A stretch of DNA of 64,000 nucleotides from Thermoanaerobaculales bacterium (GTDB lineage Bacteria > Acidobacteriota > Thermoanaerobaculia > Thermoanaerobaculales > Sulfomarinibacteraceae): assembly GCA_035358815.1 (NCBI GenBank), contig DAOPQC010000001.1:22100-86099 (forward strand), written 5' to 3'. The notes below the pieces were generated by a model. The model searched no databases, was not told where the DNA came from, and saw only the letters and a list, made by a program, of their open reading frames with translations. How positions within the stretch are numbered: the stretch's first letter is position 1; the number at the start of each line of letters is the position of its first letter. This document shows, one piece after another, positions 1 through 64,000 of this stretch. Made by a program: the position numbers and the translations under genes.

Positions 1-414
1 GTGGGCACCGGCCCGCAGCTGCGCCGGCTTCGGCGGTTCGCCGGCAGTCACGTCCGCTTCCGCGGCTGGCTGCAGCGCGGCGAGCTGCGCGAGGCCTACC
101 GCAGCGCCGCGGCCGTGCTGGTGCCGAACATCGAGGACTTCGGCATGGCGTCGGTCGAGGCCCTGGCGTGCGGGACCCCGGTGGTCGGCATCGCGGCGTC
201 CGGGACGGCCGATGTTGTGCGCGACGGGATCGAGGGCCGGCTCGCCGGGGAGAACTCGGTCGACGCGCTGGTCGAGGCGACGGCGGGCGCCCTCGACCGG
301 GCGTGGGACCCGCTCGAGCTGCGCCAGCGCACCGAAGGGTTCTCGCGCACCGCCTTCCAGCTGAGGTTCCGCTATCTGCTCGACCGGCTCGAGCTCGGTG
401 GGGGACGGGGATGA
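1..414 (+). CDS. Glycosyltransferase family 1 (GT-B, GT4-like), C-terminal fragment; 5' end lies outside the window
   Basis: The ORF is open at the window start. It carries the C-terminal GT1 motif 'EDFGMASVEALACGTPVVG...DGIEG'. Its stop overlaps the next start (ATGA at 411-414). Confidence 0.8.
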   Translation: MGTGPQLRRLRRFAGSHVRFRGWLQRGELREAYRSAAAVLVPNIEDFGMASVEALACGTPVVGIAASGTADVVRDGIEGRLAGENSVDALVEATAGALDRAWDPLELRQRTEGFSRTAFQLRFRYLLDRLELGGGRG

Positions 415-1811
415 TCCAGCGGCGGCGCCAGATCGAGGCGCTGATCAAGCTCGCGGGCGACGTCGTCGCCACGGCGGCTGCCGTCATGGTGGCCTACTGG
501 CTGCGCTTCGAGGTCCAGGTCCAGCCGGTCACCAAGGGGCTGCCGCCGATCGAGCCATACCTGCGCCTGCTGCCGGCGGTGGTCGTGCTGTGGCCCGTCG
601 TCTTCTACTTCCAGGGCCTGTACCACAGGCGCCGCATGCTGTCGCGCGCGGACGAGGCGGTGCGGGTCGCGCTGGCGGTGCTGCTCGCGACCGTGCTGCT
701 GACCGCGGGCCTCACCTTCTACCGCGATTTCTCCTACTCGCGGCTGTTCCTGGCCATGTTCGCCGCCGTCGACGCCGTGCTGGTGACCGGCACCAGGCTG
801 GCGATCCGCGCCGCCCTCGGCCGCATCCGGCGCTCGGGCGGCAACCTGCAGCAGGTGCTGGTGGCGGGTGCCGGGGATCTCGGCCGCGAGGTCGTGGAGC
901 GCCTGCGCGAGCACCGGGAGCTCGGCTTCAAGGTGGTCGGGTTCCTCGACGACGACCCCGGCAAGCAGCAGCGGAAGATCCATGGGGTCCAGGTCCTCGG
1001 CACCATCCAGGATCTCGAGGCCGTGGTCGCGCAGCATGCGGTCGACCAGCTGTTGATCGCGCTGCCCCTGAGCGCCCACCAGCGCACGGTCCAGCTCATC
1101 CGGCAGGCCGGCCAGCTGCTGCTCGAGGTGAAGGTGGTGCCGGACCTGCTGCAGTACTACGTGCTGCGCGCCGGCGTCGAGGACCTCGACGGGCTGCCGG
1201 TCATCAACCTCAGCCAGATCCCGCTCGACGGCTGGAACCAGATCGTCAAGCGGACCTTCGACATCACCGTGGCCGTGCTCGCGCTGCTGCTCACCGGCTG
1301 GATGTTCCCGATCATCGCCTGGCTCATCAAGCGCGAGGACGGCGGGCCGGTGCTCTTCACCCAGGTCCGCACCGGCATGGACGGGCGCTCGTTCCGGCTC
1401 TACAAGTTCCGCTCGATGCGAGTCGACGCGTCGGCCAACGGGCAGGCGCAGTGGACGCGGGCGCGCGACCCCCGGATCACCCGGATCGGCGCGGTGCTGC
1501 GCCGCTTCAACCTCGACGAGCTGCCGCAGCTCCTCAACGTCGTGGTCGGCGACATGTCGCTGGTCGGCCCGCGGCCCGAGCAGCCGGAGTACGTCGAGCG
1601 GTTCCGCGCCCGCTACCCGGAGTACAACACGCGGCACCTGGTGCGGTCGGGCATCACCGGCTGGGCGCAGGTCAACGGCCTGCGCGGCGACACCTCGATC
1701 CGGCAGCGGATGGTGCACGACCTCTACTACATCCAGAACTGGAGCTTCGCGCTCGACCTGCGGATCCTGTGGCGGACGCTGCGGCTCGCGGTGGGCGATG
1801 CCAGGGGGTAG
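411..1811 (+). CDS. Polyprenyl-phosphate hexose-1-phosphate transferase (WbaP/EpsL-type priming sugar transferase)
   Basis: The ATG at 411 is within the 168..1811 ORF. The protein has N-terminal TM helices, a central 'VLVAGAGDLGREV' Rossmann-like segment, and bacterial sugar-transferase motifs 'FRLYKFRSM' and 'DELPQLLNVVVGDMSLVGPRP'. Confidence 0.9.
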   Translation: MIQRRRQIEALIKLAGDVVATAAAVMVAYWLRFEVQVQPVTKGLPPIEPYLRLLPAVVVLWPVVFYFQGLYHRRRMLSRADEAVRVALAVLLATVLLTAGLTFYRDFSYSRLFLAMFAAVDAVLVTGTRLAIRAALGRIRRSGGNLQQVLVAGAGDLGREVVERLREHRELGFKVVGFLDDDPGKQQRKIHGVQVLGTIQDLEAVVAQHAVDQLLIALPLSAHQRTVQLIRQAGQLLLEVKVVPDLLQYYVLRAGVEDLDGLPVINLSQIPLDGWNQIVKRTFDITVAVLALLLTGWMFPIIAWLIKREDGGPVLFTQVRTGMDGRSFRLYKFRSMRVDASANGQAQWTRARDPRITRIGAVLRRFNLDELPQLLNVVVGDMSLVGPRPEQPEYVERFRARYPEYNTRHLVRSGITGWAQVNGLRGDTSIRQRMVHDLYYIQNWSFALDLRILWRTLRLAVGDARG

Positions 1812-2175
1812 GGGATAAGATCGAGGATCTAGGATCTAGGATCTGGGGCGCCCACCCGCGCTTGTCACGGCGTAGTGCAGAGCACGAAGCCGGATCCGTT
1901 CCCGTTTCCGAGAAGACCCGCTTCCGCGCCCGCTTCCGCTTCCGCGCCCGAACCCCGCCCGAACGCCGCCCGACCAGCATCTGGGATTTGGGGGATAGAA
2001 TCTCGCCCCACCCGTCCGCTTCCGCTTCAGAACTCAACCCGAAGAAGCTCGCCTCAGCTCACGCCTCGCGTATCCCCAGCCAGCGGGATGCCTTGCTGTC
2101 GAGTCAGCTTCTGGACGGACCACGGCATCCGGGCGCGGGCGCGGAAGCGGGCACGGAAGCGGAAGCGGAAGAGGG
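1812..2175. repeat. Composite intergenic repeat block (convergent gene ends)
   Basis: (GGATCTA)3 at 1825-1848. The TGTCACGGCGTAGTGCAGAGCACGAAGCCGGATCCGTTCCCGTT box at 1863-1925 is about 95% identical to 5816-5877. The C-rich arm (CGCTTC/CGCGCC)n at 1917-1950 is inverted relative to the G-rich arm (GCGGAA/GCGGGC)n at 2131-2172. Confidence 0.85.
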
Positions 2176-3309
2176 TTATGCCCTGGCCGTTGCTTCCGCG
2201 ACGACCCGCGCGAGCACCGCATCCCACGCCTCGACGACCGGCTCCCAGCGCAGGGACGGGGCGCGGGCCGCGGCGCGCCGCCGCAGCTCGGCGGTGACCT
2301 CGGGCTCGAGCGCCCGGCCGATCGCCGCCGCCAGCGCCGCCGGGTCGCCCGGCGGCGTGAACAGCGCGGCGTCGCCTGCGGCCTCGCGCAGCGCCGGGAT
2401 GTCGGAGGCGACCGCCGGCGTGGAGCACGAGATCGCCTCGGCGAGCGGCAGGCCGAAGCCCTCGACCTCGGAGGCGAGCACGAAGGCCTCGGCGTGGCGC
2501 AGCAGCTCGCGCGCCTGCTCGCGGCTGACGTAGCCGGGAAGGTGGATGTGGCGCCGCGCGGGTGAGCTCTCGATGGCGGCCATGATCGGAGCGACGCCCC
2601 AGCCGGGCGCGCCGGCGATGACGAGCTCCGGCGGGTCGGAGAGCCGGCCGCGCAGCTGCTCATACGCGCGCACCAGGGTGCCGATGCCCTTGCGGGGCTC
2701 GAGCGTTCCCAAATGGAGGAGGTAGCGCAGTCCGCTCGCGAACCTCTCGCGGGCCGCCGAGCCGTCGTCGCCGCCGGCGGGCGGCGAGAAGGTCGCGTCG
2801 ACGCCGTACGAGATGTGTGCGAGCTTCGATCGCACGAACGGCAGGTGCTCGAGCAGCGCGGCCTCGGTGGCGGCCGAGCCGGCGACCACGACCGCGGCGC
2901 GCTCCAACGACTCCTCGAGGTAGGCGTTGAAGCAGAAGCGGTTGGCCAGGGTGTGGCGGTGGGGGTGGGTGCGGGGCGTGATGTCGTGGACCATCGCGAC
3001 CGCCGGCACCGGGCAACGCCGCGGGACCACCGCGAGGGAGGCGATGAACACGTCGGCGCCGCTGCGGGCGAGCTCGCGCGGCAGCAGGGTGTGGAGCCAG
3101 AGCGTGCCGGGAATCGGCGGCCGCGGCGGGGGCAGCTGCCGGACCCCGGCTGTGCGGAGCTCCTCCGGCAGCTCGAACGCCCGCGACGCGGCCAGGCTGA
3201 CGGTCCGTCCCTGGCGCCGCGCCAGGCCCGCGGCGACCTCGGTCAGCCAGGTGGCGACCCCGGTGCGGCGGCCGACCAGGGAGCGGGCGTCACACGCGAT
3301 ATTCATCAT
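2176..3309 (-). CDS. Glycosyltransferase family 1 (GT4-like)
   Basis: I chose the internal ATG pair at 3309/3306 (MMNIACDARSL...) of ORF 2176..3588. The GT1 motif 'EVEGFGLPLAEAISCSTPAVASDIPALRE' is present. The gene overlaps the upstream GT gene by 20 nt, which suggests an operon. Confidence 0.8.
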   Translation of the reverse strand: MMNIACDARSLVGRRTGVATWLTEVAAGLARRQGRTVSLAASRAFELPEELRTAGVRQLPPPRPPIPGTLWLHTLLPRELARSGADVFIASLAVVPRRCPVPAVAMVHDITPRTHPHRHTLANRFCFNAYLEESLERAAVVVAGSAATEAALLEHLPFVRSKLAHISYGVDATFSPPAGGDDGSAARERFASGLRYLLHLGTLEPRKGIGTLVRAYEQLRGRLSDPPELVIAGAPGWGVAPIMAAIESSPARRHIHLPGYVSREQARELLRHAEAFVLASEVEGFGLPLAEAISCSTPAVASDIPALREAAGDAALFTPPGDPAALAAAIGRALEPEVTAELRRRAAARAPSLRWEPVVEAWDAVLARVVAEATARA

Positions 3310-4609
3310 CGGCTCCGCTGTCGCGGCCTCCCGCCTGGAGAAGAGCCGCGCTGGTGGCAGCGGCCGCGCGGTTCCACGAGAACTTCGCGGCGCGCTCGCG
3401 GCCGAGCCGGACCAGGCGCTCACGCAGCTCGGGATCGCCGAGCAGCGAGGCGATTCCCGCTGCGATGTCGCGGGGGCTCGCCGGGTCGACGTAGACCGCG
3501 GCCGGTCCGGCGACCTCGGCCATCGCCGAGCAGCCCGAGGTGACCACCGGCGTGCCGCAGGCCATGGCCTCGAGCAGCGGCAGGCCAAAGCCCTCGATCC
3601 ACGACGGGAAGAGCAGCGCGTCGGCGCCCCGGTAGAGGCCGGGCAGCTCGCCGCGCTCGACGTAGTCGAGGTGCAGGATGCGGTCGCGCACCGGCGAGGA
3701 GTCGAGGGCGCGGCGGATCGCCTCGGTGCGCCACCCCCAGCGGCCGACCAGCACGAGGTGGCCGGCGTAGCCCGCCTGGGCGGCGAGCTCGAAGGCCCCG
3801 AGCACGCCCTCGACGTTCTTGCGCGGCTCCAGCGTGGACACGAACAGCAGGTAGCGAGCCGGCAGCTCGGGACCGGCGCCGGCAGCCTGATGCTCGCGGG
3901 CGAACGCAGGGTCGAGGCCCTCGTGGATGGTGTGGATCCGGCGCCGGTTTGCCGAGAGCCGGCTCGCGAGCTCGCCGGCGGTGGCCTCGGACACCGCGAT
4001 CAGCCGGTCGGCGCGGAACAGGGTCGCCGGGAGGTGGGCGTGGAGCAGGCGCAGCGTGTCCGGGGCCACCGTCTCCGGCATCGCCGCGAAGGCGAGGTCG
4101 TGGACCGTGGCGACTATGGCGCGGCCGAACGGCAGCTGGCGGGCGGGCATGAAGAAGTTGGGCGCCCACAGCACGTCGTTGCTGTCGAGCACCCGCAGCA
4201 CCGGCTCGACGAGGAAGCGCAGCGCGGCGAGCGTCGGCCCGACCGGCAGCAGCAGGTCGGGAGGCAGGTGGTGGGCGCGCAGGCGCAGGTTGCGGCGTCC
4301 CGGCGTCGCCGGCGCCGGCGGGTCGCCGGGCGCCAGGAAGGTGTGGGCGTAGAGGTTGAAGACGAGACTGTCGTCGCGGCGGTCGAGGGCCTCGAGCAGA
4401 TTCCACTCGTACCAGCCGACCCCGGTCAGGCGCTCGGTGAAGGGGAAGACGTCGACCCCGACCACGAGCTCGCCACCGCCCTCGGCGAGCCGGCGGTGGA
4501 AGCGCTGCCAGCGCGTCCGGAAGGTCCCGGCGAGGTCGCGAGCCACATGTCCGAAGAAGCGCAGTGTCGAGCGCAGCGAGCGCGACATGGCGAGGACATG
4601 GTAGCGCAC
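3290..4609 (-). CDS. Glycosyltransferase family 1 (GT4-like)
   Basis: 440-codon ORF with motif 'PSWIEGFGLPLLEAMACGTPVVTSGCSAMAEV'. The start could instead be the ATG at 4588. Confidence 0.8.
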   Translation of the reverse strand: MRYHVLAMSRSLRSTLRFFGHVARDLAGTFRTRWQRFHRRLAEGGGELVVGVDVFPFTERLTGVGWYEWNLLEALDRRDDSLVFNLYAHTFLAPGDPPAPATPGRRNLRLRAHHLPPDLLLPVGPTLAALRFLVEPVLRVLDSNDVLWAPNFFMPARQLPFGRAIVATVHDLAFAAMPETVAPDTLRLLHAHLPATLFRADRLIAVSEATAGELASRLSANRRRIHTIHEGLDPAFAREHQAAGAGPELPARYLLFVSTLEPRKNVEGVLGAFELAAQAGYAGHLVLVGRWGWRTEAIRRALDSSPVRDRILHLDYVERGELPGLYRGADALLFPSWIEGFGLPLLEAMACGTPVVTSGCSAMAEVAGPAAVYVDPASPRDIAAGIASLLGDPELRERLVRLGRERAAKFSWNRAAAATSAALLQAGGRDSGADDEYRV

Positions 4610-4639
4610 GCTCGTCGTGACTCGGTCGCCGGCTCACCG

Positions 4640-4930
4640 CCCGCTTGCGCGTGCGAAGGAGATCGCTGCGTCGGGGCGCGGGCGCGGAAGCGGGAGGGGA
4701 AGTGCGGAGTTCGGTGCCTGGCACCATTGTGCCCGGGAGTGGAAGAGCGGAGTTCGGTGCCTGGCACCATTGTGTGTGCTTCCGCCTCCGAGCCTGGATG
4801 AAGACTCCGAGGTCGTGTCGAATATCCGGGCGCCGGAGTTGATCGAGACATTTCGGGAGCGGGAACGGGAGCGGGAACGGGTGGGGGCTATCCCCCAAGC
4901 CCCAGCCCCTATCCCCTGGAAGGGAGGGCG
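4640..4930. repeat. Composite intergenic repeat block
   Basis: (GCGGGC/GCGGAA) run at 4676-4700. Two copies of GCGGAGTTCGGTGCCTGGCACCATTGTG (4704-4731 and 4747-4774). G3-tract hexamers at 4855-4887. Confidence 0.85.
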
Positions 4931-4945
4931 GCGTACCATTCCGTC

Positions 4946-5791
4946 ATGAGCGAGATCGTCCTCGAGCGGAGAGAAGGCCCGGTCCTGGTGCTCACCCTGA
5001 ACGATCCGGAGCGGGCCAACCCGCTGTCGGCGGCACTCGCCGATCGCCTGTACCGCGCCCTGGCGGAAGCGGCCGAAGACGCGACGGTGCGTGCGGTCGT
5101 GTTGACCGGAGCCGGCCGGCACTTCTCGGCCGGCGCCGACCTCGCGGCTCTCGAGCGGCTCGCCGAGGGCGGCACCGAGGCCGACAACCGGGAGGACTCG
5201 GAGCGGCTGGAGCGGCTCTACGCCGAGCTGCTCGACCACCCCAAGCTGACCGTGGCGGCGGTCCACGGCGCGGCGATCGGCGGCGGTTGCGGCCTGGCGA
5301 CGGCCTGCGACCTGGTGATCGCCGAACGGAGCGCGCGCTTCGGCTACACCGAGCTCACGATCGGTTTCATCCCGGCGCTGGTGTCGACCTTCCTGACCCG
5401 CCGGGTCCCAGGTCACGTGGCCCGCCGGCTGCTGCTCGACCCCGGGCTGGTGGACGGCGAGCGGGCCGTCGCGCTGGGGCTGGCGGACGAGCTGGTCGAC
5501 GACGGCGCAGCGATCGAGGCCGCGATCGAGCGCGCGCGGTCGATCGCGCACCGCAGTTCGGGTGCTGCCCTCGCCGCCACCAAGAGGCTGCTCAACCTGA
5601 CCGTCGGCATGGGCTGGCGGGACGCTCTCATGGCGGCGTCGCGGGCCAACGTCCAGCAGCGACGGCACCCGGACTGCCGGCACGGCGTGCGCACCTTCCT
5701 CGCCACCAAGTCGACGCCGGACTGGCTCGCGGAGGGGGGCGAGAAGGCGGAGTCGGTGCCGAAGGACGAGGATCTGGGATCTGGGGAATAG
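4946..5791 (+). CDS. Enoyl-CoA hydratase/isomerase (crotonase) family protein
   Basis: Crotonase motifs 'VVLTGAGRHFSAGADL' and 'AAVHGAAIGGGCGLATACD'. Confidence 0.85.
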   Translation: MSEIVLERREGPVLVLTLNDPERANPLSAALADRLYRALAEAAEDATVRAVVLTGAGRHFSAGADLAALERLAEGGTEADNREDSERLERLYAELLDHPKLTVAAVHGAAIGGGCGLATACDLVIAERSARFGYTELTIGFIPALVSTFLTRRVPGHVARRLLLDPGLVDGERAVALGLADELVDDGAAIEAAIERARSIAHRSSGAALAATKRLLNLTVGMGWRDALMAASRANVQQRRHPDCRHGVRTFLATKSTPDWLAEGGEKAESVPKDEDLGSGE

Positions 5792-6125
5792 GGTCCAGCC
5801 CCACCGGCCCGCTCGTGTCACGGCGTCGTGCAGAGCACGAAGCCGGATCCGTTCCCGTTCCCGAGACGACCCGCCCGCTTCCGCTTCCGCGGGCAGCCAG
5901 GATGGCTACCCCACAACGCCCGGGTGTCGTTCCCGTCCCCGTTCCCGTTCCCGCTCCCGTCCCCGTCTCTCACAGGAAACGGTGCCAGGCACCGAACTCC
6001 GCACCTCCGCTTCGGCCTCCGAAATGGTGCCAGGCACCGAACTCCGCACCTCCGCTTCGGCTTCCGGATCCGCTCCCGTTCCCGGGCGCGTCTCTTCTTG
6101 GAGCGGTCTCATGGTGTGGAGGTCA
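5792..6125. repeat. Composite intergenic repeat block, roughly the reverse complement of 4640-4930
   Basis: GATC heptamers at 5768-5785. TGTCACGGCGT box at 5816-5877. (CGTTCC/CGTCCC)n at 5928-5968. Two copies of GGTGCCAGGCACCGAACTCCGCACCTCCGCTTCGG (5981-6015 and 6026-6060). Confidence 0.85.
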
Positions 6126-6132
6126 AGTAACC

Positions 6133-6221
6133 GGACCGCGGAGGGCGCCGAGAACGCGGAGAAGGATCAACCGATTGTGCGCCCTGGCCTCAGCGCTCTC
6201 GGCGCTCTCAGCGGTTCACGT
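6133..6221 (-). repeat. ~90-nt hairpin-forming repeat element (GTGAACCGC...GCGGTTC type), copy 1
   Basis: Its reverse complement aligns along its length with 50297-50388 and 53482-53572. The termini GTGAACCGCTGAGAGCGC and GGCGCCCTCCGCGGT(T)C are inverted. Confidence 0.8.
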
Positions 6222-6320
6222 GGGGTGGGAGTGCGAGACGACCCGCGCCTGCCTCCGAGATCGTTCCCGAAGCGCCAGTCTGCTTGATGCCGCGATGCGG
6301 CGAGCATACAATCCGCCGCC

Positions 6321-6974
6321 ATGGCCGGCCGACCAGCACGTCCGCGTCGCGGCGAGGAGATCGCCAGCGCCGTCACCCACGGCCTCGGCGCCGCCGCGTC
6401 GGTCGCCGGCTTGGCCGTGCTCGTCGTGGCCGCGGCGGGGCGAGGCGACGCGTGGCACGTTGTGAGCGTCAGCGTCTTCGGTGCGACGCTGGTCCTGCTC
6501 TACGCCGCGTCCACCCTCTACCACGGCCTCCCGCTCGGCCGGGCCAAGGCGGTCTTCCGGGTGCTCGATCACAGCGCGATCTACCTGCTCATTGCCGGCA
6601 CCTACACCCCGTTCGCCCTGGTCAGCCTGCGCGGTCCGTGGGGCTGGTCCCTGTTCGGCGTGATCTGGGGCTGTGCGGTGGCCGGGATCGTGCTCAGGAC
6701 GACGTTCGGTGTGCGCTGGCGGGTCGCGCTGGTCGTCCTCTACGTGGCGATGGGTTGGGCGGGGGTTGTCGCGGTCAGGCCGATGATCGCCGCGATGCCC
6801 GCCCCCGGCATTGCCCTGGTGGCGATGGGGGGCCTGGCCTACACCTCGGGAATCGCGTTCTACGGCTGGCGCCGGCTGCCGTACCACCACGCGGTGTGGC
6901 ACCTGTTCGTGCTCGCGGGCAGCGCGCTCCACTTCCTCGCAGTGCTGCTCTACGTCGTCCCGCGAGGTACGTGA
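6321..6974 (+). CDS. Hemolysin III / PAQR family membrane protein
   Basis: Seven predicted TM segments. Family motifs 'EEIASAVTHGLG', 'YAASTLYH' and 'DHSAIYLLIAGTYTPF', plus the C-terminal 'HHAVWHLFVLAGSALHF'. Confidence 0.85.
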   Translation: MAGRPARPRRGEEIASAVTHGLGAAASVAGLAVLVVAAAGRGDAWHVVSVSVFGATLVLLYAASTLYHGLPLGRAKAVFRVLDHSAIYLLIAGTYTPFALVSLRGPWGWSLFGVIWGCAVAGIVLRTTFGVRWRVALVVLYVAMGWAGVVAVRPMIAAMPAPGIALVAMGGLAYTSGIAFYGWRRLPYHHAVWHLFVLAGSALHFLAVLLYVVPRGT

Positions 6975-7011
6975 GCCCTGACCGGCAGGATGGCCCGGGT
7001 GGCGCCGGCGT

Positions 7012-7728
7012 TCAGCCCAGCCGCCGCGGCCAGTCGAACTCCCGGATCTCGAGCCGCCAGCCGGCGCCCCGGATCGCGACTGCGCCCACCGCCGGCCCTG
7101 GCAGCCGTACCTCGAGCAGCGTCCAGTCGCCGGTGGCAACCGGGACGTCCGCGACGCGAACCAGCGCAGGCCGCTCGGGATCGACCTCGATCGCGGCCAG
7201 CGCCATCGCGATCCCGCTGCCGACCGCCTTGAGGTAGGCCTCCTTGAAGGTCCACAGCGACAGCACGCAGCGCTCACGCTTGTCGGCGGGCTTCGCCTGC
7301 AACCAGCGCTGCTCGGAGGGAGCGAAGAACCTGGCCGCGAAACGCTCGGCCCGCGGGAACGGCCGCAGCGCTTCCACGTCGACCCCGAGCTCACGGTCCG
7401 CGAAGGCGGCCACCGCGAGATCGCCGGAGTGCGCGAGGTTGAAGTGCGGCGCGGCTGCCGTTGGATCGATCAACGCGGGCTTGCCGTGCGGACCGGACGT
7501 GAACGCGAGACGCTGCGGCGGGACGCCGGTGCGCTCGGCGAGCAGGCCGCGCAGCATGGCGTGCGTGGCCACGAAACGCTGCCGCCCCTCCTCCACCCGG
7601 AAGCGATCGGCACGCCGTCTCTCATCGGCATCGAGCAGGCGGAGGAGATCCGGCAGGTCGGGACGCGCCGCGGACACCGAGCCCCACCACAGCTCGACGG
7701 TCGGTCGGGACGGCGGCTGGTCGGACAT
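7012..7728 (-). CDS. 4'-phosphopantetheinyl transferase (Sfp-type)
   Basis: Motifs 'FNLAHSGDLAVAA', 'GVDVE' and 'WTFKEAYLKAVG'. Confidence 0.85.
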   Translation of the reverse strand: MSDQPPSRPTVELWWGSVSAARPDLPDLLRLLDADERRRADRFRVEEGRQRFVATHAMLRGLLAERTGVPPQRLAFTSGPHGKPALIDPTAAAPHFNLAHSGDLAVAAFADRELGVDVEALRPFPRAERFAARFFAPSEQRWLQAKPADKRERCVLSLWTFKEAYLKAVGSGIAMALAAIEVDPERPALVRVADVPVATGDWTLLEVRLPGPAVGAVAIRGAGWRLEIREFDWPRRLG

Positions 7729-7772
7729 GCGGGGATGCTAGCAGAGGGCGGGAGGCTGCTACCCTGGCAGCC

Positions 7773-8195
7773 ATGGACGGCTATCCCTTCTCGTGCCCGA
7801 TCCAGGTCCGCTGGCGGGACGTCGACGCCCTCGGCCACGTCAACAACGCGGTGATCGTGACCTTCCTGGAGACCGCGCGGGCCGAGCTGTGGCGGGAGCG
7901 GTTCGGCGGCGGCACGGCGATCCCGTTCATGGTCGCCCGCCTCGAGGTCGACTACCGCCGGCAGATCTCGCTCGACGACCCGGTGCGGGTCGGCATCAAG
8001 GTCAGCGGCCTGCGCGGGGCCCGCTACAGCTTCGAGTACCGGGTCGAGGCGGGCGGCGAGCTGGCGGCCGAGGCGGTGACGGTGATGGCCCACGTCCGGG
8101 CCGGCGAGCGCCGGCCGTCGCGCATCCCCGACGAGCTGCGCGCCCGCCTCGCAGCCCTCGAGGAAGCTGCCAGCCCCCTGATCCCTGACCCCTGA
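7773..8195 (+). CDS. Acyl-CoA thioesterase, 4HBT/YbgC (hot-dog fold) family
   Basis: N-terminal 'VRWRDVDALGHVNNAVIVTFLETAR', typical of YbgC-like thioesterases. Confidence 0.85.
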   Translation: MDGYPFSCPIQVRWRDVDALGHVNNAVIVTFLETARAELWRERFGGGTAIPFMVARLEVDYRRQISLDDPVRVGIKVSGLRGARYSFEYRVEAGGELAAEAVTVMAHVRAGERRPSRIPDELRARLAALEEAASPLIPDP

Positions 8196-8214
8196 CCGCT
8201 GACCCCCGTCACCC

Positions 8215-9984
8215 TCAACCGAGATCCAGCCACGAGAACCAGATCGGGTGGTTCTCCTTGTACCAGCGCAGCACGTCCGCGATGAGCCGCTTCTTGTCCG
8301 CCGGCAGCACGGCGTCGTCGACCCGGTCGAGGCGGACCCGCATGCGGTTGTCCGCCGTGTACTCGATCGCCTCGGAGGCCAGGGTCTGCAGCTCGTTGCG
8401 GATCCGCCCGGAGTCCGAGATCTTGACCGCGCGGGTGCGGTAGTCCTGGCCGGCGTAGAAGCGGTCGAGCAACGGCGAGAACACCATCCGCATCTCGTCG
8501 ACCGGCTCCATCAGGCGCAGCGACATCGTGACCTGGAGCAGCCCGTTGCGGGTGCCGGCGCGGCAGGTGACGCGGTAGACGCCGTCGGCGACCTGCTCGA
8601 CGCCGGCGGCTCCGGTGTAGGGGTCCGGCAGCATGTACCCGGCGAGCGCGAGCACCCGCCACTCCTTCTCGGGGAAGAAGTCGTCGGCGACGATGGTCCG
8701 GCGCTGGAGCGGCATCAGCGCCTTCGCCGCCTCGCGCAGGATCTGCCGGTACTCGTCGACCTGGCGCTGTTCGAGCTCAATGCCGAGGACCTCGGTCAGC
8801 CGGGGGCCGAAGTCGGCGGCCTCGGGGTCGAGCCGCATGACGTGGCGCTCGCGCTCGTACGAGACCTTGAACTTCGACGAGAACACGCACATCGAGGTCC
8901 GGGTGCCGAGGACCGGGTCGAGGCTCGCCGCCTGCATCGCCTCGGCGGTGGCGGCGTAGCCGTCGCACAGGAACACGTGCTGGGCGCCGTCCTCGTCCAC
9001 GAACTGCCCGACCCTGAACACCGGCGCGTAGGTGCCGGACTCGGTGAACGCGGGCAGCCCGGTCTGCGGGATCATCCAGTCGTCCTCGACCAGGTGGACC
9101 CCGAGCTCGCGCCACTCGCTCCACAGCGTGCCCAGGCGGTGCTCCCGCGACGGGCCGCCCAGGGTCCAGACGTGGACGTTGGCGCGCGCGATCCCGGGGT
9201 AGGCGGCCTCGATCGCCCCCATCACCAGCGGCCGCGGGGTCAGGAAGTCGATCAGGATCGAGCGCTCGGCCGCCTTCTCGACCACCGCCCCGGGCAGCAC
9301 CAGGGTGCCCATGTAGCCCTCGTAGGGCTCCGCGACCTTGAGCGGCTGGTCGAAGAGGTGGACCACGGTCATCGCGCCGGTTGGGCTGCCCTTGGCGAAC
9401 CGCGATGTGTTCTCCAGGGTGTCCACCGCGGCGCCCCACACCGTGATCCCCTCGGCCTCCACCTCCCGGTAGAAGTCGGGCCAGTGGTAGTGGGGGTCGT
9501 TGACCAGGCGGTTGACCCGGCGGTCGAGGAAGCGCGCCACCTGCGGCCGCGCGTAGACCCGCCCGAAGCCGAGCAGCGGGTTGGAGCCCATCTCGGGGGT
9601 CTCGCCGGCCTTCGGCATCAGGCCCTCGCCGAGGCACACCATGACCGCGTGGTTCTCGGGCAGGCTGCGCGTCAGGTACCAGAGGGCCTCCGACAGCGCA
9701 TAGGCCGAGACCGCGTCGGCGTCCTTCTTCACCCGGTTGATGCCGGCCTTGTCGAGACCGGCGGCCTCGCCCCAGCGGCCGAACAGCCGGGTGCCGAGCG
9801 CGGTGACGCCGGCCGCCATGATGAACGCCCGGTCCAGCCCGTCGCCGGCGAACGAGAAGCCGCCCTTGCGGCCGCCCTGGATCCACTCTTCGTCGACGTC
9901 CTCGAGCCAGAGGTGGAAGCGGCCGAGAATGGCCCGGGTGTCGAACGCCCACTGCGCGATCCGGTTGCGCCGCATGCTGTCCAT
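8215..9984 (-). CDS. Large hypothetical protein with a divergent class II fructose-1,6-bisphosphatase (GlpX)-like core and a ~200-aa C-terminal extension
   Basis: The ATG at 9984 follows the SD-like 'GAGGGGGG'. By eye it aligns to GlpX blocks: 'LGEGL' vs GlpX 'IGEGE', 'AAVDTLENTS' vs 'AVDPIEGT', 'LCDGYAATAEAM' vs 'GIGGAPEGV'. It lies downstream of rfbD and the epimerase on the same strand. The CDS call is solid; the function is tentative. Confidence 0.55.
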   Translation of the reverse strand: MDSMRRNRIAQWAFDTRAILGRFHLWLEDVDEEWIQGGRKGGFSFAGDGLDRAFIMAAGVTALGTRLFGRWGEAAGLDKAGINRVKKDADAVSAYALSEALWYLTRSLPENHAVMVCLGEGLMPKAGETPEMGSNPLLGFGRVYARPQVARFLDRRVNRLVNDPHYHWPDFYREVEAEGITVWGAAVDTLENTSRFAKGSPTGAMTVVHLFDQPLKVAEPYEGYMGTLVLPGAVVEKAAERSILIDFLTPRPLVMGAIEAAYPGIARANVHVWTLGGPSREHRLGTLWSEWRELGVHLVEDDWMIPQTGLPAFTESGTYAPVFRVGQFVDEDGAQHVFLCDGYAATAEAMQAASLDPVLGTRTSMCVFSSKFKVSYERERHVMRLDPEAADFGPRLTEVLGIELEQRQVDEYRQILREAAKALMPLQRRTIVADDFFPEKEWRVLALAGYMLPDPYTGAAGVEQVADGVYRVTCRAGTRNGLLQVTMSLRLMEPVDEMRMVFSPLLDRFYAGQDYRTRAVKISDSGRIRNELQTLASEAIEYTADNRMRVRLDRVDDAVLPADKKRLIADVLRWYKENHPIWFSWLDLG

Positions 9985-10077
9985 CGTCCCCCCTCGCCGT
10001 TGACTCGGGCCGCGGCCCCACCGTCCCGGACGCACCAACTCTGACACGTCACCGGGCGGTTCTCAAGACGGCGGGGC

Positions 10078-11067
10078 TCACTCTTGCTGCCGCCACCACT
10101 CGAGGAGGTCGGCGAGCGTGCGCTCGATCGGGATCGTTGGCGCCCACCCGGTGGCCTCGCGGAACCGGCGCGGGTCGCCGATCAGGAGCGGGATGTCGGC
10201 CGGCCGCATGCGCTCCGGATCGGTGCGGACCGTGACCTCGCAGCGGGCGAGCCCGCGCAGCAGGTCGAGGACCTGGCGGATGCTGACCGCGCGGCCCGAG
10301 CAGACGTTGAAGACCTCGCCGCGGAGGTCGCGGCGGGCGGCCAGACGGTAGGCGCGGGCGACGTCGCGCACGTCGACGAAGTCGCGGCGGGCGTCGAGGT
10401 TGCCCACCCGGATGACCGGCTCCTGGAGGCCGCGCTCGATGCGCGCGATCTGGCGGGCGAACGACGACGCCACGAACTGCTCCGGGTGGCGCGGCCCGGT
10501 GTGGTTGAACAGCCGCAGCCGGATCACCCGCATGCCGTAGGCGCGCGGGTACTGGGCCGCCACCAGGTCCTGGGAGGCCTTGCTCGCGGCGTAGGGCGAC
10601 AGCGGCCGCAGCGGCGACTCCTCGGTCAGGGGGTGTGCCTCGTCGTCGGCGCTGCCGTAGACCTCGCCGGAGGAGGCCACCACCGTGGTTGCGTCGAGCC
10701 CGAGCCGGCGGACGCCCTCGAGCAGGCGCAGGGTCCCGAGGGCGTTGACCTCCAGGCACTCGGCCGGCCGGTGCCAGGCCGCCGCACCGGAGGAGGCGCC
10801 CGCCAGGTGGAAGACGACCTGGGGGCGCGCCGCCTCGAGCACGGTGCGGATCGAGCCGTCGTCCGTGATGTCGCCCTCGAGCGTCTCGAGGCCGGCGGGC
10901 AGCGCGCCGTTGGCCTTTGCGGCGCTCGCGTCAAGGGCCATTCCGAACAGCTCGGCGCCGGGCTCCCCAACCAGCTCGGCGGCGAGATACGGTCCGACGA
11001 AGCCGGTGACCCCGGTGATCAGGGCGCGCACGGGCCCTCCAGGTAGCGGGCGAGGGCGTCCTGCCAC
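10078..11067 (-). CDS. NAD-dependent sugar epimerase/dehydratase (GDP-mannose-4,6-dehydratase/reductase-like SDR)
   Basis: 'ALITGVTGFVGPYLA' Rossmann motif and 'YAASKA' (YxxxK). The start may be the GTG at 11031 instead of 11067. Confidence 0.8.
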   Translation of the reverse strand: MAGRPRPLPGGPVRALITGVTGFVGPYLAAELVGEPGAELFGMALDASAAKANGALPAGLETLEGDITDDGSIRTVLEAARPQVVFHLAGASSGAAAWHRPAECLEVNALGTLRLLEGVRRLGLDATTVVASSGEVYGSADDEAHPLTEESPLRPLSPYAASKASQDLVAAQYPRAYGMRVIRLRLFNHTGPRHPEQFVASSFARQIARIERGLQEPVIRVGNLDARRDFVDVRDVARAYRLAARRDLRGEVFNVCSGRAVSIRQVLDLLRGLARCEVTVRTDPERMRPADIPLLIGDPRRFREATGWAPTIPIERTLADLLEWWRQQE

Positions 11068-11870
11068 GGCGGCAGGTGGTGCCCGATTGCGGCCGCCATG
11101 AGCGAGGTGTCGAGGACCGAGTAGGCCGGCCGACGCGCCGGCCGCGGGAAGTCGGCGGTGGTGACCGCGTGGACCTCGACCTCGGCGCCGAGCCGGCGCA
11201 CGATCTCGACCGCGAAGCCGTGCCAGCTCGTGCTGCCGGAGTTGGCGGCGTGCACCACCCCACGCGCCTCGGCGTCGATGAGCTCGAGCAGCGCCCCCGC
11301 CAGATCGTCGCAGAAGGTCGGCGAGCCGACCTGGTCGGCGACCACCCGCAGCGAGGCCGCGCCGCCGTCGATCTGGCGGCGGATCGCCTCGACGAAGTTG
11401 GCGCCGCCGCGGCCATAGAGCCAGGCGGTGCGGACGATGAGGTGGCGATCGGCGGAGCGGGCGAGGCGCTCGCCCGCGAGCTTGCTGCGGCCGTAGGCGC
11501 TAGCCGGCGCCACCGGGTCGGTCTCGGTGTACGGGCGTGTGCCGTCGCCCGCGAACACGTAGTCGGTGGAGAGGTGGACGAGCAGGGCGCCGGCGACGTT
11601 GCACGCCGCCGCGAGGTGGCCGACCGCGGTGCCGTTGATCGCCGTCGCCGTGGCCTCGTCCGTCTCGCAGGCGTCGACCGCGGTGAAGGCCGCGCAGTTG
11701 ACCAGGACCCGCGGCCGGAGCCGGCCGATGAGCTGCGCCACCGCACCGTTGTCGCGGATGTCGAGGGTGTCGAGGTCATGGCCTTCGACGCTGAGCCCGC
11801 GCCGCCGCGCCAGCCCCTCGAGCGCGCGGCCGAGCTGGCCGTGGACCCCGGTGATCAGCAGGTCGATCAT
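11019..11870 (-). CDS. rfbD: dTDP-4-dehydrorhamnose reductase
   Basis: The ATG at 11870 (MIDLLITGVHGQLG) lies inside ORF 11019..12329. 'SAYGRSKLAGE' provides YxxxK. The RmlD-like length is 283 aa. Confidence 0.85.
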   Translation of the reverse strand: MIDLLITGVHGQLGRALEGLARRRGLSVEGHDLDTLDIRDNGAVAQLIGRLRPRVLVNCAAFTAVDACETDEATATAINGTAVGHLAAACNVAGALLVHLSTDYVFAGDGTRPYTETDPVAPASAYGRSKLAGERLARSADRHLIVRTAWLYGRGGANFVEAIRRQIDGGAASLRVVADQVGSPTFCDDLAGALLELIDAEARGVVHAANSGSTSWHGFAVEIVRRLGAEVEVHAVTTADFPRPARRPAYSVLDTSLMAAAIGHHLPPWQDALARYLEGPCAP

Positions 11871-12106
11871 CGCCGCGATCGTAGCAGAGGCAGACCGCTG
11901 CGGTTCACGCTGTTGCTTCCACTCGCTTCCGCGTCCGTGCCCGCTTCCGCACCGCGGTCCTTCGACCCATGAGCCACAGAGCCGTCCAGCCGTCATGGGC
12001 GTCCGGAGCATGGGAAACGTATGATTGATGTGATCCCCAGCGCATGTCCTGCGTGATCGCCTCACGTCTGCTTTCGTGGATCCGCTCCCTTTCGGGAGGT
12101 GTTGCC

Positions 12107-15100
12107 ATGTCTCGTCGGCGAACTGTCGCATGCGCCGCCGTGCTGCTCCTGGCTTGGATCGATCTCCAGGCCGACTGCCCGGAGCGGGTTGCACACTTGC
12201 CTGGGTACGTTTCCGCGGTTGCCGTCGTGGGTGGCTACGCCTATGTCGGCGGCGCGAACTCCTTCTGGATCGCTGACGTCTCGGATCCGTCGGCGCCGCT
12301 GGTGGTCGGCGAGGTGGTCGCGTTGTCACATGGGGTGGAGGACATTGCGGTTTCCGGCGAATATGCGTATGTCGGCACGTTCAATCGTCTCCACGTGTTC
12401 GACATCAGTGACCCCTCTGCGCCGGTCGAGGTCGGGTCGACGGGATTCGGAGTACCGTTCCACTCGCCACGGGCGGTAGCGGTTTCGGGCGGCTACGCCT
12501 ACGTCGCAGTCTGGGGTGTGGGCCTCAGCGTGATCGATGTGCGCACGCCGTCGGCGCCGGTCGAGGTGGGCTTTCTCGAAACGCCCGGCAGCCCCTCTGA
12601 CGTCGCTGTCTCGGACGGCTACGCCTACGTGGCTGACTCGTCGTCCGGCCTGCGAGTGATCGACATCTCCACTCCGTCCTCGCCGGTGGAGGTGGGTTTC
12701 ATCGACACGGGAGGCGATGCCCTTTCTGTTGCGGTGTCGGGTGAGTACGCCTACGTTGGAGTCCCACACCTTCTCTATGGTGACGCGGGGCTCATCGAGT
12801 TGATCGACGTGAGCAGGCCATCGGCGCCGGTGATGGTTAGCTACGTTTACACCGCGTCAGGCATCTCCGACGTCACGGTGGATGCAGGCTTCGTCTTCCT
12901 TCCTTGGGGCCGGAGCTATAGCGACAGAGGGGGCCTTCGCATCATCGACGTGAGAAACCCGTTCACGCCGGAACAGGTTGGCGTCCTCGATGCGCTGGGC
13001 AGGGCCTGGGACATCGCCGTGGAAGGCGGCATAGCCTATGTCGCGGGCAGCCACGGTCTTCGTGTCATCGACGTCAGTGACCAGTGGGCGCCGGCGGAGG
13101 TGGGGTTGCCGGGCGCAGCGGGCGGCGTCTTTGCCGGAAGCGTCGCGGTGTTGGGCAGCTTCGGGTACGTCGCAGGAGAGGAGTGGGGGATCAAGGTCAT
13201 TGATGTCAGCAGGCCCACGACGCCGCTGGTGGTGGGCCTTCTCGACGCGCCGTACTGGACCGTCAGCGTCGCGGTTTCGGGCAGCTATGCCTACGTTACC
13301 TGGAGTGACTACCACAGCGGAGGCTTGCGTGTCATCGACGTCAGCGCTCCCGCGGCGCCGGCGGAGGTCGGTTCCGTCGACGTCCCGAACCCGTATGCAG
13401 TCGCCTTGTCCGGCGGCTACGCCTACGTCACGTGGAATCACCTCGGCGGAGGCCTTAGCGTCATTGACGTCAGCGATCCCTCGGCACCGGTCGAGGTCGG
13501 CTCCATCGACACGCCACAGTATGCCGTGGATGTCGCCGTTGCGAGCGACTATGCGTACGTTGCCTGGGGCGATTGGGGTTCCAGTACAGGCGGTCTTCGC
13601 GTGATCGATGTGAGCAGACCGTCGGCGCCAGTTGAGGTGGGCTTCGTCGACACGCCAGGCTACGCAGCAGCTGTGGCCGTCGCGGGTGACTATGCATACG
13701 TTGCTGACAACGATGCCGGACTTCGAGTGATCGACGTGAGCTCGCCTTCCGCTCCGGTCGAGGTGGGCTTCGCCGACACGCCAGACTATGCCTGGGATGT
13801 CGCCGCTGCGGGTGACTATGCGTACGTTGCCTGGGGCAATTGGGGTCCCAGTACAGGCGGTCTTCGCGTCATCGATGTGAGCAGGCCGACGGAGCCGGTG
13901 GAGGTGGGATATGACAGCACCGCCTTGTCGAGCGCTGTCGCGGTCGCGGACGGAATCGTGATCCTCGCAGGCGATGGCTTGTACATCTACAGTGAGTGTG
14001 GCTCACTCGGGGACCCACGCGAGTCCTATATCCCGGCGGCGGCGTATGCGGCCGGCGCCGAGGGAAGTCACTTCCAGACCGACGTCGAGATCAACAACAC
14101 CGGGGCGGAGGACGCGCAGGTTGTCTTCAAGTGGCTCCCGCGCGGGGAGGACAACTCTGAGCCGGTCGAGTCCGAGCCGATCACGCTCGCTCCTGGCCAG
14201 AGCCTGCGCTACGAGAACGTGTTGGCAGAGCTCCTTGGCCTTGTGCCCGACTCCCTCGGCGCCCTCAAGCTGGTGGCGAGCACCCCCTCCGTGATCGGTA
14301 TGAGCAGGACCTACAACCTGCCTGCCGGAGCGGCTGCAGGCTCCTTCGGCCAGGGCCTGCCCGCCATCCGGGCGGTCGAGATGATCCAGGGCACCGAGCC
14401 GCGGCGCATGCTCTTTCTGAGCGAGAATGGCGACTTTCGAGCCAATGTCGGCTGTGTCAACGGCACGGACCGACCGCTCCGGGTCAACATCTGGGTCTTC
14501 GACGACGAAGGCTCGTTCCTCGAGGCGAAGGCCATGGACCTTGGTCCTTACTCCGACAACCAGGTCAACCGGGTCTTCCGAGACTGGTCGCCGGTCGATG
14601 GCTACGTCGACGTGTGGGCCGACCGCGACGACGCCCTCTATACCTGCTATGGCTCGCTGCTCGACAATATGACGTCCGACCCGACGACGATTCTGCCGCA
14701 GGTGCCGTCTGACGAGCGGACGTTCATCCCGGCCGCGGCGCTGAGCGCCGGGCTGGAGGGCTCGTTCTTCCAGACGGATGTCGAGCTCAACAACGTCGGA
14801 TCGAACGATGTCACCTACGAGCTGCTGTGGCTGCCGCGGGGGGCCGACAACAGCGAGCCCATCCACAGCGAGGGGTTCTCGCTCGCCTCTGGCGCCGGGG
14901 TGCGCTACGCCAACGTGCTCGACGAGGTATTCGGGCTAGAGGCCGACCAAGTTGGAGCGCTGGCGGTCGAGGCGAGCGGCGAGGAACTGCTGGCGATGAG
15001 CCGGACCTACAACCTGCCGTCGGCCAAGGTCGCGGCCACCTTCGGCCAAGGGCTGCCAGGCATCCCGGCTGGCCGGATGATCCGTTCGGGGGTGAAGAAG

Positions 15101-15403
15101 CGGATCCTCTTCATGAGTGAGAACGACGACGTCCGCTCAAACGTCGCCTGCCAGAACGGCTCGCGGCAGACGGTGCGGGTCCTCATCGAGCTCTTCAACG
15201 CTGAGGGCGAGTTGCTGAAAACCAGGACCATGTTCCTGGCGCCCTGGTCCAACAACCAGATCACCCGGGTGTTCCGCGACCATGCGCCGATCGAGGCCGG
15301 GTATGTCGACGTGTGGACGACCACCGCGGGCGCATCGATTGCCTGCTACGGCTCGGTCCTCGACAACGTCACCAACGACCCCACCACCGTGCTGCCGCAG
15401 TGA
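12107..15403 (+). CDS. Secreted LVIVD-repeat beta-propeller protein (~13-14 blades) with two tandem ~220-aa C-terminal domains of unknown function
   Basis: The ATG at 12107 follows 'GGGAGG'. A signal-like N-terminus is present. The motif '[LI][RS]VIDVSxPSAPVEVG' occurs 13 times. Two paralogous C-terminal modules each contain 'FQTDVE[IL]NN' and end in 'DPTT[IV]LPQ'. Confidence 0.85.
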   Translation: MSRRRTVACAAVLLLAWIDLQADCPERVAHLPGYVSAVAVVGGYAYVGGANSFWIADVSDPSAPLVVGEVVALSHGVEDIAVSGEYAYVGTFNRLHVFDISDPSAPVEVGSTGFGVPFHSPRAVAVSGGYAYVAVWGVGLSVIDVRTPSAPVEVGFLETPGSPSDVAVSDGYAYVADSSSGLRVIDISTPSSPVEVGFIDTGGDALSVAVSGEYAYVGVPHLLYGDAGLIELIDVSRPSAPVMVSYVYTASGISDVTVDAGFVFLPWGRSYSDRGGLRIIDVRNPFTPEQVGVLDALGRAWDIAVEGGIAYVAGSHGLRVIDVSDQWAPAEVGLPGAAGGVFAGSVAVLGSFGYVAGEEWGIKVIDVSRPTTPLVVGLLDAPYWTVSVAVSGSYAYVTWSDYHSGGLRVIDVSAPAAPAEVGSVDVPNPYAVALSGGYAYVTWNHLGGGLSVIDVSDPSAPVEVGSIDTPQYAVDVAVASDYAYVAWGDWGSSTGGLRVIDVSRPSAPVEVGFVDTPGYAAAVAVAGDYAYVADNDAGLRVIDVSSPSAPVEVGFADTPDYAWDVAAAGDYAYVAWGNWGPSTGGLRVIDVSRPTEPVEVGYDSTALSSAVAVADGIVILAGDGLYIYSECGSLGDPRESYIPAAAYAAGAEGSHFQTDVEINNTGAEDAQVVFKWLPRGEDNSEPVESEPITLAPGQSLRYENVLAELLGLVPDSLGALKLVASTPSVIGMSRTYNLPAGAAAGSFGQGLPAIRAVEMIQGTEPRRMLFLSENGDFRANVGCVNGTDRPLRVNIWVFDDEGSFLEAKAMDLGPYSDNQVNRVFRDWSPVDGYVDVWADRDDALYTCYGSLLDNMTSDPTTILPQVPSDERTFIPAAALSAGLEGSFFQTDVELNNVGSNDVTYELLWLPRGADNSEPIHSEGFSLASGAGVRYANVLDEVFGLEADQVGALAVEASGEELLAMSRTYNLPSAKVAATFGQGLPGIPAGRMIRSGVKKRILFMSENDDVRSNVACQNGSRQTVRVLIELFNAEGELLKTRTMFLAPWSNNQITRVFRDHAPIEAGYVDVWTTTAGASIACYGSVLDNVTNDPTTVLPQ

Positions 15404-15520
15404 CAGCCCCCACCCGCCCAGGATCCAGGATCTGGGGGCGAGGATCGAGCCCCGCCCGCCCGCTCTGGTCACGGTGTAGCCCGCTGGATGAAGCCGGCTC
15501 TTTGCGAAAGCGGTAGCGGG
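15404..15520. repeat. Divergent copy of the GATC-heptamer + GTCACGG(T/C)GTAG module
   Basis: 'CCCCCACCCGCCCAGGATCCAGGATCTGGGGGCGAGGATCGAG...CGCTCTGGTCACGGTGTAGCC' parallels 1825-1875 and 5768-5828. Confidence 0.6.
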
Positions 15521-15555
15521 GCAATGCTCAGCCCCGCTGATGCGGGACGAAGGTC

Positions 15556-15915
15556 TCAGTCGTCCAGCAAGCTCTCCAGAGTCGTCACGAGACCGGGGAG
15601 GTCGACCGCAGCTACGTCCCACACGATGTCGTGGTCGACCGCAGCATAGCCATGGACGAGGCGGTTCCGCATTCCGATGATCTCGCGCCAGGGGACCTGC
15701 GGCAGGTCTCTTCGCGTAGCTTCCGTGACCTTGCTCGCAGCCTCGCCGGTCACCTCGATGAACCGCTCAAGCGCAGCCGCCAGGACCGGATCGGCGTCGA
15801 GATCCTCTCTGCGGCAGTGAGCCACCGCGTTCACCGCACGCCGCGCGTGGTCGAGCATGTCGCGAAGGAGGACGTCGTCCTCAGCCGGCCTCATAAATCG
15901 GTAACGCGTCGACAA
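15556..15915 (-). CDS. hepT: HepT (DUF86, HEPN RNase) toxin of an MntA/HepT toxin-antitoxin pair
   Basis: HEPN Rx4H motif 'RNRLVHGY'. The gene overlaps the upstream nucleotidyltransferase gene. Confidence 0.85.
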   Translation of the reverse strand: MSTRYRFMRPAEDDVLLRDMLDHARRAVNAVAHCRREDLDADPVLAAALERFIEVTGEAASKVTEATRRDLPQVPWREIIGMRNRLVHGYAAVDHDIVWDVAAVDLPGLVTTLESLLDD

Positions 15916-16204
15916 GCACGCGCTGTCGGAAGTGCGGGCTCAGGAAACCCGGTGTGCTGAGGTCCACTTCGCGATCGAAGAGATGGGAGAGCTCATCCTG
16001 GAGGGTGATGAATCGGAGACCGACGCGTTGTCCTGGCAGGAACTCGACGAGCAGGTCGAGGTCACTCTCCGGATCGGAGTCCCCCCGCGCGACTGAGCCG
16101 AACACCGCGAGCCGACGGACGCCGTGCCGCCGGCAGAGCCGCGCCAGTCGCTCCTGATCAACTTTGAAATGCCGGATCGCCATGGCGTCATCATGATACC
16201 CCAT
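15881..16204 (-). CDS. mntA: MntA minimal nucleotidyltransferase antitoxin
   Basis: 'FGSVARGDSDPESDLDLLVEF' (GSxxRG..DxD NTase motif). Alternative start at 16183. Confidence 0.85.
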   Translation of the reverse strand: MGYHDDAMAIRHFKVDQERLARLCRRHGVRRLAVFGSVARGDSDPESDLDLLVEFLPGQRVGLRFITLQDELSHLFDREVDLSTPGFLSPHFRQRVLVDALPIYEAG

Positions 16205-16524
16205 GGCTCTGCGACGGTGGGTTATTGAGCAAGGCCTCGGGTCGCACTTTCGTCCGCTCAGGGGTTAGGGGAAGGGGAGTTGAGGGCAGGGCCCCCGCCC
16301 TCTGTTGTCGCGGCGGAGCCAACGGCGAAGCCGGGAAAACCGAGCCGGATGCCCCCGGTGCCGGGACCGACACATCGGCAATTCCTTTGGAATGGCCGAT
16401 GCTGCAACTGAGGAGCTCTGTGAGTCGTACTCTCGCTTTGGTGGAGTCGGGACGGCCGTGTTGACGACGGCAGCGAGAAATCCTGAGACTCGCACTGTTT
16501 CATCTACGGATGGGGGTTCGGGAT

Positions 16525-17844
16525 ATGAAGAGTACGGCCCTCCGCGGCATTCTCGTGCTTTCGCCGTTGCTGCCGCTGACGGCATGCCTCGCCCCTCAAC
16601 AAGGAACATCCGCCGACGAGAGGATCAGGAATGTCGAGAACGGGCTCGTCAGGTACACGTTTGACGAGAGCTTCACCATGGGCCAGATCGTTGACTTCAA
16701 ACGGATCGACGCCCTTCCGAGATTCAACATTCTGGAGAACATGCAGAACTACAAGGTGCCCGGGGTGAGCGTGGCGGTCATCGACAACTTCAAGATCGCC
16801 TGGACAAAGGCGTATGGAGTGATGGACGCTGGAACGAACAGAGCGGTCACCACGGAAACCATGTTCCAGTCCGGCTCGACCACGAAATTGCTGATGGCGA
16901 TCGTCATCCTGAGAATGGCTGAGGAGGGGAAGCTCGATCTCGACGCCAACATCAATACCTACTTGAAGACTTGGAAGGTCCCCCAGCATCCCTCTGGGAG
17001 GATGGTCACTCTCCGCTTGCTGCTGACCCATCGGGCGGGAATCAACCGTCCGGGAGACGGCTTCGAAACCGAGCCCGGGAGCTCGCCGACCCTCCTGCAG
17101 TTCTTGAAAGGGGAAAGACCGGTCCTCAGCGATGCCGTCTCTTTTGACAACCCGCCGGGGACACGACAGTCCTACTCCAATTTCGGGTACCTCATCATGC
17201 AGTACATGCTTGAGGACCGTTTTCAGACGTCCTTCGCCGAGCTGGTGGAACAGTACGTCTTCAGGCCCTTGAGGCTGGAATCGAGCTTCATCGAGTACCC
17301 CTTTCCACCCCAATACGCCGCCCGGGTCATTCGCCCGCACGATCGAGAGGGGAAGCCCTCTGCGGACGACGGTCTGTATTCGTCGGCACTGGCCCAGGCC
17401 GGAATGATCGCCACTCCGTCCGACTGGGCCAGAATCGCGTGCGAACTGATGCTGGCCTCTGCGGGCCGGTCGGACACTATGCTCTCGCAAGAGTCGGTCA
17501 GGGCCATGTTCCGGACGGAAGCAGATCTCAATCCCGCCGAATTCGAAGGAATCTCCGGCCAGGGGCTGGGCGTGTTCCTCTTCAGTGAGGGGCAACAGCA
17601 GTACTTCCTGCATCACGGGCACAACAGCCCAGGCGCGAATTGCGTCCTCATCGGCTCGCAGACCACGGGGCAGGGGGCCGTCATCATGACCAACGGGATG
17701 AGAGGGATCCCTTTGTCCTATCAGATCGTGTCGTCCATCTCGAAGGAATACGGCTGGGACCAGGACCACGAAGGGATGACGAGGACCGCCGCTTCTCGCC
17801 AGCACGAGTCAACCTCCGCAGACCGAACCTCCGCTGGAGCATGA
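16525..17844 (+). CDS. Beta-lactamase-family serine hydrolase (class C/esterase-like), probable lipoprotein
   Basis: Start at MKSTALRG. Lipobox-like 'LPLTAC'. The SxxK motif is 'SGSTTKLL'. Local GC is lower than in the flanks. Confidence 0.8.
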   Translation: MKSTALRGILVLSPLLPLTACLAPQQGTSADERIRNVENGLVRYTFDESFTMGQIVDFKRIDALPRFNILENMQNYKVPGVSVAVIDNFKIAWTKAYGVMDAGTNRAVTTETMFQSGSTTKLLMAIVILRMAEEGKLDLDANINTYLKTWKVPQHPSGRMVTLRLLLTHRAGINRPGDGFETEPGSSPTLLQFLKGERPVLSDAVSFDNPPGTRQSYSNFGYLIMQYMLEDRFQTSFAELVEQYVFRPLRLESSFIEYPFPPQYAARVIRPHDREGKPSADDGLYSSALAQAGMIATPSDWARIACELMLASAGRSDTMLSQESVRAMFRTEADLNPAEFEGISGQGLGVFLFSEGQQQYFLHHGHNSPGANCVLIGSQTTGQGAVIMTNGMRGIPLSYQIVSSISKEYGWDQDHEGMTRTAASRQHESTSADRTSAGA

Positions 17845-17939
17845 CCGCCGCAGGTGCCGGAACCGACATGTCGGAGTCCTCCGCCGTTCGAGCACAGGAA
17901 CGAAGCGGGAACGAGTGACGCGCGGGTACGACTCGGGCA

Positions 17940-18046
17940 TCCCACGCGCCCCCGCTCCCGCGCCCGCTTCCGCGCCCGTCTCCGATGATGGCCTCGTCGG
18001 TTTCTGAGCGCACTGTCGGGAACGGGGACGGGAACGAACAGGGGCG
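17940..18046. repeat. C-rich/G-rich inverted hexamer arms
   Basis: 'CCCCCGCTCCCGCGCCCGCTTCCGCGCCCGTCTCC' (17950-17985) faces 'GGGAACGGGGACGGGAACGAACAGGGG' (18018-18044). Confidence 0.7.
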
Positions 18047-18150
18047 CTGGGCACCACGCAAGCCGAGCGAGTGCGGGGTGTATGCTGCCTCGTCGATGGA
18101 ATAGGGGCGGCGAGGCGGGGCTTTCCCCGACCATGTGGCGAGGAGGCATC

Positions 18151-18801
18151 ATGCAACCGGTGAGAACGGTGGACGAGGGGCGCTCGTCGTTGATCGACAA
18201 GGACAGCAACTCGATTCCGAAGGGCAGCGAGGGCGCCATCGTCGAGCGCGTCGCCGGCCACGTGGCCGCGATGATGCAGGATCTGAACCTCGACCTCGCC
18301 GACCCCAACTTCGAGGACACGCCCCGGCGGGTCGCCGAGATGTACCTCGAGATGTTCCACGGGCTGCGCGAGGGCTCCGAGCCGAAGGTGACGAGCTTCC
18401 CCAACGACGGCGGCTACCACCACATGGTGATCGAGCGGGAGATCCCCTTCTACTCGATGTGCGCCCACCACTTCGTGCCGTTCTACGGGCATGCGCACAT
18501 CGCCTACATCCCGGAGTCGAGGATCGTCGGGCTGTCGAAGCTGCCCCGGATCCTCGAGTTCTACGCCAAGCGTCCGCAGCTGCAGGAGCGGCTGACCGAG
18601 CAGGTTGCCGAGTTCCTGTGGACGACGCTGCGGCCGCAGGGGGTGATGGTGGTGGTCGAGGCCCGGCACCTGTGCGTGGAGATGCGCGGGGTCAAGAAGC
18701 CCGGCGCGCTGACCACCACCTCCGCGCTGCGCGGCTGCTTTGCCGACCGCAAGGTGCGCGAGGAGTTCCTGGCGCTGCTGCGCCGCCAGACGTCGTGGTA
18801 G
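18151..18801 (+). CDS. folE: GTP cyclohydrolase I
   Basis: The ATG at 18151 lies 5 nt after 'GAGGAGG'. Motifs 'FYSMCAHHFVPFYGHAHIAYIP' and 'RPQLQERLT'. Confidence 0.9.
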   Translation: MQPVRTVDEGRSSLIDKDSNSIPKGSEGAIVERVAGHVAAMMQDLNLDLADPNFEDTPRRVAEMYLEMFHGLREGSEPKVTSFPNDGGYHHMVIEREIPFYSMCAHHFVPFYGHAHIAYIPESRIVGLSKLPRILEFYAKRPQLQERLTEQVAEFLWTTLRPQGVMVVVEARHLCVEMRGVKKPGALTTTSALRGCFADRKVREEFLALLRRQTSW

Positions 18802-18897
18802 GCGGCACGGTCGCGCGCGGGGCGGTGACCCGGCGACATCCGATGCGGCGACGGTGAGGCCGCGAAGCCCCGCCCGGTCCCGGGCCGCTGGCAGCGA

Positions 18898-19380
18898 TCA
18901 CTGAACCTGGAGGAAGAGGTAGACGCGGCGCGCCGCGAGCAGGTCGGCGCCGGGGGCCGTGAAGCTGTGCAGGAAGTCCCTGGTCTTGCCGCCGCCGAGG
19001 TGGACCTCGGGGCAGGCGAGGCGCTGGAGCCGGGCTCCGCTTTCGTCCTCGAGCAGCACGACGACCACCAGATCGACGCCGCGCTTGGACCGGTTCTCGA
19101 AGCGCAGGCTGACGAGGGCCGTGCTGTCGACGCCGGGCGCGGGCTGCTCTCCCTCGGGCACCGACACCCGGACGGCGGCCCACAGCACGCCCTCGACCTC
19201 GACGTTGACGGCGAGCTCCCGGCCGAGCTCGAAGGCGACGTCTTCCTGGTAGGGGTTCGGCGACCGCCGGGGGGCATCGTCCTGCGCCGCGAGCGGGACC
19301 GCACCGGCCAGAGCCATCACTGCGGCCACGACAGCACGCCAGCCACCCACGGCCAACATCCCCTGGGCGAGCCTCCCCAC
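18898..19380 (-). CDS. Hypothetical secreted protein
   Basis: 160-aa ORF with a signal-like N-terminus (AVVAAVMALAGAVPLAAQ), directly downstream of the CsgG-like gene. I recognise no family. Confidence 0.5.
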   Translation of the reverse strand: MGRLAQGMLAVGGWRAVVAAVMALAGAVPLAAQDDAPRRSPNPYQEDVAFELGRELAVNVEVEGVLWAAVRVSVPEGEQPAPGVDSTALVSLRFENRSKRGVDLVVVVLLEDESGARLQRLACPEVHLGGGKTRDFLHSFTAPGADLLAARRVYLFLQVQ

Positions 19381-19435
19381 CCATCATAGTACAGGCCGGC
19401 GGCGATGGCCGCCGCCGGCGAGCACCAGCCGTCCC

Positions 19436-20344
19436 CTACTTGATGTGGACCTTCATGCCCTTCTCGACCGCCGATGCGCTGCCGTCGACGACCGAGCAGA
19501 TGGTGACCTTCTCCTTGACCTCGCTGGCCTGGAGCCGGGCGAGCTCGGTCATGTCCTCGTCGAGGACCTCGCCGGTGTCGGGATCGCGGATGACCTCGAC
19601 CTCGCCGACCGCGAACTGCTGGCCGACCGACACCCCCTCGCGGCTGCCGCGGTTGATGTACACGTTGCCGTCCTTGACCATCACCACCGAGCCGGTCCAC
19701 GGCACGCTGGCCAGCTGGGCGGTCAGGAAGTCGACCGCCTGGGCGCAGGCGTCCTGCACCGCGAGCCCGACGTTGTCGTCCTTGTTGCCGCCGAAGGCCG
19801 CGCCCCAGCTCCCGGTGTCGTAGCCGACGTTCGCAGCCCGCTTCTTCGAGGTGCCGACCACGTTCGTCGAGGCCAGCACCTGGCCGGTGGTGGAGTCCAC
19901 CATGTAGATGGTGACGTTGATCTCGGACTTGCCGCCGCCGCCGCCGACCCGGAAGCCCTTGATCCGGACGCCGCCACCGCCGCTGGCGGTGTCGTCCTGG
20001 ACGTGGGTGATGGCGCCCTTGATGAGGATCTGCGCCGGGGTCATCTGCCCGGTGGCCGGCGCCTTGGCGCCGCCGGCGGTGCGGCCTGACGCCGCGAGGT
20101 CCTGCTCCGCCATCGCCTCGTACCGCATGTCGGTCTCGCCGAGCACGATGAAACGCCCGCTCTGGTTCAGCAGGTCGGTGAGGACCGTGCCCCAGGCGTT
20201 GCCGATGTCCCAGTGGCCGTACCAGCCGGCCTCGTTCTCGAACTGGCTGACCGTCACCGAGTACCTGAGCCCGCCGGTCTCGGCCGCTCCCAGGGGAGCC
20301 ACGGCGGCGGCGCAGACAGCGATCAAAAGGAGCGCGTGCTTCAT
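19436..20344 (-). CDS. CsgG/HfaB-family periplasmic or outer-membrane protein
   Basis: The ATG at 20344 (MKHALLLIAVCAAA) follows 'GGGAGGGAGAA'. CsgG-like core 'TVSQFENEAG...LTDLLNQSGRFIVLGE...ILIKGAITH'. Confidence 0.7.
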   Translation of the reverse strand: MKHALLLIAVCAAAVAPLGAAETGGLRYSVTVSQFENEAGWYGHWDIGNAWGTVLTDLLNQSGRFIVLGETDMRYEAMAEQDLAASGRTAGGAKAPATGQMTPAQILIKGAITHVQDDTASGGGGVRIKGFRVGGGGGKSEINVTIYMVDSTTGQVLASTNVVGTSKKRAANVGYDTGSWGAAFGGNKDDNVGLAVQDACAQAVDFLTAQLASVPWTGSVVMVKDGNVYINRGSREGVSVGQQFAVGEVEVIRDPDTGEVLDEDMTELARLQASEVKEKVTICSVVDGSASAVEKGMKVHIK

Positions 20345-20568
20345 TGTTCTCCCTCCCAACAGGGTCTCGCGTCGCGTGGATGATACTACCGGGAGCGTGT
20401 AGGGCATAGGCCCCTGAGCGCGCTCCTGATGTGGTGGTTGTGGTTGGCCTCCGCCCTCACGCTCCCCGGGATGCGTGCAGCGCATCCATGTCTAGAAGCG
20501 CGCAGGGCACCAGGCACCGACGTGAGCGGAGCTCGGCAGCCCGTGGAGGCTCCGGTGCCCAAGCGTTT

Positions 20569-21012
20569 CTAGACCGGGTACTTGCCGGTGATGTAGTTGA
20601 CGAGATCCTGGATGTGGTACTCGTGGTTTCGCGTGACCCAGTGGGTGAGGTCGCCGGCCGAGACCAGGCCCACGAGACGGCCTTCGTCGACCACCGGCAG
20701 GTGCCGGCAGCGCTTCTCGGAGACGACCGCCATCGCCTCGTTGACGGTGGCGGCGGCGGTCACCACCACCGGGTTTCCGGTCATCACCTCGGCGACGCGG
20801 GTGGTGCCCGGGTCGCGGGTCCGGTCGACGACCCTGGTGAGCACGTCGCGCTCGGTGAAGATCCCGACCAGGTCGTCGCCGTCCATCACGAGCAGCGCTC
20901 CGATCCGCTCCTGGTTCATCTTGCGCACGGCCTCGAGCACCGTCGCCTGCGGCGGCACCGAGTGCATGGTGTGGCCCTTCTTCTTGAGCAGCGCGCGGAG
21001 AGTCTCCCTCAC
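20569..21012 (-). CDS. CBS-domain pair protein
   Basis: Two CBS repeats ('GALLVMDGDDLVGIFTERDV' and 'HLPVVDEGRLVGLVSAGDL'). Confidence 0.8.
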   Translation of the reverse strand: MRETLRALLKKKGHTMHSVPPQATVLEAVRKMNQERIGALLVMDGDDLVGIFTERDVLTRVVDRTRDPGTTRVAEVMTGNPVVVTAAATVNEAMAVVSEKRCRHLPVVDEGRLVGLVSAGDLTHWVTRNHEYHIQDLVNYITGKYPV

Positions 21013-21134
21013 GTCGGCCTCCAGGGTTGCCGGTCGGGCACCGTTGCACCGCGCCAGGGTCGCTTGCGGCCCGATCGGAGCTCGGCCCGGCCGCGGAGCG
21101 GCCCTCGCTCGGCGGGTTCTCGCCCCCTACAACC

Positions 21135-23429
21135 TCAGCGAGGCGCGAGCTCTTCCGCCAGCTCCGCCATGTCCCGCTGCGCCTTGCGCACGCACATCGC
21201 GGTCATGTTGACGATGTCGGTGACCTCGACCCCGCGCTGCAGGACGTGGACCGGGGCGCCGATGCCGGACAGGATCGGCCCGATCGCCTCGACCTTGCCG
21301 AGCCGCCACAGCAGCTTGTAGGCGATGTTGGCCGACGCCAGGTCGGGGCAGACCAGGACGTTGGCGTCGCCGAAGATGCGCGAGCTCGGGAAGGTGTCGC
21401 GGGCGATGTTCGGATCGACCGCGGTGTCGGCCTGCATCTCGCCCTCGATGACCAGATCCGGCCACCTCTGCTCCGCGATCGCCACCGCCTCCTGGATCTT
21501 CCTGGTGTGCTCGTCGGAGTTGGAGCCGAAATTCGAGTAGGAGAGCATCGCCACCCGCGGCTGCTCGCCGAAGTAGGTCTGGGCGACCGCAGCCGCCATG
21601 TGGGCGATCTCGGCGAGGTCCTCGGCGGTCGGGTCCTGGTTGACCGTGGTGTCGGCGATGAACAGCATCCGGTCCTCGAAGAGCAGCAGGTAGACGCCGC
21701 ACGCCTTGCGGACGCCCTTCAGCGTCTTGTGGATCTGCAGCGCCGGCCGGATGGTCTCCGGGTACGACATGGTGAGCCCGGCGATCAGGCCGTCGGCGTC
21801 GCCCTCGTGGACCATCATGTTGCCGAAGTAGACCGGGTCCTGCATCAGCTTGGCGGCGGTGACCGCGGTGACGCCCTTGCGCCAGCGCATCTCGTGGAGC
21901 CGCTCGGCGTAGTGGGCAGCGCGCTCGTCGGTCGCCGGATCGACGACCTCGACCGAGTCCGCGCCGATCTCGTGCTCGGCCAGCATGCGGCCGATGGTCT
22001 CGCGCTGGCCGAGCAGCACCGGCCGACAGAGCCCCTCGTTGACCAGGATCTTGGCGGCACGCACGATCTTCTCGGCCTCGCCCTCGGGGAACACGATCCG
22101 CTTGGGGTTCAGCCGCGCCTGGTCGAAGACGAAGTGCATCACCTGGCGGGTGCGGGAGAGCCGGTTCTCGAGCTCGCGCACGTAGTCGGTCCGGGAGCTG
22201 TAGGGCGCGCGCGCCACGCCGGTGCGGATCGCGGCCTCGGCCACCGCCGGCGCCTCCCAGAGCAGGACGCGATAGTCGAAGGGCTTCGGGATGACGTAGT
22301 TGCGGCCGAACTTGAACGGTTGCCCGCCGTAGGCCCGGATCACGGAGTCGGGCACGTCCTCCTTGGCGAGCGCGGCCAGCGCGCGCGAGGCCGCGAGCTT
22401 CATCTCCTCGTTGATCGAGCTCGCGGCGACATCGAGGGCGCCGCGGAAGATGAACGGGAAGCCGAGCACGTTGTTGACCTGGTTCGGGTAGTCGGAGCGG
22501 CCGGTGGCCATGATCACGTCCTTGCGGACCGCGAACACCTCCTCGGGCGTGATCTCCGGGTCGGGGTTGGCCATCGCGAAGATGATGGCGTCCTTGGCCA
22601 TGGTCTTGACCATCTCCTGGGTCAGCATGCCCTTGGTGGAGACGCCGGCGAACACGTCGGCGCCGCGCATGGCGTCGGCCAGGGTGCGTGCGTCGGTGTC
22701 CTGCGCGAACTTCTCCTTGTAGGGGTTCATCCCCGCGGTGCGGCCCTTGTAGATGACGCCCTTGGTGTCCACCATCAGCAGGTTCTCGGGCTTCACGCCG
22801 AGCAGCAGGTAGAAGTTGGCGCAGGCGATGCCGGCAGCGCCGGCGCCGCAGAACACCACCTTGATCTTGTCGAGGGGCTTGCCCACGATCTCGCAGCCGT
22901 TGAGCAGGGCCGCGCCGGAGATGATGGCGGTCCCGTGCTGGTCGTCATGGAACACCGGGATGCCCATCGTGCGCTTGAGCTCCTCCTCGATCTCGAAGCA
23001 CTCGGGCGCCTTGATGTCCTCGAGGTTGATGCCGCCGAGCGTCGGCTCGAGCAGCTGGCAGAAGCGGATGATCTCCTTGGGGTCGTGGGACTCGACCTCG
23101 ATGTCGAACACGTCGATGTCGGCAAACCGCTTGAAGAGCACACCCTTGCCCTCCATCACCGGCTTGCCGGCAATGGCGCCGATGTCGCCCAGGCCGAGCA
23201 CGGCGGTGCCGTTCGAGACCACCGCGACCAGGTTGCCCTTGTTGGTGTACTCGTAGGCCAGCCGGGCATCCTTGGCGATGTCGAGGCACGGCTCGGCCAC
23301 CCCGGGCGTGTAGGCCAGCGACAGGTCGCGCTGGGTCACACAGGGCTTGGTGGCGATCACCGCCAGCTTGCCGTGCCGTTTCCCGGTGTGGTACTCGAGC
23401 GCCTCGGCGCGGGTGATCTTCTTCTGCAT
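21135..23429 (-). CDS. maeB: NADP-dependent malic enzyme with a C-terminal phosphotransacetylase-like domain
   Basis: 764 aa. Motifs 'SLAYTPGVA', '[15 protein letters not shown]', 'FHDDQHGTA' and 'FCGAGAAG', followed by a PTA-like C-terminal half. Confidence 0.9.
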
Positions 23430-23584
23430 GTGTCGACTCCCGGGTGTGTTGTCGGGTGGGTGCCGCGACTGGGCGGCCCACGACCATGGAACATAGACCC
23501 GTCACGGGAGAAGGTCAACTGAGCGCGCATGCAGCTCGCCAACTTGAGCCCCTCGGGAGAAGCCTGGCGATGAGAGTCGGTGCG

Positions 23585-23720
23585 GCTCACCCCCGTGCCC
23601 GTCTCCGTGCCCGTCTCCGTTTCCGGTCGGGGGGTGCCCGCCGGGAGCGTCCATTCGGGAACGGGAACGGGAACGGGATCGGGAACGGGTGGGCCTCGAA
23701 CCCCTGACCTCCAACCCCTC
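23585..23720. repeat. C-rich/G-rich inverted hexamer arms
   Basis: 'CCCCGTGCCCGTCTCCGTGCCCGTCTCCGTTTCC' (23590-23623) faces 'GGGAACGGGAACGGGAACGGGATCGGGAACGGGTGGG' (23657-23693). Confidence 0.8.
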
Positions 23721-24780
23721 ACCCCTTCTTCGCGCCGTGCCGCTCCTCCGCGAGGCGCACGAGCTCGTCGAGCAGGTCCGGGTAGGGCAGGCCGCTGAGC
23801 TGCCACAACCGCGGGTACATCGAGATCGCGGTGAAGCCGGGGATCGTGTTGGCCTCGTTGACCCACAGCGTGCCATCGCCGCGATCGAGAAAGTGGTCGA
23901 CCCGGGCCATGCCGGCGCAGCCGAGCGCGCGGTAGGCGGCCACCGCCATCCGCTGGACTTGCTCGATGGTCGCCCCGTCGAGAGGCGCCGGCGCGAGCAG
24001 CTGGCAGCTGTCGTCGAGGTACTTGTCGTCGTAGTCGTAGAACTCGTGCCCCGGCACGATCTCGCCAGGCAGAGAGGCGCGCGGTTCGAAGTTGCCGAGC
24101 ACCGCCACCTCAATCTCGCGCGCGTCGAGGCCGCGCTCCACGATCGCCAGGCGATCGTGGGCGAATGCCTCTGCGAGGGCCGGGTCGAGGCCGCTTTCGT
24201 CGGCGACCTTGGACACGCCCACCGAGGAGCCGAGCCGGGCGGGCTTGACGAACAGCGGCAGCCCGAGGGACAGGCAGCGGCGGCGGATGTCCCCGGCGTC
24301 GCGCGCCCACGCTTCGCGCTCCACCGCATGCCAGGGCGCCGTGGGCAGGCCGGCAGCCACCAGCAGCCGCTTGGTGATCGTCTTGTCCATGCACACCGCG
24401 GAGGCTGCGTGATCGCTGCCGACGTACGGGATGTCGAGCATCTCGAGCAGCCCCTGGATGGTGCCGTCCTCGCCGTACGGCCCGTGGAGCACCGGGAACG
24501 CGACGTCGATCGACCCGTCCAGGAGCCGGCCGTCGAGACGCGACGAGCCTTCGAACTCGAGCACGCGGTCGGTCCGGTCACCCGAGGCCTCGAGGACGCG
24601 GGCCGCCGTTTCGGGGTCGGCCCACCGGCCGCGGCGATCGATCGCCATGGCCACCACGTGGTAGCGGTCCCGGCGCAGCGCTCCGGCCACCGACCTCGCC
24701 GACACCACGCTCACCTGGTGCTCGCGGGAACGGCCTCCGAAGATCAGGGCGAGGGTCTTGCGGTCGGTCGTGCGCACCAT
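23719..24780 (-). CDS. ddl: D-alanine--D-alanine ligase
   Basis: The ATG at 24780 (MVRTTDRKTLALIFGGRSREHQVS) lies inside ORF 23719..24891. ATP-grasp motifs are present ('FPVLHGPYGEDGTIQG', 'EANTIPGFT'). Confidence 0.9.
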   Translation of the reverse strand: MVRTTDRKTLALIFGGRSREHQVSVVSARSVAGALRRDRYHVVAMAIDRRGRWADPETAARVLEASGDRTDRVLEFEGSSRLDGRLLDGSIDVAFPVLHGPYGEDGTIQGLLEMLDIPYVGSDHAASAVCMDKTITKRLLVAAGLPTAPWHAVEREAWARDAGDIRRRCLSLGLPLFVKPARLGSSVGVSKVADESGLDPALAEAFAHDRLAIVERGLDAREIEVAVLGNFEPRASLPGEIVPGHEFYDYDDKYLDDSCQLLAPAPLDGATIEQVQRMAVAAYRALGCAGMARVDHFLDRGDGTLWVNEANTIPGFTAISMYPRLWQLSGLPYPDLLDELVRLAEERHGAKKG

Positions 24781-24884
24781 CGGGACCTCCTCGGCGAACA
24801 CGGTAGCGCGGAATCGTGGCGGGGCGAAGGCGGCGGCGGGGCAGGGCAACCGCGCGACCGCCGGGACTGGGGTTGGCGGGAGAC

Positions 24885-25100
24885 GTATCACGTATCACCT
24901 ATCACCTCCTCGGGGACGGGAACGGGAACGGGAACGGGTGCGGGCACGGATCCGGCGTCGCCTTCGCATACCCCTTCACAATTGCGGGCGCGGGCGGGCA
25001 CGGAGACGGGCACGGGGCGGGCGGTATCACCTATCACGTATCAGTTCGTCGGGCGCGGAAGCGGAAGCGCGCGCGGAAGCGGGCGACCCGGCCCCGCCAC
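24885..25100. repeat. Heptamer-bounded G-rich repeat block in the ddl / DUF1343 divergent region
   Basis: GTATCAC-GTATCAC-CTATCAC (24885-24906) and GTATCAC-CTATCAC-GTATCAG (25024-25044) bracket the G3-tract arrays at 24912-24949 and 24985-25025. (GCGGAA)n follows at 25050-25085. Confidence 0.8.
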
Positions 25101-25125
25101 CCCCAGCCCGAGGTACGATGTCGGC

Positions 25126-26310
25126 ATGAGCCGCGTCATCACCGGCCTCGAGGTGCTGGCGGAATCGCCGGGCGTGATCGGCGGCCGCCCCTGGATCCTG
25201 CTCTCCAACCAGGCGGCGGTGACCCGCGATCTCGAGCCGGCGCGCGCCGTGCTGCGCCGTGCCGTGCCCGGCCCGTTGCTGCGCCTGCTCGCGCCCGAGC
25301 ACGGCCTCGAGGGCGTCGCGCAGGACATGGAGGCGGTCGAGGACACGCGGGACCCGCTGACCGGCTTGCCCGTCCGCTCGCTGTACGGCCGCGACGCCTC
25401 GACCCTCGAGCCGCGGCCCAGCGACCTCGACGGTGCGGACGTGGTCGTCGTCGACCTGCCGGACATCGGCTGCCGCTACTACACCTTCGCCGCGACCATG
25501 GACGCGGTGATGGCGGCGTGCGGCCGCGCCGGTCTTGAGGTGGTGGTGCTCGACCGGCCGAACCCGATCGGCGGGATCGCGCGCGAGGGCGGGCCGGTCC
25601 GGCCCGGCTTCTCCTCGTTCGTGTCCCGGCTGCCGACCCCGGTCCGCCACGGCCTGACGCTGGGCGAGCTGGCGCTGCTGCTGCAGCGCGAGCGGCATCC
25701 GGCGCTCGAGCTCACGGTGGTGACCTGCCGCGGCTGGAGGCGGGGTTGGTGGTGGGACGCCACCGGCCTGCCCTGGGTGCCCCCCTCGCCGAACATGCCG
25801 AGCCTCGAGACCGCCGCGCTGTACCCGGGGCTGTGCCTGGTCGAAGGGACGACCCTGTCCGAGGGGCGTGGCACCACGCGCCCGTTCCACCTGGTGGGGG
25901 CGCCCGGGCTCGACGCGGAGGCACTCAGGTGCGAGCTGCGGCGGCTGGCCCCGGCCGGCGCCGGCTTCCGCGCCGCCCGCTTCCGTCCCGCCTTCGGCAA
26001 GCACGCCGGCCAGCTGTGCGCGGGGATCGAGATCCATGTCGGCGACCGCGTGGCCATGCAGCCGCTCGCGCTCGGCCTCGCGCTGCTGCAGGCCGTGCGG
26101 ACGGTTGACCCGGAGCGCTTCGCGTGGCGGGCGGAGCCCTACGAGTTCGTCGGCGAGGTTCCGGCCATCGACCTCCTGACCGGCTCGGCCGAGGCGCGCG
26201 AGGCGATCGACGGCGGCCGGCCGCTCGAGCCCCTGCTCGAGGAGTGGCGCCGGTCGGTGGCTGACTTCGAGGCGTCGCTCGCCGGGGTGCTGCTGTACCA
26301 CGAGAGCTGA
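25126..26310 (+). CDS. DUF1343 family protein (NamZ/YbbC-like exo-beta-N-acetylmuramidase family)
   Basis: The ATG at 25126 lies inside the 873-aa ORF 23689..26310; only the 3' 395 codons look coding. Motifs 'VDLPDIGCRYYTF', 'VLDRPNPIGG' and 'PSPNMPS'. Confidence 0.8.
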   Translation: MSRVITGLEVLAESPGVIGGRPWILLSNQAAVTRDLEPARAVLRRAVPGPLLRLLAPEHGLEGVAQDMEAVEDTRDPLTGLPVRSLYGRDASTLEPRPSDLDGADVVVVDLPDIGCRYYTFAATMDAVMAACGRAGLEVVVLDRPNPIGGIAREGGPVRPGFSSFVSRLPTPVRHGLTLGELALLLQRERHPALELTVVTCRGWRRGWWWDATGLPWVPPSPNMPSLETAALYPGLCLVEGTTLSEGRGTTRPFHLVGAPGLDAEALRCELRRLAPAGAGFRAARFRPAFGKHAGQLCAGIEIHVGDRVAMQPLALGLALLQAVRTVDPERFAWRAEPYEFVGEVPAIDLLTGSAEAREAIDGGRPLEPLLEEWRRSVADFEASLAGVLLYHES

Positions 26311-26438
26311 GGCGGCCCCGGCGGCGGCAAGCAGCCTGCCGGCCGGCCCGCTTCCTGAGGGCAGAGGTTGCGGGCAAAGTCCCGCCGCGGCTACTATTCG
26401 GCTTCCGGCACGCCGCCGCCGGCGGCCAGAGGTGCTGC

Positions 26439-27665
26439 ATGGACTCAGGCCCGACACCGGACGACATCCTGATCTCGGTCGAGGAGGGCATCGCCCGCAT
26501 TGCGAGCGGCGAGGCGCTGATCGTGGTCGACGACGAGGACCGCGAGAACGAGGGCGACCTGATCGTGGCGGCTGACCTGGTGACGCCCGAGTCGATCAAC
26601 TTCATGGCGCGTCACGGCCGGGGCCTGATCTGCATCGCACTCACCCCGGAGCGCTGCGACGAGCTGGACCTGCCGCTGATGGTCGAGAGAAACACCTCGT
26701 CGCACGGCACCGCTTTCTGCGTCACGGTGGAGGCGCGGGACGGCACCACGACCGGGATCTCGGCCCACGACCGGGCAGCCACCGTGCGCGCCCTGGTCGA
26801 TCCCGCGACCCGCCCCGACGGGCTGCGGCGGCCCGGCCACATGTTCCCGCTGCGGGCCCAGCGGGGAGGGGTCCTGAAGCGCGCCGGGCACACCGAGGCC
26901 GCGGTGGATCTGACGCGGCTCGCCGGGCTGACACCGGCCGGGGTCCTGTGCGAGATCATGGACGACGACGGCGAGATGGCGCGGCTGCCGCGCCTGCGGC
27001 GGTTCGCCCGCGAGCACCGGCTCGGCATCATCACGGTCGCGGACCTGATCGCCTACCGGATGAGGACCGAGAAGCTGGTGGAGCGGGTCGCCGGACCGCT
27101 GCTGCCCACCGAGCACGGCAACTTCCGGATCTACGCCTACCGCAACCACGTCACCGGCGAGGAGCACGTGGCCCTCGTGATGGGCGACATCGAGCCTGAC
27201 GCGCCGGTCCTGGTGCGGGTGCACTCGCAGTGCCTGACCGGCGACATCTTCGCGTCGCGCCGCTGCGACTGCGGCCTCCAGCTCGAGGCCGCGATGGACC
27301 GGATCGCCCACGAGGGGCGCGGCATCCTGCTCTACCTGCTCCAGGAGGGGCGGGGCATCGGGCTGTTCAACAAGCTGCGGGCCTACGAGCTCCAGGACCG
27401 GGGTGCGGACACGGTTGACGCGAACCTCCACCTCGGGTTCAAGGCCGACTCCCGCGACTATGGGACCGGCGCCCAGATTCTGCACGACCTCGGCGTTCGC
27501 CGCCTGCGGCTGATGACCAACAACCCCAAGAAGTACGCGGCGTTGCGAGGGTTCGGGCTCGAGATCGTGGAACGGGTGCCGCTGGAGATGCCTCCCACCG
27601 ACGCCAACCGCAGCTACCTCGAGGCCAAGAAGAACAAGATGGGGCATCTGCTGAAGCTGGTCTAG
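26439..27665 (+). CDS. ribBA: Bifunctional 3,4-dihydroxy-2-butanone-4-phosphate synthase / GTP cyclohydrolase II
   Basis: 'VVDDEDRENEGDL' (RibB) and 'VRVHSQCLTGDIFASRRCDCGLQL' (RibA). Confidence 0.9.
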   Translation: MDSGPTPDDILISVEEGIARIASGEALIVVDDEDRENEGDLIVAADLVTPESINFMARHGRGLICIALTPERCDELDLPLMVERNTSSHGTAFCVTVEARDGTTTGISAHDRAATVRALVDPATRPDGLRRPGHMFPLRAQRGGVLKRAGHTEAAVDLTRLAGLTPAGVLCEIMDDDGEMARLPRLRRFAREHRLGIITVADLIAYRMRTEKLVERVAGPLLPTEHGNFRIYAYRNHVTGEEHVALVMGDIEPDAPVLVRVHSQCLTGDIFASRRCDCGLQLEAAMDRIAHEGRGILLYLLQEGRGIGLFNKLRAYELQDRGADTVDANLHLGFKADSRDYGTGAQILHDLGVRRLRLMTNNPKKYAALRGFGLEIVERVPLEMPPTDANRSYLEAKKNKMGHLLKLV

Positions 27666-27744
27666 GAGCTCGTACCGCAATGGCCTTCTCGGCGGACGTG
27701 GCTGACCGGAGTGTCGTCGGACGGCCACTGCCGCACCCGGAGCC

Positions 27745-31122
<3,378 letters not shown>

Positions 31123-31147
31123 GGGCGGCCGCGCTACCATCGGCGCA

Positions 31148-32404
31148 GTGAGCACCCCACGACGGCTCGACCTCGGCGCGGGCGTTGGCGTGACGCCGCT
31201 TCCCGACGCCAACCTGCTGGTGCGCAGCGCGCGGCTGCGCCTGCCGTGGTCGCCGCGCCGCGGGGCGGCCGCCGGCACCGCGGTGCTGGTCGACGGCACG
31301 CCGTTCGAGGCGGTGGAGCGCCAGCGCGCCGGCAGTGGCGAGGCGTGGACGCTGCGGCCGTGGCCCGAGGACGAGGCGATGCGGGTGGTCGTCACCCTCG
31401 ACGAGGCGTGGGTTGCCGGCCTCGAGCGGGAGCGCGCCGACGACCGCGCCGCGCGGCGGCGCTGGTGGCTGCTGCCGGTGGTGCCGTTGCTCGGGCTCGC
31501 GCCGGCTTCCCTGCAGTCGTCGTGGGAGCTGCGCTGGGGCTTCCCCGCGACGACCGCGACCCTGCTGTCGGCGCTCGCCGAGCTGGCGCTGTCCACGCTC
31601 GGGGTCGTCCACACGCTGGCGGCCGCCCTCGGCGGTGGTGGCGCCGCCTCGGGCCCGCTGGCGTGGCTCGGGCTGGCGTCGCCGCTGCTCCTGGTCGAGT
31701 CGATCGTGCGGCTCAAGCACGTCTCGGCGGCCCACGAGCCGATCGGGTCGGTTGTCGGCCTGCCGCTGTCGCTGCTGGCGACCACCGGTCAGCCGGCCGC
31801 CAGCGTTGCCGCCCCCGAGGTCCGCTGCCTCGACCGCGAGGCCGACACGCTCGAGCTGCGGTCCGGGATCCACCGCGCCGACTGGTCGGCCCAGGGCGTG
31901 CTGTGGTACCGCGACCAGCCCTACCGGCTGGCGTCGGTCGGCCGCGAGGGGCGGGATTGGATCTACCTCTTCAGCCGTGCCGACGCCACGATCGACGGGC
32001 CGGCCCTGCGGCTGCTGCCGCCGGCGGACCGGCCGCTGCCGGTGGCGCGGGAGCGGCCACCGAGCCTCGTCCGCTCGACCATCGCCACCGCGCTCGCGTG
32101 CCTCGCGCCGCGCGACCTCCAGGAGGCGTGGGCGGGCCGGATCGCCGTCCGACCGGTGCTGCTGACGGTGCTCGGCGCCGGCGTGGAGTGCTGCGGGGCG
32201 CTCGTCAACCTCCATTCGGGCGCAGCTGACGGCTCGCCGGTCGCGCTTGCCGTGAACCTCATGGTGCTGGTGGAGGGGGCGGTCCGATTCGCACTGCTGA
32301 TCGGCAGCGGCCGGCCGGCCGGCAGCCTGCTCGGCGTCGTGCTGCGCCGGCCCCTCGCCCGGCTCCTCGCTGCGAACCCCTCATCGCCGACCCCAAACCC
32401 CTAA
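31148..32404 (+). CDS. Hypothetical membrane protein
   Basis: GTG start. 418 aa with several hydrophobic segments. It sits between mfd and the PPIase genes. I recognise no family. Confidence 0.5.
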   Translation: MSTPRRLDLGAGVGVTPLPDANLLVRSARLRLPWSPRRGAAAGTAVLVDGTPFEAVERQRAGSGEAWTLRPWPEDEAMRVVVTLDEAWVAGLERERADDRAARRRWWLLPVVPLLGLAPASLQSSWELRWGFPATTATLLSALAELALSTLGVVHTLAAALGGGGAASGPLAWLGLASPLLLVESIVRLKHVSAAHEPIGSVVGLPLSLLATTGQPAASVAAPEVRCLDREADTLELRSGIHRADWSAQGVLWYRDQPYRLASVGREGRDWIYLFSRADATIDGPALRLLPPADRPLPVARERPPSLVRSTIATALACLAPRDLQEAWAGRIAVRPVLLTVLGAGVECCGALVNLHSGAADGSPVALAVNLMVLVEGAVRFALLIGSGRPAGSLLGVVLRRPLARLLAANPSSPTPNP

Positions 32405-32417
32405 CCGCTCAGCTCCC

Positions 32418-33290
32418 GTGCTACGCTTCGCCGTCATGGACGAGGGTCGCCGGTTCACCACTGCCGCGATCGCGGCCGTGGGCGCGCTCGCCGCGCTCGG
32501 CTGCGCAGTCGACGAAGGCGTGGTGGCGACCGTCGGCGGCCGCGAGGTCGAGGTCGCAGCCATCCAGGCCTACGTGGCGGCGGCGACCGGGGTGTCCTGG
32601 CAGTCGGTGGACGACCGGGTCGCGTCACGGCTCCTCGACCAGTTCCTCGACCAGGAGGTGATGGCGGCGTCGGCCGGACCGTCCCGGTGGCGCGAGATCC
32701 CCGGGGAGCCGGCCGCACGGTCGTCGCAGGTGCGGTCGCTGGTGGCCGAGGTCTGCGGCCCATCGCCGACGCCCACCCCCGACGAGCTCGAGCGCGCGCT
32801 CGAGCAGCGGCTCGAGAAGATCAGCCCGGCGCGGGCCCGCGTGCGCCAGCTGCTGCTTCCGACCGCGCAGGACGCCGCGGCCGCGCAGGCTCGTCTCGCC
32901 GCAGGTGAGCCATTCATCGAGGTGTCGCGCCAGATGTCGAGGGCGGCCAACGCGGCGACCGGCGGCGAGCTCGGCGTGCTGTCCCGCGGAACCCTGCCGG
33001 ACGAGCTCGACGAGGTCGTGTTCTCGCTCGCCGAGGGCGAGGTGTCGGCGGCGGTGGAGTCGCCGGCGGGGTACCACGTGTTCCAGGTGTTGGAGGTCGT
33101 GCCCGAGGGCCCGGTCAGTCGCCGGGAGCTCGAGTCGACGGTGCGGCGCGAGCTCGTCGACGAGCTCGCCCGCGTTCACGCGCGCCGCTGCATCGGCGAC
33201 CGCGCCGCCCGGGTCGGCGTCGCGGTGCGCGCGCAGAACCTGTGGTTTCACTACGAGGGCCGGTACGGTGCTTCATCCAACGCTTCGTAG
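32418..33290 (+). CDS. Peptidyl-prolyl cis-trans isomerase, parvulin (PpiC) type, probable lipoprotein
   Basis: 'LAALGC' lipobox. Parvulin-like C-terminal domain 'ARVRQLLL...GGELGVLSRGTLPDELDEVVFSL..GEVS..VESPAGYHVFQV'. Confidence 0.7.
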   Translation: MLRFAVMDEGRRFTTAAIAAVGALAALGCAVDEGVVATVGGREVEVAAIQAYVAAATGVSWQSVDDRVASRLLDQFLDQEVMAASAGPSRWREIPGEPAARSSQVRSLVAEVCGPSPTPTPDELERALEQRLEKISPARARVRQLLLPTAQDAAAAQARLAAGEPFIEVSRQMSRAANAATGGELGVLSRGTLPDELDEVVFSLAEGEVSAAVESPAGYHVFQVLEVVPEGPVSRRELESTVRRELVDELARVHARRCIGDRAARVGVAVRAQNLWFHYEGRYGASSNAS

Positions 33291-34260
33291 CCTGTCCGCC
33301 GCCGCCTTCGCCGCGGCGATCGGCGTCGCCTCGGTCGCGTGGTGCGGCGATCGCGAGCTGGTGGAGGCGATCCTGGTGCGGGTCAACGACCGCATCGTGA
33401 CGGTCTCCGACTTCCGCGAGCGGCTCACCGCAGAGCTGTCGCAGCTGCCATCGCCGCCCGAGGGCGCGGCTCGCGAGCGCTTCGCGCGCGAGCTCTTCAC
33501 CACCGTGGTCGACGAGCTGATCCTGCTCGAGCGGGCGCGCGAGAAGAAGCTGACGATCGACGACGAGATGGTCGACAAGGCGATCGGCGAGCTGCGCGAG
33601 CAGAACCAGCTCCAGGACGACGCGGCCTTCAAGGCGGCCCTCGCCAGCGCGGGGCTCACCGAGCAGGCGCTGCGCGAGCGTTACCGGCACAACATGCTGC
33701 TGCAGCGGGCGGTGCAGAGCGAGATCAAGCCGACCGAGATCACCGAGGAGGAGATCCGCCAGCGCTACGAGGCGGACAAGGAGCAGTTCCGGGTGCCAGC
33801 GAAGGCGGAGCTCGAGCAGGTCTTCCTGCCGGTCGCGGCCGACGGCTCGGATCGCCGCCAGGTGATGAGGACGGCGCAGGGGCTGGTGGAGCGGGTCCGC
33901 GGCGGCGCCGACCTGCGGGCCGAGGCGACGCTCGCCGGCGGAGAGGTCCAGGAGCTCGGCGCGATCCCGGTCGCCGACATGCGCGAGGACCTGCAGCGGG
34001 TCCTCGAGCCGCTCGCCGACAATGGGCTGACCGATCCGCTCGAGACCCCGGGCGGCGTGCAGATCGTCCGGCTCGTGCGGCGGATTCCGGCCGGGTACCA
34101 GCCCTTCGAAGAGGTCGAGGAGTCGATCCGTCGGCAGCTGTCGCAGGGCGCGTACCAGGATCAGACCAAAGGCATGGTCGACCGCCTCAAGGGCGAGTAC
34201 CTGGTCGAGATCCACGAAGACCGGCTCGAGATGATCATCGCGCAGCTGCGCGGCGCGTGA
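33268..34260 (+). CDS. SurA-like periplasmic chaperone / PPIase
   Basis: GTG at 33268 inside ORF 32905..34260. Signal peptide, SurA_N-like 'ILVRVNDRIVTVSDF', and a parvulin-like C-terminal half. Confidence 0.7.
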   Translation: MLHPTLRSLSAAAFAAAIGVASVAWCGDRELVEAILVRVNDRIVTVSDFRERLTAELSQLPSPPEGAARERFARELFTTVVDELILLERAREKKLTIDDEMVDKAIGELREQNQLQDDAAFKAALASAGLTEQALRERYRHNMLLQRAVQSEIKPTEITEEEIRQRYEADKEQFRVPAKAELEQVFLPVAADGSDRRQVMRTAQGLVERVRGGADLRAEATLAGGEVQELGAIPVADMREDLQRVLEPLADNGLTDPLETPGGVQIVRLVRRIPAGYQPFEEVEESIRRQLSQGAYQDQTKGMVDRLKGEYLVEIHEDRLEMIIAQLRGA

Positions 34261-34303
34261 CGCCGGCGCGGGCTCGCGCCCGCGCCGCCGCGAGGGTAGG
34301 ACG

Positions 34304-35293
34304 ATGACGACCGCATCCGACCGACGCTGGGTGAGGGACCTCAAGGCGGCGACTGACGTCGACGAGGTCTACGTGGTGCGCAGCAAGGACGTCCGCCAGC
34401 GCCGCGGCGGAGGCCCCTATCTCGCCCTGACCCTCGGCGACCGGACCGGAGAGGTGACCGGGCTGGTCTGGGAGAACGTCGAGCGGATCGGCAAGCTCTG
34501 CGAGGTCGGCCAGGTGCTGCGGGTCCACGGCCAGGTGCAGCGCTACAACCAGCGGCTGCAGGTCGTGGTGCGGGGCGTCGAGCCGTTGGCGGCCGGCGAG
34601 ATCGACCCGGCGCTCTTCGTGCGATCCTCCGAGGTGGATCCTGACATCCTCTGGCAGCAGCTGATGGCCCTGGTCGAGGAGGTCGCCGATCCACACCTCA
34701 AGCAGCTGCTGTTCAGGGTCTTCGCAGACCCGGAGGTGGCGCGACGCTACCGGGCCGCTCCGGCGGCGCGCGGCATGCATCACGCCTTCCGCTCCGGGCT
34801 GCTCGAGCACACGATCTCGATGACGACCACGGCGCGGGCGCTCGCCCGTCACTACCGGCTGCACGAGGACATGGTGGTCGCCGGGGCGCTGCTGCACGAC
34901 CTCGGCAAGATCTGGGAGCTCACCATCGATCCGTCGATCGAGTACACCGACGATGGCCGGCTGCTCGGGCACCTGGCGATGGAGGTGCTGCACGTCGACC
35001 GCACCATCGCGGAGCTGCCCTCGTTCCCCGCGGAGCACCGCCGCCACCTGCTGCACATCCTGCTCTCGCACCACGGGGAGTACGAGTTCGGGTCGCCCCG
35101 CCGTCCCAAGACGCCGGAGGCGCTGCTCGTGCACATGGCCGACAACCTGGACTCGAAGATGGCGGGCATGCTCGAGGCGATCGGAGCGGGAGGGGACGAC
35201 GAGGACGCCTGGTCGGAGTTCTCACGCATCCTCGACCGGTACGTCTACCGCCGCCGGCCGCCGGCGCCGGACAACGGCTCGTCCGGCTCCTGA
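34304..35293 (+). CDS. OB-fold + HD-domain phosphohydrolase (YhaM-like 3'-5' exoribonuclease family)
   Basis: N-terminal OB fold ('YLALTLGDRTGEVTGLVWE') and HD motif 'LLHDLGK ... SHHGEYEFGSP'. Confidence 0.75.
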   Translation: MTTASDRRWVRDLKAATDVDEVYVVRSKDVRQRRGGGPYLALTLGDRTGEVTGLVWENVERIGKLCEVGQVLRVHGQVQRYNQRLQVVVRGVEPLAAGEIDPALFVRSSEVDPDILWQQLMALVEEVADPHLKQLLFRVFADPEVARRYRAAPAARGMHHAFRSGLLEHTISMTTTARALARHYRLHEDMVVAGALLHDLGKIWELTIDPSIEYTDDGRLLGHLAMEVLHVDRTIAELPSFPAEHRRHLLHILLSHHGEYEFGSPRRPKTPEALLVHMADNLDSKMAGMLEAIGAGGDDEDAWSEFSRILDRYVYRRRPPAPDNGSSGS

Positions 35294-35319
35294 TCCGGCG
35301 CCCCCATCGCCGGGCCGTC

Positions 35320-35500
35320 CGCCCGTTCCCGTACCCGTTCCCGCTTCCGCTTCCGCGCCCGCTTCCGAGGAAGTGACCGGTGAGAGGTGATACGGCCCCC
35401 CCAGCCCGTGCCCCTGCTCGTCACGCCGGAGCCGAAGGCCGCGCCGGATTCCCGCCTGTCACGGCGTAGCCGAAGGCGAAGCCGGATTCCCGACCGGCGA
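35320..35500. repeat. Composite intergenic repeat block
   Basis: 'CCCGTTCCCGTACCCGTTCCCGCTTCCGCTTCCGCGCCCGCTTCC' (35322-35372). Two TCACG(C/G)CG(G/T)AGCCGAAGGC..GCCGGATTCCCG boxes follow (35425-35495). Confidence 0.75.
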
Positions 35501-35734
35501 TCAGGCCTTCGGCCGCAGCCCCCTGATCGCCGCCTCGACCTCGCCCGGTTCCGGGAAGCGCCCGAGGGTGCGCTTGGAGAACACCAGTTCGCCGTCGACC
35601 GTGACGTCGAAGACGCCGCCGCTGCCGCGGATCAGCTCGGCCTGCGCGCCGAGCTCTTTCTGAAGGTCGGCCGCCAGCCCGGCGGCCCGCGGGAGGTAGT
35701 TTCAGGACCCGCAGTACTCGATGGTGATGCGCAT
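35501..35734 (-). CDS. Rdx/SelW-like small thioredoxin-fold selenoprotein; the in-frame TGA at 35702-35704 is read as selenocysteine (CGSU redox motif)
   Basis: Hand translation of the minus strand gives ATG(35734) R I T I E Y C G S TGA N Y L P R A A G L A A D L Q K E L G A Q A E L I R G S G G V F D V T V D G E L V F S K R T L G R F P E P G E V E A A I R G L R P K A stop (35501). 'GGAGGGGAG' lies upstream of the ATG. The CxxU position and 'GGxFxVxVDGxLxxSK..GRFPE' match the Rdx family. The gene is absent from the ORF track because the TGA splits it. Confidence 0.75.
35669..35687 (-). promoter_or_regulatory. Candidate bacterial SECIS stem-loop downstream of the Sec-UGA
   Basis: The mRNA reads UGA-N14-GGCCGCC-GGGCU-GGCGGCC, a perfect 7-bp stem with a G-rich 5-nt apical loop. 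It starts 15 nt after the UGA. Confidence 0.55.
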
Positions 35735-35985
35735 GCTCCCCTCCACTTCGATCCAGACAACAGCGGACGGCGCCGATCCGTTCCCCGTCACGCGCGCCGC
35801 CGGTGGACATCGCAGGTGCTTTCTCATCATGGACTTGTGGCACACGGCCGAGGTGGGGTGCTACGATCGGGGCGGCGGTCCCAACGCCGATGCTCGGAGG
35901 TCCGTACACTCGATGGAGACAGGTGATGACGCCGGGAAAGCTGTGCGTCCTTCCCGCGGCGGGAGAGGACCGGACTGCGGCTGCG

Positions 35986-36561
35986 ATGGATGACCGCGAG
36001 GCGGTGCGTGCCGCGAGGGCCGGCGACGACGACGCGTTCGCTGCGCTGGTCCGGCGCTACTCGGGCGGTCTCCACCGGGCGATCGCCAGGATCCTCGCCG
36101 ACGATGCCGAGGCCTGGGACGTGGTCCAGATGGCCTTCGTGCGCGCCTGGCAGGGCCTCGACCGCTACGACGAGCGATGGAGCTTCTCCACCTGGCTGTA
36201 CCGCATCGGCACCAACCTCGCGATCGACCTGCTCCGCTCGCGGACCAGCCGCGAGAAGGCCCACCGGGCGGGCGCCGAGCACCGTTTCCGGGTCGTCGGT
36301 GAGATGCCTCCGGCCTCGGAGCTCGCCGACCATCGCGAGGTCGACCGCCTGTTCGACGAGCTGGTGGGCTGCTTGACACCGCAGCAGCGCAGCGCCTTCG
36401 TGCTGCGCGAGCTGCAGGGGCTCGACACCGCCGACGTCGCCAAGGCGCTCGGGTGCACGACGACGACGGTGCGCAACCACGTGTTCCAGGCACGCAAGCT
36501 CCTGCGCGAGGAGCTGGCCCGCAGGTTCCCGGAGTACCTGCCGCCGTCACGGAGAGCTTGA
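35986..36561 (+). CDS. ECF (sigma-70 group 4) RNA polymerase sigma factor
   Basis: Region 2 'FAALVRRYSGGLHRAIARIL..AWDVVQMAFVRAW' and region 4 'LTPQQRSAFVLRELQGLDTADVAKALGCTTTTVRNHVFQARKKL'-like. Alternative start at 35926. Confidence 0.85.
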   Translation: MDDREAVRAARAGDDDAFAALVRRYSGGLHRAIARILADDAEAWDVVQMAFVRAWQGLDRYDERWSFSTWLYRIGTNLAIDLLRSRTSREKAHRAGAEHRFRVVGEMPPASELADHREVDRLFDELVGCLTPQQRSAFVLRELQGLDTADVAKALGCTTTTVRNHVFQARKLLREELARRFPEYLPPSRRA

Positions 36562-36562
36562 T

Positions 36563-37069
36563 ATGCGCTGCACCGACATCCCCGATCTGCTCGACGCCTA
36601 CCTGGCGGACACCCTGGATGAGCCCCGCCGCAACGCGGTGCGCGGCCATCTGAGGGCATGCGAGCGCTGCCGGGCGGCGGCGGTCGACGCCGACCCGAGC
36701 CTGCTGTTCGTCGCCGCGGCGCCGGGCCCGCCCGACCCGGTCCGCGTCGAGGACACGGCCCGAGCGGTGATCGCCCAGGTCCGCCAGCAGCGGATGCAGC
36801 GGCGGCTCGGCCACCGCCGGCCCTGGCTGGCGGCCGCTGCCGCGGTGGTGCTGTCGCTGGTCACGGTCGCCGGATGGCGGCTGCTGGCGCCCGGCAGCGG
36901 CCCCGACGACGCGGGCCCGGACGCCGCCCGGGTGGCCGAGACTCCCAGCCCGCCGCCCCGGATCGAGGTCGACATGGCCGGCGAAGGGGTCCGCGTCTAC
37001 CAGTACGCAGACCAGCAGGACTCGGACACGGCAGTCACCTTCATCGTCAACCCCGAGCTGGAGCTGTGA
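36563..37069 (+). CDS. Anti-sigma factor (zf-HC2 type, single TM)
   Basis: It starts 2 nt after the sigma gene stop. N-terminal 'H-x3-C-x2-C' ('RGHLRACERCRAA') and one TM segment ('WLAAAAAVVLSLVTVAGW'). Confidence 0.7.
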   Translation: MRCTDIPDLLDAYLADTLDEPRRNAVRGHLRACERCRAAAVDADPSLLFVAAAPGPPDPVRVEDTARAVIAQVRQQRMQRRLGHRRPWLAAAAAVVLSLVTVAGWRLLAPGSGPDDAGPDAARVAETPSPPPRIEVDMAGEGVRVYQYADQQDSDTAVTFIVNPELEL

Positions 37070-37072
37070 TCC

Positions 37073-37789
37073 ATGGCCCGCCACCTGACAGTGCTGATGG
37101 TGCTTCTCTCGCTGGCCGCCGGGGCGCCGGCCCTGTGGGCGAGCGAGCCGACCACGGTCCGGGTCTTCCAGGTCCGCCACTGCGCGGTCACCGAGGTGGC
37201 GGCTGCCGTGCAGAAGCTCTTGACCGAGGACGGAAGCCTCACCGTCCACCCGCGCCAGTCGCGGATCACGGTCCAGGATCGTCCCGAGGTCGTGGCCGCC
37301 GCCGCCGAGATGATCGCGAAGATGGACCGCTCGCCGGACCGCTACCTGATCGAGGTGGTGCTGCTGCAGGGCGTGGCCCAGGAGCTCCCTCCCGGCCAGC
37401 AGGCGCCGGTCGACGCGCGGCTGAAGCGGATGTTCCCGTTCGTCGCCTACCGCCGCATCGGTGCCACGAGCTTCGACGGCGTCATGGGCGACCCGGCGTC
37501 CGCCGACCTCGGCGAGGGCCACCGAGTGTCCTTCCTGGCGAGCTCGCTGGGGATCAGCGACGACACCCCCTGGGGCATCCCCGACACCGCCAACCGGGTC
37601 CACCTGCAGTGGCTGACCCTGCATCGGCTCACGACCGATCGGACGGGCAAGCAGCGGTCGGTGGAGATCCTGAGAACGAGCGTGTTCCTGTCCGAGAAGC
37701 AGGAGGTGTTCATCGGCGCCGGCGCGTCCGAGGACTCGAGCCAGGGCCTGGTGCTGATCCTCCAGGCGCACGAGATCGGGGGCGACTAG
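37073..37789 (+). CDS. Periplasmic protein with a secretin N-domain-like module
   Basis: Signal peptide. 'VRVFQVRHCAVTEVAAAVQKLLTEDGSLTVHPRQSRITVQDRPEVVAAAAEMIAKMD' resembles secretin N1/STN-type domains. The gene is tightly packed between the anti-sigma gene and gspF. Confidence 0.5.
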   Translation: MARHLTVLMVLLSLAAGAPALWASEPTTVRVFQVRHCAVTEVAAAVQKLLTEDGSLTVHPRQSRITVQDRPEVVAAAAEMIAKMDRSPDRYLIEVVLLQGVAQELPPGQQAPVDARLKRMFPFVAYRRIGATSFDGVMGDPASADLGEGHRVSFLASSLGISDDTPWGIPDTANRVHLQWLTLHRLTTDRTGKQRSVEILRTSVFLSEKQEVFIGAGASEDSSQGLVLILQAHEIGGD

Positions 37790-38998
37790 TTGCCCGAGTT
37801 CCTCTGTCGGATCGGCTCCCCGGACGGCTCGGTGCTCGAGCTGCGACGGGTCGCCGTGTCGATGGAGGCTGTGCAGCGGGAGCTGGAGAGCGAGGGCTTC
37901 CACGTCTTCAGCGTCGGCCGCGCCAGGTCCCGGCTCCGCGTGCCGCTGGTGTCGCGGGCCGAGAAGGTCCCGTCGCAGGACTTCCTGCTCTTCAACACCC
38001 AGCTGCGCACCCTGCTTCGCGCCGGCCTGCCGCTCGCCCAGTCGCTCGAGCTGCTCAAGGCGCAGCAGACGCACCCCCACTTCCGCGTCCTGCTCGACAA
38101 GGTCCACCAGCAGGTGACGACCGGGGTGTCGCTGTCCGACGCCTTCCTGTCGCTGGGCGACGTCTTCCCGAAGCTCTACGCCAACTCGCTGCGCGCCGGC
38201 GAGCGGTCGGGCGACCTCGAGAGCGTGATCGGGCGCTTCGTCCAGTATCAGCGCCTGGTCGAGTCGGTCCGCAAGAAGATCGTCGCCGCCCTGACCTACC
38301 CGGCGGTCCTGGTCGCGCTCGCGGTGGCCCTGGTGGTGCTGCTGGTGGCCTACGTGATCCCGAGGTTCTCGGACTTCTACACCCAGTTCGGGTCCGAGCT
38401 CCCGCTGCCGACCCGGATCGTGCTCGGGGTCGCACACACGGTCGAGAGCAACCTGATCCTGATTATCGTCGGCGGGGGGCTGGCGATCTGGGGCTTCCGG
38501 GCCTGGAAGGCGTCGCCGGCCGGCCGGCGGGTGGTCGATCGCTGGACGCTCCGGCTGCCGCTCCTGGGACGGCTCGCCCAGCAGTTCGCCCTGTCCCAGT
38601 TCACGCGCTCGCTGGCGGTGCTGCTGCATGGCGGCACCCCGATGGTGCCGGCGCTCGAGACGGCGGCGACGTCGGTGAAGAACGTCTACATTTCCGAGCT
38701 GTTCCTCGGCTGCGTCCGGGAGGTGCAGGAGGGGCGGCCGCTGTCCGACGCGCTCGAGGACACCGGCCGGGCCCCGGGCCTCGCCCTGGCCATGATCCGG
38801 GTCGGCGAGTCCACCGGAGCGCTGCCCGAGATGCTCGAGCACACCTCCAACTTCTTCGACGAGGAGATCGAGTTCTCCCTGACCCGGATCACCACCCTGT
38901 TCGAGCCGATGATCCTGGTGTTCATGGGCATCGTCATTGCGGGCCTGCTGCTGGCCGTCTACTATCCGCTGCTCAGGCTCGTGTCGACGATCGCGTGA
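37790..38998 (+). CDS. gspF: Type II secretion / type IV pilus platform protein (GspF/PilC family)
   Basis: TTG start. 402 aa with two T2SSF repeats and three TM segments. Confidence 0.85.
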   Translation: MPEFLCRIGSPDGSVLELRRVAVSMEAVQRELESEGFHVFSVGRARSRLRVPLVSRAEKVPSQDFLLFNTQLRTLLRAGLPLAQSLELLKAQQTHPHFRVLLDKVHQQVTTGVSLSDAFLSLGDVFPKLYANSLRAGERSGDLESVIGRFVQYQRLVESVRKKIVAALTYPAVLVALAVALVVLLVAYVIPRFSDFYTQFGSELPLPTRIVLGVAHTVESNLILIIVGGGLAIWGFRAWKASPAGRRVVDRWTLRLPLLGRLAQQFALSQFTRSLAVLLHGGTPMVPALETAATSVKNVYISELFLGCVREVQEGRPLSDALEDTGRAPGLALAMIRVGESTGALPEMLEHTSNFFDEEIEFSLTRITTLFEPMILVFMGIVIAGLLLAVYYPLLRLVSTIA

Positions 38999-39005
38999 GG
39001 TAGCC

Positions 39006-40649
39006 ATGGCGACAGATCCCACACTGGACCGGACGCTGGTCATGCTCGATGAGCAGGACGCGACCGAGGTCCACGACGACGTGGCCGAGGCCCGCGCCCT
39101 GGCTGCGCGGATCGGCCTCCCGTTCGATCCCCTCGACGAGTTCCACATCGATCCCGAGCTGTTCCGCGCGATCCCGGTCGAGGTGATGCTGCGCTACCAG
39201 TTCCTGCCGCTCGCGTCGGACGGCGAGGTCCTGCGGGTGGTGATGGCGGACCCATCGAACGTGGTCCAGCTCAACGAGGTGGAGCTGGCGCTGGCGCGTC
39301 CGCTCGACGTGCTGGTGGGGCCGCCGACGCGGATCGCGGACATCCTCGAGAAGTCGGAGTCGACGCAGCGCGTGCTCGACGAGGCGACGGAAGGCTTCCA
39401 GCTGCAGCTGGTCCAGGAGGCGGAGGACGGCGAGGAGGTGCTGTCAATCGACCGGATCACCGCCGACTCGTCGCCGATCATCCGGCTGGTCGACTCGGTG
39501 CTCTTCAACGCCATCCAGCGCAGGGCCTCGGACATCCACATCGAGACCCAGGACCGCGAGGTGGTGGTCAAGTACCGGATCGACGGCGTGCTCTACCAGG
39601 CCATGAAGTCGATCGACAAGCGCCACCACTCGACCATCATCTCCCGGATCAAGGTGATGTCCGAGCTCGACATCGCCGAGAAGCGGATCCCCCAGGACGG
39701 CCGCTTCAAGGTGCGCTTCTCCGGCCGGACGATCGACTTCCGGGTGTCGATCATGCCCAACGTGCACGGCGAGGACGCGGTCATCCGGATCCTCGACAAG
39801 GAGTCCACCAACGCCGAGTTCCGGACCCTGAACCTGAGCGTGCTCGGGCTCGAGGAGGACACCAAGGCCCAGCTCCGGAAGTTCATCCGGGAGCCCTACG
39901 GAATGGTGCTGGTCACGGGGCCGACCGGGTCGGGCAAGACGACCACCCTCTACGCCTGCCTGTCCGAGATCCAGTCCTCCGAGGACAAGATCATCACCAT
40001 CGAGGACCCGGTCGAGTACCAGCTCAAGGGCATCACCCAGATCCCGGTGAACGAGAAGAAGGGGCTCACCTTCGCCCGCGGCCTGCGGTCGATCCTCCGC
40101 CATGACCCCGACAAGATCATGGTCGGAGAGATCCGTGACGAGGAGACGGCGGCGATCGCCGTGCAGTCGGCGCTGACCGGCCACCTGGTGTTCACCACGG
40201 TGCACGCCAACAACGTGGTCGATGTCATCGGCCGCTTCCTCAACATGAACGTCCACCTCTACAACTTCGTGTCCGCCCTGAACTGCGTGCTGGCGCAGCG
40301 GCTGGTGCGTCGAATCTGCGTCCACTGCAAGCGCCCGGCGACCGTTTCCGACCAGCTGCTCGACGACTCCGGGCTGGAGCCCGCCCGCTACCGCGACTTC
40401 GTCTTCTACGAGGGCGCCGGGTGCATCGAGTGCAACGGCACCGGCTACCGGGGGCGGCTCGCGATCGCCGAGCTGCTCAACCTGTCGGACAACATCCGGC
40501 AGCTGATCATCGACCACCGGTCGGCGGCCGAGATCAAGCGCGCCGCCAAGGCCGAGGGCATGCGCTTCCTGCGCGAGTCGGCGCTCCAGAAGGTCTTCGC
40601 CGGGGAAACCACGCTCCATGACATCAACAAGGTGACCTTCGTGGAATGA
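39006..40649 (+). CDS. gspE: Type II secretion / type IV pilus assembly ATPase (GspE/PilB family)
   Basis: The ATG at 39006 lies inside ORF 38937..40649. T2SSE_N domain, Walker A 'GPTGSGKTTT', a tetracysteine motif ('CVHCKRP...CIECNGTGYRGR') and 'TGHLVFTTVHAN'. Confidence 0.9.
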   Translation: MATDPTLDRTLVMLDEQDATEVHDDVAEARALAARIGLPFDPLDEFHIDPELFRAIPVEVMLRYQFLPLASDGEVLRVVMADPSNVVQLNEVELALARPLDVLVGPPTRIADILEKSESTQRVLDEATEGFQLQLVQEAEDGEEVLSIDRITADSSPIIRLVDSVLFNAIQRRASDIHIETQDREVVVKYRIDGVLYQAMKSIDKRHHSTIISRIKVMSELDIAEKRIPQDGRFKVRFSGRTIDFRVSIMPNVHGEDAVIRILDKESTNAEFRTLNLSVLGLEEDTKAQLRKFIREPYGMVLVTGPTGSGKTTTLYACLSEIQSSEDKIITIEDPVEYQLKGITQIPVNEKKGLTFARGLRSILRHDPDKIMVGEIRDEETAAIAVQSALTGHLVFTTVHANNVVDVIGRFLNMNVHLYNFVSALNCVLAQRLVRRICVHCKRPATVSDQLLDDSGLEPARYRDFVFYEGAGCIECNGTGYRGRLAIAELLNLSDNIRQLIIDHRSAAEIKRAAKAEGMRFLRESALQKVFAGETTLHDINKVTFVE

Positions 40650-41557
40650 GCTGGGCACGCTTCCTCATCAGTCCGCCGCCGACCACGAGCTGGATCCTCG
40701 ACGGCTCGGTGGTCGCGGCGATCCGGCGCGAGCCCAGGGGCGGCGTCCTGTGGGCCGCCGAGGCGACTCCGCCCGGGTCGTTCGAGGTCGGCCCGGTCGG
40801 CCTGCAAGCGGTCGACCGCCGCAAGCTGGTCGCGGCGCTCGGCTCGATCCACGGCCGCCTCGAGGGCGCGCGCCGTGCGGCCGTGGTGGTGCCCACCGGC
40901 TGGACGCGGAGCTACGTGCTCTCCTTCCAGGATCTGCCCCGCCGGCAGCGCGAGATCGAGCAGGTCGTGCAGTGGCGGCTGAAGAAGCTGCTGCCGGCGC
41001 CGCCGTCGGAGCTGAGGATGTCGCTCGTGAACCTGGCGCCGACCGACGGTGCCCGGCCCATGCTCGTGATGGTGGCGATGGAGCGCGCGCTGTCAGAGCT
41101 CGAGGCAGCGTTCCGGGAGGTCGGGGTCGAGCTCGGCCTGATCACCGGCCAGATCTTCGCGCTCGCCGCCGCCTCCGCACCGGGGACGCGGCTGCTGGTG
41201 CAGCAGGAGCAGGGCTTCCTGAGCCTGCACCTGTCCGAAGGCGACGACCTGCGGCTGATCAGGACCAAGCACCTCGCGTCGTCGGGCCGGGTGGGCGAGG
41301 CCGTCCGGCGGGAGCTCAACCTCACGCTGGGCTACATCCGCGAGACCCTCGGCGTGCCCGGGGAGCTCGGCATCGAGGTGTTCGCCGACAGCGCCGTGCT
41401 CGAGCGGGAGATCGAGGACTGGCGCTTGATGCAGCCCGGCGTGACGAGGCTGCCCGAGCGGCCGGCACCGCCCTTCACGGTGGCCGGTGCGGAGGGCCGC
41501 CTCGGCCAGGCGCGGATCCAGCCGCTGTGGGCGGTGATCGCGGAGGCCCACCCGTGA
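40646..41557 (+). CDS. PilM/GspL-like (actin-fold) assembly protein
   Basis: 4-nt overlap with gspE. Its position and ~300-aa size match PilM. The sequence similarity is only loosely PilM-like. Confidence 0.55.
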   Translation: MSWARFLISPPPTTSWILDGSVVAAIRREPRGGVLWAAEATPPGSFEVGPVGLQAVDRRKLVAALGSIHGRLEGARRAAVVVPTGWTRSYVLSFQDLPRRQREIEQVVQWRLKKLLPAPPSELRMSLVNLAPTDGARPMLVMVAMERALSELEAAFREVGVELGLITGQIFALAAASAPGTRLLVQQEQGFLSLHLSEGDDLRLIRTKHLASSGRVGEAVRRELNLTLGYIRETLGVPGELGIEVFADSAVLEREIEDWRLMQPGVTRLPERPAPPFTVAGAEGRLGQARIQPLWAVIAEAHP

Positions 41558-42126
41558 TGACGCCGAACCTCGCCGAGCGCCCCTTCCTCAACACCCGCCC
41601 GGTGTGGCTGGTCGCGGCGGCGGCCGGCGCGCTGGCGCTGGCGCTGATCGTCGCCAACGCCGTCTCCTTCGTGTACACCGGCAGCACCCTGGCGCCGCTC
41701 GTCGAGCGCCGCGACCAGCTGGTGGTCGAGGAGCGGGCGCTCGTCGCCAGGCTGTCGGGCCTGGTGACGGACCTGTCCAAGGTCCCCTGGAGATCGCTGG
41801 GGGCGCGGATCGACGCCACCAACGTCATCCTGCGCGAGCACAACTTCTCCTGGCTCGCGATGCTCGATGACGTGGAGCGGGTGATGCCGTACGACGTGCG
41901 GATCGTCCAGATCTCTCCCGACGTTGGTCCGGCCGAGGTCGACCTGAACCTGAGGGTGATCGCGAAGACCCGCGAGGCGATGATCGAGTTCCTGGAGAAC
42001 CTGGTCTCCGATCCGAGCTTCTCGAGGCCGACCCCACAGTCCGAGACCACGCCCGAGCAGTCGCAGTCGGGCTCGTATCAGATGTCACTCAGCGTGCGCT
42101 ACCACCCGCCGAAGGAGTCGTCGTGA
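41557..42126 (+). CDS. PilN-like bitopic inner-membrane protein
   Basis: The ATG overlaps the upstream stop (GTGATGA). N-terminal 'NLAERPF' followed by a TM segment, as in PilN/fimbrial assembly proteins. Confidence 0.65.
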   Translation: MTPNLAERPFLNTRPVWLVAAAAGALALALIVANAVSFVYTGSTLAPLVERRDQLVVEERALVARLSGLVTDLSKVPWRSLGARIDATNVILREHNFSWLAMLDDVERVMPYDVRIVQISPDVGPAEVDLNLRVIAKTREAMIEFLENLVSDPSFSRPTPQSETTPEQSQSGSYQMSLSVRYHPPKESS

Positions 42127-42878
42127 CCGTGGACCTGCGTCCGTGGCGGCGCCTGCTGCCGGTCTGGCTCCCGGCGGTCGGGCTGTGCCTGATCGCCGCC
42201 GCCGCCTACGTCTGGCAGAGCTCCGCGTCGGGAGGCCGCGCCGCTGGCGTGCGCGCCGAGATCGACGAGCTCGAGACCGAGATCGGCCGCCTGCAGGGCC
42301 TCCTCGCCCAGGTTGAGGGCGAGCGGGCGACGGTGGCGAGCGTCAACGAGACCTTCGACCTGCTGTACGGCAAGGTCTTCCGGAGCCTCGACGATCGTCT
42401 GACCAACATCCTCCGGGAGGTCGGCCTGGCGACCAGGAGCGCCGGCCTGCTGCCGGGCGCCTACAAGTACCAGGCCGAGGAGGACAAGAAGACCGGGTAC
42501 GTGAGGTTCTCGATCGTGTTCTCGGTGAACGGCCAGTACGCGCAGATGCGGCAGCTGATCGCCGCGATCCAGTCGAGCCCGGAGTTCCTGGTCGTCGAGG
42601 GGATCGCGTTTTCCGGGGATGAGCAGGCGGCCACCCAGGAGCTGATGATCGCGGTGAGGGTCGCCACCTATCTCTCCGAGGCCAGCCGGGAGACGCTCGA
42701 CCGACTGACGGGGGGCATTCGCCAGGCGGCCGCCGCCGATGCCGCGGCGACGCCTGACGGTGATGCCCAGGCGGCGCCGGGTGGCGAGCCGCCCGCGGCC
42801 GGCGGCGGTGATGCCCGGGTGACCCCAGATGGCGAAGCTCAAGTGACCGGGGAAGTCGATGCCGAATCCGAAGGATAG
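42123..42878 (+). CDS. PilO/GspM-like bitopic inner-membrane protein
   Basis: 4-nt overlap. TM segment, then a coiled coil 'EIDELETEIGRLQGLLAQVE', then a ferredoxin-like C-terminal part. Confidence 0.6.
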   Translation: MTVDLRPWRRLLPVWLPAVGLCLIAAAAYVWQSSASGGRAAGVRAEIDELETEIGRLQGLLAQVEGERATVASVNETFDLLYGKVFRSLDDRLTNILREVGLATRSAGLLPGAYKYQAEEDKKTGYVRFSIVFSVNGQYAQMRQLIAAIQSSPEFLVVEGIAFSGDEQAATQELMIAVRVATYLSEASRETLDRLTGGIRQAAAADAAATPDGDAQAAPGGEPPAAGGGDARVTPDGEAQVTGEVDAESEG

Positions 42879-43449
42879 CCGGGGCCGCGTGGCGCTGCTG
42901 GTCGGCCTGATGGTCGTCCTGGGGGCGGTGGTCGTCGTGCAGCTGCTGCGCGATCGCAGCGCGGTCAGCCGCGGCCTGTCGGACAAGCGGATCACCTACG
43001 AGGCCCACTCCCTGTCGCCGTTGGAGCCGCTCGAGCCTCGCGGCGACACCGGCAGTGCGGAGTTCCGCAGGAACCCGTTCATCTATGGGGTGCCGCCGAC
43101 CGCCACGCCGCGGCCGGTCACGCCGCTGCCGACGCGACCCCCGGTGCAGAGGACGCCACAGCCGACGCCGACGCCGCGCATGGCTCGCGGCGCTGACGGC
43201 AGGCCCAAGCCGCCGCCGCCGCCGTTCGATCGTGAGTTCCTCGGCCACTTCGGCCCCCTGAGGATGCAGGTCGCTGCGTTCCGCAGGCCGGGGCTGTCGC
43301 CGGAGCTCTCCGAGATCGAGGTCGCGAAGGTGGGCGACGTGCTCGACGGCATCTTCATCGTTCGCGAGATAGGATTGGAGTCGGTCAAGATCGGCTTCGT
43401 GGGCTATGACCCGTCGGAGGACACCCGTGTTCCGTTGTCTGAGAACTGA
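42859..43449 (+). CDS. PilP/GspC-like membrane-anchored, proline-rich periplasmic protein
   Basis: TM segment, Pro-rich linker and a small C-terminal beta domain. Its position is immediately before the secretin gene. Confidence 0.45.
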   Translation: MPNPKDSRGRVALLVGLMVVLGAVVVVQLLRDRSAVSRGLSDKRITYEAHSLSPLEPLEPRGDTGSAEFRRNPFIYGVPPTATPRPVTPLPTRPPVQRTPQPTPTPRMARGADGRPKPPPPPFDREFLGHFGPLRMQVAAFRRPGLSPELSEIEVAKVGDVLDGIFIVREIGLESVKIGFVGYDPSEDTRVPLSEN

Positions 43450-45850
43450 CGCTCCGGCGTTCCGGATCGCCGTCCTTGGCGCGCTGCTGGCCGCCGCCGT
43501 CGGCTGCTCGACCCAGCAGGCCGCGCAGGCCAGCAAGGAGGCGGTCAAACACGAGAACTGGGACGCCGCCGTCTACCACTACCTCGAGCTGGTGGCGAAG
43601 GAGCCGGAGAACCTCGAGTACCGGATCGGGCTCCGGCGCGCCCGCCAGAACGCCGCCCACGTCCACTTCCAGCGCGGCGTTGCCCTCCGCGACGCCGGTC
43701 GGGTGGTCGAGGCTCGCGACGAGGTCCAGATGGCGGTCCAGCTCGACCCGACCCACCAGTTCGCGGAGCAGGTCCTCGACGGCCTCAACAAGGAGATCGA
43801 GATCCTCTCCGGTCCCGGCGGCAAGGGCGAGCTCGAGGACCTGAAGCGCCAGGCCCGCGAGGCGAAGGTGAAGCCGCCGGTCCTCGACCCGGCGTCCAAG
43901 GAGCCGGTCACCCTGGTGTTCCCCAGCCCGAAGCCGGTCAAGGAGATCTACGACGCCATCGGCAAGGCGTACGGCTTCAACGTGATCTTCGATCCCAAGC
44001 TGAAGGACGACCGGCTCCCGGTCGAGCTGCGCGACGTCACCGCCGAGCGGGCGCTCGAGATCGTGATGCAGGCGGCCGGCCACTTCTACAAGGTGCTCGA
44101 CCCGAAGACGATCATCGTCGCCGAGGACAACCCGCAGAACCGGCGCGACTACGAGGACCTGGTCATCAAGACCTTCTTCCTGTCGAACGCCGACGTCAAG
44201 GAGGTCGACAAGCTGCTGCGCTCCTTGATCGAGGCGCGGCGGCTCTCGACCAACGAGCAGCTCAACGCGATCACGCTGCGCGACACCGCCGACAAGGTCG
44301 CGATCGCCGAGAAGCTGATCACGGTCAACGACAAGGCCAAGGCCGAGGTGCTGGTGGATGTCGAGCTGATGGAGGTCGACACCGGGGACCAGTCCGAGAT
44401 CGGGATGAGCCTCTCCACCTACAGCTTCATCCTGGCCGCCGACACGGCGCAGACCAGCCCGGACGCGCCGGAGGGCAGTTCCTTCCTGGACGACCTGTCG
44501 AACATCGCCCGCGAGAACGTGTTCATCAACGTGCCGTCGGTGACCATCAACCTCGTCAAGTCGAGCGGCAAGGCGTCGATCCTCGCCCAGCCGCAGCTGC
44601 GGATCACCGAGGGCGAGAAGGCCTCGCTGCACCTCGGCGACCGGGTGCCGATCCCGGTGACCTCTTTCAACACCTCGAACACCATCGGCGGCAACGTGGT
44701 GCCGATCACCTCCTTCCAGTACCAGGACATCGGCATCAAGATCGAGGTCGAGCCGCGGGTCCACCACAACCGTGAGGTCACGCTCAAGCTGACGGTCGAG
44801 GTCTCGCAGCTCGGCGACACCGTGCAGGTCGGTCCGGGTCAGGAGGCGGTGACGATCGGGACCCGCACCATCACCTCGGTGATCCGGCTGCGCAGCGGCG
44901 AGTCGAGCCTGCTGGCCGGCCTGATCCGCAAGGACACGACCTCCGGCTCGACCGAGATCCCGCTGCTGTCGGACATCCCGTACCTCGGCCGGCTGTTCAC
45001 CAACACCAAGAAGCAGACCAAGACCACCGATCTGGTGCTGACCCTGACCCCGCACATCATCCGCTTCCCGGCGATCGAGGAGGAGGACCTGGCGCCGGTC
45101 TGGGTGGGCACCGAGAGCCGGATCTCCTTCTTCGGCTCGAGCTCGCCGCGCGTGCAGTCCGGGACCTCGCCGCAGGGGCCGTTCGACTCGGGCGGTGAGG
45201 ACTACCAGGGCGACCAGGGCGAGAAGCCGTCCGAGGGCTCGGGGGAGGACGCGCCGGCGCCCTACGGCGTCCGCGGCCGGTCGGTCAGCCCGCGGCGGGT
45301 GACGCCGCCAACCGGTGACACCGGGGGCGTCGAGCTGGTTCCCAGGGGCGACAGCCGCGACACCTGGCCCGGGGATGACGGCGCGCCGCAGCAGCAGGCC
45401 GAGGAGACCAAGGCAGCGGCCGTGGTCGATGACAGCCGGCCACCGCTCATCATCGGCCTCGAGCCGGCGGTGGCGGCGCTGCCCAGCGGGAGCGAGATCG
45501 TGCTCCAGCTGGTGGTGAAGGGCGCGCCGGGCTCGTACCGGCTGCCGCTGGGCCTGTCGTTCGATCCGGGACGGGTGACCGTGCAGTCTTTCGAGCCGGC
45601 GCCCGGCGTCAACGTCATGGAGGGCAGCATCGAGCTCGACAACGGCTGGATGTCTCTCGACCTGGTGGTGCCGGCGGCCGACGACGGCGCTCGTGCCATC
45701 GGTGCGATCACGGTGCGGGCAGAGGCGCCCGGCCCGGTTCCCCTGGCCTTCACCTCGCCCGGCGCGACCATGTCCGACGGCACGGTGCTGCCGGTGGCGG
45801 CGAGCGACGGCGCGGTCTTCGTGTCCGCGGCCGGGGAGGGCGGGGGCTGA
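43406..45850 (+). CDS. Secretin (GspD/PilQ family) with an N-terminal lipoprotein-TPR module and a C-terminal cohesin-like extension
   Basis: 'LLAAAVGCS' lipobox. TPR-like helices occupy residues ~40-130. The canonical secretin C-domain runs 'ILAQPQLRITEGEKASLHLGDRVPIP...IPLLSDIPYLGRLF'. A ~250-aa tail follows. The start is uncertain because it overlaps the upstream gene. Confidence 0.85.
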   Translation: MTRRRTPVFRCLRTDAPAFRIAVLGALLAAAVGCSTQQAAQASKEAVKHENWDAAVYHYLELVAKEPENLEYRIGLRRARQNAAHVHFQRGVALRDAGRVVEARDEVQMAVQLDPTHQFAEQVLDGLNKEIEILSGPGGKGELEDLKRQAREAKVKPPVLDPASKEPVTLVFPSPKPVKEIYDAIGKAYGFNVIFDPKLKDDRLPVELRDVTAERALEIVMQAAGHFYKVLDPKTIIVAEDNPQNRRDYEDLVIKTFFLSNADVKEVDKLLRSLIEARRLSTNEQLNAITLRDTADKVAIAEKLITVNDKAKAEVLVDVELMEVDTGDQSEIGMSLSTYSFILAADTAQTSPDAPEGSSFLDDLSNIARENVFINVPSVTINLVKSSGKASILAQPQLRITEGEKASLHLGDRVPIPVTSFNTSNTIGGNVVPITSFQYQDIGIKIEVEPRVHHNREVTLKLTVEVSQLGDTVQVGPGQEAVTIGTRTITSVIRLRSGESSLLAGLIRKDTTSGSTEIPLLSDIPYLGRLFTNTKKQTKTTDLVLTLTPHIIRFPAIEEEDLAPVWVGTESRISFFGSSSPRVQSGTSPQGPFDSGGEDYQGDQGEKPSEGSGEDAPAPYGVRGRSVSPRRVTPPTGDTGGVELVPRGDSRDTWPGDDGAPQQQAEETKAAAVVDDSRPPLIIGLEPAVAALPSGSEIVLQLVVKGAPGSYRLPLGLSFDPGRVTVQSFEPAPGVNVMEGSIELDNGWMSLDLVVPAADDGARAIGAITVRAEAPGPVPLAFTSPGATMSDGTVLPVAASDGAVFVSAAGEGGG

Positions 45851-45851
45851 G

Positions 45852-46325
45852 ATGATCCGCCACCTGCACCGCCGCCGCAGCGAGAGGGGCTTCACGCTCG
45901 CTGAGCTGGTGATGGTCGCGGCGCTGATCGCGGTCCTCTCAACGATGGCCCTGCCGGTGGCCAAGTTCACCGTCAAGCGCCGCAAGGAGGCCGAGCTGCG
46001 GCTCGCGCTGCGGCTGATGCGCAACGCCATCGACGAGCACAAGCGCCTGTCCGACCAGGGCTTGATCCCGTTGACCCTGGGTGGCGAGGGCTACCCGGAG
46101 GACCTCGACGTGCTGGTGGAGGGCGTCGACCTGGTGGGGCAGGAGACCAAGCGCCGCTTCCTGCGCCGCATCCCGTGGGACCCGATGACCGGAGAGCAGG
46201 AGTGGGGCAAGCGGTCCTACCAGGACGACCCCGACTCTGACAGCTGGGGGAGCGAGAACCTCTACGACGTGTACTCGTTGTCGGACGGCACCGCCATCGA
46301 CGGCACGAAGTACAAGGACTGGTGA
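45852..46325 (+). CDS. GspG-like pseudopilin (prepilin-type N-terminal cleavage/methylation domain)
   Basis: ATG at 45852. The leader is 'MIRHLHRRRSERG|FTLAELVMVAALIAVL'. Confidence 0.8.
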   Translation: MIRHLHRRRSERGFTLAELVMVAALIAVLSTMALPVAKFTVKRRKEAELRLALRLMRNAIDEHKRLSDQGLIPLTLGGEGYPEDLDVLVEGVDLVGQETKRRFLRRIPWDPMTGEQEWGKRSYQDDPDSDSWGSENLYDVYSLSDGTAIDGTKYKDW

Positions 46326-46861
46326 GCATGAACATCCCGGATATCGGACTCGGGACCGCGGCCCTCCGCCGGGCGACCGCGAGCGAGCCCTGGGGCCCCG
46401 CCTCCGCCGGTCGCGGGCCGTCCGTCAGTCCGCGGCCCCCCGCCCGCGGCCGCCGGGCCGGCGGGTTCACGCTGATCGAGCTGATGGTCGTGGTCGCGAT
46501 CATCGGCATCCTCGCGGTGGTGGCGCTGCCGGCGATGCGGACGGCGCCCCTCAAGGCCCGCGAGGCGGTGCTCAAGGCCGACCTCTACCAGATCCGGTCA
46601 TGCATCGACCAGTACCTCGGCGACAAGGGCGAGTACCCGGAGTCGCTGCAGGGCCTGGTCGATGCCGGGTACCTGCGCTTCGTGCCGGTCGACCCGATCA
46701 CCCGGTCGGCCGACACCTGGGTCGAGCTCGAGGCCACGCCGACCGAGACCGAGGACCTCGAGCCGATCGAGGAGGACCTCGGCGGCACGGTGGGCATCAT
46801 CGACGTCAAGTCGGGGGCCGACGGAGTCGCCCTTGACGGCACGCTCTACTCGGACTGGTAA
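46322..46861 (+). CDS. gspG: GspG-like major pseudopilin with an unusually long predicted leader
   Basis: 'G|FTLIELMVVVAIIGILA' lies 46-48 codons after the only upstream in-frame starts (GTG 46322, ATG 46328). The C-terminal part, 'YPESLQGLVDAGYLRFVPVDPIT', is GspG-like. Confidence 0.7.
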   Translation: MSMNIPDIGLGTAALRRATASEPWGPASAGRGPSVSPRPPARGRRAGGFTLIELMVVVAIIGILAVVALPAMRTAPLKAREAVLKADLYQIRSCIDQYLGDKGEYPESLQGLVDAGYLRFVPVDPITRSADTWVELEATPTETEDLEPIEEDLGGTVGIIDVKSGADGVALDGTLYSDW

Positions 46862-46865
46862 CGGA

Positions 46866-47756
46866 ATGTCGTCGGGCGTGCGGGAACCGCGGATCGCTGA
46901 GAGCCAGCCGGGATCGGCGTCGTTCCCGCTCCCGTGCCCGTTCCCGCTCCCGGATGTGACATCGATCCGGTCGGCAGCGGCCTCGCGGTCGGGGCCCGTG
47001 GACACGGCACGGACTGGCCACCGGCGAGAAGTTGGGAACGGGGACGGGAACGGGAACGGGAACGCGGAGGGGGGCTACACCCTGGTCATCGTGGTGCTGG
47101 TGGTCGCCATCATGTCGATCATGATGGCGGTGGCGGTGCAGACCGTGGAGTTCCAGATGCGCCGCGAGCGGGAGGCCGAGCTGATCTTCCGCGGCCAGCA
47201 GTACGTCGAGGCGATCCGGCTGTACCGGATGAAGTACGGCCGCTACCCGATGCGGATGAAGGAGATCTGGGAGGCCAACCCGAGGGTCGTCCGCAAGCGG
47301 TGGAAGGACCCGATGACCGACTCCGAGAGCTGGGGCCTGATCTTCCTCGGCCAAGAGGGCCGGCGGATCGGCGCCGACAACCCGCTCGGGAACACCCCGA
47401 ACGCCACCCGGACCGTCACCTACGACGGCAGCGGCCTCGATGAAGGCGGGCGGGACGATGGGACGACGATGGGGCCGGACGGCGAGAAGATCGGGCCGAT
47501 CGTCGGCGTCCACTCCACCTCGTGCGAGGAGAGCATCAAGGTCTACGAGGGGCGGACCACCTACTGCGAGTGGCAGTTCGTGTTCCGTGAGGTGCGCGGG
47601 GTCGGCGGCGGCCGCCCCCCGTCGGGCGGCTACCATCCCGGCAAGACCCCCGTCGTGCCCGGTGGGGGCGAGGGCGGCGGGAGCGGCGGCGGCGGTGGCG
47701 GCGGTGGCGGCGGCGGGAGTCCGCCGCCGGGCTACACGCCGACCATCTACCCGTAA
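46866..47756 (+). CDS. Pseudopilin-like protein (no Glu5) with a Gly-rich C-terminal tail; the 5' leader is built from intergenic-repeat sequence
   Basis: 'GG|YTLVIVVLVVAIMSIMMAVAV' hydrophobic helix. The only in-frame starts upstream are ATG 46866 and GTGs at 46878, about 46956 and 46998. The tail reads 'GGGEGGGSGGGGGGGGGGGSPPPGY'. Confidence 0.6.
   Translation: MSSGVREPRIAESQPGSASFPLPCPFPLPDVTSIRSAAASRSGPVDTARTGHRREVGNGDGNGNGNAEGGYTLVIVVLVVAIMSIMMAVAVQTVEFQMRREREAELIFRGQQYVEAIRLYRMKYGRYPMRMKEIWEANPRVVRKRWKDPMTDSESWGLIFLGQEGRRIGADNPLGNTPNATRTVTYDGSGLDEGGRDDGTTMGPDGEKIGPIVGVHSTSCEESIKVYEGRTTYCEWQFVFREVRGVGGGRPPSGGYHPGKTPVVPGGGEGGGSGGGGGGGGGGGSPPPGYTPTIYP
46915..47066. repeat. C-rich/G-rich inverted hexamer arms lying inside the 5' region of a pseudopilin ORF
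   Basis: 'CGTTCCCGCTCCCGTGCCCGTTCCCGCTCCCGG' (46921-46952) faces 'GGGAACGGGGACGGGAACGGGAACGGGAACG' (47034-47064). Confidence 0.8.
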
Positions 47757-47785
47757 GGTCCCTCTGGTACACTCCGCGGCTGGAA

Positions 47786-49015
47786 ATGCGTAGACGAGGT
47801 CTCGATTCCCCGGCCCTCCTGGTCCACCCGACGCCCGGACGCAGCACCGTCACGGCCGGGGTCTGGCTCGCCGCCGGCTCGGCCCACGAGCCGCGGGCGC
47901 TGGCCGGGGCCACCCACATGGTGGAGCACCTGACGCTGCGCCGGTGCGGTGCCCGCGACCGCTTCGCCCTCGCCCGGCTCGTCGACCGCCTCGGCGGCGA
48001 CGTCGACGCGTGGACCAGCTCCGAGCTGATGGGCGTCACTGTGCAGACCACCGTCGACGCGATCGACGAGGGCCTCGCGCTGCTGGTGGACGCGATCCTC
48101 GAGCCCAGCTTCGACGCCGACGACTTCGATCTGGAGCGGCGGATCGCGCTGGCCGAGCTCGAGCTGCTGCAGGACGATCCGGCGGAGCGGGTCGAGGAGG
48201 ACCTGCTGCGCGCGGCGTGGGGGGACCACCCGCTGGCCCGGCCGGTGATCGGGACGGCGCGCTCGCTCGCGGCGCTGACGCCGCAGGCGCTGCGCCGCCA
48301 TCACGCCGCAATGGTGCAGCCGGGCCGCGTGCTGGCGGCGGTCACCGGCGACATTGACCGGGCGCAGCTTCAGGACCGGCTGCGGCGCCTGCCGCTGGCC
48401 GAGTCGGTGTCGCCGCCGAGCCTGCCGCCGCTGCGCTGGCGGGGCCGGGACCAGGTCGTGCGGCGGCCGGCAGCCGATCAGGCGCATTGCCGGCTCGCCT
48501 TCCCGGCAGTGGCAGCGGCCAGCCCCGACGCCACCGCGGTCGGCGTGCTCAATCGGATTCTCGGCGTCGGCGCGTCGAGCCGCCTGTTCCAGCGGCTGCG
48601 CGAGGTCGAGGGCCTCACCTACGACATCTGGTCGAGCGCGATGCTGCGCCGCGGCGGCGGCCTGCTCGAGATCGGCTGGGCGTGTGCGCCGGCGGTCCTC
48701 GACCAGGTGCGCACGCTGGTCAACGAGGAGCTGCGACGGATCGCGGTCGACCTCGTCGACGACGAGGTCGAGGTGGCGCGGGAGGGCCTGGCGCGCGGGC
48801 TCGCGATGGAGGTCGAGCTGCCGGCCGCCTACTGCGCGATGGACGTGGCCGAGCTGCTCGACCGTGGGCGCCGTTTCGACCTCGAGGTCGCCCGGGCGGA
48901 GATCGCGGCGGTCACCGCGCCGCAGGTGCAGCGGATCGCGGCCGAGCTGCTGCGGCCGGAGCGGATGGCGACGGCGCTGTGCGGCCCCGACGGGGTCTCG
49001 GCGCGGGTCGCGTGA
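47786..49015 (+). CDS. M16 (pitrilysin/insulinase) family zinc peptidase
   Basis: Inverted zinc motif HxxEH is present as '[11 protein letters not shown]'. Confidence 0.8.
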
Positions 49016-49458
49016 TGGTCGAGGTCCGGGTCCGCCGGCTCGCCCACGCCCAGGGGCTGCCCCTGCCCGACTACGCCACCGCCGGATCCGCCGGCGCCGA
49101 CCTGAGGAGCGCCGAGGCCGGAGACGTCGCGCTGGTGCCCGGCGGCCGGCTGGCGGTGGCGACCGGTCTGGTCGTCGAGATCCCACCCGGCTACGAGGCG
49201 CAGGTGAGACCCCGCTCCGGCCTCGCCCTCCACCACGGGCTGACGGTGGTCAACGCGCCGGGCACGATCGACGCCGACTACCGGGGCGAGGTCAAGGTGC
49301 TGCTCATCAACCTCGGCAGCGAGCCGGTGGTGATCCGGCGCGGCGACCGGATCGCCCAGCTCGTGGTCGCGCCGGTGACCCGCGCCGCCTTCCGCGACGC
49401 GGACGAGCTCGCCGGCAGCGACCGCGGGGCCGACGGCTTCGGCTCGACCGGGAGGTAG
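49015..49458 (+). CDS. dut: dUTP diphosphatase
   Basis: The ATG overlaps the upstream stop (GTGATG). Motifs 'GSAGADLRS' and '[26 protein letters not shown]'. Confidence 0.9.
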
Positions 49459-49461
49459 CGG

Positions 49462-50256
49462 GTGGAGGCGCTGGTGCTCGCCTCGGGGTCGTCGGGCAAC
49501 GCGGTGCTGCTGCGCTCCGGCCCCACCTCGCTGCTGGTGGACGCCGGGATCTCCGCTCTCCAGGTCCGCCGCCGGCTCGAGGTCTTCGCGCGCCGGATCG
49601 AGGACGTCACCGCGGTGCTGCTGACTCACGAGCACTCGGACCACGTGCGCGGCGTCGAGGTGCTGGCCAGGCGCCACCGGCTGCCGGTCTGGGCGACCGC
49701 CGGCACCTGGTCGGCGTTGTCAACGCGCAGCGAGGGCGGCGGCGAGCTGGCCACAGGCCGGACGACCGCGTTCGGCGCGATCCGGGTGACGCCCGTCTCG
49801 ACCAGCCACGACGCCCTCGAACCGGTCGCGATGGTCTTCGACGACGGCCGCCACCGGGTCGCGCTGTGCACCGACACCGGGACCTTCACCGCGCTCCTCG
49901 AGCACCGGCTGGCCGGCTGCGATCTGCTGCTGCTCGAGGCCAACCACGACGCCGACCTGCTGCGCGCCGGCCCTTACCCGTGGGAGCTCAAGCAGCGCAT
50001 CCTGTCGCGGCACGGGCACCTCGGCAACCACCAGGCGGCCGAGGCGGTCGAGCGGCTGGGATCGGCCGCGCTGCGCGCGGTGGTCGGCCTCCACCTCTCG
50101 GCCGAGAACAACCAGCCGGAGATGGTGCTCGAGGCCCTGCACGAGGGCGTCGGCGGCGCGGTGCCGGTGCACTGCGTGCCGCGCACCGAGATGCTGCGGA
50201 TCTCCCTCGAGGACACCCTGGTCTTCGAGCGCCGCGAGCTGCCGCTCGGGCAGTGA
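49462..50256 (+). CDS. MBL-fold metallo-hydrolase
   Basis: GTG start after 'GGGAGG'. 'LLTHEHSDHVRG' is the HxHxDH motif. Confidence 0.8.
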   Translation: MEALVLASGSSGNAVLLRSGPTSLLVDAGISALQVRRRLEVFARRIEDVTAVLLTHEHSDHVRGVEVLARRHRLPVWATAGTWSALSTRSEGGGELATGRTTAFGAIRVTPVSTSHDALEPVAMVFDDGRHRVALCTDTGTFTALLEHRLAGCDLLLLEANHDADLLRAGPYPWELKQRILSRHGHLGNHQAAEAVERLGSAALRAVVGLHLSAENNQPEMVLEALHEGVGGAVPVHCVPRTEMLRISLEDTLVFERRELPLGQ

Positions 50257-50296
50257 GATGGGGGACGGCCACGGAGGCGGACCGTCCTCCCGCCCG

Positions 50297-50388
50297 ACGT
50301 GAACCGCTGAGCGCGCAGAGAGCGCTGAGACCAGGGCCGCGCACTTCCAATGACCCTTCACCGCGTTCTCGGCGCCCTCCGCGGTTCG
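50297..50388 (+). repeat. ~90-nt hairpin-forming repeat element, copy 2
   Basis: 'ACGTGAACCGCTGAGCGCGCAGAGAGCGCTGAGACCAGGG...CACCGCGTTCTCGGCGCCCTCCGCGGTTCG'. Confidence 0.8.
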
Positions 50389-50446
50389 ATCGCTCCGCCC
50401 CTACGTGATGAAACCGTGCCACGAAGAAGAGAGCCCGGGCACGGAG

Positions 50447-50825
50447 GCGGGCGCGGAAGCGGGCGCGGAAGCGGGCGGGGGAGCAAGTCCACAACGGTGG
50501 CAGGTACCGCCATTGCGGTCATGATCAGTGGCGGAGCCAACCGAGCTTCACGGCAGGGCGGGAACGGGAACGGGAACGGGAACGGCTGGAGCCCCTATCC
50601 CCCAGATCCAAGATCCTCGTCGGAAGCGGGCGCGGAAGCGGGCGCGGAAGCGGGCGAGGGAGCAAGTCCACAACGGTGGCAGGTACCGCCATTGCGGTCA
50701 TGATCAGTGGCGGAGCCAACCGAGCTTCACGGCAGGGCGGGAACGGGAACGGGAACGGGAACGGCTGGAGCCCCTATCCCCCAGATCCAAGATCCTCGTC
50801 GGAAGCGGGCGCGGAAGCGGGCGAG
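50447..50825. repeat. Tandem direct repeat, 179-bp unit x ~2.1
   Basis: 'GAGCAAGTCC...' starts at 50481 and again at 50660. The units are near-identical and each contains (GCGGAAGCGGGC)n, GGTGGCAGGTACCGCCATTGCGG, (GGGAAC)4 and CAGATCCAAGATCC. Confidence 0.9.
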
Positions 50826-50907
50826 AGTCCTGGCGTTCTTCAACGCCTTGGCCGGCCTGCAGTCGAAAAGCGGTATCATGGAGGAACAGACGACGGAGGA
50901 GCGAGCC

Positions 50908-51675
50908 ATGACAACGGCGCGCCGGGTGACGTTGGTGGCGATCGTGGCGCTGGGCGTGGCGACTGCCGGCGCGGCCCAGACCGCGAGCCAGAAGTGTGTC
51001 GGCGCGGTGCACACGGCCTATCCCGAGGAGCCGGCGGTGTGGGTGGTCGCGGCCCACAGCGCGGCCGACCACAGCGAGCTCGAGTGGCGCTCGGCATCAG
51101 GCCGGGTCGGGGTGTGCCGGCTGGAGCCGGACGGCCGGATCTCGGACGTGAAGGCCACCGGGTTCGCGCAGCCGGCGGCCCCGGCGGCGGTGGAGCCGCA
51201 GGCCTTCGAGCCCTACCAGCTCACCTGCGAGTCCGAGCACGGCGGCCGCCACGAGTGCGAGATCGAGGGACCGGCAATCGTGGTCATGGTCGAGCAGCTC
51301 GGCGACGTCGACTGCATCGAGAACCTCAGCTGGGGCCAGGGCGAGGGCGCGATCTGGGTCGACGGCGGCTGCCGGGCGGTGTTCGAGGTGAGGCCCCGGC
51401 CGCCCAAGCTTGATCCGGGCACGCTACGCGGCCCGGCCGCCGGCGAGCCCGCGGCGGCCGAAGGGATGGCCCACCCCCGCTTCCGCGAGGCCCGTGCCCA
51501 GGACCGCTGCCGGGCCGCTGCCGCCGCCGGCGGGATGATGGTGCAGCGCGTGCTCGGCACCCGGATCGACGGGGCCGCGGTGGTCGTGTTGATGGAGGTC
51601 GCAAGCTGGAGCCAGCGCGGGGAGGTGACCTGCCGCTGGGACTCCGCCACCGACCAGGCGGTCATCGCGAGGTAG
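50908..51675 (+). CDS. DUF3011-domain secreted protein
   Basis: The ATG at 50908 lies 7 nt after 'GGAGGA'. Signal peptide. 'CESEHGGRHECEI...VEQLGDVDCIENLSWGQGEGAIWVDGGCRAVFEV' matches the DUF3011 cysteine pattern. Confidence 0.7.
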   Translation: MTTARRVTLVAIVALGVATAGAAQTASQKCVGAVHTAYPEEPAVWVVAAHSAADHSELEWRSASGRVGVCRLEPDGRISDVKATGFAQPAAPAAVEPQAFEPYQLTCESEHGGRHECEIEGPAIVVMVEQLGDVDCIENLSWGQGEGAIWVDGGCRAVFEVRPRPPKLDPGTLRGPAAGEPAAAEGMAHPRFREARAQDRCRAAAAAGGMMVQRVLGTRIDGAAVVVLMEVASWSQRGEVTCRWDSATDQAVIAR

Positions 51676-51823
51676 GGGGGACGAGAGGGGAGAGGGTCCC
51701 GGGACCCGTGGGTGGAGGGTCACGACCCGCCCGCTACCGCGCCCGCTTCCGTGCCCGCGCCCGCTCGTTCGTTCCGTCCTCGAGATCGCTTCGCGCCGAT
51801 GCTCTGGAGGCGCTCCCCGAGGG

Positions 51824-51898
51824 AGCCACCTTTGGCGATTTCGGGCCTCGAGCGATTCTTCAGAAGGCCCCCCGCCCCCGAAATCGCCAAAGATGGCA
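51824..51898. repeat. 22-bp inverted repeat (21/22 matches) with a 31-nt spacer, between convergent genes
   Basis: GCCACCTTTGGCGATTTCGGG (51824-51845) pairs with CCCGAAATCGCCAAAGATGGC (51877-51898). It occurs once in the window. Confidence 0.8.
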
Positions 51899-51939
51899 CG
51901 CCCGCGGGACGCGCACCCCTCGTGCTCGCCTGGCCTCCC

Positions 51940-52185
51940 GGGATCGGGAACGGGGACGGGAACGGGGACGGGAACGGGGACGGGAACGGGAGCGGGAACG
52001 AGGTACGGTACGGGCGGGGCGCTCTATTCCCGAGATCTCAGATCCCAGATCCTGGTCGGACGCGGAAGCGGATCCGACTTCCGGCTTCGCTCGAAGCTTC
52101 GCCGGGACGAGTCGCCTCCGGCTTCGCCGTGACAGGAGCGGGAGGGGGGCCTACCCCCTAGATCCTAGATCCTAGATCCTGCCCG
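51940..52185. repeat. Longest G3-tract hexamer array plus GATC heptamers
   Basis: 11 G3-4 tracts (GGGATCGGGAACGGGGACGGGAAC...) at 51940-52000. GATCTCA-GATCCCA-GATCCTG at 52033-52053. (TAGATCC)3 at 52157-52178. The reverse of the GTCACGGCG box lies at 52108-52125. Confidence 0.85.
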
Positions 52186-53394
52186 GGCCGGGAGGTGGTC
52201 CCCGACACGGCACACCAACCCCTTCAGGTACTCGGACTCCGGGAACGAGAGCAGCACCGGGTGGTCGGCAGGCTGGCCGAGCCGCTCCACCACCTGCGCC
52301 TCGACGCCGGCGTCCAGGGCGGCACCGGCGACGATGCTCTGGAACAGCTCGCCGCCGATCGCGCCCGAGCACGAGAAGGTCGCCAGCACGCCGCCCGCCT
52401 CGAGCAGCTTGAAGGCGAGCAGGTTGATGTCCTTGTAGCCGCGGGCCGCGCGCTCGCGCTGGCTGGCGGTGGCCGCGAACTTGGGCGGGTCGAGCACGAT
52501 CAGGTCGAAGGTGCGGCCGCGGTCGCGCAGGCCGCGCAGCACCTCGAACACGTTGCCCTCGACCAGCTCGCAGGTCTCCGCGGCGAGGCCGTTCAGCTCG
52601 AGGTTGGCGCGGGTCATCGCCAGCGCGTCGGCCGAGGCGTCGACCGCCAGCACCGAGGCAGCGCCGCCGGCCAGGGCGTGGACCGTGAAGCCGCCGCTGT
52701 AGCAGAAGGCGTCGAGCACCCTCCGTCCGGCCGCCAGCTCGCCGACGCGGCCGCGGTTGTTCCGCTGGTCGAGGTAGAGGCCGGTCTTGTGGCCGTGGTG
52801 GACGTCGACCCACAGCCGCAGGCCGCCCTCGCGGACCGCGATCCGGGGTGGCGGCTCCTCGCCGGCGAGCGGTCCGACCCGCGGCTCGAGGCCCTCGAGG
52901 GCGCGCACCTCGACGTCCGAGCGCTCCCACACCCGCTGCACCCCGGTCACGGCCGGCAGCAGGTTCGCGATCGGTGAGCGCCAGCGCTCGGCGCCGGCGG
53001 TGGCGAGCTGGATCACCAGGGTGTCGGCGTACCGGTCGACAATCACGCCGGGCAGGCCGTCGGCCTCGGCGTAGACCAGCCGGCAGGCGCCCTCAGGCCC
53101 GCCGGCCGCGGGCCCGCCGCGGGCTGCGATCGCGGCCTCGAGCCGGCGCGCGATCAGCGCCTCGTCGACCGGCTCGTCACGGAAGGTCCAGGCGCGGGCG
53201 CGGATCTGCGAGTGAGGGCTGTAGGCGGCGCGGGCGAGCAGCTCGCCGTCGGCCGACCGCACGTCGACCGTGTCGCCGGGGCCGGGGTCGCCCACGACCC
53301 GCGCGATCGCGCCGGAGAACACCCAGGGGTGGCGGCGCTTCAGCGACCGCTCGCGGCCGCGCCGCAGCCAGAGGGTGGGTGTGGGTGTCGACAT
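52165..53394 (-). CDS. rlmI: 23S rRNA (cytosine-C5) methyltransferase RlmI-like (PUA + class I SAM MTase)
   Basis: 'RRHPWVFSGAI' N-terminus and the SAM-binding segment 'VLDAFCYSGGFT'. 409 aa. Confidence 0.8.
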   Translation of the reverse strand: MSTPTPTLWLRRGRERSLKRRHPWVFSGAIARVVGDPGPGDTVDVRSADGELLARAAYSPHSQIRARAWTFRDEPVDEALIARRLEAAIAARGGPAAGGPEGACRLVYAEADGLPGVIVDRYADTLVIQLATAGAERWRSPIANLLPAVTGVQRVWERSDVEVRALEGLEPRVGPLAGEEPPPRIAVREGGLRLWVDVHHGHKTGLYLDQRNNRGRVGELAAGRRVLDAFCYSGGFTVHALAGGAASVLAVDASADALAMTRANLELNGLAAETCELVEGNVFEVLRGLRDRGRTFDLIVLDPPKFAATASQRERAARGYKDINLLAFKLLEAGGVLATFSCSGAIGGELFQSIVAGAALDAGVEAQVVERLGQPADHPVLLSFPESEYLKGLVCRVGDHLPARAGSRI

Positions 53395-53481
53395 CAGCGC
53401 TCTCCGTGCGTCCGGAGTCTACACCTCGGGTGACGGACTTCGGGGCTTGGAGCTTGGGGTTCGGGACACCGCCAGCTCGGC

Positions 53482-53572
53482 GTGAACCGCCGAGAGCGCT
53501 GAGAGCGCAGAGGAGTCGCGAGGAAACGGTGAGACGACCTTACTCCGCGTTTTTGGCGCCCCCCGCGGTTCA
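53482..53572 (+). repeat. ~90-nt hairpin-forming repeat element, copy 3 (most divergent)
   Basis: 'GTGAACCGCCGAGAGCGCTGAGAGCGCAGAGG...CTCCGCGTTTTTGGCGCCCCCCGCGGTTCA'. Confidence 0.7.
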
Positions 53573-53722
53573 ATTCCAACGCGCCCACCCCCCGAGGCCT
53601 CACCACGACGACGCCTGAACGCCACGGGTGGGGAAGGGGAGGTGCACCGACGGACGTGGAGCGGTCAACCTGACTCGGGAACGGGAACGGGGACGGGAAC
53701 GGGCAGCGACACTCGACCGTGG

Positions 53723-56700
53723 TCAGCCGCGCTCGCACCACTCCCTGGCGTTCTGGAACAGCTTGAGCCACGGCGAGGCGGCGAGCGTGCGCTGCCAGTC
53801 GCGCGGCATCCACCCCCATTGCCAAGTCAAGAAGGTCCGCTCCGGATGGGGCATCAGGGCGAGGTGGCGGCCGTCCGGCGAGGTCAGGGCCGCGATCCCG
53901 TGCGGCGAGCCGTTGGGGTTGAGCGGGTAGGCCTCGGTCGGCGCGCCGCCGTCGTCCGCGAAGCGGATCGGCGCCAGGTGATCGGCGAGCACCCGCTCGA
54001 GCACCGCCTGCTCAGGGAAGCAGGCGCGGCCCTCGCCGTGCTGCACCCAGATGCCGAGCGTCGAGCCGGCCATGCCGCGCAGCATCACCGCCGGGCTGTC
54101 GAGGATGGTGACGGTGGCGAAGCGCGACTCGAAGCGGCCGGAGGCGTTCTGGATGAAGCGCGGCTGCGCGGTGTCCGGCAGCCCGCGCCAGGGCAGCCAG
54201 CCGAGCAGCGCGAACAGCTGGCAGCCGTTGCAGACGCCGAGCGAGAAGGTGTCGGGCCGCTCGTAGAAGGCGTCGAACTGGCCGCGCAGGCCGTCGTTGA
54301 AGCGGATCACCCCGGCCCAGCCCTTGGCCGAGTCAAGGACGTCGGCGTAGGAGAAGCCGCCGACCGCCGCGAGGCCGCGGAACCGCTCGAGCGTCACCCG
54401 GCCGGCCAGCAGATCGGACATCGTGACGTCCCACGGCTCGAAGCCGGCGAGGTGGAAGGCGGCAGCCATCTCGCGGTCGCCGTTGGAGCCCTCCTCGCGC
54501 AGGATCGCCACCGGCAGCTTGCGGCGGCGGCGCAGCACCGCCGGCGGGGTCGGCACGGGCGAGAAGGCGAGGGCGTAGGCCGGCGGCCGCCGGTGGCGCA
54601 GCCCCGCCCGTTCCTCGGCGACGCAGACCGGGTCGGCCTGCAGCCGGTCGAGCTCGAAGGAGGTCGCTTCCCAGAGTCCGCGCAGCTCGCGCATCTGCTC
54701 CTCGAGCACGAGCTCGCCGGCAACGCCGATCCGGATGACGGGCGCGGCCAGCGTGCGCCCGATGGCGACGCACGGCACGTCGCGGCCGGCGAACGCGGCC
54801 AGCGCCTCGTCGAGGTCGCCGGGGTCGACCTCGAGGACGAGGCCCAGCTCCTCGGCGAACAGCACCGCGATCGGGTCGGCCCCGGCGGGCTCGGTGCGGA
54901 GGTCGACCTCGATCCCGCAGTCGCCGGCGAAGGCCATCTCGAGCAGGGTCGTGACCAGGCCGCCGTCGGAGCGGTCGTGGCCGGCGCTGACCAGCCCGCC
55001 GGCGATCAGCTCCTGGACCGCGGCGAAGGCCCGGGCGAGCAGGCCGGAGTCGTCGACGTCGGGCGGCTCCTCGCCGACCTGGCCGAAGACCTGGGCCAGC
55101 GCCGAGCCGCCGAGCCGGCGCCGCCCGCCGCCGAGGTCGACCCAGAGCAGCACGCCGCAGCCGGGCAGCTTGAGGTCCGGGGTCACGGTGGCGGTGATGT
55201 CCGGGCAGCCGACGTAGGCCGAGACGACGAGCGAGCCGGGCGCCTTGACGACCTCGCCGTCGGGTGCGAGCGCGGCCATCGAGATCGAGTCCTTGCCGCC
55301 GTCGACGGCGATGCCCAGCGTGATCATCAGGTCGCGCATGGCGACCGCCGCATCGTGGAGCGCCGCGCCCTCGCCGGGCAGCTTGGCCGCCCACATCCAG
55401 TTCGCCGAGCAGCGCACGTCGGGCAGCGCGCTGACCCGCGCCCAGACCAGGTTGGTGAGCGCCTCGCCGACCGTGAGGCGGGCCATCGCCGCCGGGTCGA
55501 GCAGGCCCTTGATCGGCTGCTCACCGATCGCGGTCGCGCCGCCGGTCGTACCGAGGTGGGAGTGGGCGATGACCGCGACGTCGGCGACCGTGAGCTGGAG
55601 CGGGCCGGCGCAAGGCTGGCGCGCGATCAGGCCGGTCACCGCGCGGTCGACCTTGGTGGTGAGGAAGCGCTTGGATCCCACCGACAGCAGCCGCAGCACC
55701 CGCTCGAGCGCGGCGCGCACGGTCAGGCCCTCGGGCAGCGCGAGCGGCGCGGGCCGCGGTTGCACGCGATCGAGCGCGAAGGTCTTCTGGGGCATGTCGC
55801 CGAGCACGTCGGCGAGGGCGAGGTCGACCGGGGTCGAGCCGTCGCGCTCGTCGTGGACCACCACCCGGCCGTCGCCGGTGACGCGGCCGACGAGGGCGAC
55901 CGGGACCTTCTCGCGCTCGCACAGGGCGCGGAAGGCCGCGGCGTGCTCGGGCTTGAGCAGCAGGGCGTCGTTCTCCTGGTACTCGGCGCCCCAGATCTCG
56001 AGCACCGACAGGGTGTCGTCGCCGACCGGCATCGAGCGGATCTCGATCGTGGCTCCGGCCGGGTCGACGATTTCCTTGAGGACGTTGCAGTTGCCGCCGG
56101 CGCCCTGGTCGTGGATGCTGACGATCGGGTTGTCGTCGCCGAGCTCGGAGCAGGCGCGGATGACGCGGTTGAGCTTCTGCTCCATCTCGGCGTCGCCGCG
56201 CTGCACGGCGTTGAAGTCGAGCTCGGCCGCGTTCTCGCCCTGCACCATGCTCGAGGCGGCGCCGCCGCCCATGCCGATCCGGTAGGCCGGACCGCCGACC
56301 TTGACCACCAGCATGCCGGGCTCGGGCGGCTGCTTGGCGGCGTGGCGCGCGTCGAGGCGGCCGATGCCGCCCGAGAACATGATCGGCTTGATCCACTCGC
56401 GGCGCTCGCCATTCGGCAGCCGCAGCCCGAACGAGCGGGTGTAGCCGGCGATCACCGGCTCGCCGAACTTGTTGCCGTAGTCCGAGGCGCCGTTGGAGGC
56501 CTCGATCTCGATTTGGAGCGGCGGCGCCAGGTTGGAAGGGTAGGGGAACCCGGGGTCCTCCCACGGCAGCTGGTAGCCCGGGATGCGCAGGTTGCCGACG
56601 CAGTAGGCGGCGGTCCCGGCCGTGAACAGCGACCCGCGGCCGGTGGCGTGGGTGTCGCGCAGGCGGCCGCCGGTGCCGGTCTCCGCGCCCGGGAAGGGCG

Positions 56701-57640
56701 CCACCCCGGACGGGAAGTTGTGAGTCTCGGCCGTGAACAGCAGGTGCTCGTCGATGCTGCGCGGGACGAGCGGCGAGGGCGCTCCGGCCGTGGCCGGGTG
56801 GAGGACGCGAACCCGGTGGCCGCGGATCGCGCTCGAGTTGTCGGCAAACGCGATGACGCTGTTGTTGGGGTTGGCCTCGAGCGTCTGCCGCACGACGCCG
56901 ATCAGGTGGTCGGGGGCGGCGGCGCCGTCGATGACGAGCCGGCCCTTGAAGAACCAGTGCCGCGAGTGCTCGCTGTTGGACTGGGCGATGTCGAAGCACT
57001 CGACGCTGGTCGGGTTGCGGCCGAGCCGGCGGGCGAACAGCTCGGTGTAGTAGTCGAGGTCGCGGTCGTCGAAAGCGAGCCCGAGCTCGCGGTTGATGCG
57101 CGCGAGCGCCGCGCGGCCCTGCTCGAGCACCGGCACCTCGACCACCGGGTCCGGCTCGACGCCGGTCGCGAACGAGCGCAGCGGCTCGGGGTACCGGCAC
57201 TCGGTCATCCGGTCGTGGATCGAGGACAGGAACGCAGCGGGCTGGTGGTCGGCGAGCGGGCGCGAGCTGCGCAGCAGGTAGCGCCGGGAGCGCTCGATGC
57301 GGAGGACGTCGGCGAGGCCGCAGGCATGGCAAACCGCGACCGCGTTGGTCGACCAGGCTGTGGTGAAGCTGAGGCGCGGCCCCACCTCGAGAATCGGGCC
57401 GGCCGCCTCCTCGAGGAAGCTCGTCGGCCGGCAGCGCTCGGGCTCGAAGGTTTCGGCGAGCAGCCACCTCAGGGCCTCGAGCTCGGCGGCGGACAGCGGG
57501 CGACGGAGCGCGATGTTGAAGCAGTGCTCGGTGTCGACCGCCGTGACCTCGGGTCCGATCAGCGTGCGGGCGGTGTCGAGCAGCGTCCGGCGCTGGCCCT
57601 CGGGCACGCCCGGCGCCCGATAGAGGTGCTGCAGCTCCAT
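53723..57640 (-). CDS. purL: Phosphoribosylformylglycinamidine synthase, single-chain large form
   Basis: The ATG at 57640 (MELQHLYR) lies inside ORF 53723..57775. 1305 aa. AIRS-like repeats and a C-terminal glutaminase domain ('GVCNGCQ'). Confidence 0.9.
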   Translation of the reverse strand: MELQHLYRAPGVPEGQRRTLLDTARTLIGPEVTAVDTEHCFNIALRRPLSAAELEALRWLLAETFEPERCRPTSFLEEAAGPILEVGPRLSFTTAWSTNAVAVCHACGLADVLRIERSRRYLLRSSRPLADHQPAAFLSSIHDRMTECRYPEPLRSFATGVEPDPVVEVPVLEQGRAALARINRELGLAFDDRDLDYYTELFARRLGRNPTSVECFDIAQSNSEHSRHWFFKGRLVIDGAAAPDHLIGVVRQTLEANPNNSVIAFADNSSAIRGHRVRVLHPATAGAPSPLVPRSIDEHLLFTAETHNFPSGVAPFPGAETGTGGRLRDTHATGRGSLFTAGTAAYCVGNLRIPGYQLPWEDPGFPYPSNLAPPLQIEIEASNGASDYGNKFGEPVIAGYTRSFGLRLPNGERREWIKPIMFSGGIGRLDARHAAKQPPEPGMLVVKVGGPAYRIGMGGGAASSMVQGENAAELDFNAVQRGDAEMEQKLNRVIRACSELGDDNPIVSIHDQGAGGNCNVLKEIVDPAGATIEIRSMPVGDDTLSVLEIWGAEYQENDALLLKPEHAAAFRALCEREKVPVALVGRVTGDGRVVVHDERDGSTPVDLALADVLGDMPQKTFALDRVQPRPAPLALPEGLTVRAALERVLRLLSVGSKRFLTTKVDRAVTGLIARQPCAGPLQLTVADVAVIAHSHLGTTGGATAIGEQPIKGLLDPAAMARLTVGEALTNLVWARVSALPDVRCSANWMWAAKLPGEGAALHDAAVAMRDLMITLGIAVDGGKDSISMAALAPDGEVVKAPGSLVVSAYVGCPDITATVTPDLKLPGCGVLLWVDLGGGRRRLGGSALAQVFGQVGEEPPDVDDSGLLARAFAAVQELIAGGLVSAGHDRSDGGLVTTLLEMAFAGDCGIEVDLRTEPAGADPIAVLFAEELGLVLEVDPGDLDEALAAFAGRDVPCVAIGRTLAAPVIRIGVAGELVLEEQMRELRGLWEATSFELDRLQADPVCVAEERAGLRHRRPPAYALAFSPVPTPPAVLRRRRKLPVAILREEGSNGDREMAAAFHLAGFEPWDVTMSDLLAGRVTLERFRGLAAVGGFSYADVLDSAKGWAGVIRFNDGLRGQFDAFYERPDTFSLGVCNGCQLFALLGWLPWRGLPDTAQPRFIQNASGRFESRFATVTILDSPAVMLRGMAGSTLGIWVQHGEGRACFPEQAVLERVLADHLAPIRFADDGGAPTEAYPLNPNGSPHGIAALTSPDGRHLALMPHPERTFLTWQWGWMPRDWQRTLAASPWLKLFQNAREWCERG

Positions 57641-57687
57641 GGCGGTGGTTGTAGCAGGTCGCTGGCGCTTGTGCCAGACCCGGTGTC

Positions 57688-57731
57688 CCTCCGTTCCCGT
57701 TCCCGTTCCCGTTCCCGTTCCCGAACTCCCC
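57688..57731. repeat. (GTTCCC)5 array in the purL/purM divergent promoter region
   Basis: 'CCCTCCGTTCCCGTTCCCGTTCCCGTTCCCGTTCCCGAACTCCCC'. Confidence 0.85.
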
Positions 57732-57848
57732 GTCCATTTGATTCCGCTCGGGCGCCACCCGTGACTGGTTGTCATCGTCGCCCCGGGCGGCTATGTTCGA
57801 GTAGGCTCGTGGGCGCACGAGCTCATCGAACGGGGGGCACGAGGCCGC

Positions 57849-58907
57849 ATGACGACGTATCGCGATTCGGGGGTGGACATCGACGCCCAGGACCAGGCGC
57901 TGGCCCGGGTCAAGGAGCTGGTGCGGTCGACCTACACCGACGGCGTGCTGTCGGACCAGGGCTCGTTCGGCGGCATGTTCCGGCTCCCGACCAAAGGCCT
58001 CAAGGAGCCGGTCCTGGTGGCCTCGGCTGACGGGGTCGGCACCAAGCTCAAGGTGGCGTTCGCCGCCGGCCGCCACGACACGGTCGGCCAGGACCTCGTC
58101 AACCACTGCGTCAACGACATCCTGGTCCTGGGCGCGCGGCCGCTCTTCTTCCTCGATTACCTGGCGACCGGCCGGCTCGACCCTGCGGTCGCGGCGTCGG
58201 TGATCGGCGGCGTCGCGACCGCCTGCAAGGAGCGCGGGATCGCGCTGCTCGGCGGCGAGACCGCCGAGATGCCGGGCTTCTACGCCGACGGCGAGTACGA
58301 CCTCGCCGGCTTCATCGTCGGGGTCGTCGACCGCAAGCGGATCCTCGACGGCTCGGCGGTCGAGGAGGGCGACGTGCTGGTCGGGCTGCCGTCGACCGGC
58401 CTCCACACCAACGGCTACTCGCTCGCGCGCAAGGTGCTGTTCGAGGTCCTCGGCTGCCGGCCGGACCAGGTCCTGCCCGAGCTCGGCGTGAGTGTGGCCG
58501 ACGAGCTGCTGAAGGTCCATCGCAGCTACCTCGAGCCGGTGTGGCCGCTGCTCGAGGAGGGGTGGGTGCACGCCGCCGCGCACGTCACCGGCGGCGGCAT
58601 CACCGACAACCTGCCGCGGGTGCTGCCCGAGGGCGCGCGGGCGCGGATCAAGGTCGGCGCCTGGGAGGTCCCGCCGGTGTTCCGGCTGCTCGCCGAGCGC
58701 GGCGAGGTTCCCGAGGACGACATGTGGCGGACCTTCAACCTCGGCGTCGGCATGGTCCTGGTGGTGCCGCCCAAGGTCCTCGGCAAGGTGCTCGAGTCGC
58801 TCAAGCGCGACGGCTGCCCTGGTTTCCCCATGGGCAACGTCATCGCCGGCGCGCGCGGCGTCGAGTACGACCACCCCCCGGCCGGTTTCCCGAGCGGCTG
58901 GCGGTAG
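57849..58907 (+). CDS. purM: Phosphoribosylformylglycinamidine cyclo-ligase (AIR synthetase)
   Basis: 'YRDSGVDIDA', 'DGVGTKL' and 'VNDILVLGARPLFFLDY'. Confidence 0.9.
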   Translation: MTTYRDSGVDIDAQDQALARVKELVRSTYTDGVLSDQGSFGGMFRLPTKGLKEPVLVASADGVGTKLKVAFAAGRHDTVGQDLVNHCVNDILVLGARPLFFLDYLATGRLDPAVAASVIGGVATACKERGIALLGGETAEMPGFYADGEYDLAGFIVGVVDRKRILDGSAVEEGDVLVGLPSTGLHTNGYSLARKVLFEVLGCRPDQVLPELGVSVADELLKVHRSYLEPVWPLLEEGWVHAAAHVTGGGITDNLPRVLPEGARARIKVGAWEVPPVFRLLAERGEVPEDDMWRTFNLGVGMVLVVPPKVLGKVLESLKRDGCPGFPMGNVIAGARGVEYDHPPAGFPSGWR

Positions 58908-59028
58908 GCCTTCGTCCCGCATCGGCCTGTTCGCCGGTTGTGCTGGGACGGCCGGCGGGCACAAACAATAGTGCAGGCCGCCAGCGCGGCCGTCGTCGAC
59001 GGGCCCAACGACTGAAGGGCGGGAGCGT

Positions 59029-59077
59029 GTGGTCGGCGTTCTGCCGGAACATCAACCACCGTGCCTGGCACCATTAC
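59029..59077 (+). repeat. Left copy of the direct repeat flanking the hicA/hicB-HEPN cassette
   Basis: GTGGTCGGCG..CCGGAACATCAACCACC-GTGCCTGGCACCA. The core CCGGAACATCAACCACC at 59044-59060 recurs at 60544-60560. Confidence 0.75.
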
Positions 59078-59138
59078 TGGCACCATTACAGAAGAAAACG
59101 AAAGACTTGGTGGTCATGGTCTTGACATTCGGACAAAA

Positions 59139-59378
59139 ATGTCCGAGATTGTTGATGTGACCGGGGCGGAGTTCATCAAGAAGGTCAAGAAGCTGGGGCG
59201 GCGACGTGGAGTGTCGGTCGAGTTCATCGTCGAGCGAGGGAAAGGCAGCCACGGAACCCTCTACTTCGGCGGCCGTTTCACGGTCGTCAAGCACAGAGCT
59301 GCCGAGCTGACGCCGGGACTGCTCCACGCGATGCTGAAGCAGCTCGGCCTGGCGCTCGATGACCTCCGCGGTGAGTAG
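59139..59378 (+). CDS. hicA: HicA-family mRNA interferase toxin
   Basis: The ATG at 59139 lies inside ORF 59061..59378. 'GKGSHGTLYFGGRFTVVKHRAAELTPGLLHAMLKQLGL' is typical of HicA (YcfA-like). Confidence 0.8.
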   Translation: MSEIVDVTGAEFIKKVKKLGRRRGVSVEFIVERGKGSHGTLYFGGRFTVVKHRAAELTPGLLHAMLKQLGLALDDLRGE

Positions 59379-59387
59379 GAGCGAGAC

Positions 59388-60449
59388 ATGACGCACGAGT
59401 TTGCATACCCGGTGGTTCTGGCGACGGACGCGTCCGGAGGTTACGTCGTGAGCTGCCCGGACCTGCCCGAGCTGCTCACCCAGGGTGAGGACCGCGCAGA
59501 CGCCGTCGCCAGCGCCATCGACGCTCTCGAGGAGGCAATCGCGGGTCGAGTCCGCCGGGGCGACGACATCCCGGATCCGTCGGAGCCTCCCGAGGACCTG
59601 GATGTCGAGCTCATCCGGTTGCCGCCGATCATGGCAGCCAAGGCCGCGCTCGCGATCGCGCTCCGGGAGAGCGGGCTGAGCCAATCTGCGTTCGCCCGCG
59701 AGACCGGAGTTGACGAGAAGGAGGTCCGTCGGCTCCTCGACCCTCGGCACCCGTCGAAGCTCCCGCGGCTCCAGAAAGCTCTCCTGTCCGTCGGCAGGGA
59801 GGTGGAGATACGGGTCGTGCCCGTGGCGCGCCCGTCATCTCCCCGTGAATTCGACCAAGTGCCAAGCCAACCTTGTCGAGTCCGGGAAGCCAAACAGCCC
59901 GGATACTCGACCATGGCACGATCAACCGACAGGCGCGCTGATGAGAAGCTGCGATTCGCGAAGGTGCACCTCCGCGAACTCATCGACCACGCCCAGGTTG
60001 GAGGCCACGACAAATGGGAGACCGCTCATCAGGAGAGCTGCTTCTATCACCTCGCCGGGGCGGTGGAGGCTGTCCTGCACGAGATCAACGCCGGCTATGG
60101 GTTGAACCTCGGGCTCAAGGACATCGACTGGAACACTGTTCGCGCCAAGCTCACCACGTCGAACCAGTCGTCGCCAGCGTTCGATCTCCTTTTGGCCACG
60201 AAGACGGACAAGTCGAGCTGGCTTTGGCAGCTGTTCGAGTGGCGCAATCACGGAGCTCATCGTGGGCGAGTCGGGGAAATGATCCACCTGTCGACCAGCA
60301 GGGTGGTGGACAACGAGTTCAAGGACCCCAGGACCGGCGAGGTGCAGTCGGTATACCCAGAGCTGGGCTGCCTGGACGTGCTCAGGAGATTGACTGTGGA
60401 CGTCGAGCACCTGATCGATCGCTGCCGCATCATCGACCCCAGTCTCTGA
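59388..60449 (+). CDS. hicB: HicB-family antitoxin (HicB fold + HTH) fused in frame to a ~190-aa C-terminal HEPN-like domain
   Basis: N-terminus 'YPVVLATDASGGYVVSCPDLPELLTQGEDRADAVASAIDALEEAI' is HicB-like. 'SQSAFARETGVDEKEVRRLL' is the HTH. A Pro/Ser linker follows. The helical C-terminal domain carries 'EWRNHGAHRG', which fits the HEPN R-N-x3-H motif. There is no stop between the parts. Confidence 0.7.
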   Translation: MTHEFAYPVVLATDASGGYVVSCPDLPELLTQGEDRADAVASAIDALEEAIAGRVRRGDDIPDPSEPPEDLDVELIRLPPIMAAKAALAIALRESGLSQSAFARETGVDEKEVRRLLDPRHPSKLPRLQKALLSVGREVEIRVVPVARPSSPREFDQVPSQPCRVREAKQPGYSTMARSTDRRADEKLRFAKVHLRELIDHAQVGGHDKWETAHQESCFYHLAGAVEAVLHEINAGYGLNLGLKDIDWNTVRAKLTTSNQSSPAFDLLLATKTDKSSWLWQLFEWRNHGAHRGRVGEMIHLSTSRVVDNEFKDPRTGEVQSVYPELGCLDVLRRLTVDVEHLIDRCRIIDPSL

Positions 60450-60450
60450 G

Positions 60451-60575
60451 GTGGTCGGCGGACACTCCGCGGTCGGCGCACCGAAGCGCAAACCGCACAG
60501 TCGGTGGCGTATCTTGCCAACCCTCTGGTTGGAACGGCCGTGACCGGAACATCAACCACCTCACCCGGCACCACC
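60451..60575 (+). repeat. Right copy of the direct repeat flanking the hicA/hicB-HEPN cassette
   Basis: GTGGTCGGCG (60451-60460, immediately after the hicB stop), a 78-nt extra segment, then CCGGAACATCAACCACC-TCACCCGGCACCA (60544-60573). Confidence 0.75.
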
Positions 60576-60654
60576 TTCGCGAATGCTCGACGTTGCGGCG
60601 GCCGGTTTGAGCTGCACACGCATCATCGCCCGCTGGTCAGTGCGCGCCTTGACC

Positions 60655-61179
60655 CTACTTGCGAAGGCTGCTGGCTTTTTCGGCTCTTGCCGCCTTGATC
60701 TTGAAACGGTTGACGATGGCGTCTGTGATGAACGCCCTGTTGGTCCGCTGGATCGCCATCGCTACCTCGATCGCGTCGCGGCTGGACAGCACGGAGCTCG
60801 CCACCAGCCGCAGCATGATTTCGAGTCCCCACTGCACGCTGACGTCGGATGCTCTGCACGCTGCACGCAGCGCTCGGTCGTTTGTCACGCAGCACCAACC
60901 GTTGTCCCTGGCCATGACCAGGCACACGACGTCGTCGAACGCGAGCCCCGGCCTCCTCACCGCCGCTTCCAGGAGCTGGCTGAGCGAGGGCACAGCAATC
61001 GATAAGCCGAGCTCCTCGCAGACCGTGACGTCAAGCTGATCGACTTTGGCGAGGACTTCCGTGGCGACGAACAGGGGCCCCGCTTCTCTCGCCACAAGCG
61101 CGAGCACCGAAGGCTCTGTATCCAGATAGTCGATCAGCACATTCGCGTCTACGATCAGCGGACGGTAGTCGCTGATCAA
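60655..61179 (-). CDS. PIN-domain nuclease (DUF4411-like)
   Basis: The TTG start comes immediately after the stop of the upstream Xre-ImmA gene. 'LIVDANVLIDYL' is the first PIN acidic motif. Later 'CVTNDRALR' resembles the PIN C-terminal D motif. Confidence 0.7.
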   Translation of the reverse strand: MISDYRPLIVDANVLIDYLDTEPSVLALVAREAGPLFVATEVLAKVDQLDVTVCEELGLSIAVPSLSQLLEAAVRRPGLAFDDVVCLVMARDNGWCCVTNDRALRAACRASDVSVQWGLEIMLRLVASSVLSSRDAIEVAMAIQRTNRAFITDAIVNRFKIKAARAEKASSLRK

Positions 61180-62322
61180 CTACAAGCTTCCGACCCAGGT
61201 GTTTGCGACCGCACGCATTTCCCTCAACGGGACGCCGAGAACTTCTGCTCCTCGCGACATGGTGATGTGTCCGCCCTCGATTCCCCGCCGAACGAGCAGA
61301 GCCAGGCGATCTTCGCGGAAGTCATGAGGCGACAGCTCGTGCGGCTCATGCCCGCGGGAGTATTCCGGGAAGCTCGCCTGATATGCGTCGGCAGCGAGAG
61401 CTTCGGGTTCATCCTCCCGCAGAAGGGTTCGACCGTACCTCCGCTCGTACTCCTGCTGGAAGAGCCTCCAGATGTTGACTGACGCGCCGGCCGACTGCGA
61501 AAGCCGATAGAGAACAGTCTTGTAGCTCACGCGGAAGATCCGCTTGACCTTCAGCACGCGGTCGACCAGCGCCATCCCCGCGGTCTCGGCCCACTCCTGT
61601 TGGAATACCGCTTCTGGCATGAGGAAATAGGACGCGAACGCGTTCGCCTCCTGCTCGCGGCTTCTCTCCTCTCTGATTTGCACCACGTCATAGTCGCCGG
61701 GGTGGAGCGCGAGATGGCCCAGCTCGTGGGCCGCAGTGAAGATCCAACGCTCGACCGAGATGCGCTCCCAGGTGTTGACTGCCAGGGCCGGCCCCCCATC
61801 CCCCGGACCCACGGACAGCCCGAAGAAGTCGCTCGATGCCCTTTTCGTCGACAGGACCTTCAGCCCCTTTGACTCGAGTCGGCCACAGATGTCACGAATA
61901 GGCTCTCGTTCATCGATCCCAAGGATCGACCTCACGCGTGCGGCCGCCGCTTTTGCACCTTCGGACCGCTTCGATCCGAGATCCGGACACTCGACGCGGT
62001 CATTCAGCAGCCCCTCGAGCTCATTGAACGCCTCGAGCCACCCCGCAACGTCGGCGAGGATCGCGTCTCTGGTGTTGAGGCGCTTGAGCGATCGGAACCT
62101 CACCTGTCGGAGTTGACGCACCGGCACGATCAGGTCCTGCAGTGGAATGGAGAGTGATTCCGCCAGAGCGTGGAGGGTGTCGACACGCGGAAGCGACTTG
62201 CCAGCCTCGAGGTTGCGATAACCCACCCGAGACAGGCCCGCGGCTTCCGCCACCGCGGCCTGAGTCAGCCCTTTGGCCACCCGAACCCGCCGCAGGTTTG
62301 CAGCAAGTGCGTTTGCTTCCAT
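61180..62322 (-). CDS. Xre-family HTH fused to an ImmA/IrrE (COG2856, DUF955) zinc metallopeptidase
   Basis: I prefer the ATG at 62322 because it follows 'GAGGGGGGAG'. HTH 'GLTQAAVAEAAGLSRVGYRNLEAG'. HEXXH motif 'AAHELGHLALH'. Confidence 0.8.
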   Translation of the reverse strand: MEANALAANLRRVRVAKGLTQAAVAEAAGLSRVGYRNLEAGKSLPRVDTLHALAESLSIPLQDLIVPVRQLRQVRFRSLKRLNTRDAILADVAGWLEAFNELEGLLNDRVECPDLGSKRSEGAKAAAARVRSILGIDEREPIRDICGRLESKGLKVLSTKRASSDFFGLSVGPGDGGPALAVNTWERISVERWIFTAAHELGHLALHPGDYDVVQIREERSREQEANAFASYFLMPEAVFQQEWAETAGMALVDRVLKVKRIFRVSYKTVLYRLSQSAGASVNIWRLFQQEYERRYGRTLLREDEPEALAADAYQASFPEYSRGHEPHELSPHDFREDRLALLVRRGIEGGHITMSRGAEVLGVPLREMRAVANTWVGSL

Positions 62323-62342
62323 GGCTCCCCCCCTCGATGAAG

Positions 62343-62371
62343 AAGATAAGTCTTGTGACAATTTCTGTCAA
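62343..62371 (-). promoter_or_regulatory. Candidate sigma-70 promoter of the Xre-ImmA/PIN operon, overlapped by a TGACA-N5-TGTCA operator-like palindrome
   Basis: The minus strand reads TTGACA (62371-62366), a 17-nt spacer, TATCTT (62348-62343), 20 nt including the SD, then ATG 62322. The palindrome TGACA(62356-60)/TGTCA(62366-70) overlaps the -35 element and spacer. Confidence 0.4.
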
Positions 62372-62557
62372 GCTGATAACTTTAGAATCGTGGCCGCCAT
62401 CGCCGAACGAACACCCTTCGATCGCCGAGCGACTTTGAATGTGGTCAGCGTGCCTCTCGTTGGGGATCCGGTGGTTTCCTCGACAAACTCCGCTCAGCCC
62501 GCGCGTCGTCAATGGCTTAGAGCGTGGCCCTGAAGCCCCGTGGCGGGAGGCGCTAAG

Positions 62558-64000
62558 ATGGTCAATGCAATGGCCGAGCAGAAGACACCTGAGCAAGAAG
62601 CGCGGGAACTCATCGACGCCCAGCTTGCCGAGTCGGGTTGGGTCGTCCAGAGCCGTGACGGAATCAACCTCTCGGCCGGGCAGGGCGTCGCGATCCGCGA
62701 GTTCCCGCTCAAGTCCGGGCACGGCTTCGCGGACTACCTGCTCTTCATCGACGGCCAGGCGGTCGGCGTCCTCGAGGCCAAGAAGGTCGGCTTCCCCCTG
62801 ACCGGCGTCGAGGTGCAGGCGCAAAGGTACTCCGAGGGTCTGCCCGATCACCTTGACGCTCCGTACCGGCCGCTTCCATTCTGCTACCTCAGCACGGGCG
62901 CGGTGACCATGTTCTCGAACGGCTTCGACCCACATCCTCGAAGCCGCCGCATCTTCCAGTTCCACCGGCCGACGACCCTGGCGGAGTGGCTCCGGATGGA
63001 TACCCTCGACGCCTGGGTCCGCAGCACCCTGCCCGACGGAGGGTTCTTCACCGGCGCGGACGACACAAAGCCCTCATCTCTCCGGTCCCGCCTCCAGACC
63101 CTCCCGCCGCTCCAGCCGTCCTTCCTCTACCCGAACCAGATCAAGGCCGTCACCAACCTCGATCAGTCGCTCAAGGAGGATCGCCCCCGCGCCCTCATCC
63201 AGATGGCGACCGGCTCGGGCAAGACCATCATGGCGGTCACGGCGATCTACCGCCTCATCAAGTTCGGCGGCGCACGGCGGGTCCTCTTCCTGGTGGATCG
63301 AGGCAACCTCGGCGAGCAGGCCGAGAAGGAGTTCGCCAACTTCCGCTCCCCGGATGACAACCGAAAGTTCACCGAGCTCTATAACGTCCAGCGCCTCGCC
63401 TCAAACAACATCGGCGCCTCGTCCAAGGTGGTGATCTCCACCATCCAGCGCCTCTACTCCATGCTCAAGGGCGAGGAGGAGCTCGACCCGACGGCCGAGG
63501 AGACCTCGCTCTTCGAGCTCGAGGCCGCCGTTCCGAAAGAGCCGCTGCCGGTCGTCTACAACCCGGCCATCCCGCCCGAGCACTTCGATGTCATCGTCGT
63601 CGACGAGTGCCACCGCTCCATCTACTCGCTCTGGCGGCAGGTGCTGGAGTACTTCGACGCCTACCTGATTGGACTGACGGCCACACCCGCCAAGCACACC
63701 TTTGGCTTCTTCAACCAAAACCTGGTGATGGAGTACGGCCACGAGGAGGCGGTCGCCGACGGCGTGAACGTGGACTTCGAGCTCTACCGCATCCGCACCA
63801 GGATCACGGCCGACGGCTCCACCATCGAGGCCGAGGACGGCACGATGGTCGGCATCCGCGACCGCCAGACCCGCCAGACGCGCTGGGAGCAGCCGGACGA
63901 GGACGTGATCTACGACGCGGACGAGCTCGACCGCCGCGTCGTCGCCAAGGACCAGATCCGGCTCATTGTCCAGACCTTCAAGCAGCGGCTCCCAATTGAC
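62558..64000 (+). CDS. hsdR: Type I restriction enzyme R subunit (HsdR, COG4096-like), 5' part; it runs off the window end
   Basis: This ORF is not in the supplied track because it has no stop in the window. My hand translation from the ATG at 62558 is open to 64000. PD-(D/E)xK motif 'ADYLLFIDGQAVGVLEAKK', Walker A 'QMATGSGKT', 'VVVDECHRS' and 'GLTATP'. Confidence 0.85.
   Translation, partial: MVNAMAEQKTPEQEARELIDAQLAESGWVVQSRDGINLSAGQGVAIREFPLKSGHGFADYLLFIDGQAVGVLEAKKVGFPLTGVEVQAQRYSEGLPDHLDAPYRPLPFCYLSTGAVTMFSNGFDPHPRSRRIFQFHRPTTLAEWLRMDTLDAWVRSTLPDGGFFTGADDTKPSSLRSRLQTLPPLQPSFLYPNQIKAVTNLDQSLKEDRPRALIQMATGSGKTIMAVTAIYRLIKFGGARRVLFLVDRGNLGEQAEKEFANFRSPDDNRKFTELYNVQRLASNNIGASSKVVISTIQRLYSMLKGEEELDPTAEETSLFELEAAVPKEPLPVVYNPAIPPEHFDVIVVDECHRSIYSLWRQVLEYFDAYLIGLTATPAKHTFGFFNQNLVMEYGHEEAVADGVNVDFELYRIRTRITADGSTIEAEDGTMVGIRDRQTRQTRWEQPDEDVIYDADELDRRVVAKDQIRLIVQTFKQRLPID

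Follow-up and report, generated by a model that had tools for sequence, protein, structure and literature searches.

Why should a gene for an enoyl-CoA hydratase/isomerase (crotonase) stand between two mirror-image sets of palindromes? The question is raised by the window analysed here – a 64-kb stretch of DNA from an uncultured member of the Thermoanaerobaculales – in which the crotonase gene (4946..5791, + strand, 281 aa) has a pair of exact copies of GCGGAGTTCGGTGCCTGGCACC on either side, four in all and in mirror orientation, against a chance expectation of 0.01. A first-pass annotation of the window saw in this a composite element or a gene framed by one very long stem, with the palindromes as plausible binding sites for a dimeric protein. 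Comparison with related contigs leads to a different answer, which we hold with good confidence on the strength of the sequences: the four palindromes are in all likelihood copies of a REP-like (TIR-type) dispersed repeat whose cognate Y1/HUH transposase would be encoded on another contig, and the bracket would be a by-product of repeat colonisation rather than a mobile or regulatory cassette.

The 2+2 mirror order itself is real. GCGGAGTTCGGTGCCTGGCACCATTGTG occurs on the + strand at 4704-4731 and 4747-4774, and its reverse complement, GGTGCCAGGCACCGAACTCCGC, at 5981-6002 and 6026-6047; the annotated positions were right, except that the downstream ends given as 6015 and 6060 took in spacer sequence. 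Both the exact palindrome at the core, GGTGCCWGGCACC, and a 22-mer around it are found four times in the 64 kb, each against 0.01 expected (100 shuffles for the palindrome). Delimited as full repeat units, the copies are U1 (4703..4731, + strand; tGCGGAGTTC arm, GGTGCCTGGCACC core, ATTGTG tail) and U2 (4746..4774, + strand) upstream of the gene, and D1 (5975..6003) and D2 (6022..6048) downstream of it, both in reverse orientation on the − strand. U1 and U2 are the first and second units of a 43-nt tandem doublet at 4691-4774, while D1 and D2 are held in a 45-nt tandem doublet at 5976-6066. These doublets, resolved by TRF with one palindrome per 43- or 45-nt unit, make up the best inverted local alignment between the two crotonase-flanking spacers – ~100 nt at ~82% identity, 4674-4771 against 5978-6077, with a score of 105 compared with 22 ± 2.6 for shuffled sequence.

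The spacers also hold G-rich hexamer tracts, (CGGGAG/CGGGAA)n at 4854..4883 on the + strand and a counterpart at 5928..5966 that is G-rich on the − strand; the latter matches 4854-4881 in inverted orientation over 28 nt. Both tracts had been annotated correctly, as runs of G3 and C3 hexamers. The tandem doublet and this hexamer match are what stands of the supposed ~300-bp inverted repeat blocks, the size of which was overstated.

The suspected degenerate fifth copy near 59061 is likewise genuine: its palindrome, at 59060-59072, has one mismatch, and it has an exact 15-mer, GTGCCTGGCACCATT, in common with the copies at 4714 and 4757. It belongs to a degenerate REP remnant at 59060..59089 (+ strand; CGTGCCTGGCACCATTA), which lacks the GCGGAGTTC arm and in which the right half-site is doubled (CTGGCACCATTA twice) – a kind of half-site duplication also seen in other repeat copies. 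The content of the window is one repeat locus and this one remnant, and an Rfam search of the window gave no match. Folding of the window's copies gives a hairpin of only 5-6 bp, which is weak (−5.6 to −6.9 kcal/mol, z = −1.2 to −1.7); a better fold (z = −4.7) is obtained for copies at other places in which the right arm is fuller.

The family to which these copies belong is dispersed. Its unit of ~29 nt, tGCGGAGTTC-GGTGCCWGGCACC-(G)WTT, carries the perfect 13-nt palindrome at its core; relative to the core, conservation runs from about position −7 to +21 and no further, and it is asymmetric, the left arm being fixed and the right arm loose. Holophagae FeB_10 and 38 metagenome stretches contain a 19/20-mer of the repeat, and the hosts are metagenome contigs of Thermoanaerobaculales/Holophagae, within the Acidobacteriota; some copies stand alone and others form head-to-tail arrays. 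On contigs of the same populations, the independent loci number at least 25, the copies being intergenic, set in unrelated flanking DNA and adjoining genes without functional relationship; a genome probably carries dozens, as against the hundreds typical of classical REPs. All true adjacent pairs within 150 nt (16 of 16) are head-to-tail, with neither REPIN/BIME inverted doublets nor alternating orientation among them, and the sequence in front of the arm is (R)TGC, ATAC or CGAC, with no GTAG (GT[AG]G) head beside the stem. Two other classes of element were considered and dropped: a MITE with a long body, as there is no conservation beyond ~29 nt, and a CRISPR-like array, as the within-array spacers are near-identical tandem duplications. 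A literature search for the repeat sequence itself yielded nothing relevant.

How the repeats relate to the crotonase gene is best seen in relatives. The order of two GT4 genes, crotonase and a HlyIII–PPTase–thioesterase group is kept down to 79% protein identity, and most of these syntenic relatives carry no repeat copy at the crotonase site: the locus is free of repeats in L064, L065, L066-68, L071/72 and Holophagae FeB_10 (L076), the last of which carries members of the repeat family at other genomic sites. Repeats at the site are confined to the window's species-level lineage, in which they number 2+2 or, in the sister strains L069/L070, 2+1. A single downstream copy is found in L069, L070 and L042 alike, one 45-nt unit – either D1 or D2 – being missing. 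L042 would seem to prove that the upstream block is separable, but its upstream DNA is unmatched among the sequences compared, and the contig is perhaps chimeric, joined at a hexamer tract. The independence of the repeats from the gene accordingly rests on L069/L070, L071/72 and L076, with L042 left out.

At this site the crotonase gene is thus ancestral; with respect to the repeats it is a bystander. With gene order conserved, most relatives lacking the repeats and a sister strain carrying 2+1 copies, the bracket is not a mobile unit; the 4.6-6.1 kb segment does not come and go as a whole, the gene being syntenic in all relatives while the repeats stand at 2+2, 2+1 or 0+0. It is the flanks that were acquired independently, which leaves neither the composite element nor the single long stem around the gene supported as a reading of the locus. 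Strain differences show, moreover, that copies multiply locally by tandem duplication of repeat-plus-spacer units of 43-45 nt.

The same MAG encodes, on a separate contig, a candidate for the enzyme behind the repeats (L036:5567-6538, − strand; crotonase HQL29743.1/HOC41384.1, transposase HQL29934.1/HOC43398.1), and the two loci co-occur in several samples. The protein, 323 aa in length, matches Pfam Y1_Tnp with 31.1 bits (cutoff 23); its best and only NCBIfam family match is REP_Tyr_transpos NF047646, at E = 8e-19 and 68 bits, below the curated cutoff of 80, and homologues carry the JGI label "REP element-mobilizing transposase RayT". A phmmer search of the transposase against the PDB gave no match; the family profile matches PDB 4ER8 (E. 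coli TnpAREP) with E = 4.6e-7, in an alignment that takes in the HUH, WQxRF and YxxxNP motifs. At the C-terminus, the same profile weakly matches three structures of DnaA domain IV (E = 0.22-0.34), and precomputed PF08299 matches exist for two of the homologues. The motifs NHYH at residue 59, WQGRF at 98 and YVHLNP at 119 are invariant or nearly so in position across 33 homologues, and they match the signature NH[YF]H, W[EQ], Y[IV]HLNP listed for subclass 2.1 (Table 1, PMC6006769). The protein is therefore assigned by its predicted sequence to the Y1/HUH transposases, in the class named RAYT group 1, TnpAREP subclass 2.1 or "TIRYT" – names that we treat as equivalent across the surveys of Di Nocera et al. 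2013 (TIRYT, PMC3733652), Quentin et al. 2018 (TnpAREP subclass 2.1, PMC6006769) and Bertels et al. 2017 (RAYT group 1, PMC5581495).

What ties this gene to the repeats is its surroundings. Copies of the repeat lie at 5476(−) and 5530(−) on one side of the L036 gene and at 6571(+) and 6645(+) on the other, again a 2+2 inverted arrangement, which recurs in 10 assemblies and is seen in L036/L029/L054-63; the inverted arms are 31-38 nt long and stand from a few to ~60 nt from the ends of the transposase ORF. Here, the GCGGAGTTC arms face the gene, whereas around the crotonase gene they point away from it. Around the genes of homologues at 64% (L073) and 52% identity (L074, L075), too, the flanking repeats are inverted; they keep the GGTGCCWGGCACC core and differ in their arms. 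The palindrome is thus very probably a protein recognition element, as first supposed on the basis of its sequence; the evidence favours as its partner the Y1/HUH transposase flanked by the same repeat rather than a dimeric regulator.

Among described systems, the closest is the TIRtron/TIRYT, for which an Acidobacteria-specific group has already been reported (Di Nocera et al. 2013, PMC3733652). The likeness extends to a long Y1 transposase with a putative C-terminal HTH resembling Bac_DnaA_C (323 aa and a weak profile match here), the motifs NH[YF]H, WQ and Y[IV]HLNP, a gene tightly bracketed by inverted repeats, and moderately abundant dispersed repeats, single or clustered, that are partly self-complementary. 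The present system differs in its uncultured Thermoanaerobaculales host, in the conservation of the repeat core across homologues down to 52% identity, which was previously unreported, and in the absence of GGGGWSAS, a motif common to many – not all – TIRs that found no match on either strand of L054:2700-4100.

With the classical REP/RAYT systems, BIMEs and REPINs of E. coli and Pseudomonas (PMC2817692, PMC3116915, PMC3479197), it shares a short GC-rich palindrome that lies outside genes and next to a conserved arm that stays unpaired, an HUH Y1 enzyme gene between inverted copies, and repeats that form mosaics with other intergenic motifs and vary in copy number between strains. Unlike those of classical REPtrons, the repeats described here have no GTAG/GTGG head, have a stem of only 5-6 bp in most copies and cluster head-to-tail in tandem rather than as alternating or inverted doublets, with probably dozens rather than hundreds of copies, and the enzyme is twice the length of E. 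coli TnpAREP. The IS200/IS605 family, in turn, has in common with this system the HUH/Y1 catalytic core (Pfam Y1_Tnp) and ends recognised as small hairpins; it differs in having a YxxxQ rather than a YxxxNP (class 2) tyrosine motif and in the TnpB that is lacking here, and the hairpins flanking the present gene are inverted rather than on one strand, with repeats dispersed without the gene.

Subclass 2.1 is listed as being without REPs (PMC6006769), and published surveys of the class (subclass 2.1/group 1) report terminal inverted repeats only. The GGTGCCWGGCACC-core repeats may be the so far unrecognised cognate REPs of these RAYTs, with a core conserved over deep divergence – a milder proposal, and a likelier one, than the gene-inversion reading discussed below. 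A family of this kind, together with its putative Y1 transposase, is hereby documented in uncultured Thermoanaerobaculales, which is of modest, specialist value; the 13-nt hairpin core kept down to 52% identity also provides a concrete substrate for biochemistry.

Other readings of the palindromes must be weighed against this one. A perfect 6+1+6 palindrome invites interpretation as the operator or upstream activating site of a dimeric, possibly global, transcription factor, with the tandem pairs regulating crotonase and its neighbours; wherever the case could be resolved, a copy has a gene start within ~300 nt and is never placed clearly between convergent genes, FeB_10 and the digester species keep the repeats in position upstream of orthologous genes although the spacers differ (L001 versus L012), and the transposase's own putative DnaA-like HTH – a weak match – might bind double-stranded DNA. 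Yet no function is common to the neighbouring genes, the stretch identical from locus to locus exceeds 20 nt, unlike in degenerate operators, the fixed left arm and loose right arm are asymmetric, half-sites are doubled separately, and copy number varies between strains, down to absence at the same locus in close relatives, among them FeB_10, which possesses the family. The same repeat, furthermore, brackets a transposase gene in three divergent lineages. Nor is a sigma-54 promoter, suggested by the TGGCAC in the core, a candidate any longer: no copy has a conserved −12 TTGC at the right spacing. A dimeric regulator is consequently quite improbable as the reason for the repeats' existence; a secondary regulatory role may still apply to them, since gene starts lie near every resolvable copy and none is clearly between convergent genes. 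A -10-like TACCAT is present at 4934-4939, upstream of the crotonase gene.

A different secondary function, rather than a different origin, would be the exaptation of repeats as hairpin terminators or insulators against read-through into crotonase from its two sides. A consensus scan flags two copies as weakly terminator-like, with a stem followed by a T-rich tail, each oriented against transcription entering the gene, and roles of E. coli REPs in 3'UTRs have been reported (PMC3479197; bioRxiv 10.64898/2026.03.23.713779). The stems, however, are only 5-6 bp long with T-poor tails, and the upstream copies, set in a divergent promoter region, have nothing there to terminate, which makes such a use unlikely. 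Least credible, and in our view highly improbable, is a reading of the 4.6-6.1 kb segment as a cassette, composite and either mobile or invertible, with the inverted blocks as its ends and crotonase moved or flipped by the transposase or a recombinase. The repeat clusters are indeed inverted on the two sides of the gene, and in L066-68 crotonase is inverted with endpoints in the same two spacers, but the gene holds its place in every relative whether repeats are there or not, REP copies are missing from the inverted lineage, whose endpoints fall at other small modules, two orientations are never seen within one population, and the arms point away from crotonase whereas they point toward the transposase. 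A search of the window for the Y1 transposase family, moreover, found no homologue.

In the preferred reading, that of a colonising REP-like repeat, the putative enzyme would act as E. coli TnpAREP and IS200/IS605 enzymes suggest by analogy: on single-stranded DNA it would recognise the arm together with the small GC hairpin next to it, and would cleave and rejoin there, seeding copies into intergenic DNA. After seeding, copies would multiply locally by the tandem duplication noted above. One subfamily, with a hexamer-like left arm, would have entered both spacers beside the old syntenic crotonase gene in opposite orientations, and the mirror image would have been completed by mosaic modules of hexamers and 7-mers, with which most of the genome's spacers are filled; the bracket would, for these reasons, be a by-product of colonisation. 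A striking pattern is thereby explained as ordinary repeat biology, which guards against misreading the locus as a regulon or a gene cassette.

Hexamer, heptamer and hairpin modules crowd the spacers of this genome to an unusual degree. The hexamer tracts are a genome-wide class of intergenic microsatellite-like arrays and not specific to the locus, with 30 such arrays in the window. The mosaic modules beside crotonase form an inverted pair: module U (4883..4919, + strand) consists of GGGGGCTATCCCCC followed by C-rich 7-mers, and module D (5770..5793, + strand), which covers the final codons of crotonase together with the stop, of (GGATCTG)2 followed by GGGGAATAGGG. Another dispersed module, GTCACGGCGTCGTGCAGAGCACGAAGCCGGATCC, lies at 5817..5850 (+ strand), with a second site at 1865-1898; it is missing in the sister strains L069/L070, whose crotonase C-terminus differs. 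Compared by sequence, the window's (CGGGAA)n hexamers and (GGGATCT)n 7-mers recall the quadruplex-capable GGGNATC repeats of Xanthomonas and Nostoc (PMC4692102) in their G-tracts, their over-representation in spacers, their frequent number of ~4 units and their position near gene ends, and differ from them in unit sequence and host.

It is at such modules that the single-gene inversion of L066-68 has its ends. Three contigs from as many samples show crotonase turned round with respect to both of its flanks, exactly between spacer modules, which makes this lineage usable for studying repeat-driven micro-rearrangements. The endpoints fall at small modules of CTATCCCCC plus 7-mers with a similarity of only ~9-12 nt, and the gene-proximal edge of module U corresponds to the endpoint on the GT side; the short inverted pair at the L066 endpoints was read by eye, being outside the automatic repeat finder's top five. 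As the inversion lies between the same two spacers, the inverted repeats around crotonase may have had a structural consequence. The broader claim – that inverted repeat and mosaic blocks, with an HUH transposase or through hairpin-induced recombination, make single genes invertible, the L066-68 inversion being a fixed product – is a long shot. All contigs of the window's species have a single crotonase orientation, and in L066-68 the inversion is fixed.

In the window, the crotonase ORF (4946–5791, + strand; Pfam ECH_1, E = 4e-46) lies between a GT4 glycosyltransferase gene (3290–4609, − strand) and an HlyIII gene (6321–6974, + strand). A short repeat occurs in both of its spacers: GCGGAGTTCGGTGCCTGGCACCATTGTG twice upstream (starting at 4704 and 4747) and its reverse complement twice downstream (starting at 5981 and 6026), each pair being a tandem duplication with a unit of 43 or 45 nt. 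The exact palindrome GGTGCCWGGCACC is found four times in the 64 kb, against 0.01 expected. The first-pass annotation described the gene as framed by 300-bp inverted blocks; inverted similarity is indeed present, but this extent is too generous, as the inverted alignment covers only ~100 nt at ~82% identity, plus a 28-nt match between the G-rich hexamer tracts of the two spacers.

The further suggestion that the bracketed gene is a composite element is refuted by its relatives, on the criterion which that annotation itself had set. The order GT4–GT4/crotonase/HlyIII/PPTase/thioesterase is ancestral, being preserved in contigs with 96% (L069/L070), 90% (L071/L072 and L076, from the Holophagae MAG FeB_10), 81% (L064) and 79% (L065) protein identity, and the repeats at this locus number 2+2 (window strain and L019), 2+1 (L069/L070) or none (L071/L072, L064, L065, L066–L068 and FeB_10, which has the family at other places). 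The downstream spacer – 530 nt in the window versus 85 nt in L071/L072 – has been enlarged through module insertion; one module, a copy of GTCACGGCGTMGTGCAGAGCACGAAGCCGGATCC behind the crotonase stop (5817–5850), is missing in the sister strains L069/L070 and has altered the crotonase C-terminus relative to theirs. Moreover, the arms of the repeat (the conserved left flank of its core) point outward from the crotonase gene but inward to the transposase gene discussed below, which means that the arrangement around crotonase does not reproduce the one around the transposase. The bracket is not a unit.

One related lineage has a rearranged locus. On three independent contigs from three samples (L066, 1588–3019; L067; L068), whose identity is 92% for protein and 88% for DNA, both flanks keep their orientation and only the crotonase gene is flipped against them; the window orientation, common to the more distant L064 and L065, is for that reason the ancestral one. 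The endpoints fall on the edges, nearest the gene, of two small modules of mutually inverted architecture – GGGGCTATCCCCC with C-rich 7-mers on the GT4 side, (GGATCTG)n with GGGGRATAGGGG on the HlyIII side – and recombination between them may have flipped the gene, a step that we infer rather than observe, because the modules share just ~9–12 nt and this lineage has no REP copies. In another contig (L042, 2364–5836), the DNA upstream of crotonase has no match in the other compared sequences, and similarity to the window starts precisely with the hexamer tract (window 4854); the contig is either rearranged or a chimera assembled at a repeat.

When public collections were scanned, the 19/20-mer turned up in FeB_10 and on 38 stretches of metagenome DNA, a large share of them from anaerobic-digester samples that also contain the window's contig; the few matches within genes of unrelated taxa are about as numerous as expected by chance. 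On the Acidobacteriota contigs of high GC, the repeat occupies spacers, either as a single copy or as 2–4 copies arrayed head-to-tail with periods of 34–74 nt. The flanks of dispersed copies bear no relation to one another, and conservation is restricted to ~29 nt, tgcGGAGTTC-GGTGCCTGGCACC-g.tt.c, whose left or right halves are duplicated separately in some copies. One such case, in the region 59060–59300, is a degenerate remnant with a duplicated right half-site (59060–59089), bordering a lower-GC stretch with a hicA-like gene. In every case that could be resolved a gene start is close to the copy, and the adjoining genes are functionally disparate, among them genes for secreted proteins, a sugar-phosphate isomerase-like protein, a peptide transporter, a cytochrome c peroxidase, a nuclease and an HNH-like protein. 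Two copies were flagged as terminator-like, and the repeats may serve as weak terminators or insulators.

In contig L036 (and its equivalents L029 and L054–L063), a 972-nt ORF stands between inverted copies of the repeat (2+2). Its 323-aa product passes Pfam Y1_Tnp (31.1 bits; cutoff 23), its sole NCBIfam match is a RAYT model at 68 bits, under the cutoff of 80, and many of its >1000 homologues bear the JGI name 'REP element-mobilizing transposase RayT'. A 33-sequence profile matches Escherichia coli TnpAREP (PDB 4ER8; E = 4.6e-7) with the HUH, WQxRF and YxxxNP motifs all aligned. Weak similarity to DnaA domain IV is seen in the last third of the protein, a part that might read the palindrome as duplex DNA. 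The motifs NHYH59, WQGRF98 and YVHLNP119 correspond to the signature of subclass 2.1, or RAYT group 1 (PMC6006769), a class that the same paper identifies with what Di Nocera et al. called 'TIRYTs', a set that includes an Acidobacteria group (PMC3733652). The strongest evidence for a cognate protein–repeat pair comes from homologues with 64% (L073) and 52% (L074, L075) identity, which are bracketed by inverted repeats in the same geometry, with the GGTGCCWGGCACC core kept and the gene-proximal arms different. According to exact-sequence look-ups, crotonase (HQL29743.1, HOC41384.1) and transposase (HQL29934.1, HOC43398.1) are encoded together in Thermoanaerobaculales MAGs; the window itself contains no transposase gene of this kind. 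In sample ERZ25039514 (L075, 427–1443), the 52%-identical transposase has a second copy, which adjoins an IS110-family transposase gene, a hint that some family members are not single-copy.

The repeat is a dispersed family that accompanies a Y1/HUH gene in three divergent lineages; its copies amplify locally in tandem and turn over between strains. The initial idea of a protein-binding palindrome survives in altered form, as what is very probably a protein-recognised repeat whose partner, judging by the GGTGCCWGGCACC-core flanks of the homologues, would be the Y1/HUH transposase. Together they constitute a REPtron/TIRtron-type system: a Y1 gene with a dispersed palindromic repeat on either side – the defining association – is found here, as is the subclass 2.1 protein signature, although the GTAG head of REPs, the inverted-doublet organisation of REPINs/BIMEs and the TIR motif GGGGWSAS of TIRtrons are all missing. 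By analogy with TnpAREP and IS200/IS605 enzymes (PMC3479197, PMC6006769), the enzyme would recognise the small hairpin and adjoining arm on single-stranded DNA, then cut and rejoin at that site, so spreading copies. One modestly new point is that deeply divergent members of a RAYT class reported without REPs keep the hairpin core.

Other repeats crowd the window's spacers. Hexamer tracts are a general trait of this genome: 30 arrays of at least three CGGNNN units, nearly all in spacers, are accompanied by tracts of 7-mers, by small G5-CTAT-C5 modules and by two other modules that are dispersed. G-rich arrays (CGGGAA, CGGAAG, CGGGCG) occupy most intergenic spacers (e.g. 2130–2171, 23656–23691, 24911–24952, 35320–35367, 50436–50477, 51939–51998 and 57688–57723), many fitting the potential quadruplex pattern G3N3G3N3G3N3G3; in the more distant L065, the homologous spacers lack them. 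Tandem 7-mers (GATCTAG, GGATCTG, CCCCTGA, TATCACC), similar to the GGGNATC repeats of Xanthomonas/Nostoc (PMC4692102), adjoin G5-CTAT-C5 modules at gene ends (1819–1844, 4883–4919, 5770–5793, 8175–8206, 24883–24905, 25025–25043, 52028–52052 and 52157–52180), one site running into the final crotonase codons. A second repeat family consists of a ~95-nt long-hairpin element, GTGAACCGCTGAGAGCGC...CGCGTTCTCGGCGCCCTCCGCGGTTC (6128–6222, reverse complement; 50292–50392; 53476–53576; also L006:1358), which has a DNA fold of −26 to −28 kcal/mol (z ~ −3 in two of three copies) and is REPIN- or MITE-like. The GTCACGGCGTMGTGCAGAGCACGAAGCCGGATCC module, with a small hairpin, recurs at 1865–1898, 35420–35492 and 52070–52135. 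At 50442–50823, 2.1 copies of a 179-bp unit, 99% identical, follow one another, and each holds the full mosaic of hexamers, palindrome-like ACGGTGGCAGGTACCGCCATTG, hexamers, an CTATCCCCC module and 7-mers.

Finally, the crotonase, HlyIII and GT4 genes have −10-like hexamers (TACCAT, TACAAT) 6–9 nt before their ATG (window 4934–4939, 6284–6312), and these hexamers are kept at homologous sites in relatives L064–L072; their placing suggests leaderless mRNAs. The HlyIII gene is preceded by TTGATG-17-TACAAT.

What the first reader, a model, noticed from the sequence alone, without database searches (positions are those of the whole stretch)
6133..6221. ~90-nt element with inverted termini in three copies: candidate MITE-like element or structured sRNA family
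Three sequences align over their whole length: 6133-6221 (reverse orientation), 50297-50388 and 53482-53572. The shared pattern is ACGTGAACCGC[TC]GAG[AC]GCGC...GAGAGCGC...CCGCGTT[CT]T[CT]GGCGCC[CT][TC]CCGCGGTTC.

The 5' ~26 nt are an imperfect reverse complement of the 3' ~26 nt (CCGCTGAGAGCGCCGAGAGCGCTGAG versus CCGCGGAGGGCGCCGAGAACGCGGAG). This predicts a long stem with a ~30-nt variable loop. All copies are intergenic and adjacent to hexamer arrays.
Basis: seen in the sequence. Interest (0 to 1): 0.6.

Follow-up and report, generated by a model that had tools for sequence, protein, structure and literature searches.

The report
Cargo-less hairpins of a nuclease-gene element
The three ~90-base hairpin repeats are real, and they look like gene-less copies of a little-studied element found in many bacterial phyla, whose full form is a small nuclease gene (GxxExxY family) enclosed by the same inverted repeats.

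Summary
Three copies (6133-6221 minus, 50297-50388, 53482-53572) share two conserved arms that form a long imperfect hairpin; chance expectation is zero.

The arm is GAAC followed by three tandem 9-mers (CGCNGAGNG). The same arms occur in many phyla. In full-length form they enclose a ~125-aa GxxExxY (PD-(D/E)XK nuclease fold) gene. This held in 12 of 12 GxxExxY loci chosen by protein similarity alone.

In cyanobacteria, gene-less hairpins are demonstrable internal-deletion derivatives of the neighbouring full element. In Gemmatirosa, one detected gene coexists with at least 78 hairpin matches.

The window copies are old: two sit at orthologous sites in relatives, and a fourth site is polymorphic. 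Their arms diverge far less than loop and flanks, without compensatory changes at the variable positions. I found no target-site duplication, promoter, terminator or Rfam match.

Verdict: a MITE/REPIN-like non-autonomous element of an apparently undescribed family, not a classical structured sRNA. Three things are not shown: that this genome encodes a GxxExxY protein, that the protein binds or cuts the arms, and whether the hairpin acts as DNA or RNA.

The parts
6133..6221 (-). Copy 1, cargo-less hairpin. Arms are at 6189-6217 and 6133-6161 with a 27-nt loop. It lies between an enoyl-CoA hydratase gene (4946-5791, +) and a HlyIII-family gene (6321-6974, +), upstream of a promoter-like site at 6284-6312.
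   Evidence: The hairpin is identical at the orthologous site of metagenome contigs L124 (flanks about 99% identical) and L156 (flanks about 93%).
6078..6240 (-). Extended homologous unit around copy 1: the hairpin plus its conserved flanks.
   Evidence: BLAST of L008 and L041 against the window, 77% identity over 160 nt and 74% over 174 nt; alignment A2.
50297..50388 (+). Copy 2, cargo-less hairpin. Arms are at 50301-50329 and 50359-50387. It starts 41 nt after the stop codon of a metallo-beta-lactamase-fold gene (49462-50256, +) and lies upstream of a DUF3011 gene.
   Evidence: Orthologous copies are present in L008 (87.6% identity) and L145.
50266..50442 (+). Extended unit around copy 2: CTCCCGCCCGACGTGAACC, the hairpin, then GGTTCGATCGCTCCGCCCCTACGTGATGAAACCGTGCCACGAAGAAG.
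   Evidence: The 3' flank motif is unique in the window.
53482..53572 (+). Copy 3, the most diverged hairpin. Arms are at 53484-53512 and 53543-53571. It lies between the 3' end of purL (53723-57775, -) and the start of an RlmI-like methyltransferase gene (52165-53394, -).
   Evidence: Its loop resembles that of metagenome hairpin L152.
6061..6084 (-). Hexamer array (CGGRRV)n that follows copy 1 by 49 nt, in the hairpin's own orientation.
50436..50483 (+). Hexamer array that follows copy 2 by 48 nt.
53676..53705 (+). Hexamer array that follows copy 3 by 104 nt.

Best explanation
Each copy is a cargo-less, non-autonomous member of a cross-phylum family of inverted-repeat elements.

Anatomy (shown). 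The arm is (G/T)AAC followed by three tandem 9-nt units (CGCNGAGNG). The two arms are inverted copies of each other, so either DNA strand or either transcript reads purine-rich arm, loop, pyrimidine-rich arm.

Full-length form (shown in other genomes). The arms enclose a ~125-aa GxxExxY protein (Pfam PDDEXK_3, a PD-(D/E)XK nuclease fold). It is usually inserted co-directionally between host genes, with the 5' arm starting 0-25 nt after the upstream stop codon.

Mechanism (inferred). The 9-mers are binding sites for the cognate GxxExxY nuclease, which maintains or moves both full and gene-less copies in trans. This would resemble the way a RAYT serves REPINs or a transposase serves MITEs.

In this genome. 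The copies are old, mostly fixed relics at boundaries between transcription units. Any present activity would need a GxxExxY gene elsewhere in the genome, which I have not shown. Folding of the hairpin in mRNA is likely but may be a by-product.
For: 1. The arm motif is highly specific: 300 hits in 1.19 Mb of fetched loci plus the window against 0 in reversed sequence. It occurs in Cyanobacteriota, Planctomycetota, Verrucomicrobiota, Chloroflexota, Gemmatimonadota, Acidobacteriota, Methylomirabilota, Bipolaricaulota and Zetaproteobacteria.

2. Every arm pair 395-467 nt apart encloses a GxxExxY ORF (TIGR04256, E 1e-41).

3. Reverse test: 12 of 12 GxxExxY loci picked by protein similarity alone carry these arms or a complete hairpin next to the gene. 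They include Gemmatirosa, Sphingomonas (between fabD and fabG) and Bacteroides (40% GC).

4. An nhmmer model built only from those protein-route arms ranks the window arms 1st, 2nd, 4th and 6th of 7 hits in the window.

5. Deletion derivatives are shown directly. The L075 hairpins keep the leader and trailer of the adjacent full element, and the L093 hairpin keeps the first and last ~7 codons. An L130 loop keeps a C-terminal coding relic (E 0.013).

6. Many hairpins per gene. Gemmatirosa has at least 39 hairpin matches on each of two megaplasmids and one detected gene. L005 has hairpins in at least five intergenic spacers of a 7.4-kb contig that also carries the gene.

7. Arms are constrained as sequence. 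Between c2 and c1, arms differ at 4 of 57 positions, the loop at 12 of 30 and the flanks at 26 of 70.

8. Whole 9-mers change on both arms together between lineages (CGCAGAGGA, CACAGAGTA, CACCAAGGA).

9. A hairpin is present in three relatives at a site where the window has none.
Against: - No GxxExxY gene lies in the window or in the fetched contigs of its relatives.
- No full-length element with Holophagae-type subterminal sequence was found.
- No target-site duplication is seen, and no clean empty site.
- Copies within the window are 7-16% diverged in the arms and 40-60% diverged elsewhere, so there is no sign of recent movement.
- The individual nhmmer E-values are weak, 0.11 to 7.5.
- Nothing shows that the protein binds or cuts the arms. 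Its nuclease assignment rests on Pfam membership, conserved acidic and lysine residues, and weak fold matches (E at least 0.006).
- Many loci were collected with the arm pattern itself, so the proportions of solo arms, hairpins and full elements are biased.
Confidence: 0.6

Rival explanations
1. Host-serving RNA hairpin at transcription-unit boundaries. Transcribed as part of longer mRNAs, the stem would act as a 3'-end stabiliser, a factor-dependent terminator or an RNase III site, as REP, ERIC and NEMIS elements and rRNA intervening sequences do. The link to GxxExxY would then be only historical. This partly overlaps with the best explanation.
For: All three copies lie between co-directional genes, after the 3' end of one unit and before the next start. 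The quasi-palindrome gives the same stem in either orientation, with stability above shuffles. Two copies are kept at orthologous sites in relatives. The 23S rRNA intervening sequence, a stem of terminal inverted repeats around a small ORF, is cut by RNase III (PMC4990558).
Against: No U-tract terminator is attached. Pairing at the variable arm positions is at chance (37.2% against 34.5 +/- 3.5%), and the same mismatches are kept in all paralogues, so sequence rather than pairing is what is conserved. A purely structural role does not explain a 9-nt repeat motif shared across phyla. One orthologous site lacks the element with no visible replacement.
Confidence: 0.2
2. Landing pad rather than relic. 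The gene-less hairpin would be the uninterrupted recognition site of a homing-type GxxExxY nuclease. The gene would then be copied into the loop by repair that uses the arms as homology.
For: Full elements sit beside gene-less hairpins, and the number of hairpins differs between strains at one locus. Arrangements of arm, gene, arm, loop, arm occur (L130, L172). The protein is 65-88% identical across phyla, as expected for a horizontally moving gene. From my own knowledge, small PD-(D/E)XK homing endonucleases exist, for example I-Ssp6803I.
Against: Hairpins that retain ORF codons (L093, L130) must derive from full elements, not precede them. No cleavage data exist. Arms of 29 nt are short for homology-directed repair.
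Confidence: 0.12
3. Stand-alone structured small RNA family, transcribed as a discrete ~90-nt molecule that acts in trans.
For: Stable hairpin; several copies.
Against: No Rfam family matches, only weak generic miRNA-precursor hairpin hits. No promoter or terminator flanks any copy. The loop, where a trans-acting RNA would be expected to carry its specificity, is the least conserved part. The same arms enclose a protein gene elsewhere.
Confidence: 0.03
4. Ordinary REP/REPIN doublet mobilised by a RAYT (IS200-like Y1 transposase).
For: The architecture is similar: two inverted arms forming a hairpin, dispersed in intergenic DNA, with many hairpins per protein gene.
Against: There is no GTAG or CGTC tag (classification in PMC3733652). 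Single arms are not palindromes. The gene enclosed by the arms is GxxExxY, not a Y1 transposase. Genuine RAYT genes flanked by REPs in L039 and L138 have unrelated repeats.
Confidence: 0.03

Closest known systems
REPIN-RAYT systems (REP doublets and their single-copy Y1 transposase; Bertels and Rainey 2011, PMC3116915)
   Same: Short hairpin-forming inverted doublets are dispersed in intergenic DNA and far outnumber the protein gene. The protein gene itself is flanked by the same repeats. Copies are often old and vertically inherited.
   Different: The protein is a PD-(D/E)XK-fold GxxExxY protein, not a HUH/Y1 transposase. There is no GTAG or CGTC tag. Each arm is a tandem array of 9-mers rather than a palindrome. 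The arm sequence is shared across phyla, whereas REP families are usually lineage-specific.
MITEs (for example Correia/NEMIS, ERIC, RUP, Nezha)
   Same: Small, non-coding, with terminal inverted repeats and multiple copies. They are internal-deletion derivatives of a coding element, and they sit next to genes and fold in mRNA.
   Different: No target-site duplication is seen. The partner is not a known transposase. The full element is only about 0.5 kb and lies inside operons, co-directional with the host genes.
23S rRNA intervening sequences with an S23p/four-helix-bundle ORF (Coxiella, Leptospira; PMC4990558)
   Same: A small ORF is enclosed by terminal inverted repeats that form a stem of about 28 bp. 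Short tandem purine-rich repeats lie just before the start codon. Forms without the ORF exist, and the origin is selfish or neutral.
   Different: Those elements lie in rRNA helices and are excised by RNase III. The elements here lie in mRNA spacers, carry a different protein family, and have no excision data.
Free-standing homing endonuclease genes (phage T4 seg and mob genes; PD-(D/E)XK I-Ssp6803I)
   Same: A small nuclease gene wedged between conserved host genes (trpD/trpC, fabD/fabG, mod/res), with high protein identity across distant hosts.
   Different: Homing genes are not enclosed by long inverted repeats and do not leave dispersed gene-less hairpins. No target cleavage has been shown here.

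Membership tests
MITE | Small, non-coding, with terminal inverted repeats | tested here: met
   85-88 nt from arm end to arm end, no ORF, and arms of 29 nt that are 22-24 of 29 complementary.
MITE | Multiple copies in the genome | tested here: met
   Three copies in 64 kb and a fourth site in relatives. The whole-genome count could not be obtained.
MITE | Shares termini with, and derives by internal deletion from, an autonomous coding element | tested here: inconclusive
   Met for the family: L075 and L093 hairpins against the adjacent full GxxExxY element, and the L130 relic. For the window lineage, no full-length parent or GxxExxY gene was found.
MITE | Target-site duplication at the borders | tested here: not met
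   No direct repeat is visible in the 14 nt on either side of the hairpin in any of the three copies, nor at the borders of the extended unit.
MITE | Insertion polymorphism with a recognisable empty site | tested here: inconclusive
   A hairpin is present in L041, L154 and L160 and absent from the orthologous window spacer 24842-25106. That spacer is wholly remodelled, so no empty site can be read.
MITE | Partner protein is a transposase | not testable with these tools
   GxxExxY has a PD-(D/E)XK fold by Pfam and by weak fold matches. Its activity is unknown.
REP/REPIN-RAYT | Conserved GTAG (or CGTC) tag at one end of each REP | tested here: not met
   The ends are GAACC...GGTTC. Classification from PMC3733652.
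REP/REPIN-RAYT | Each REP is itself an imperfect palindrome | tested here: not met
   Five of the six single arms fold no better than shuffles; c2's 5' arm folds about 2 sd better, but only as a short 5-7-bp stem.
REP/REPIN-RAYT | Associated gene is a RAYT (Y1/HUH transposase) flanked by the repeats | tested here: not met
   The enclosed gene is GxxExxY in all cases. True RAYTs in L039 and L138 carry other repeats.
Rfam structured RNA families | Match to a curated covariance model | tested here: not met
   No hits at gathering score in the window. Only sub-threshold miRNA-precursor hits at the E-value threshold.
Structured RNA (general) | Compensatory substitutions that keep the stem | tested here: inconclusive
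   Within the common arm type, variable positions pair at chance. Across lineages, both arms change together: 17 pairs with double changes against 10.7 +/- 1.4 in shuffles, 0 of 500. DNA-level inverted repeats would give the same result.
Intrinsic terminator | GC-rich stem followed by a U tract | tested here: not met
   No terminator-like site coincides with any copy.
rRNA intervening sequence | Located in a 23S or 16S rRNA helix and excised by RNase III | tested here: not met
   All copies lie between protein-coding genes. Excision cannot be tested here.
Integron attC site | R'' RYYYAAC and R' GTTRRRY core sites at the ends | tested here: not met
   Read by eye: the window ends GTTCACG, GTTCGAT and GTTCAAT do not fit GTTRRRY. 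Neighbouring integrase genes were not searched.
GxxExxY-associated inverted-repeat family (defined here) | Arm = (G/T)AAC plus three tandem 9-mers CGCNGAGNG, present as an inverted pair | tested here: met
   The six window arms score 20-24 of 24, with 0 control hits at 19 or more. They are the top hits of an independently built arm model.
GxxExxY-associated inverted-repeat family (defined here) | A GxxExxY gene in the same genome | not testable with these tools
   Only 64 kb and a few related contigs are available, and none carries the gene.

The most novel reading that the evidence does not exclude
GxxExxY proteins (at least 8000 clusters, function unknown) and these hairpins together form an undescribed, phylum-spanning class of selfish or domesticated element. 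A minimal PD-(D/E)XK nuclease would recognise arrays of 9-nt repeats on two inverted arms. It would ride inside host operons directly after stop codons, and would seed genomes with gene-less hairpins that it maintains in trans. This would be a nuclease-based counterpart of the REPIN-RAYT partnership. The oriented hexamer arrays that bracket host genes in this Holophagae genome may be a related gene-bracketing phenomenon.
Probability: 0.4. Interest if true: 0.8.

Novelty: new variant of a known kind. Interest (0 to 1): 0.62.

Why it matters
GxxExxY (PF13366, TIGR04256) is a very large family of small proteins with no known function, and my searches found only passing mentions of it in the literature. 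Showing that the gene is regularly enclosed by a conserved inverted repeat made of 9-mers gives the family a concrete, testable role: a nuclease tied to its own repeat. So does showing that it sits inside operons such as trpD-trpC, fabD-fabG and mod-res, and that gene-less hairpins with the same arms are scattered through genomes of many phyla.

It would also explain a class of GC-rich intergenic hairpins that annotators otherwise meet as spurious ORFs or unexplained repeats.

For this window, three unexplained repeats become dated relics of that system.

Tried and rejected
- **Rfam.** At gathering score and at the E-value threshold, on the window and on a full cyanobacterial element, nothing real matched.
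- **Literature.** Searches by family name, Pfam/TIGR accession, arm sequence, IVS plus four-helix-bundle, Holophagae repeats and REPIN/RAYT found no description of the association. Sequence-string hits were unrelated primers.
- **Viral contig scan** with one GxxExxY protein: no relatives.
- **Plasmid search** with the copy-2 unit: no match.
- **Relic GxxExxY codons in hairpin loops:** only L130 gave a signal, and the window loops gave none.
- **Second protein search** aimed at finding an Acidobacteria or Holophagae GxxExxY: no such names among the 120 hits listed.
- **Other recurrent cargo between arms:** only GxxExxY recurs in sense orientation. Other clusters are host genes next to solo arms.
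- **A weak fourth arm at 46884** was inspected and dismissed.
- **Strand-of-action inference** from G-U versus A-C mismatches was abandoned, because the element is quasi-palindromic and the two mismatch types interconvert on strand flip.
- **attC, terminator and REP readings** were rejected on their defining features.

Full report
**1. The observation**

They align over their whole length at 79% mean column identity. Degenerate patterns for the 5' arm and the 3' arm each match exactly three times, with none in 100 shuffles. Each copy folds into a single long imperfect hairpin on either strand (MFE -46 to -53 kcal/mol, z -2.7 to -3.9).

The window is about 71% G+C. Frame-specific GC3 gene calls and Pfam place the copies between ordinary genes:
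- enoyl-CoA hydratase | c1 | HlyIII-family protein
- metallo-beta-lactamase-fold hydrolase | c2 | DUF3011 protein
- purL | c3 | RlmI-like methyltransferase

In each case the two flanking genes point the same way. The only addition is that the homologous unit of c1 and c2 extends beyond the hairpin to about 165-177 nt.

**2. Where the window comes from, and how old the copies are**

A Holophagae MAG contig (L008 and L041) is syntenic with the window at about 85-88% identity.
- Copy 2 is present at the orthologous site in L008 and in metagenome contig L145.
- Copy 1 is present in L124 (about 99% identical, same species) and L156 (about 93%).
- A further hairpin is present in L041, L154 and L160, in the spacer orthologous to window 24842-25106. 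The window has no hairpin there. That spacer is completely remodelled, so no empty site can be read.

Between paralogues the arms diverge far less than everything else:

| Comparison | Arms | Loop | Flanks |
|---|---|---|---|
| c2 vs c1 | 4/57 | 12/30 | 26/70 |
| c2 vs c3 | 9/58 | 18/30 | 34/70 |

The copies are therefore old, and the arms are the constrained part.

**3. The arm is a widespread motif**

The arm reads GAAC followed by three tandem 9-mers, CGCNGAGNG. These came from Cyanobacteriota (mostly Microcoleus), Planctomycetota, Verrucomicrobiota, Chloroflexota, Gemmatimonadota, Acidobacteriota, Methylomirabilota, Bipolaricaulota, Sumerlaeota-related MAGs and Zetaproteobacteria. A narrower pattern found 43 metagenome contigs.

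A relaxed detector (at least 19 of 24 specified bases) gives 300 hits in the 1.19 Mb collected and none in the reversed sequences. In the window it finds only the six arms of the three hairpins.

**4. What the arms enclose**

Where two arms face each other 395-467 nt apart, the interval always holds a ~125-aa ORF of the GxxExxY family (TIGR04256, E 1e-41; Pfam PDDEXK_3). This is seen in several cyanobacteria, in a verrucomicrobial MAG, and in a Zetaproteobacteria MAG where it lies between trpD and trpC. No other protein recurs in that position.

Because those loci were collected with the arm pattern, I ran the reverse test. GxxExxY proteins were taken by protein similarity alone from two searches (at least 8000 clusters each; 65-88% identity across phyla) and from the plasmid collection. 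Their flanks were then read. All 12 distinct loci carry arms of this family, in one of two arrangements:
- arms on both sides of the gene (L164, L165, L166, L169, L172, L174, L175, Sphingomonas, Bacteroides);
- complete gene-less hairpins next to the gene (L170, L171, Gemmatirosa).

The gene is usually co-directional with its neighbours and often sits inside operons: trpD|trpC, fabD|fabG, and methyltransferase|ResIII helicase of a restriction system. The 5' arm begins 0-25 nt after the upstream stop codon. In three cases the stop is the TAA of TAACCGC.

An nhmmer model made only from these protein-route arms ranks the window arms 1st, 2nd, 4th and 6th among its 7 hits in the window. Each E-value is weak (0.11-7.5), as expected for a 30-nt model in GC-rich DNA.

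**5. Gene-less hairpins derive from full elements**

In one cyanobacterial locus, two hairpins lie beside a full element. Each keeps its 5' arm plus about 27 nt of leader, and its trailer plus 3' arm. In a sister strain a hairpin still holds the first and last ~7 codons of the ORF (alignment A3). A 102-nt loop in L130 retains a C-terminal coding relic (E 0.013). The same locus holds different numbers of hairpins in different strains.

Hairpins greatly outnumber the gene:
- The Zetaproteobacteria contig L005 has hairpins in at least five intergenic spacers within its 7.4 kb.
- In the cultured Gemmatirosa kalamazoonensis, the hairpin next to the single detected GxxExxY gene matches at least 39 places on each of two megaplasmids. 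A 50-kb stretch holds five hairpin pairs with 18-26-nt loops. That density is similar to the window's.

**6. Sequence or structure?**

Within the common arm type, the five variable positions pair in 37.2% of cases, against 34.5 +/- 3.5% when partners are shuffled (482 of 2000 shuffles reach the observed value). The same mismatches are retained in all window paralogues. The stem is therefore not being kept by compensatory change at those positions.

Across lineages, however, whole 9-mers differ on both arms together: CGCAGAGGA, CACAGAGTA in L175, CACCAAGGA in L172. On an arms-only alignment with an artificial loop, 17 pairs show double-sided changes against 10.7 +/- 1.4 in shuffles, 0 of 500. 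This is what inverted DNA repeats recognised by a co-evolving protein would give. An RNA stem would give it too, so the test does not separate the two.

Because the two arms are inverted copies, either strand reads purine-rich arm, loop, pyrimidine-rich arm. Orientation relative to transcription is therefore uninformative.

Other checks:
- Single arms are not palindromes, and there is no target-site duplication.
- No promoter or U-tract terminator is attached to any copy. A good sigma-70-like promoter for the HlyIII gene lies downstream of c1.
- Rfam has nothing.

**7. The protein**

The alignment keeps invariant E, D, E and K residues in the order expected for a PD-(D/E)XK site. AlphaFold gives a confident model (pLDDT 93.5). 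Its best Foldseek matches in the PDB are all PD-(D/E)XK nucleases: Cas4 SSO0001, lambda-exonuclease-like enzymes, and a 'restriction endonuclease-like' protein, 3ijm. All are weak, at E 0.006 or higher. There is no solved relative by sequence. Activity is unknown.

**8. Interpretation**

*Shown:* the window hairpins carry the arms of a cross-phylum inverted-repeat family. The full form of that family encloses a GxxExxY gene. Gene-less hairpins arise from full elements and outnumber them. The window arms are under sequence-level constraint.

*Inferred:* the 9-mers are binding sites of the GxxExxY nuclease, which maintains or moves the hairpins in trans. The window copies are old non-autonomous members.

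*Not shown:* a GxxExxY gene in this genome, any binding or cleavage, the mode of movement (transposition, homing into hairpins, or recombination between arms), and whether the hairpin matters as RNA.

The main rival is a host-serving mRNA hairpin at unit boundaries. It is compatible with the position of the copies, and may coexist with the best explanation. By itself it does not explain a conserved 9-mer motif shared across phyla.

**9. Comparison with known systems**

It works most like a REPIN-RAYT pair or a MITE with its parent, and it resembles ORF-bearing rRNA intervening sequences in anatomy. It fails the defining tests of each:
- REP: no GTAG or CGTC tag, arms not palindromic, no Y1 transposase. 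Genuine RAYT/REP units found in passing in L039 and L138 look quite different.
- MITE: no target-site duplication and no known transposase.
- Intervening sequence: not located in rRNA.

I found no description of the GxxExxY-repeat association in the searchable literature. The PD-(D/E)XK survey lists PDDEXK_3 as 'unknown' with multiple horizontal transfers (PMC3424549). I therefore rate it a new variant of a known kind.

**10. Caveats**

- Most loci were gathered with the arm pattern, so the proportions of solo arms, hairpins and full elements are biased.
- The arms-only alignment is synthetic.
- The protein-route sample is 12 loci.
- The link between the Holophagae hairpins and GxxExxY rests on arm similarity and shared architecture, not on a parent element in that lineage.

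Noticed in passing
window, nearly all intergenic spacers, e.g. 4854-4889, 5840-6084, 23590-23691, 24911-25024, 35320-35367, 46923-47062, 50436-50823, 51728-51998, 53676-53705, 57688-57723: Hexamer arrays (CGGRRV)n, mostly CGGGAA, CGGAAG or CGGGCG, are oriented relative to genes. On the sense strand of the adjacent gene they are G-rich upstream of the start and C-rich downstream of the stop. About 25 arrays fit this rule and none clearly violates it, by my reading of the listing. Transcription units are therefore bracketed by inverted tandem-repeat arrays, the same layout as the arms around GxxExxY genes. (GGGAAC)4 also fits the usual G-quadruplex motif.
   Followed up: partly
window 4674-4778 and 5971-6077: A ~45-nt module (GGTGCCAGGCACCGAACTCCGCACCTCCGCTTCGGC) occurs twice after the enoyl-CoA hydratase gene and, inverted, twice before it (83-86% complementary). 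This gene is thus enclosed by a second kind of inverted repeat (I2, I9, I20).
   Followed up: no
window 1855-1921 and 5808-5874; inverted partner 52122-52178: A 67-nt direct repeat (93% identical) lies just after the stop codons of two + strand genes. A related inverted copy lies beside the 3' end of the methyltransferase gene. It contains GTCACGGCG and short GATCTAG repeats (D19, I3).
   Followed up: no
window 50442-50799: A perfect-to-99% tandem duplication of 179 nt, made of hexamer arrays and spacer, lies directly downstream of copy 2 and overlaps the called start of the DUF3011 gene (D6).
   Followed up: no
window 24880-24905 and 25025-25045; L041 1868-1885: Heptamer arrays (TATCACC/TATCACG in the window, CTAACCC in the relative) occupy the spacer that holds a hairpin in relatives. 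Intergenic spacers in this lineage are mosaics of short tandem repeats that turn over completely between genomes about 85% identical.
   Followed up: no
window 12379-13923: Ten or more degenerate repeats of about 126-141 nt lie inside a lower-GC region that appears to be coding. The translated motif..VIDVS.P..P.EVG.., looks like LVIVD-type beta-propeller repeats. That assignment is from memory and was not tested (D1, D3, D4).
   Followed up: no
Microcoleus loci, e.g. L087 and L019 (oriented stretches shown): In Microcoleus most hits are solo arms, not hairpins. In the two loci read in detail (L019, L087) each arm sits just after the 3' end of a host gene and reads, on the gene's sense strand, CTCTGCGCCCTCTGCGCCCTCTGCGGT(T) followed by an A-rich run. 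A T run outside the arm is common across the Microcoleus hits.
   Followed up: partly
L166/L167/L168 and L174; L005 and L169; L178: GxxExxY genes sit inside well-known operons: between the methyltransferase and the ResIII helicase genes of a restriction-modification system (two different lineages), between trpD and trpC (two Zetaproteobacteria), and between fabD and fabG (Sphingomonas).
   Followed up: partly
L039 2560-3250; L138 8220-9020: Typical RAYT (IS200-like Y1 transposase) genes flanked by REP-like palindromes lie in contigs that also carry the GxxExxY-type arms. The two repeat systems can therefore coexist in one genome.
   Followed up: no
L077 3436-3800; L073 2885-3340; L123 1268-1850: Head-to-tail arrays of hairpins, or of arm units, at fixed spacing occur in Phycisphaeraceae (168 nt), in Bipolaricaulota (about 180 nt), and in a high-GC metagenome contig where arm units repeat every ~40-50 nt.
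   Followed up: no

Follow-up and report, generated by a model that had tools for sequence, protein, structure and literature searches.

Bacterial SECIS elements lie inside the coding region and are read by SelB, whereas those of eukaryotes lie in the 3′ UTR and are read by SBP2/eEFSec. In the fdhF gene of E. coli, the SECIS is a 17-nt upper stem-loop located 11 nt after the UGA, the loop of which carries G23 and U24, with G23 contacting SelB (PMC8659212). The SelW-like proteins with a CxxU motif are a long-known and very abundant family of prokaryotic selenoproteins, recognised as such two decades ago (PMC1088965, PMC2398784, PMC1794560). In the GOS data, 427 Sec (selenocysteine) forms of these proteins stand against 56 Cys forms (PMC2398784), and the small number of Cys homologues has been taken to suggest that Sec is the ancestral state (PMC1794560). 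In the Rdx family the exposed loop after β1 is the seat of the redox-active CxxC (PMC3527542), and even for characterised members of the family the function is unclear (PMC1088965).

In the present study we describe a SelW-like gene from an uncultured acidobacterium, found in a stretch of 64,000 nucleotides with a GC content of 70.5%, the whole of which we refer to as the window. The gene is genuine, ordinary and already known, in that its family has dedicated NCBIfam models and the gene itself an NCBI call.

Gene architecture and family assignment

The gene and its signals are arranged as follows.

35736..35744, minus strand: Shine–Dalgarno sequence GGAGGGGAG (from the sequence; GGAG core at the equivalent site in the related loci L001–L003)
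35732..35734, minus strand: start codon ATG (118/156 relatives have ATG or GTG at codon −10, counted from the UGA)
35501..35734, minus strand: gene for a SelW-like selenoprotein of the Rdx family; 77 codons and a stop, codon 11 being an in-frame UGA (translation, Pfam/NCBIfam matches, NCBI call)
35711..35713, minus strand: Cys8 codon TGC, the resolving Cys of CxxU (Cys in 156/156 distinct relatives)
35702..35704, minus strand: codon 11, UGA, with selenocysteine as the predicted residue (163/164 homologous genes have TGA here; four identical assemblies)
35669..35687, minus strand: SECIS hairpin GGCCGCC-GGGCU-GGCGGCC (within the R-A-A-G-L-A-A codons; covariation at synonymous sites)
35501..35503, minus strand: true stop codon, also TGA (translation; TGA ends 17/27 long window ORFs)

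A first-pass annotation of this DNA had proposed an unannotated 77-codon gene on the minus strand with TGA as codon 11 and a strong Shine–Dalgarno sequence before the ATG. The read-through translation from 35734 to 35501, i.e. MRITIEYCGS, the in-frame TGA, NYLPRAAGLAADLQKELGAQAELIRGSGGVFDVTVDGELVFSKRTLGRFPEPGEVEAAIRGLRPKA and the stop, is identical with the one quoted there, and the Shine–Dalgarno sequence is indeed found at 35744..35736. The gene is missing from a mechanical list of ORFs because an ORF of 40 amino acids would need an ATG, GTG or TTG closer behind the TGA than any that is present. Two contigs from JGI, a MAG contig from NCBI and a contig from ENA, i.e. four independent assemblies, show 100% identity over this stretch, so that the TGA is no sequencing error. 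The description ‘unannotated’ fits the identical DNA as called by JGI and ENA, where the 77-codon gene is missing, but not the NCBI copy (GCA_035387295.1, DAOONO010000003.1; L166 4198–4431, minus strand), in which a 77-residue product had already been called at exactly the gene's position. Versions of the protein with X, C or W for the UGA codon had no exact match in the protein collection. This is a textbook example of a selenoprotein gene that is missed by stop-codon-naive ORF finders and recovered by the NCBI pipeline.

For profile scans of the window protein, U was replaced by C. The protein scored 73 bits with the Pfam Rdx profile PF10262 (cut-off 22.6 bits, E = 2e-20), 58.5 bits with NCBIfam TIGR02174 (CXXU_selWTH; cut-off 34.2 bits) and 93.4 bits with NF041051, the SelT/SelW/SelH family (seleno)protein equivalog (cut-off 88 bits). 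Its sequence also matched the PDB entries 2fa8, 3dex, 2obk, 2p0g and 2npb, and the best SelW match among the GTDB species representatives was 68% identical. As a stand-in for the structure of the window protein we used the AF2 model of P0001 (pLDDT 88.7), a homologue that is 77% identical by BLASTP. By Foldseek, this model superimposed on 2fa8, 2oka, 3dex, 2ojl, 2obk and 2p0g with TM scores of 0.84–0.88 and an rmsd of about 1 Å, and its CxxU occupies the end of β1 (residues 2–8) and the loop ahead of α1 (residues 14–28); in the window protein this redox motif is C8-G-S-U11. With three profiles above their cut-offs and an invariant Cys, the Rdx/SelW layout with CxxU suggested earlier is borne out, and the gene product is, by profile and predicted fold, a SelW-like member of the Rdx family.

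The in-frame UGA and its coding context

We compared the gene with 160 further loci, drawn in equal parts (80 each) from the genomes of GTDB species representatives and from metagenomes, which together with L001–L003 and the window gene give a total of 164 genes. These data clearly show that the TGA is conserved, being present at the homologous codon in 163/164; the one exception (L072) has CGA, and Cys, which the first-pass annotation had considered alongside Sec for this site, is encoded there in none. The hosts include Acidobacteriota (Holophagae, Thermoanaerobaculia and Vicinamibacteraceae), Myxococcota, Desulfobulbaceae/Desulfopila (among them the isolate D. aestuarii DSM 18488), Planctomycetota, Gemmatimonadota, Verrucomicrobiales, Fibrobacterota and others. 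The sequence ahead of the TGA is also constrained, with Cys at codon −3 in 156/156 relatives, Ile at −6 in 155/156 and Tyr at −4 in 149/156. Across these 156 relatives the third codon position varies most, upstream as well as downstream of the TGA, and no in-frame stop occurs in codons −10 to −1 of any of them. Judged by this pattern of substitution, codons 1–10, which precede the TGA, have evolved under coding constraint; this had been named beforehand as one of two points on which the proposed gene would stand or fall.

Database entries for this family seem to favour another reading, namely that there is no SelB/SECIS decoding and either the organism reads TGA as Trp or Gly or the product starts downstream of the TGA. 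The three closest full-length database proteins (P0001–P0003) have ‘W’ at the UGA site, and P0001 and P0002 additionally end in a W. In an exhaustive search of 1.84 billion representatives with the post-TGA part as the query, which returned 702 relatives, we inspected 36 full-length representatives and found W for the TGA in 26, a true CxxC in nine and no motif in one, whereas most other entries are calls that start after the TGA. However, the DNA of P0001–P0003 has TGA at the W sites, which means that these JGI calls were translated under a TGA=Trp code, and the 26 cases are the same TGA-as-W artefact; the gene itself ends in TGA, and the terminal W of P0001 and P0002 is a spurious product of that stop. 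In the window, long ORFs end in TGA more often than in either other stop codon (17/27) and TGG serves as the Trp codon 182 times, i.e. the window uses the standard genetic code. With regard to a downstream start, there is no ATG, GTG or TTG close after the TGA in the window, such a start would remove β1 together with the invariant Cys, and the truncated database calls begin at differing, non-homologous positions. Stop-codon usage and N-terminal conservation thus contradict both a reassigned code and a downstream start, which we consider effectively refuted and to which we would assign next to no probability. Many database homologues of the gene are either 5′-truncated or mistranslated with Trp.

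The nine true CxxC forms, which have Cys in the UGA column, are more distant (45–58% identity). As far as these comparisons go, Sec and Cys forms both exist, and the near relatives of the window gene are all predicted Sec forms. Taken with the conservation of the codon, this points to an in-frame TGA that almost certainly encodes selenocysteine. We also searched the window for further genes with an in-frame TGA or a CxxU/UxxC motif and found no candidate; a match at 37067 was merely two adjacent genes in one frame.

Selection on the hairpin downstream of the UGA

The earlier reading had also drawn attention to a perfect 7-bp stem 15 nt after the UGA, and GGCCGCC (35687..35681), GGGCU (35680..35676) and GGCGGCC (35675..35669) do form such a stem-loop at 35687..35669. 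With the U of the UGA as nt 1, the hairpin spans nt 18–36, its first nucleotide being the 15th after the UGA. The energy of the hairpin alone is −14.9 kcal/mol, and perfect hairpins of at least 7 bp at equal spacing are found at 1.1–1.3% of arbitrary positions in the 70.5%-GC window. Shuffled sequences fold locally no worse (z = +0.88), the single-sequence MFE fold favours a slightly shifted register, and an Rfam scan of the whole window gave no match at the gathering threshold, be it to a bacterial SECIS or to a tRNA-Sec family. Viewed in one sequence alone, the hairpin is modestly above chance and is suggestive, not decisive.

The comparative evidence is overwhelming. A gap-free alignment of 156 distinct TGA-anchored sequences has the consensus hairpin GCCGCC-GGUCU-GGCGGC, in which three of the stem pairs are formed by third-codon positions only (Arg3/Ala3, Ala3/Ala3 and Ala3/Leu3). 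Pair 21–33 is paired in 156/156 sequences by means of six types of pair (CG 119, UA 17, GC 9, UG 7, GU 2 and AU 2), and pair 24–30 likewise in 156/156 by means of four (CG 147, GC 6, UA 2 and UG 1). Under a codon null, in which the peptides were fixed and the codons redrawn according to the GC3 of each gene, each wobble pair would be expected to be paired in approximately 42% of sequences, and 21–33 and 24–30 jointly in 17%; under the same resampling, the loop U27 has an expected frequency of 15%, as against 92% observed. In an analysis of 148 distinct rows, paired cells amount to 88.3%, compared with 78.8% in shuffles, and the covariation score of 0.244 (0.072 in shuffles) was reached by 0/500 shuffles. 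Slid registers pair to 23–56%, as against 88% in the true register, and RNAalifold found the same helix independently. In addition, amino acid changes at pair 22–32 are coupled, Ala to Ser (UCC) occurring with Ala to Glu or Gly (GAA/GGG). With synonymous covariation in 156/156 sequences and replacements coupled so as to keep the pairs, this is an unusually clean picture of a SECIS within a coding region. On this comparative reading the hairpin is a conserved SECIS, i.e. an RNA element under selection, and the SECIS-like hairpin of the first-pass annotation can be said to covary and to lie at the right distance from the UGA.

Two Cys-form genes served as controls. In L169 the peptide RAASLAA is kept and all three wobble pairs are G.G mismatches, whereas L168 has a perfect hairpin in register. 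The latter may be a fossil SECIS or may fall within the chance tail, as AAGLAA in GC-rich codons can form the stem without a UGA.

The loop of the window hairpin, GGGCU, is a minority variant present in 12/156 sequences, mostly from its own clade, the consensus being GGUCU. This variant bears on a further explanation, according to which the hairpin aids read-through of the UGA with insertion of a residue other than Sec, either Cys, by a SelC* tRNA(Cys) and possibly a second SelB, or the residue carried by an acidobacterial allo-tRNA acting as opal suppressor. δ-Proteobacteria have a SelC* tRNA(Cys) that reads the opal Sec codon of selD as Cys, and allo-tRNAs, possible nonsense suppressors, have been found in Acidobacteria (PMC5389517); moreover, the DNA alone does not reveal whether Sec or Cys is inserted where a SECIS acts on a UGA. 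However, SelC* genes have been reported from Firmicutes, Thermodesulfobacteria, Nitrospirae and Proteobacteria, not in Acidobacteria, and always together with a complete Sec system (PMC5389517), and the window contains no SelC*-like tRNA or allo-tRNA. As the very close relative L002 has the loop GGUCU, the GGGCU variant, shared with L001 and L007, appears to be a tolerated polymorphism and gives no sign of changed decoding. Were Cys inserted, a plain TGC would be simpler, yet TGA is kept in 163/164 genes. We regard insertion of a residue other than Sec as unsupported by the present data and extremely unlikely, and retain Sec as the predicted residue at codon 11.

Locus context, proposed mechanism and comparison with known systems

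The features flanking the gene are as follows.

34304..35293, plus strand: convergent neighbour with OB-fold and HD domain, of the YhaM-like 3′–5′ exoribonuclease family (PF01336, PF01966; NF010007 with E = 1e-46, below cut-off)
35759..35784, minus strand: candidate promoter-like motif of the ECF type, GGAAC-N18-GTT, 50 nt ahead of the ATG (from motif comparison)
35926..36561, plus strand: divergent ECF sigma factor (Pfam Sigma70_r2/r4_2/ECF on the JGI call; NCBIfam TIGR02937)
36563..37069, plus strand: anti-sigma factor of the zf-HC2 type, cotranscribed with the preceding sigma gene (JGI call with PF13490; NCBIfam anti-sigma models below cut-offs)

The HD/OB-fold neighbour is identical at the protein level on at least 24 contigs, including an 862-kb JGI contig and the NCBI MAG GCA_035387295.1. 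The gene is part of a syntenic block with the order mfd, SurA-like PPIases, HD/OB, selW, ECF sigma, zf-HC2 anti-sigma, secretin-N, T2SS-F and PilB, which is shared by the Holophagae MAG L007 (neighbour proteins 64–94% identical) and by other Acidobacteriota/Thermoanaerobaculales MAGs (L015, L006 and L008). This synteny identifies the host as an acidobacterium. All four of these MAGs keep the TGA at the syntenic locus, which indicates that the TGA is maintained at an orthologous locus. The adjacency of selW and the ECF sigma gene is kept in L001, L002, L007, L015, L006, L008, L087 and L084.

The GGAAC/GTT motif is found at −50/−51 in the window and in L001, L002 and L007, with a spacer that varies. 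Situated beside an ECF sigma/anti-sigma pair, the motif suggests stress-responsive regulation of the gene. No matching ECF-type motif, which might have been a sign of autoregulation, was found upstream of the divergent sigma gene, nor was a sigma-70-type promoter found in the gene region; scanning for sigma-70 promoters and intrinsic terminators gave no useful result. It is conceivable, although in our view rather doubtful, that the SelW-like selenoprotein is the output of a thiol/selenol-stress module, with an ECF-type promoter under the control of the divergent ECF sigma and zf-HC2 anti-sigma factors, by analogy with SigR–RsrA and the thioredoxin genes. If true, this would provide the first regulatory and physiological handle on the family in bacteria.

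We also looked for the genes of Sec insertion. ARAGORN found no tRNA, and hence no tRNA-Sec, in the 64-kb window and no tRNA-Sec in 60 related loci; a 96-nt ‘tRNA-Gly’ in L027, which matched nothing in Rfam, is probably spurious. A tblastn search with E. coli SelD as an approximate query gave no match in the window or in 1.6 Mb of related loci, and the sole AIRS-family ORF of the window (57849–58907) is PurM, with 390 bits as against 29 bits for SelD. Overall, none of selA, selB, selC and selD was found within the window or the flanks of the relatives, and none of the other window genes is selenium-related. Such a result might be expected if the gene were a relic, i.e. if the Sec machinery had been lost, so that translation ends after ten residues in a pseudogene that has not yet decayed, and loss both of the Sec trait and of single selenoproteins, SelW-like ones included, is documented in bacteria (PMC1794560). 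However, absence from 64 kb is uninformative for a multi-megabase genome, and the ORF, the Shine–Dalgarno sequence, the Cys8 codon and the perfect 7/7-bp SECIS are all intact. The sequence is also identical in the four assemblies from different samples, and syntenic orthologues whose neighbour proteins are 64–94% identical have kept not only the TGA but also the hairpin and the constraint on the coding sequence. We consider a relic very unlikely and favour a functional selenoprotein gene. It is reasonable to infer that the organism has selA, selB, selC and selD and an active Sec system, as the first-pass annotation had supposed; Acidobacteria are known to contain selenoproteins (PMC1794560).

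In our proposed mechanism, the gene very probably encodes a 77-residue SelW-like (Rdx-family) thiol/selenol oxidoreductase with SECIS-driven insertion of Sec at UGA codon 11. Translation would begin at the ATG at 35734, and on reaching the UGA at codon 11 the ribosome would meet the mRNA hairpin 14 nt downstream (nt 18–36), which would work as a bacterial SECIS. The SECIS would recruit SelB-GTP-Sec-tRNA(Sec), leading to selenocysteine in place of termination, and read-through would then proceed to the real TGA stop at 35503..35501. In the protein, Cys8 and Sec11 in the β1–α1 loop may form a reversible selenenylsulfide, the most likely role of which is in reducing or sensing an oxidised thiol substrate. 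The integrity of the gene, its family and fold, the conservation of the UGA, the coding constraint on both sides of it and the selection on the hairpin are established by the data above; the dependence on SelB and tRNA(Sec) and the redox chemistry of the product are what we infer from them.

In a wider context, the gene indicates, at the level of sequence, that UGA is decoded as Sec in an uncultured acidobacterium, and it adds acidobacterial examples to a widespread family. Neither the gene nor its SECIS data change current understanding.

The closest known systems are the prokaryotic SelW-like selenoproteins (PF10262, formerly PF05169; TIGR02174; NF041051), with which the window protein has in common a length of approximately 75 residues, a CxxU directly after β1, the motifs GGxF[DE]V..DG and GRFPE, and a UGA-encoded Sec with a SECIS just downstream in the coding region. 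In the family at large and among the relatives of the window gene alike, Sec forms far outnumber Cys forms. The first-described hosts were marine, δ-proteobacterial and clostridial, whereas the present host is an uncultured acidobacterium, and the SECIS loop of the window is the minority GGGCU; nothing essential differs.

The solved Cys-form homologues Atu0228 (2fa8), SAV_2001 (3dex), PA/Q9HYQ7 (2oka), 2ojl, 2obk and 2p0g have the same fold, with 26–42% identity to the P0001 model and sequence matches to the window protein with E values down to 9e-12, and their redox motif is in the same loop. They differ in having CxxC, in being approximately 25–30 residues longer and in needing no SECIS. Mouse SelW (2npb) and MIEN1 (2ljk) also have the Rdx fold, with CxxU (SelW) or CxxC (MIEN1) in the exposed loop after β1 (PMC3527542), but these mammalian proteins are distant from the window protein (E = 0.007, TM 0.64).

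With regard to the RNA element, the SECIS of E. coli fdhF is alike in being a hairpin within the ORF that follows directly on the UGA and has G-U in a small loop at its apex; in our alignment the consensus of this loop is GGUCU. In contrast with fdhF, there is no equivalent of the bulged U17, the spacing to the UGA is 14 nt instead of 11 nt, and the window has G in place of the loop U. The loop G26-U27 corresponds to the G23-U24 of fdhF moved 3 nt, i.e. exactly one codon, further from the UGA.

Database renderings of the selenocysteine codon and homologues lacking it

The codon matching the predicted Sec UGA of the SelW-like gene (35501-35734, minus strand) has been rendered as tryptophan in the homologous database proteins P0001-P0003, and the same is true of 26 of the 36 full-length representatives that we inspected (e.g. 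P0017, P0019 and P0030). In some public metagenome gene calls of this family the terminal TGA is also rendered as tryptophan, and the majority of the other database entries are 5'-truncated. These Trp-for-UGA and 5'-truncated calls are a systematic annotation artefact for the SelW-like family in protein collections.

Two loci encoding Cys-form homologues were examined at the position of the SECIS. The locus L168, which encodes the CxxC protein P0130, has TGC at the codon and carries a perfect 7-bp hairpin (GGCGGCC-GGCCU-GGCCGCC, approximately nt 999-1017) in the SECIS register, a candidate fossil SECIS after a recent Sec-to-Cys switch. At L169, which encodes the Cys-form P0027, all three wobble pairs of the SECIS stem are gone. 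Among the 164 genes compared at the Sec-homologous codon, the sole one without TGA is that of a Phycisphaerae MAG (L072), in which CGA (Arg), a single substitution away from TGA, gives the motif CTQR instead of CxxU; this gene may be an inactivated copy, or may reflect an assembly or sequencing error.

Sequences flanking the selenoprotein gene

An ECF-type promoter-like motif, GGAAC-N18-GTT, was observed at 35759-35784 (minus strand), 50-51 nt 5' of the selenoprotein ATG. The GGAAC and GTT elements are kept, with a spacer of varying length, in the window and the three closest relatives (L001, L002 and L007). The motif adjoins a divergent operon, and a search upstream of its sigma gene for a matching ECF-type motif found none.

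35926-37069 (+), divergent ECF sigma / zf-HC2 anti-sigma operon

On the other side of the gene, immediately 3' of its stop codon, the convergent intergenic region holds two copies of GGGAATCCGGCnnnGCCTTCGGCT (35430-35453 and 35468-35491, minus strand), placed 38 nt apart. These are the only two in the window, against a chance expectation of 0.01. No canonical terminator was seen in this intergenic region.

Other features of the window and of a related locus

Two stretches of the window, at approximately 12000-18000 and 60000-64000, have a clearly reduced GC content (62-66% vs approximately 72%) and could represent islands that were acquired by horizontal transfer or are related to defence.

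12044-15403, 1119-aa LVIVD-repeat protein (first stretch)
16510-17844, beta-lactamase-family protein (first stretch)
61180-62361 (-), IrrE/M78 peptidase with HTH regulator (second stretch)
62534 onward, continuing past the window end, ResIII/SNF2-type helicase (second stretch)

In the Acidobacteriota MAG locus L027, ARAGORN called a 96-nt 'tRNA-Gly(gcc)' at 4081-4176 (plus strand). This element had no Rfam tRNA match and its fold consists of generic GC-rich hairpins; the call is thus most likely spurious, rather than an allo-tRNA.

Directly downstream of the sigma/anti-sigma pair lies a type IV pilus / type II secretion-like cluster (37073-46861, plus strand), comprising a secretin-N protein, a T2SS-F (PilC-like) protein, a PilB/GspE ATPase, a PilM-like ORF and the two members listed below.

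43373-45850 (+), large secretin
46241-46861 (+), prepilin

This cluster is syntenic in related Acidobacteriota.

Follow-up and report, generated by a model that had tools for sequence, protein, structure and literature searches.

In Enterobacteria, the ECF sigma factor RpoE is paired with the single-pass anti-sigma factor RseA and with RseB, a periplasmic protein from the following gene of the operon, which binds the RseA periplasmic domain and gates RseA proteolysis; the promoter is autoregulated. In their canonical forms, the T2SS (Gsp) and the T4aP (Pil) are built from homologous GspE/PilB and GspF/PilC proteins, a secretin, prepilin-type pilins and a PilM/N/O/P set corresponding to GspL/M/C, PilM and PilN together being the split equivalent of GspL. 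In addition, 884 'generic' type IV filament systems were listed by Denise, Abby and Rocha in 2019, the generic model being meant to catch chimeras; the searched text of that study also describes T4aP genes as often dispersed over several loci, and does not mention Acidobacteria or an association with sigma/anti-sigma pairs or a mini-secretin (PMC6668835). In Pseudomonas, the PUMA3 genes (vreA-vreI-vreR) adjoin the hxc T2SS genes and the sigma factor induces them, a precedent for ECF control of an adjacent T2SS that involves a small receptor-like periplasmic protein (2009, PMC2729926).

The locus described here lies in a 64-kb stretch of DNA (the window) from an uncultured Thermoanaerobaculia-type member of the Acidobacteriota, where 13 tightly packed plus-strand genes spanning 35926-47756 form a presumably co-transcribed operon:

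35880..35909, +, ECF-type promoter CCCAACG-N14-TCCGTACAC, with -35 'AAC' and -10 'CGTA', 17-46 nt 5' of the sigma start codon
35926..36561, +, ECF sigma factor, 211 aa; Sigma70_r2 3e-17, Sigma70_r4_2 2.8e-15
36563..37069, +, membrane anti-sigma factor, 168 aa; zf-HC2 (HxxxCxxC) PF13490 6.5e-08, one TM segment
37073..37789, +, mini-secretin, 238 aa; signal peptide, N3-like Secretin_N, eight-stranded reduced secretin-like beta core
37790..38998, +, GspF/PilC platform protein, 402 aa; TTG start (alternative GTG 37832), T2SSF 1.7e-56
39006..40649, +, assembly ATPase GspE/PilB, 547 aa; T2SSE 8.7e-131, MshEN-type N domain, CxxC...CxxC motif
40646..41557, +, PilM-like actin-fold cytoplasmic protein, 303 aa; AF2 pLDDT 89.7, PilM best in Foldseek
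41554..42126, +, PilN-like bitopic protein, 190 aa; PilN PF05137 20.7 bits (cut-off 22.8), TM 14-44
42123..42878, +, PilO/GspM-like bitopic protein, 251 aa; PilO 24.7 bits (above cut-off), TM 10-32
42859..43449, +, PilP/GspC-like protein, 196 aa, assigned by position and topology only
43406..45850, +, secretin, 814 aa; PF00263 8.3e-41, Secretin_N, TPR_2, weak FecR_C (STN-like)
45852..46325, +, GspG-like pseudopilin 1, 157 aa; ERG|FTLAEL, N_methyl 7.6e-06, weak GspG and GspH model matches
46328..46861, +, GspG-like pseudopilin 2, 177 aa; AGG|FTLIEL, N_methyl 1.9e-08, GspG TIGR01710 51 bits (below cut-off)
46866..47756, +, minor pseudopilin, GspK/PilX-like, 296 aa; GG|YTLVI, no Glu5, Gly-rich tail, very weak GspK and PilX_N matches

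An earlier note on this DNA had counted twelve genes, although its own list holds 13; all of these were recovered on the plus strand with the identities claimed for them, using family profile scans and predicted-structure matches. The packing it described (gaps of at most 7 nt, or overlaps) is matched by the distances obtained with the best starts, which for the order sig-asig-miniN-F-E-M-N-O-P-D-pp1-pp2-pp3 are +1, +3, 0, +7, -4, -4, -4, -20, -44 (or -23), +1, +2 and +4 nt. The sigma start placed at 35986 has to be moved, ATG 35926 being likelier on account of its SD sequence (GGAGAC) and the conserved N-terminus of the orthologues. Tight packing by itself is not special, because it runs on into unrelated housekeeping genes downstream (an M16 peptidase at +29 nt, then a dUTPase and an MBL hydrolase). 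Rather, the locus stands above chance because the same 13-gene order is found in every sufficiently long related locus: it is kept in all of about 24 related species-level genome loci, with mini-secretin identity down to 34%, as far as the contigs extend, in 45/45 Thermoanaerobaculia-type metagenome loci, and in the distant L043 lineage (identity 71% for the ATPase, 41% for F and 28% for M; ATPase identity across the class is 84-97%). The ECF pair and the machine are genuinely linked, and this link is conserved across the whole class and a distant lineage.

The sigma factor scores 95 bits against the sigma70-ECF model TIGR02937, exceeding its cut-off. In the anti-sigma factor, zf-HC2 (aa 3-37) and the TM segment (87-110) are followed by a 58-aa periplasmic tail (residues 111-168), which ends in a conserved beta-hairpin-like motif, VRVYQY..TAVTFIVNPxLEL, with an equivalent in the anti-sigmas of Aminicenantia. 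The search for an ECF-dependent promoter suggested by the earlier note was successful: directly 5' of the sigma gene lies a predicted, conserved ECF-type site (35880-35909; consensus form CCCAACG-N14-TCCGTAsAC), which is new here. Its exact core occurs once in the window against 0.09 occurrences expected, and in a PWM scan of the window it reached 27.6 bits, the next-best site (15.6) falling inside the shuffle range; no second copy was found inside the cluster or elsewhere in the 64 kb. Of the related loci, 19 have the motif at the identical position and another 4 have close variants of it; both its position and its sequence are conserved while the flanking DNA is not.

The earlier note had called the third product a mini secretin-N-like protein. 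The Secretin_N domain is indeed present (aa 29-89, PF03958 8.4e-10), but the protein is not confined to it: its AF2 model (pLDDT 83) matched whole secretins (GspD, pIV, PilQ, InvG) in Foldseek with a probability of 1.0 and E values between 1e-8 and 1e-6, and hhalign placed aa 25-102 onto secretin aa 250-326. On the predicted structure, the 238-aa protein is a previously undescribed miniature secretin, composed of an N3-like domain and a reduced beta core. A family search returned 5897 matches, 111 of them at E<=1e-30. The longer family members owe their length to linker extensions and are not anti-sigma fusions. The proposed partnership of the small protein with the anti-sigma factor was strengthened by sigma/anti-sigma/mini-secretin triads of Aminicenantia and of two further Acidobacteriota lineages that have no filament genes within ~10 kb, the genes of a triad mostly being joined by 4-nt overlaps; 18 metagenome loci likewise carry the triad without nearby filament genes. 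In total, the mini-secretin accompanies a sigma/anti-sigma pair with no filament genes within reach at 27 loci, and was never observed beside filament genes without the pair among the loci examined. By gene content, the three genes are a self-contained module capable of independent existence, also new here. The AAC-N18-GTA spacing is common to the cluster promoter and the stand-alone triads. In AT-rich genomes the triad promoter reads TTAACA-N17-GTATAT, which is equally readable as a sigma-70 promoter.

The closest known analogue is PUMA3/Hxc, albeit with parts that are not homologous. Both combine an ECF sigma factor, a membrane anti-sigma factor and a small soluble periplasmic protein with a secretin/TonB-type N-terminal domain, and in both the regulatory genes lie directly upstream of the T2SS or T2SS-like cluster. 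HxcQ, the Hxc secretin, is a lipoprotein, and so, apparently, is the secretin here. However, VreR is described as a cell-surface-signalling-type sigma regulator rather than a 168-aa zf-HC2 protein with a short tail, VreA joins STN to a TolA/TonB-like C-domain instead of Secretin_N (N3-like) to a secretin-like beta core, the order is vreA-vreI-vreR as opposed to sigma-antisigma-miniN, and Hxc is a canonical Gsp-type system. RpoE-RseA-RseB shares the ECF sigma factor, the single-pass anti-sigma factor and the periplasmic protein next in the operon, but RseB is not secretin-like, RseA lacks zf-HC2 and sigma-E does not have an adjacent secretion machine as its regulon.

We favour, at a probability of roughly 0.55, the reading that the 13 genes join a complete and compact type IV filament machine to an acidobacterial signalling module, set immediately 5' of it, which acts on the machine as follows. 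The anti-sigma factor would keep the sigma factor at the inner membrane, and the mini-secretin would bind or monitor the periplasmic tail of the anti-sigma factor, by analogy with RseB-RseA and VreA-VreR. Freed on an envelope signal, the sigma factor would fire the CCCAACG-N14-TCCGTA promoter 5' of its own gene, and read-through of the whole cluster would give positive feedback and at the same time produce the secretion/pilus machine. The triad is probably the machine's on-switch. We infer the contact between tail and mini-secretin, a sensor role for the latter, and control by a signal presumably arising in the envelope; in the stand-alone triads the mini-secretin could be a regulated output instead of a sensor.

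The machine itself combines, as far as its sequences indicate, T2SS-like pseudopilins and a T2SS-like secretin with a split PilM/N/O/P-type assembly platform, and would serve protein secretion or pilus building. The M protein gave no sequence match in Pfam, NCBIfam or PDB; its model matched PilM (E 1e-16, TMq up to 0.70) ahead of FtsA and cyto-GspL (E 1e-10), and its L043 orthologue has PF11104 PilM_2. The O protein also matches T2SSM_b (19.9 bits) and NCBIfam GspM_XpsM (37 bits). No match to P was found in Pfam, NCBIfam or PDB; it consists of an N-terminal TM anchor, a Pro-rich linker and a strongly conserved C-terminal domain of ~70 aa. The secretin carries a lipobox (AVGC|S) with Cys34 invariant among orthologues, a TPR region, N0-like and N1 domains, the core, and a 260-aa C-terminal extension made of a low-complexity linker and a conserved beta-rich domain. 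The absence of a GspC/L/M set, as claimed previously, was thus overstated: a fused GspL and a PDZ GspC are indeed missing, but PilM and PilN together resemble GspL, O resembles GspM, and P has GspC-like topology. Compared with canonical T2SS and T4aP, the cluster has just three pilin genes, its secretin carries the N-terminal TPR region and the C-terminal extension, and AMIN, PilT and a prepilin peptidase are lacking; the last, as the earlier note had stated, was not found in the selected ORFs scanned across the window. All components fall under the NCBIfam equivalog cut-offs; the machine lies below every curated T2SS and T4aP cut-off and therefore agrees with a 'generic' type IV filament system whose pseudopilins are T2SS-like. 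The described mixture of T2SS and T4P features stands; it is not unprecedented, such generic systems, whose ATPase, platform, pilins and secretin, as in this cluster, match profiles of different types and satisfy no specific model, having been catalogued already, according to the searched text (PMC6668835).

Separate PilM, PilN, PilO and PilP would also suit a type IVa-like pilus for adhesion, motility or DNA uptake, the three last genes then encoding minor pilins, and the scattering of T4aP genes noted above would allow for a major pilin, PilD and PilT elsewhere. The ATPase profiles are near equal (GspE 539.6 vs PilB 539.4 bits), and among PDB entries Geobacter and Myxococcus PilB score highest (440 bits vs 354 for EpsE), a lead inflated by the N-terminal truncation of the GspE chains. 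Against this, the secretin fits the GspD model best (158 bits vs MshL 113 and PilQ 111), with no AMIN domain detected in domain profile scans, the platform protein scores 300 bits with GspF TIGR02120 against 251-259 for PilC models (all under cut-offs), PilT was not found among the selected, scanned ORFs of the 64-kb window, and the two main pilins, which are short and resemble GspG, contain no cysteine in one case and a single cysteine in the other, hence no pair. We consider a pilus of this kind somewhat doubtful.

A different division of labour is conceivable, in which the mini-secretin belongs to the machine as a structural or accessory component, for instance as a ring in the periplasm, as a plug or as a second layer beneath the main secretin, and is merely regulated or monitored by the sigma/anti-sigma pair. 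Its predicted fold resembles the N3 domain and barrel core of true secretins, gspF lies directly 3' of it (0-60 nt in all Thermoanaerobaculia-type loci), and periplasmic proteins plugging secretins are known from Pseudomonas. Nevertheless, it would have to serve a machine encoded elsewhere in the stand-alone-triad genomes; the 27 loci without filament genes, and the lack of any examined locus pairing it with these genes alone, argue the other way, as does the absence of the PxLxxIPxLGxLF motif found in the main secretin. This reading appears unlikely. Alternatively, adjacency could be positional only, the module being transcribed as a separate unit whose regulon lies elsewhere and the filament genes being served by an internal housekeeping promoter; independent occurrence of the module in other lineages and the equally tight joining of unrelated downstream genes would agree with this. 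However, the fusion is conserved across the class and in a lineage with 71% ATPase identity, the miniN-gspF gap here is 0 nt, no terminator-like site was found on the plus strand within the cluster, and the sole sigma-70-like match is weak and inside the ATPase gene. Purely positional adjacency is thus quite improbable, albeit internal promoters may exist within the miniN or gspF coding sequence. As to the pseudopilins of the favoured switch-controlled machine, the first two have in common a C-terminal DGxxxDGTxYxDW motif, and orthologues of the minor one keep G|[YF]TL[VA][IM] and AVQTVEFQMRREREAELIFRG. The leader of pseudopilin 2 is unusually long (45 aa) if the called start holds.

A total of 13 genes follow one another without interruption on the plus strand between 35926 and 47756, in a window with a G+C content of approximately 70%, where real genes were told from the many spurious open reading frames by codon-position G+C analysis. 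The intergenic spacings, in cluster order, are +1, +3, 0, +7, -4, -4, -4, -20, -44 (or -23), +1, +2 and +4 nt. Pfam and NCBIfam name the ECF sigma factor, the zf-HC2 anti-sigma factor, a 238-aa protein with Secretin_N as its sole match (hereafter the mini-secretin), GspF (F), the GspE/PilB ATPase (E), a weak PilN (N), a PilO/GspM-like protein (O), the main secretin (D) and two prepilin-type pilins; for the PilM-like (M) and PilP-like (P) proteins and the third pilin no significant sequence match was obtained in these collections. The genes and their tight packing had been described in an earlier note from a reading of the DNA, and the database matches and computed spacings bear this description out, albeit with 13 genes in place of twelve and with 35926 as the most probable start of the sigma gene in place of 35986. 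As a whole, the interpretation offered at that time is supported in part and open to sharpening. At this locus an acidobacterial ECF sigma/anti-sigma/mini-secretin module is fused to a predicted operon for a generic, T2SS-like filament, and a conserved, predicted ECF-type promoter stands at its head.

Principal features of the cluster
35880-35909, predicted ECF-type promoter upstream of the sigma gene, CCCAACG-N14-TCCGTACAC
35926-47756 (+), cluster of 13 genes
37073-37789 (+), mini-secretin
43406-45850 (+), main secretin, 814 aa
45068-45850 (+), C-terminal extension of the main secretin, residues 555-814, 260 aa
46328-46861 (+), second pseudopilin (pp2)
46866-47756 (+), third pseudopilin (pp3)

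Downstream of the cluster the close spacing goes on into unrelated genes for an M16 peptidase, a dUTPase and an MBL hydrolase. The absence of a prepilin peptidase, already remarked upon in the earlier note, was confirmed for every open reading frame scanned across the window. The same scan returned no PilT, which could be encoded elsewhere in the genome, and no RNA family was found in the whole window by an Rfam scan at gathering thresholds.

The arrangement is not confined to this contig. Searching species-representative genomes with a profile of the 238-aa protein brought up 28 loci, 26 of which belong to uncultured Acidobacteriota (labelled Holophagae, Thermoanaerobaculales, Thermoanaerobaculia, Sulfomarinibacteraceae or Aminicenantes), the two exceptions by label being one Methylomirabilota and one "uncultured bacterium" only. 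When the window proteins were compared with the related loci by tblastn, the full order sigma, anti-sigma, mini-secretin, F, E, M, N, O, P, D, pp1, pp2, pp3 was recovered wherever the contig was long enough, with identities of 84-97% for the ATPase, down to 34% for the mini-secretin and down to 42% for the anti-sigma factor. A metagenome scan contributed 45 more loci in which the module is joined to the machine, identical in arrangement without exception. Likewise, the far more distant contig L043 (identity to the window 71% for the ATPase, 41% for F and 28% for M) retains sigma, anti-sigma, mini-secretin, T2SSF, T2SSE and a PilM_2-annotated protein in this order, followed by three further genes and then a lipoprotein TPR-secretin. 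As the order is kept in the related loci, in the 45 metagenome loci and in this distant contig, the linkage is old and under selection rather than an accident of one genome. The ATPase sequence itself recurs unchanged on 23 contigs, one of them in MAG GCA_035422585.1.

Upstream of the sigma gene, the DNA of the related loci is unalignable apart from two features, namely a short -10-like hexamer (GATAAT or TACGAT) and a block CCCAACG-N14-TCCGTA(G/C)AC, with a Shine-Dalgarno sequence and then the start codon downstream of it. The search for an ECF-dependent promoter suggested in the earlier note thus yields a single candidate, at 35880-35909, which is conserved in related loci: the exact core is present in the window and in 19 related loci, with close variants in 4 more (23 loci in all), and occurs once in the 64-kb window against 0.09 occurrences expected. 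A position weight matrix compiled from 14 instances gives the site 27.6 bits, and the next-best site, at 61176 on the minus strand, reaches 15.6 bits, inside the shuffle range; neither the exact pattern nor the matrix locates a second ECF-type promoter in the cluster or the rest of the window. A scan of 34-52 kb revealed no plus-strand terminator-like structure within the cluster, and its sole sigma-70-like match, inside the ATPase gene, was dismissed as not above chance. ECF promoters follow the consensus AAC / CGT(A), exemplified by TGAAAC-N16-CGTA for SigW, and the block shows this character. With its putative AAC -35 and CGT-type -10 elements upstream of the sigma gene, the candidate is most simply read as an autoregulated ECF promoter, which would drive the downstream genes as well.

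The gap on the far side of this promoter, supposedly intergenic, holds a divergent gene for a predicted 77-aa SelW/Rdx-like selenoprotein at 35501-35734 on the minus strand. Its product begins MRITIEYCGS-U-NYLPRAAG, the in-frame TGA at 35702-35704 giving a CxxU motif. Several related loci show this N-terminal coding sequence, TGA included, ahead of their sigma gene, and at locus L005 one gene caller annotates a 77-aa gene in this position. Several Thermoanaerobaculales relatives (loci L016, L019, L020, L023, L028 and L032) carry short tandem-repeat arrays, e.g. (CCTTCTAA)n, approximately 100-300 nt upstream of the sigma promoter, preceded in L016 by the inverted complement (TTAGAAGG)n; the window has no such array.

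The sigma factor is of the ECF type, with matches to Sigma70_r2 and r4_2, regions 2 and 4 only and a length of about 200 aa (TIGR02937, 95 bits, cut-off 42.9). The anti-sigma gene lies 1 nt away in the same orientation, in a class I (zf-HC2) pairing. Its 168-aa product displays an HxxxCxxC motif and a transmembrane segment at 87-110; zf-HC2 (PF13490, 33 bits, cut-off 22.2) is its only Pfam match, no FecR domain being detected in it, and no TonB-dependent receptor is encoded in the cluster.

The mini-secretin scores 39 bits against Secretin_N (PF03958, cut-off 28.2) and gives no match to STN or to PF00263. The segment PxLxxIPxLGxLF, which the main secretin retains as PLLSDIPYLGRLF, is absent from its sequence. 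In an AlphaFold2 model (23 homologues, mean pLDDT 83) a signal peptide precedes an N-domain of beta-alpha-beta-beta-alpha topology (28-84), and eight more strands follow (90-233). Searched against the PDB with Foldseek, this model returned 35 matches at E ≤ 0.001, all 35 of them secretins, including T2SS GspD/EpsD/XcpQ, phage f1 pIV, PilQ, InvG and BfpB; the alignments span 250-370 columns with E values of approximately 1e-8 to 1e-6 and a probability of 1.0, albeit with TM-scores of only about 0.4. Profile-profile comparison (hhalign) aligns residues 25-102 with residues 250-326 of the main secretin, i.e. with the last N domain and the first barrel strand, and the C-terminus, ...QEVFIGAGASEDSSQGLVLILQA, resembles the secretin ending ...GGL...ELLIFITP minus the intervening PxLxxIPxLGxLF. 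Judged from model and alignments, the 238-aa protein is a predicted miniature secretin. In secretins the missing segment contributes to outer-membrane insertion; if this holds, the mini-secretin, being devoid of it, may be periplasmic.

A profile search of 1.84 billion cluster representatives produced 5897 matches at E ≤ 0.001 and 111 at E ≤ 1e-30, the latter defining a sizeable unannotated protein family. Most of the family matches listed are full-length proteins of 225-280 aa, which the source databases, where they give a name, call only "hypothetical protein" or "secretin N-terminal domain-containing protein". Members of 338-398 aa were considered as anti-sigma/mini-secretin ("Rosetta stone") fusions and rejected, as they consist of a signal peptide, a Pro/Ala-rich linker and the mini-secretin.

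The two most distant matches of the genome scan, from Aminicenantes (23% identity, hhalign probability 96% over 197 columns), belong to a unit of ECF sigma factor (190 aa), zf-HC2 anti-sigma factor (approximately 174 aa) and mini-secretin (approximately 252 aa) with 4-nt overlaps, flanked by unrelated, convergent or divergent genes. No filament gene is present in the sequence available around such stand-alone triads (within approximately 10 kb in most loci), which were observed also in the following.

Further stand-alone triads
additional Aminicenantia contigs
one contig of GCA_024449895.1
Acidobacteriota MAG GCA_040756905.1
18 metagenome loci

Wherever the contig reached upstream, the sigma and anti-sigma genes precede that of the mini-secretin. 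Every mini-secretin context examined is coupled to a zf-HC2 anti-sigma/ECF sigma pair, and a mini-secretin beside filament genes without this pair was never seen among these loci. A motif marks the periplasmic C-terminus of the anti-sigma factor in both classes, VRVYQY..DTAVTFIVNPxLEL in the fused form and VVSMT..GLKIVWFLNKNFEL in the stand-alone form. Upstream of the stand-alone triads, in genomes of 37%-60% G+C, TTAACA-N17-GTATAT reproduces the AAC-N18-GTA spacing of the window; in AT-rich DNA this element could alternatively be read as a sigma-70 promoter. Given the constant sigma/anti-sigma linkage, the common motif and the common promoter spacing, the mini-secretin is part of a regulatory module and not an obligate part of the machine, its contact with the anti-sigma tail being putative. 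The proposal that the small protein could be a sensor link is thereby supported in its general form.

In the Aminicenantia triads at loci L033-L037, L039 and L042 the neighbourhood is conserved. One flank holds a gene for an M23 peptidase and, at a greater distance in most of these loci, the mraZ-rsmH-ftsL-PBP-mur division/cell-wall cluster; the opposite flank holds a Na:alanine symporter gene, accompanied in some loci by one for an alanine racemase. This neighbourhood hints at a link of the triad to cell-wall or envelope state.

T3SS (HrpL, and the ECF32 group), the Hxc T2SS (VreI), T6SS (EcfK) and T9SS (SigP) are known cases of secretion machines under ECF control, and in all of them this control is built from other parts than at the present locus. 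Functionally, PUMA3 of P. aeruginosa comes closest as an analogue; there vreA, vreI (ECF sigma factor) and vreR (sigma factor regulator) lie directly upstream of the hxc T2SS genes, the vreA product is a soluble periplasmic protein with an STN domain, and VreI overexpression induces the hxc genes (PMC2729926). The regulatory logic is the same, but the type of anti-sigma factor, the domains of the periplasmic protein and the gene order differ; the locus is an analogue of PUMA3, not a member. Cell-surface signalling of the FecI/FecR/FecA type would entail a FecR-type anti-sigma factor and an STN domain on a TonB-dependent transducer or a VreA-like protein, and the locus displays neither. For a third component located in the periplasm, RpoE-RseA-RseB offers the other obvious model. 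Secretins are absent from the main text of the ECF classification 2.0 paper. It is tentatively proposed, at a probability of about 0.3, that the mini-secretins (approximately 240 aa) constitute an undescribed family of periplasmic signalling partners, in which a secretin-type fold, possibly a ring, would hold the C-terminal beta-hairpin of the anti-sigma factor and report the state of the outer membrane, the secretin or the envelope; in Thermoanaerobaculia and in one or more other lineages a minimal T2SS-like machine would have been coupled directly to this sensor. The main interest lies in this undescribed family and in its constant anti-sigma coupling in the loci examined. The module recurs across Acidobacteriota, and as it is found both alone and welded to a compact filament machine, it provides a natural comparison for the capture of a secretion system by a signalling module. 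The organisms are all uncultured, and the immediate value consequently lies in annotation and hypotheses.

Turning to the machine, searches with M against PDB, Pfam and NCBIfam gave nothing significant by sequence, and its 141 homologues all fall within its own lineage, none (0/141) with a Pfam domain. The M model (pLDDT 89.7) has PilM as its best Foldseek match (5eoy, 2ych; E approximately 1e-16; TMq up to 0.70), followed by FtsA and then by the cytoplasmic domain of GspL/EpsL (E approximately 1e-10). The identity of M is drawn wholly from structure prediction, by which its fold is nearer that of PilM than that of cytoplasmic GspL. Separate genes encode M and N. N and O are bitopic; O exceeds the Pfam cut-off for PilO and matches the GspM model weakly (37 bits, cut-off 60), and N falls just below the cut-off for PilN. 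P, which is not a lipoprotein, is anchored by an N-terminal transmembrane segment, from which a Pro-rich linker leads to a C-terminal domain of approximately 70 aa that is highly conserved; no PilP, GspC, HR or PDZ similarity was detectable in PDB, Pfam or NCBIfam.

In the main secretin the cysteine of the lipobox is invariant, and a TPR region at the N-terminus is followed by an N0-like segment, a single Secretin_N domain and the secretin core. A FecR relationship was discarded, the weak FecR_C match being read, on the precedent of PupR, as an N0/STN-like domain. Its C-terminal extension is made up of a low-complexity Gly/Pro/Asp-rich linker and a conserved beta-rich domain of approximately 130 aa, for which PDB, Pfam and NCBIfam offer no sequence match. 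An extracellular secretin C-terminus is reported for BfpB (PMC4453517), and the beta-rich domain could be surface-exposed if secretin C-termini are generally disposed in this way.

The pseudopilins pp1 and pp2 are short and GspG-like, with a common C-terminal motif DGxxxDGTxYxDW and no cysteine pair (one is without cysteine, the other has a single one). The third, pp3, lacks Glu5 and is weakly GspK/PilX-like, its N-terminal motif being kept in orthologues. Counted from the first in-frame starts, the leaders of pp2 (approximately 45 aa) and pp3 (approximately 69 aa) before G↓FTL and G↓YTL are unusually long and poorly conserved, and gene callers differ on the start of pp3 (296, 249 or 221 aa); the genes may use non-canonical starts, or such long leaders may be real.

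In comparisons with the curated NCBIfam models, the main secretin scores 158 bits against GspD (cut-off 351), 113 against MshL and 111 against PilQ, F scores 300 bits against GspF (cut-off 424) and 251-259 against the PilC models, and the ATPase is a tie between GspE (539.6 bits, cut-off 630) and PilB (539.4), so that all three proteins remain below the equivalog cut-offs. GspG is the best model for its pilin (51 bits, cut-off 89); GspD, GspF and GspG are thus the top-scoring named models for their proteins, though under the T2SS thresholds. Against solved structures, PilB (440 bits) outscores EpsE (354) for the ATPase, the EpsE chains being without the N-terminal domain. From the T2SS set, neither GspC (HR plus PDZ) nor a fused GspL was recognised in the cluster, and GspM only through the weak match of O; the minor pseudopilin set GspH, I, J, K is likewise not made up, only three pilin-like genes being present. 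Of the T4aP traits, an AMIN match in the secretin and a disulfide-capable cysteine pair in pp1/pp2 were not found; genes for a PilQ with AMIN domains or for a major pilin with a disulfide-bonded D-region could lie elsewhere in the genome. The system is thus a compact type IV filament machine, in which a filament and secretin of T2SS-like appearance are served by a platform apparently in the unfused PilM/N/O/P state. Denise et al. 2019 place 884 type IV filament systems in a "generic" class (PMC6668835), to which this one probably belongs as well. With T2SS-like pseudopilins and secretin beside PilM- and PilN-like proteins that are not fused, it is useful for the question of how GspL/M/C originated from PilM/N/O/P.

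Elsewhere in the window, a CsgG-family lipoprotein gene (curli-type outer-membrane channel) is located at 19436-20485 on the minus strand, approximately 15 kb upstream of the cluster. A CsgG-family gene is likewise found within 10 kb of the stand-alone triad at locus L040, which is probably a coincidence. The stretch 12044-17805 is lower in G+C (0.62-0.66 versus approximately 0.72) and may be an acquired island; it encodes a 1119-aa LVIVD-repeat protein (11 repeats), a 433-aa open reading frame without matches and, at 15556-16204 on the minus strand, a HepT/MNT (nucleotidyltransferase) toxin-antitoxin pair. A second lower-G+C stretch, 59061-64000, with a HicA-like toxin, an HTH-plus-M78 (ImmA/IrrE-type) regulator and a ResIII/SWI2-SNF2 helicase running off the window end, looks like a mobile or defence-type region.
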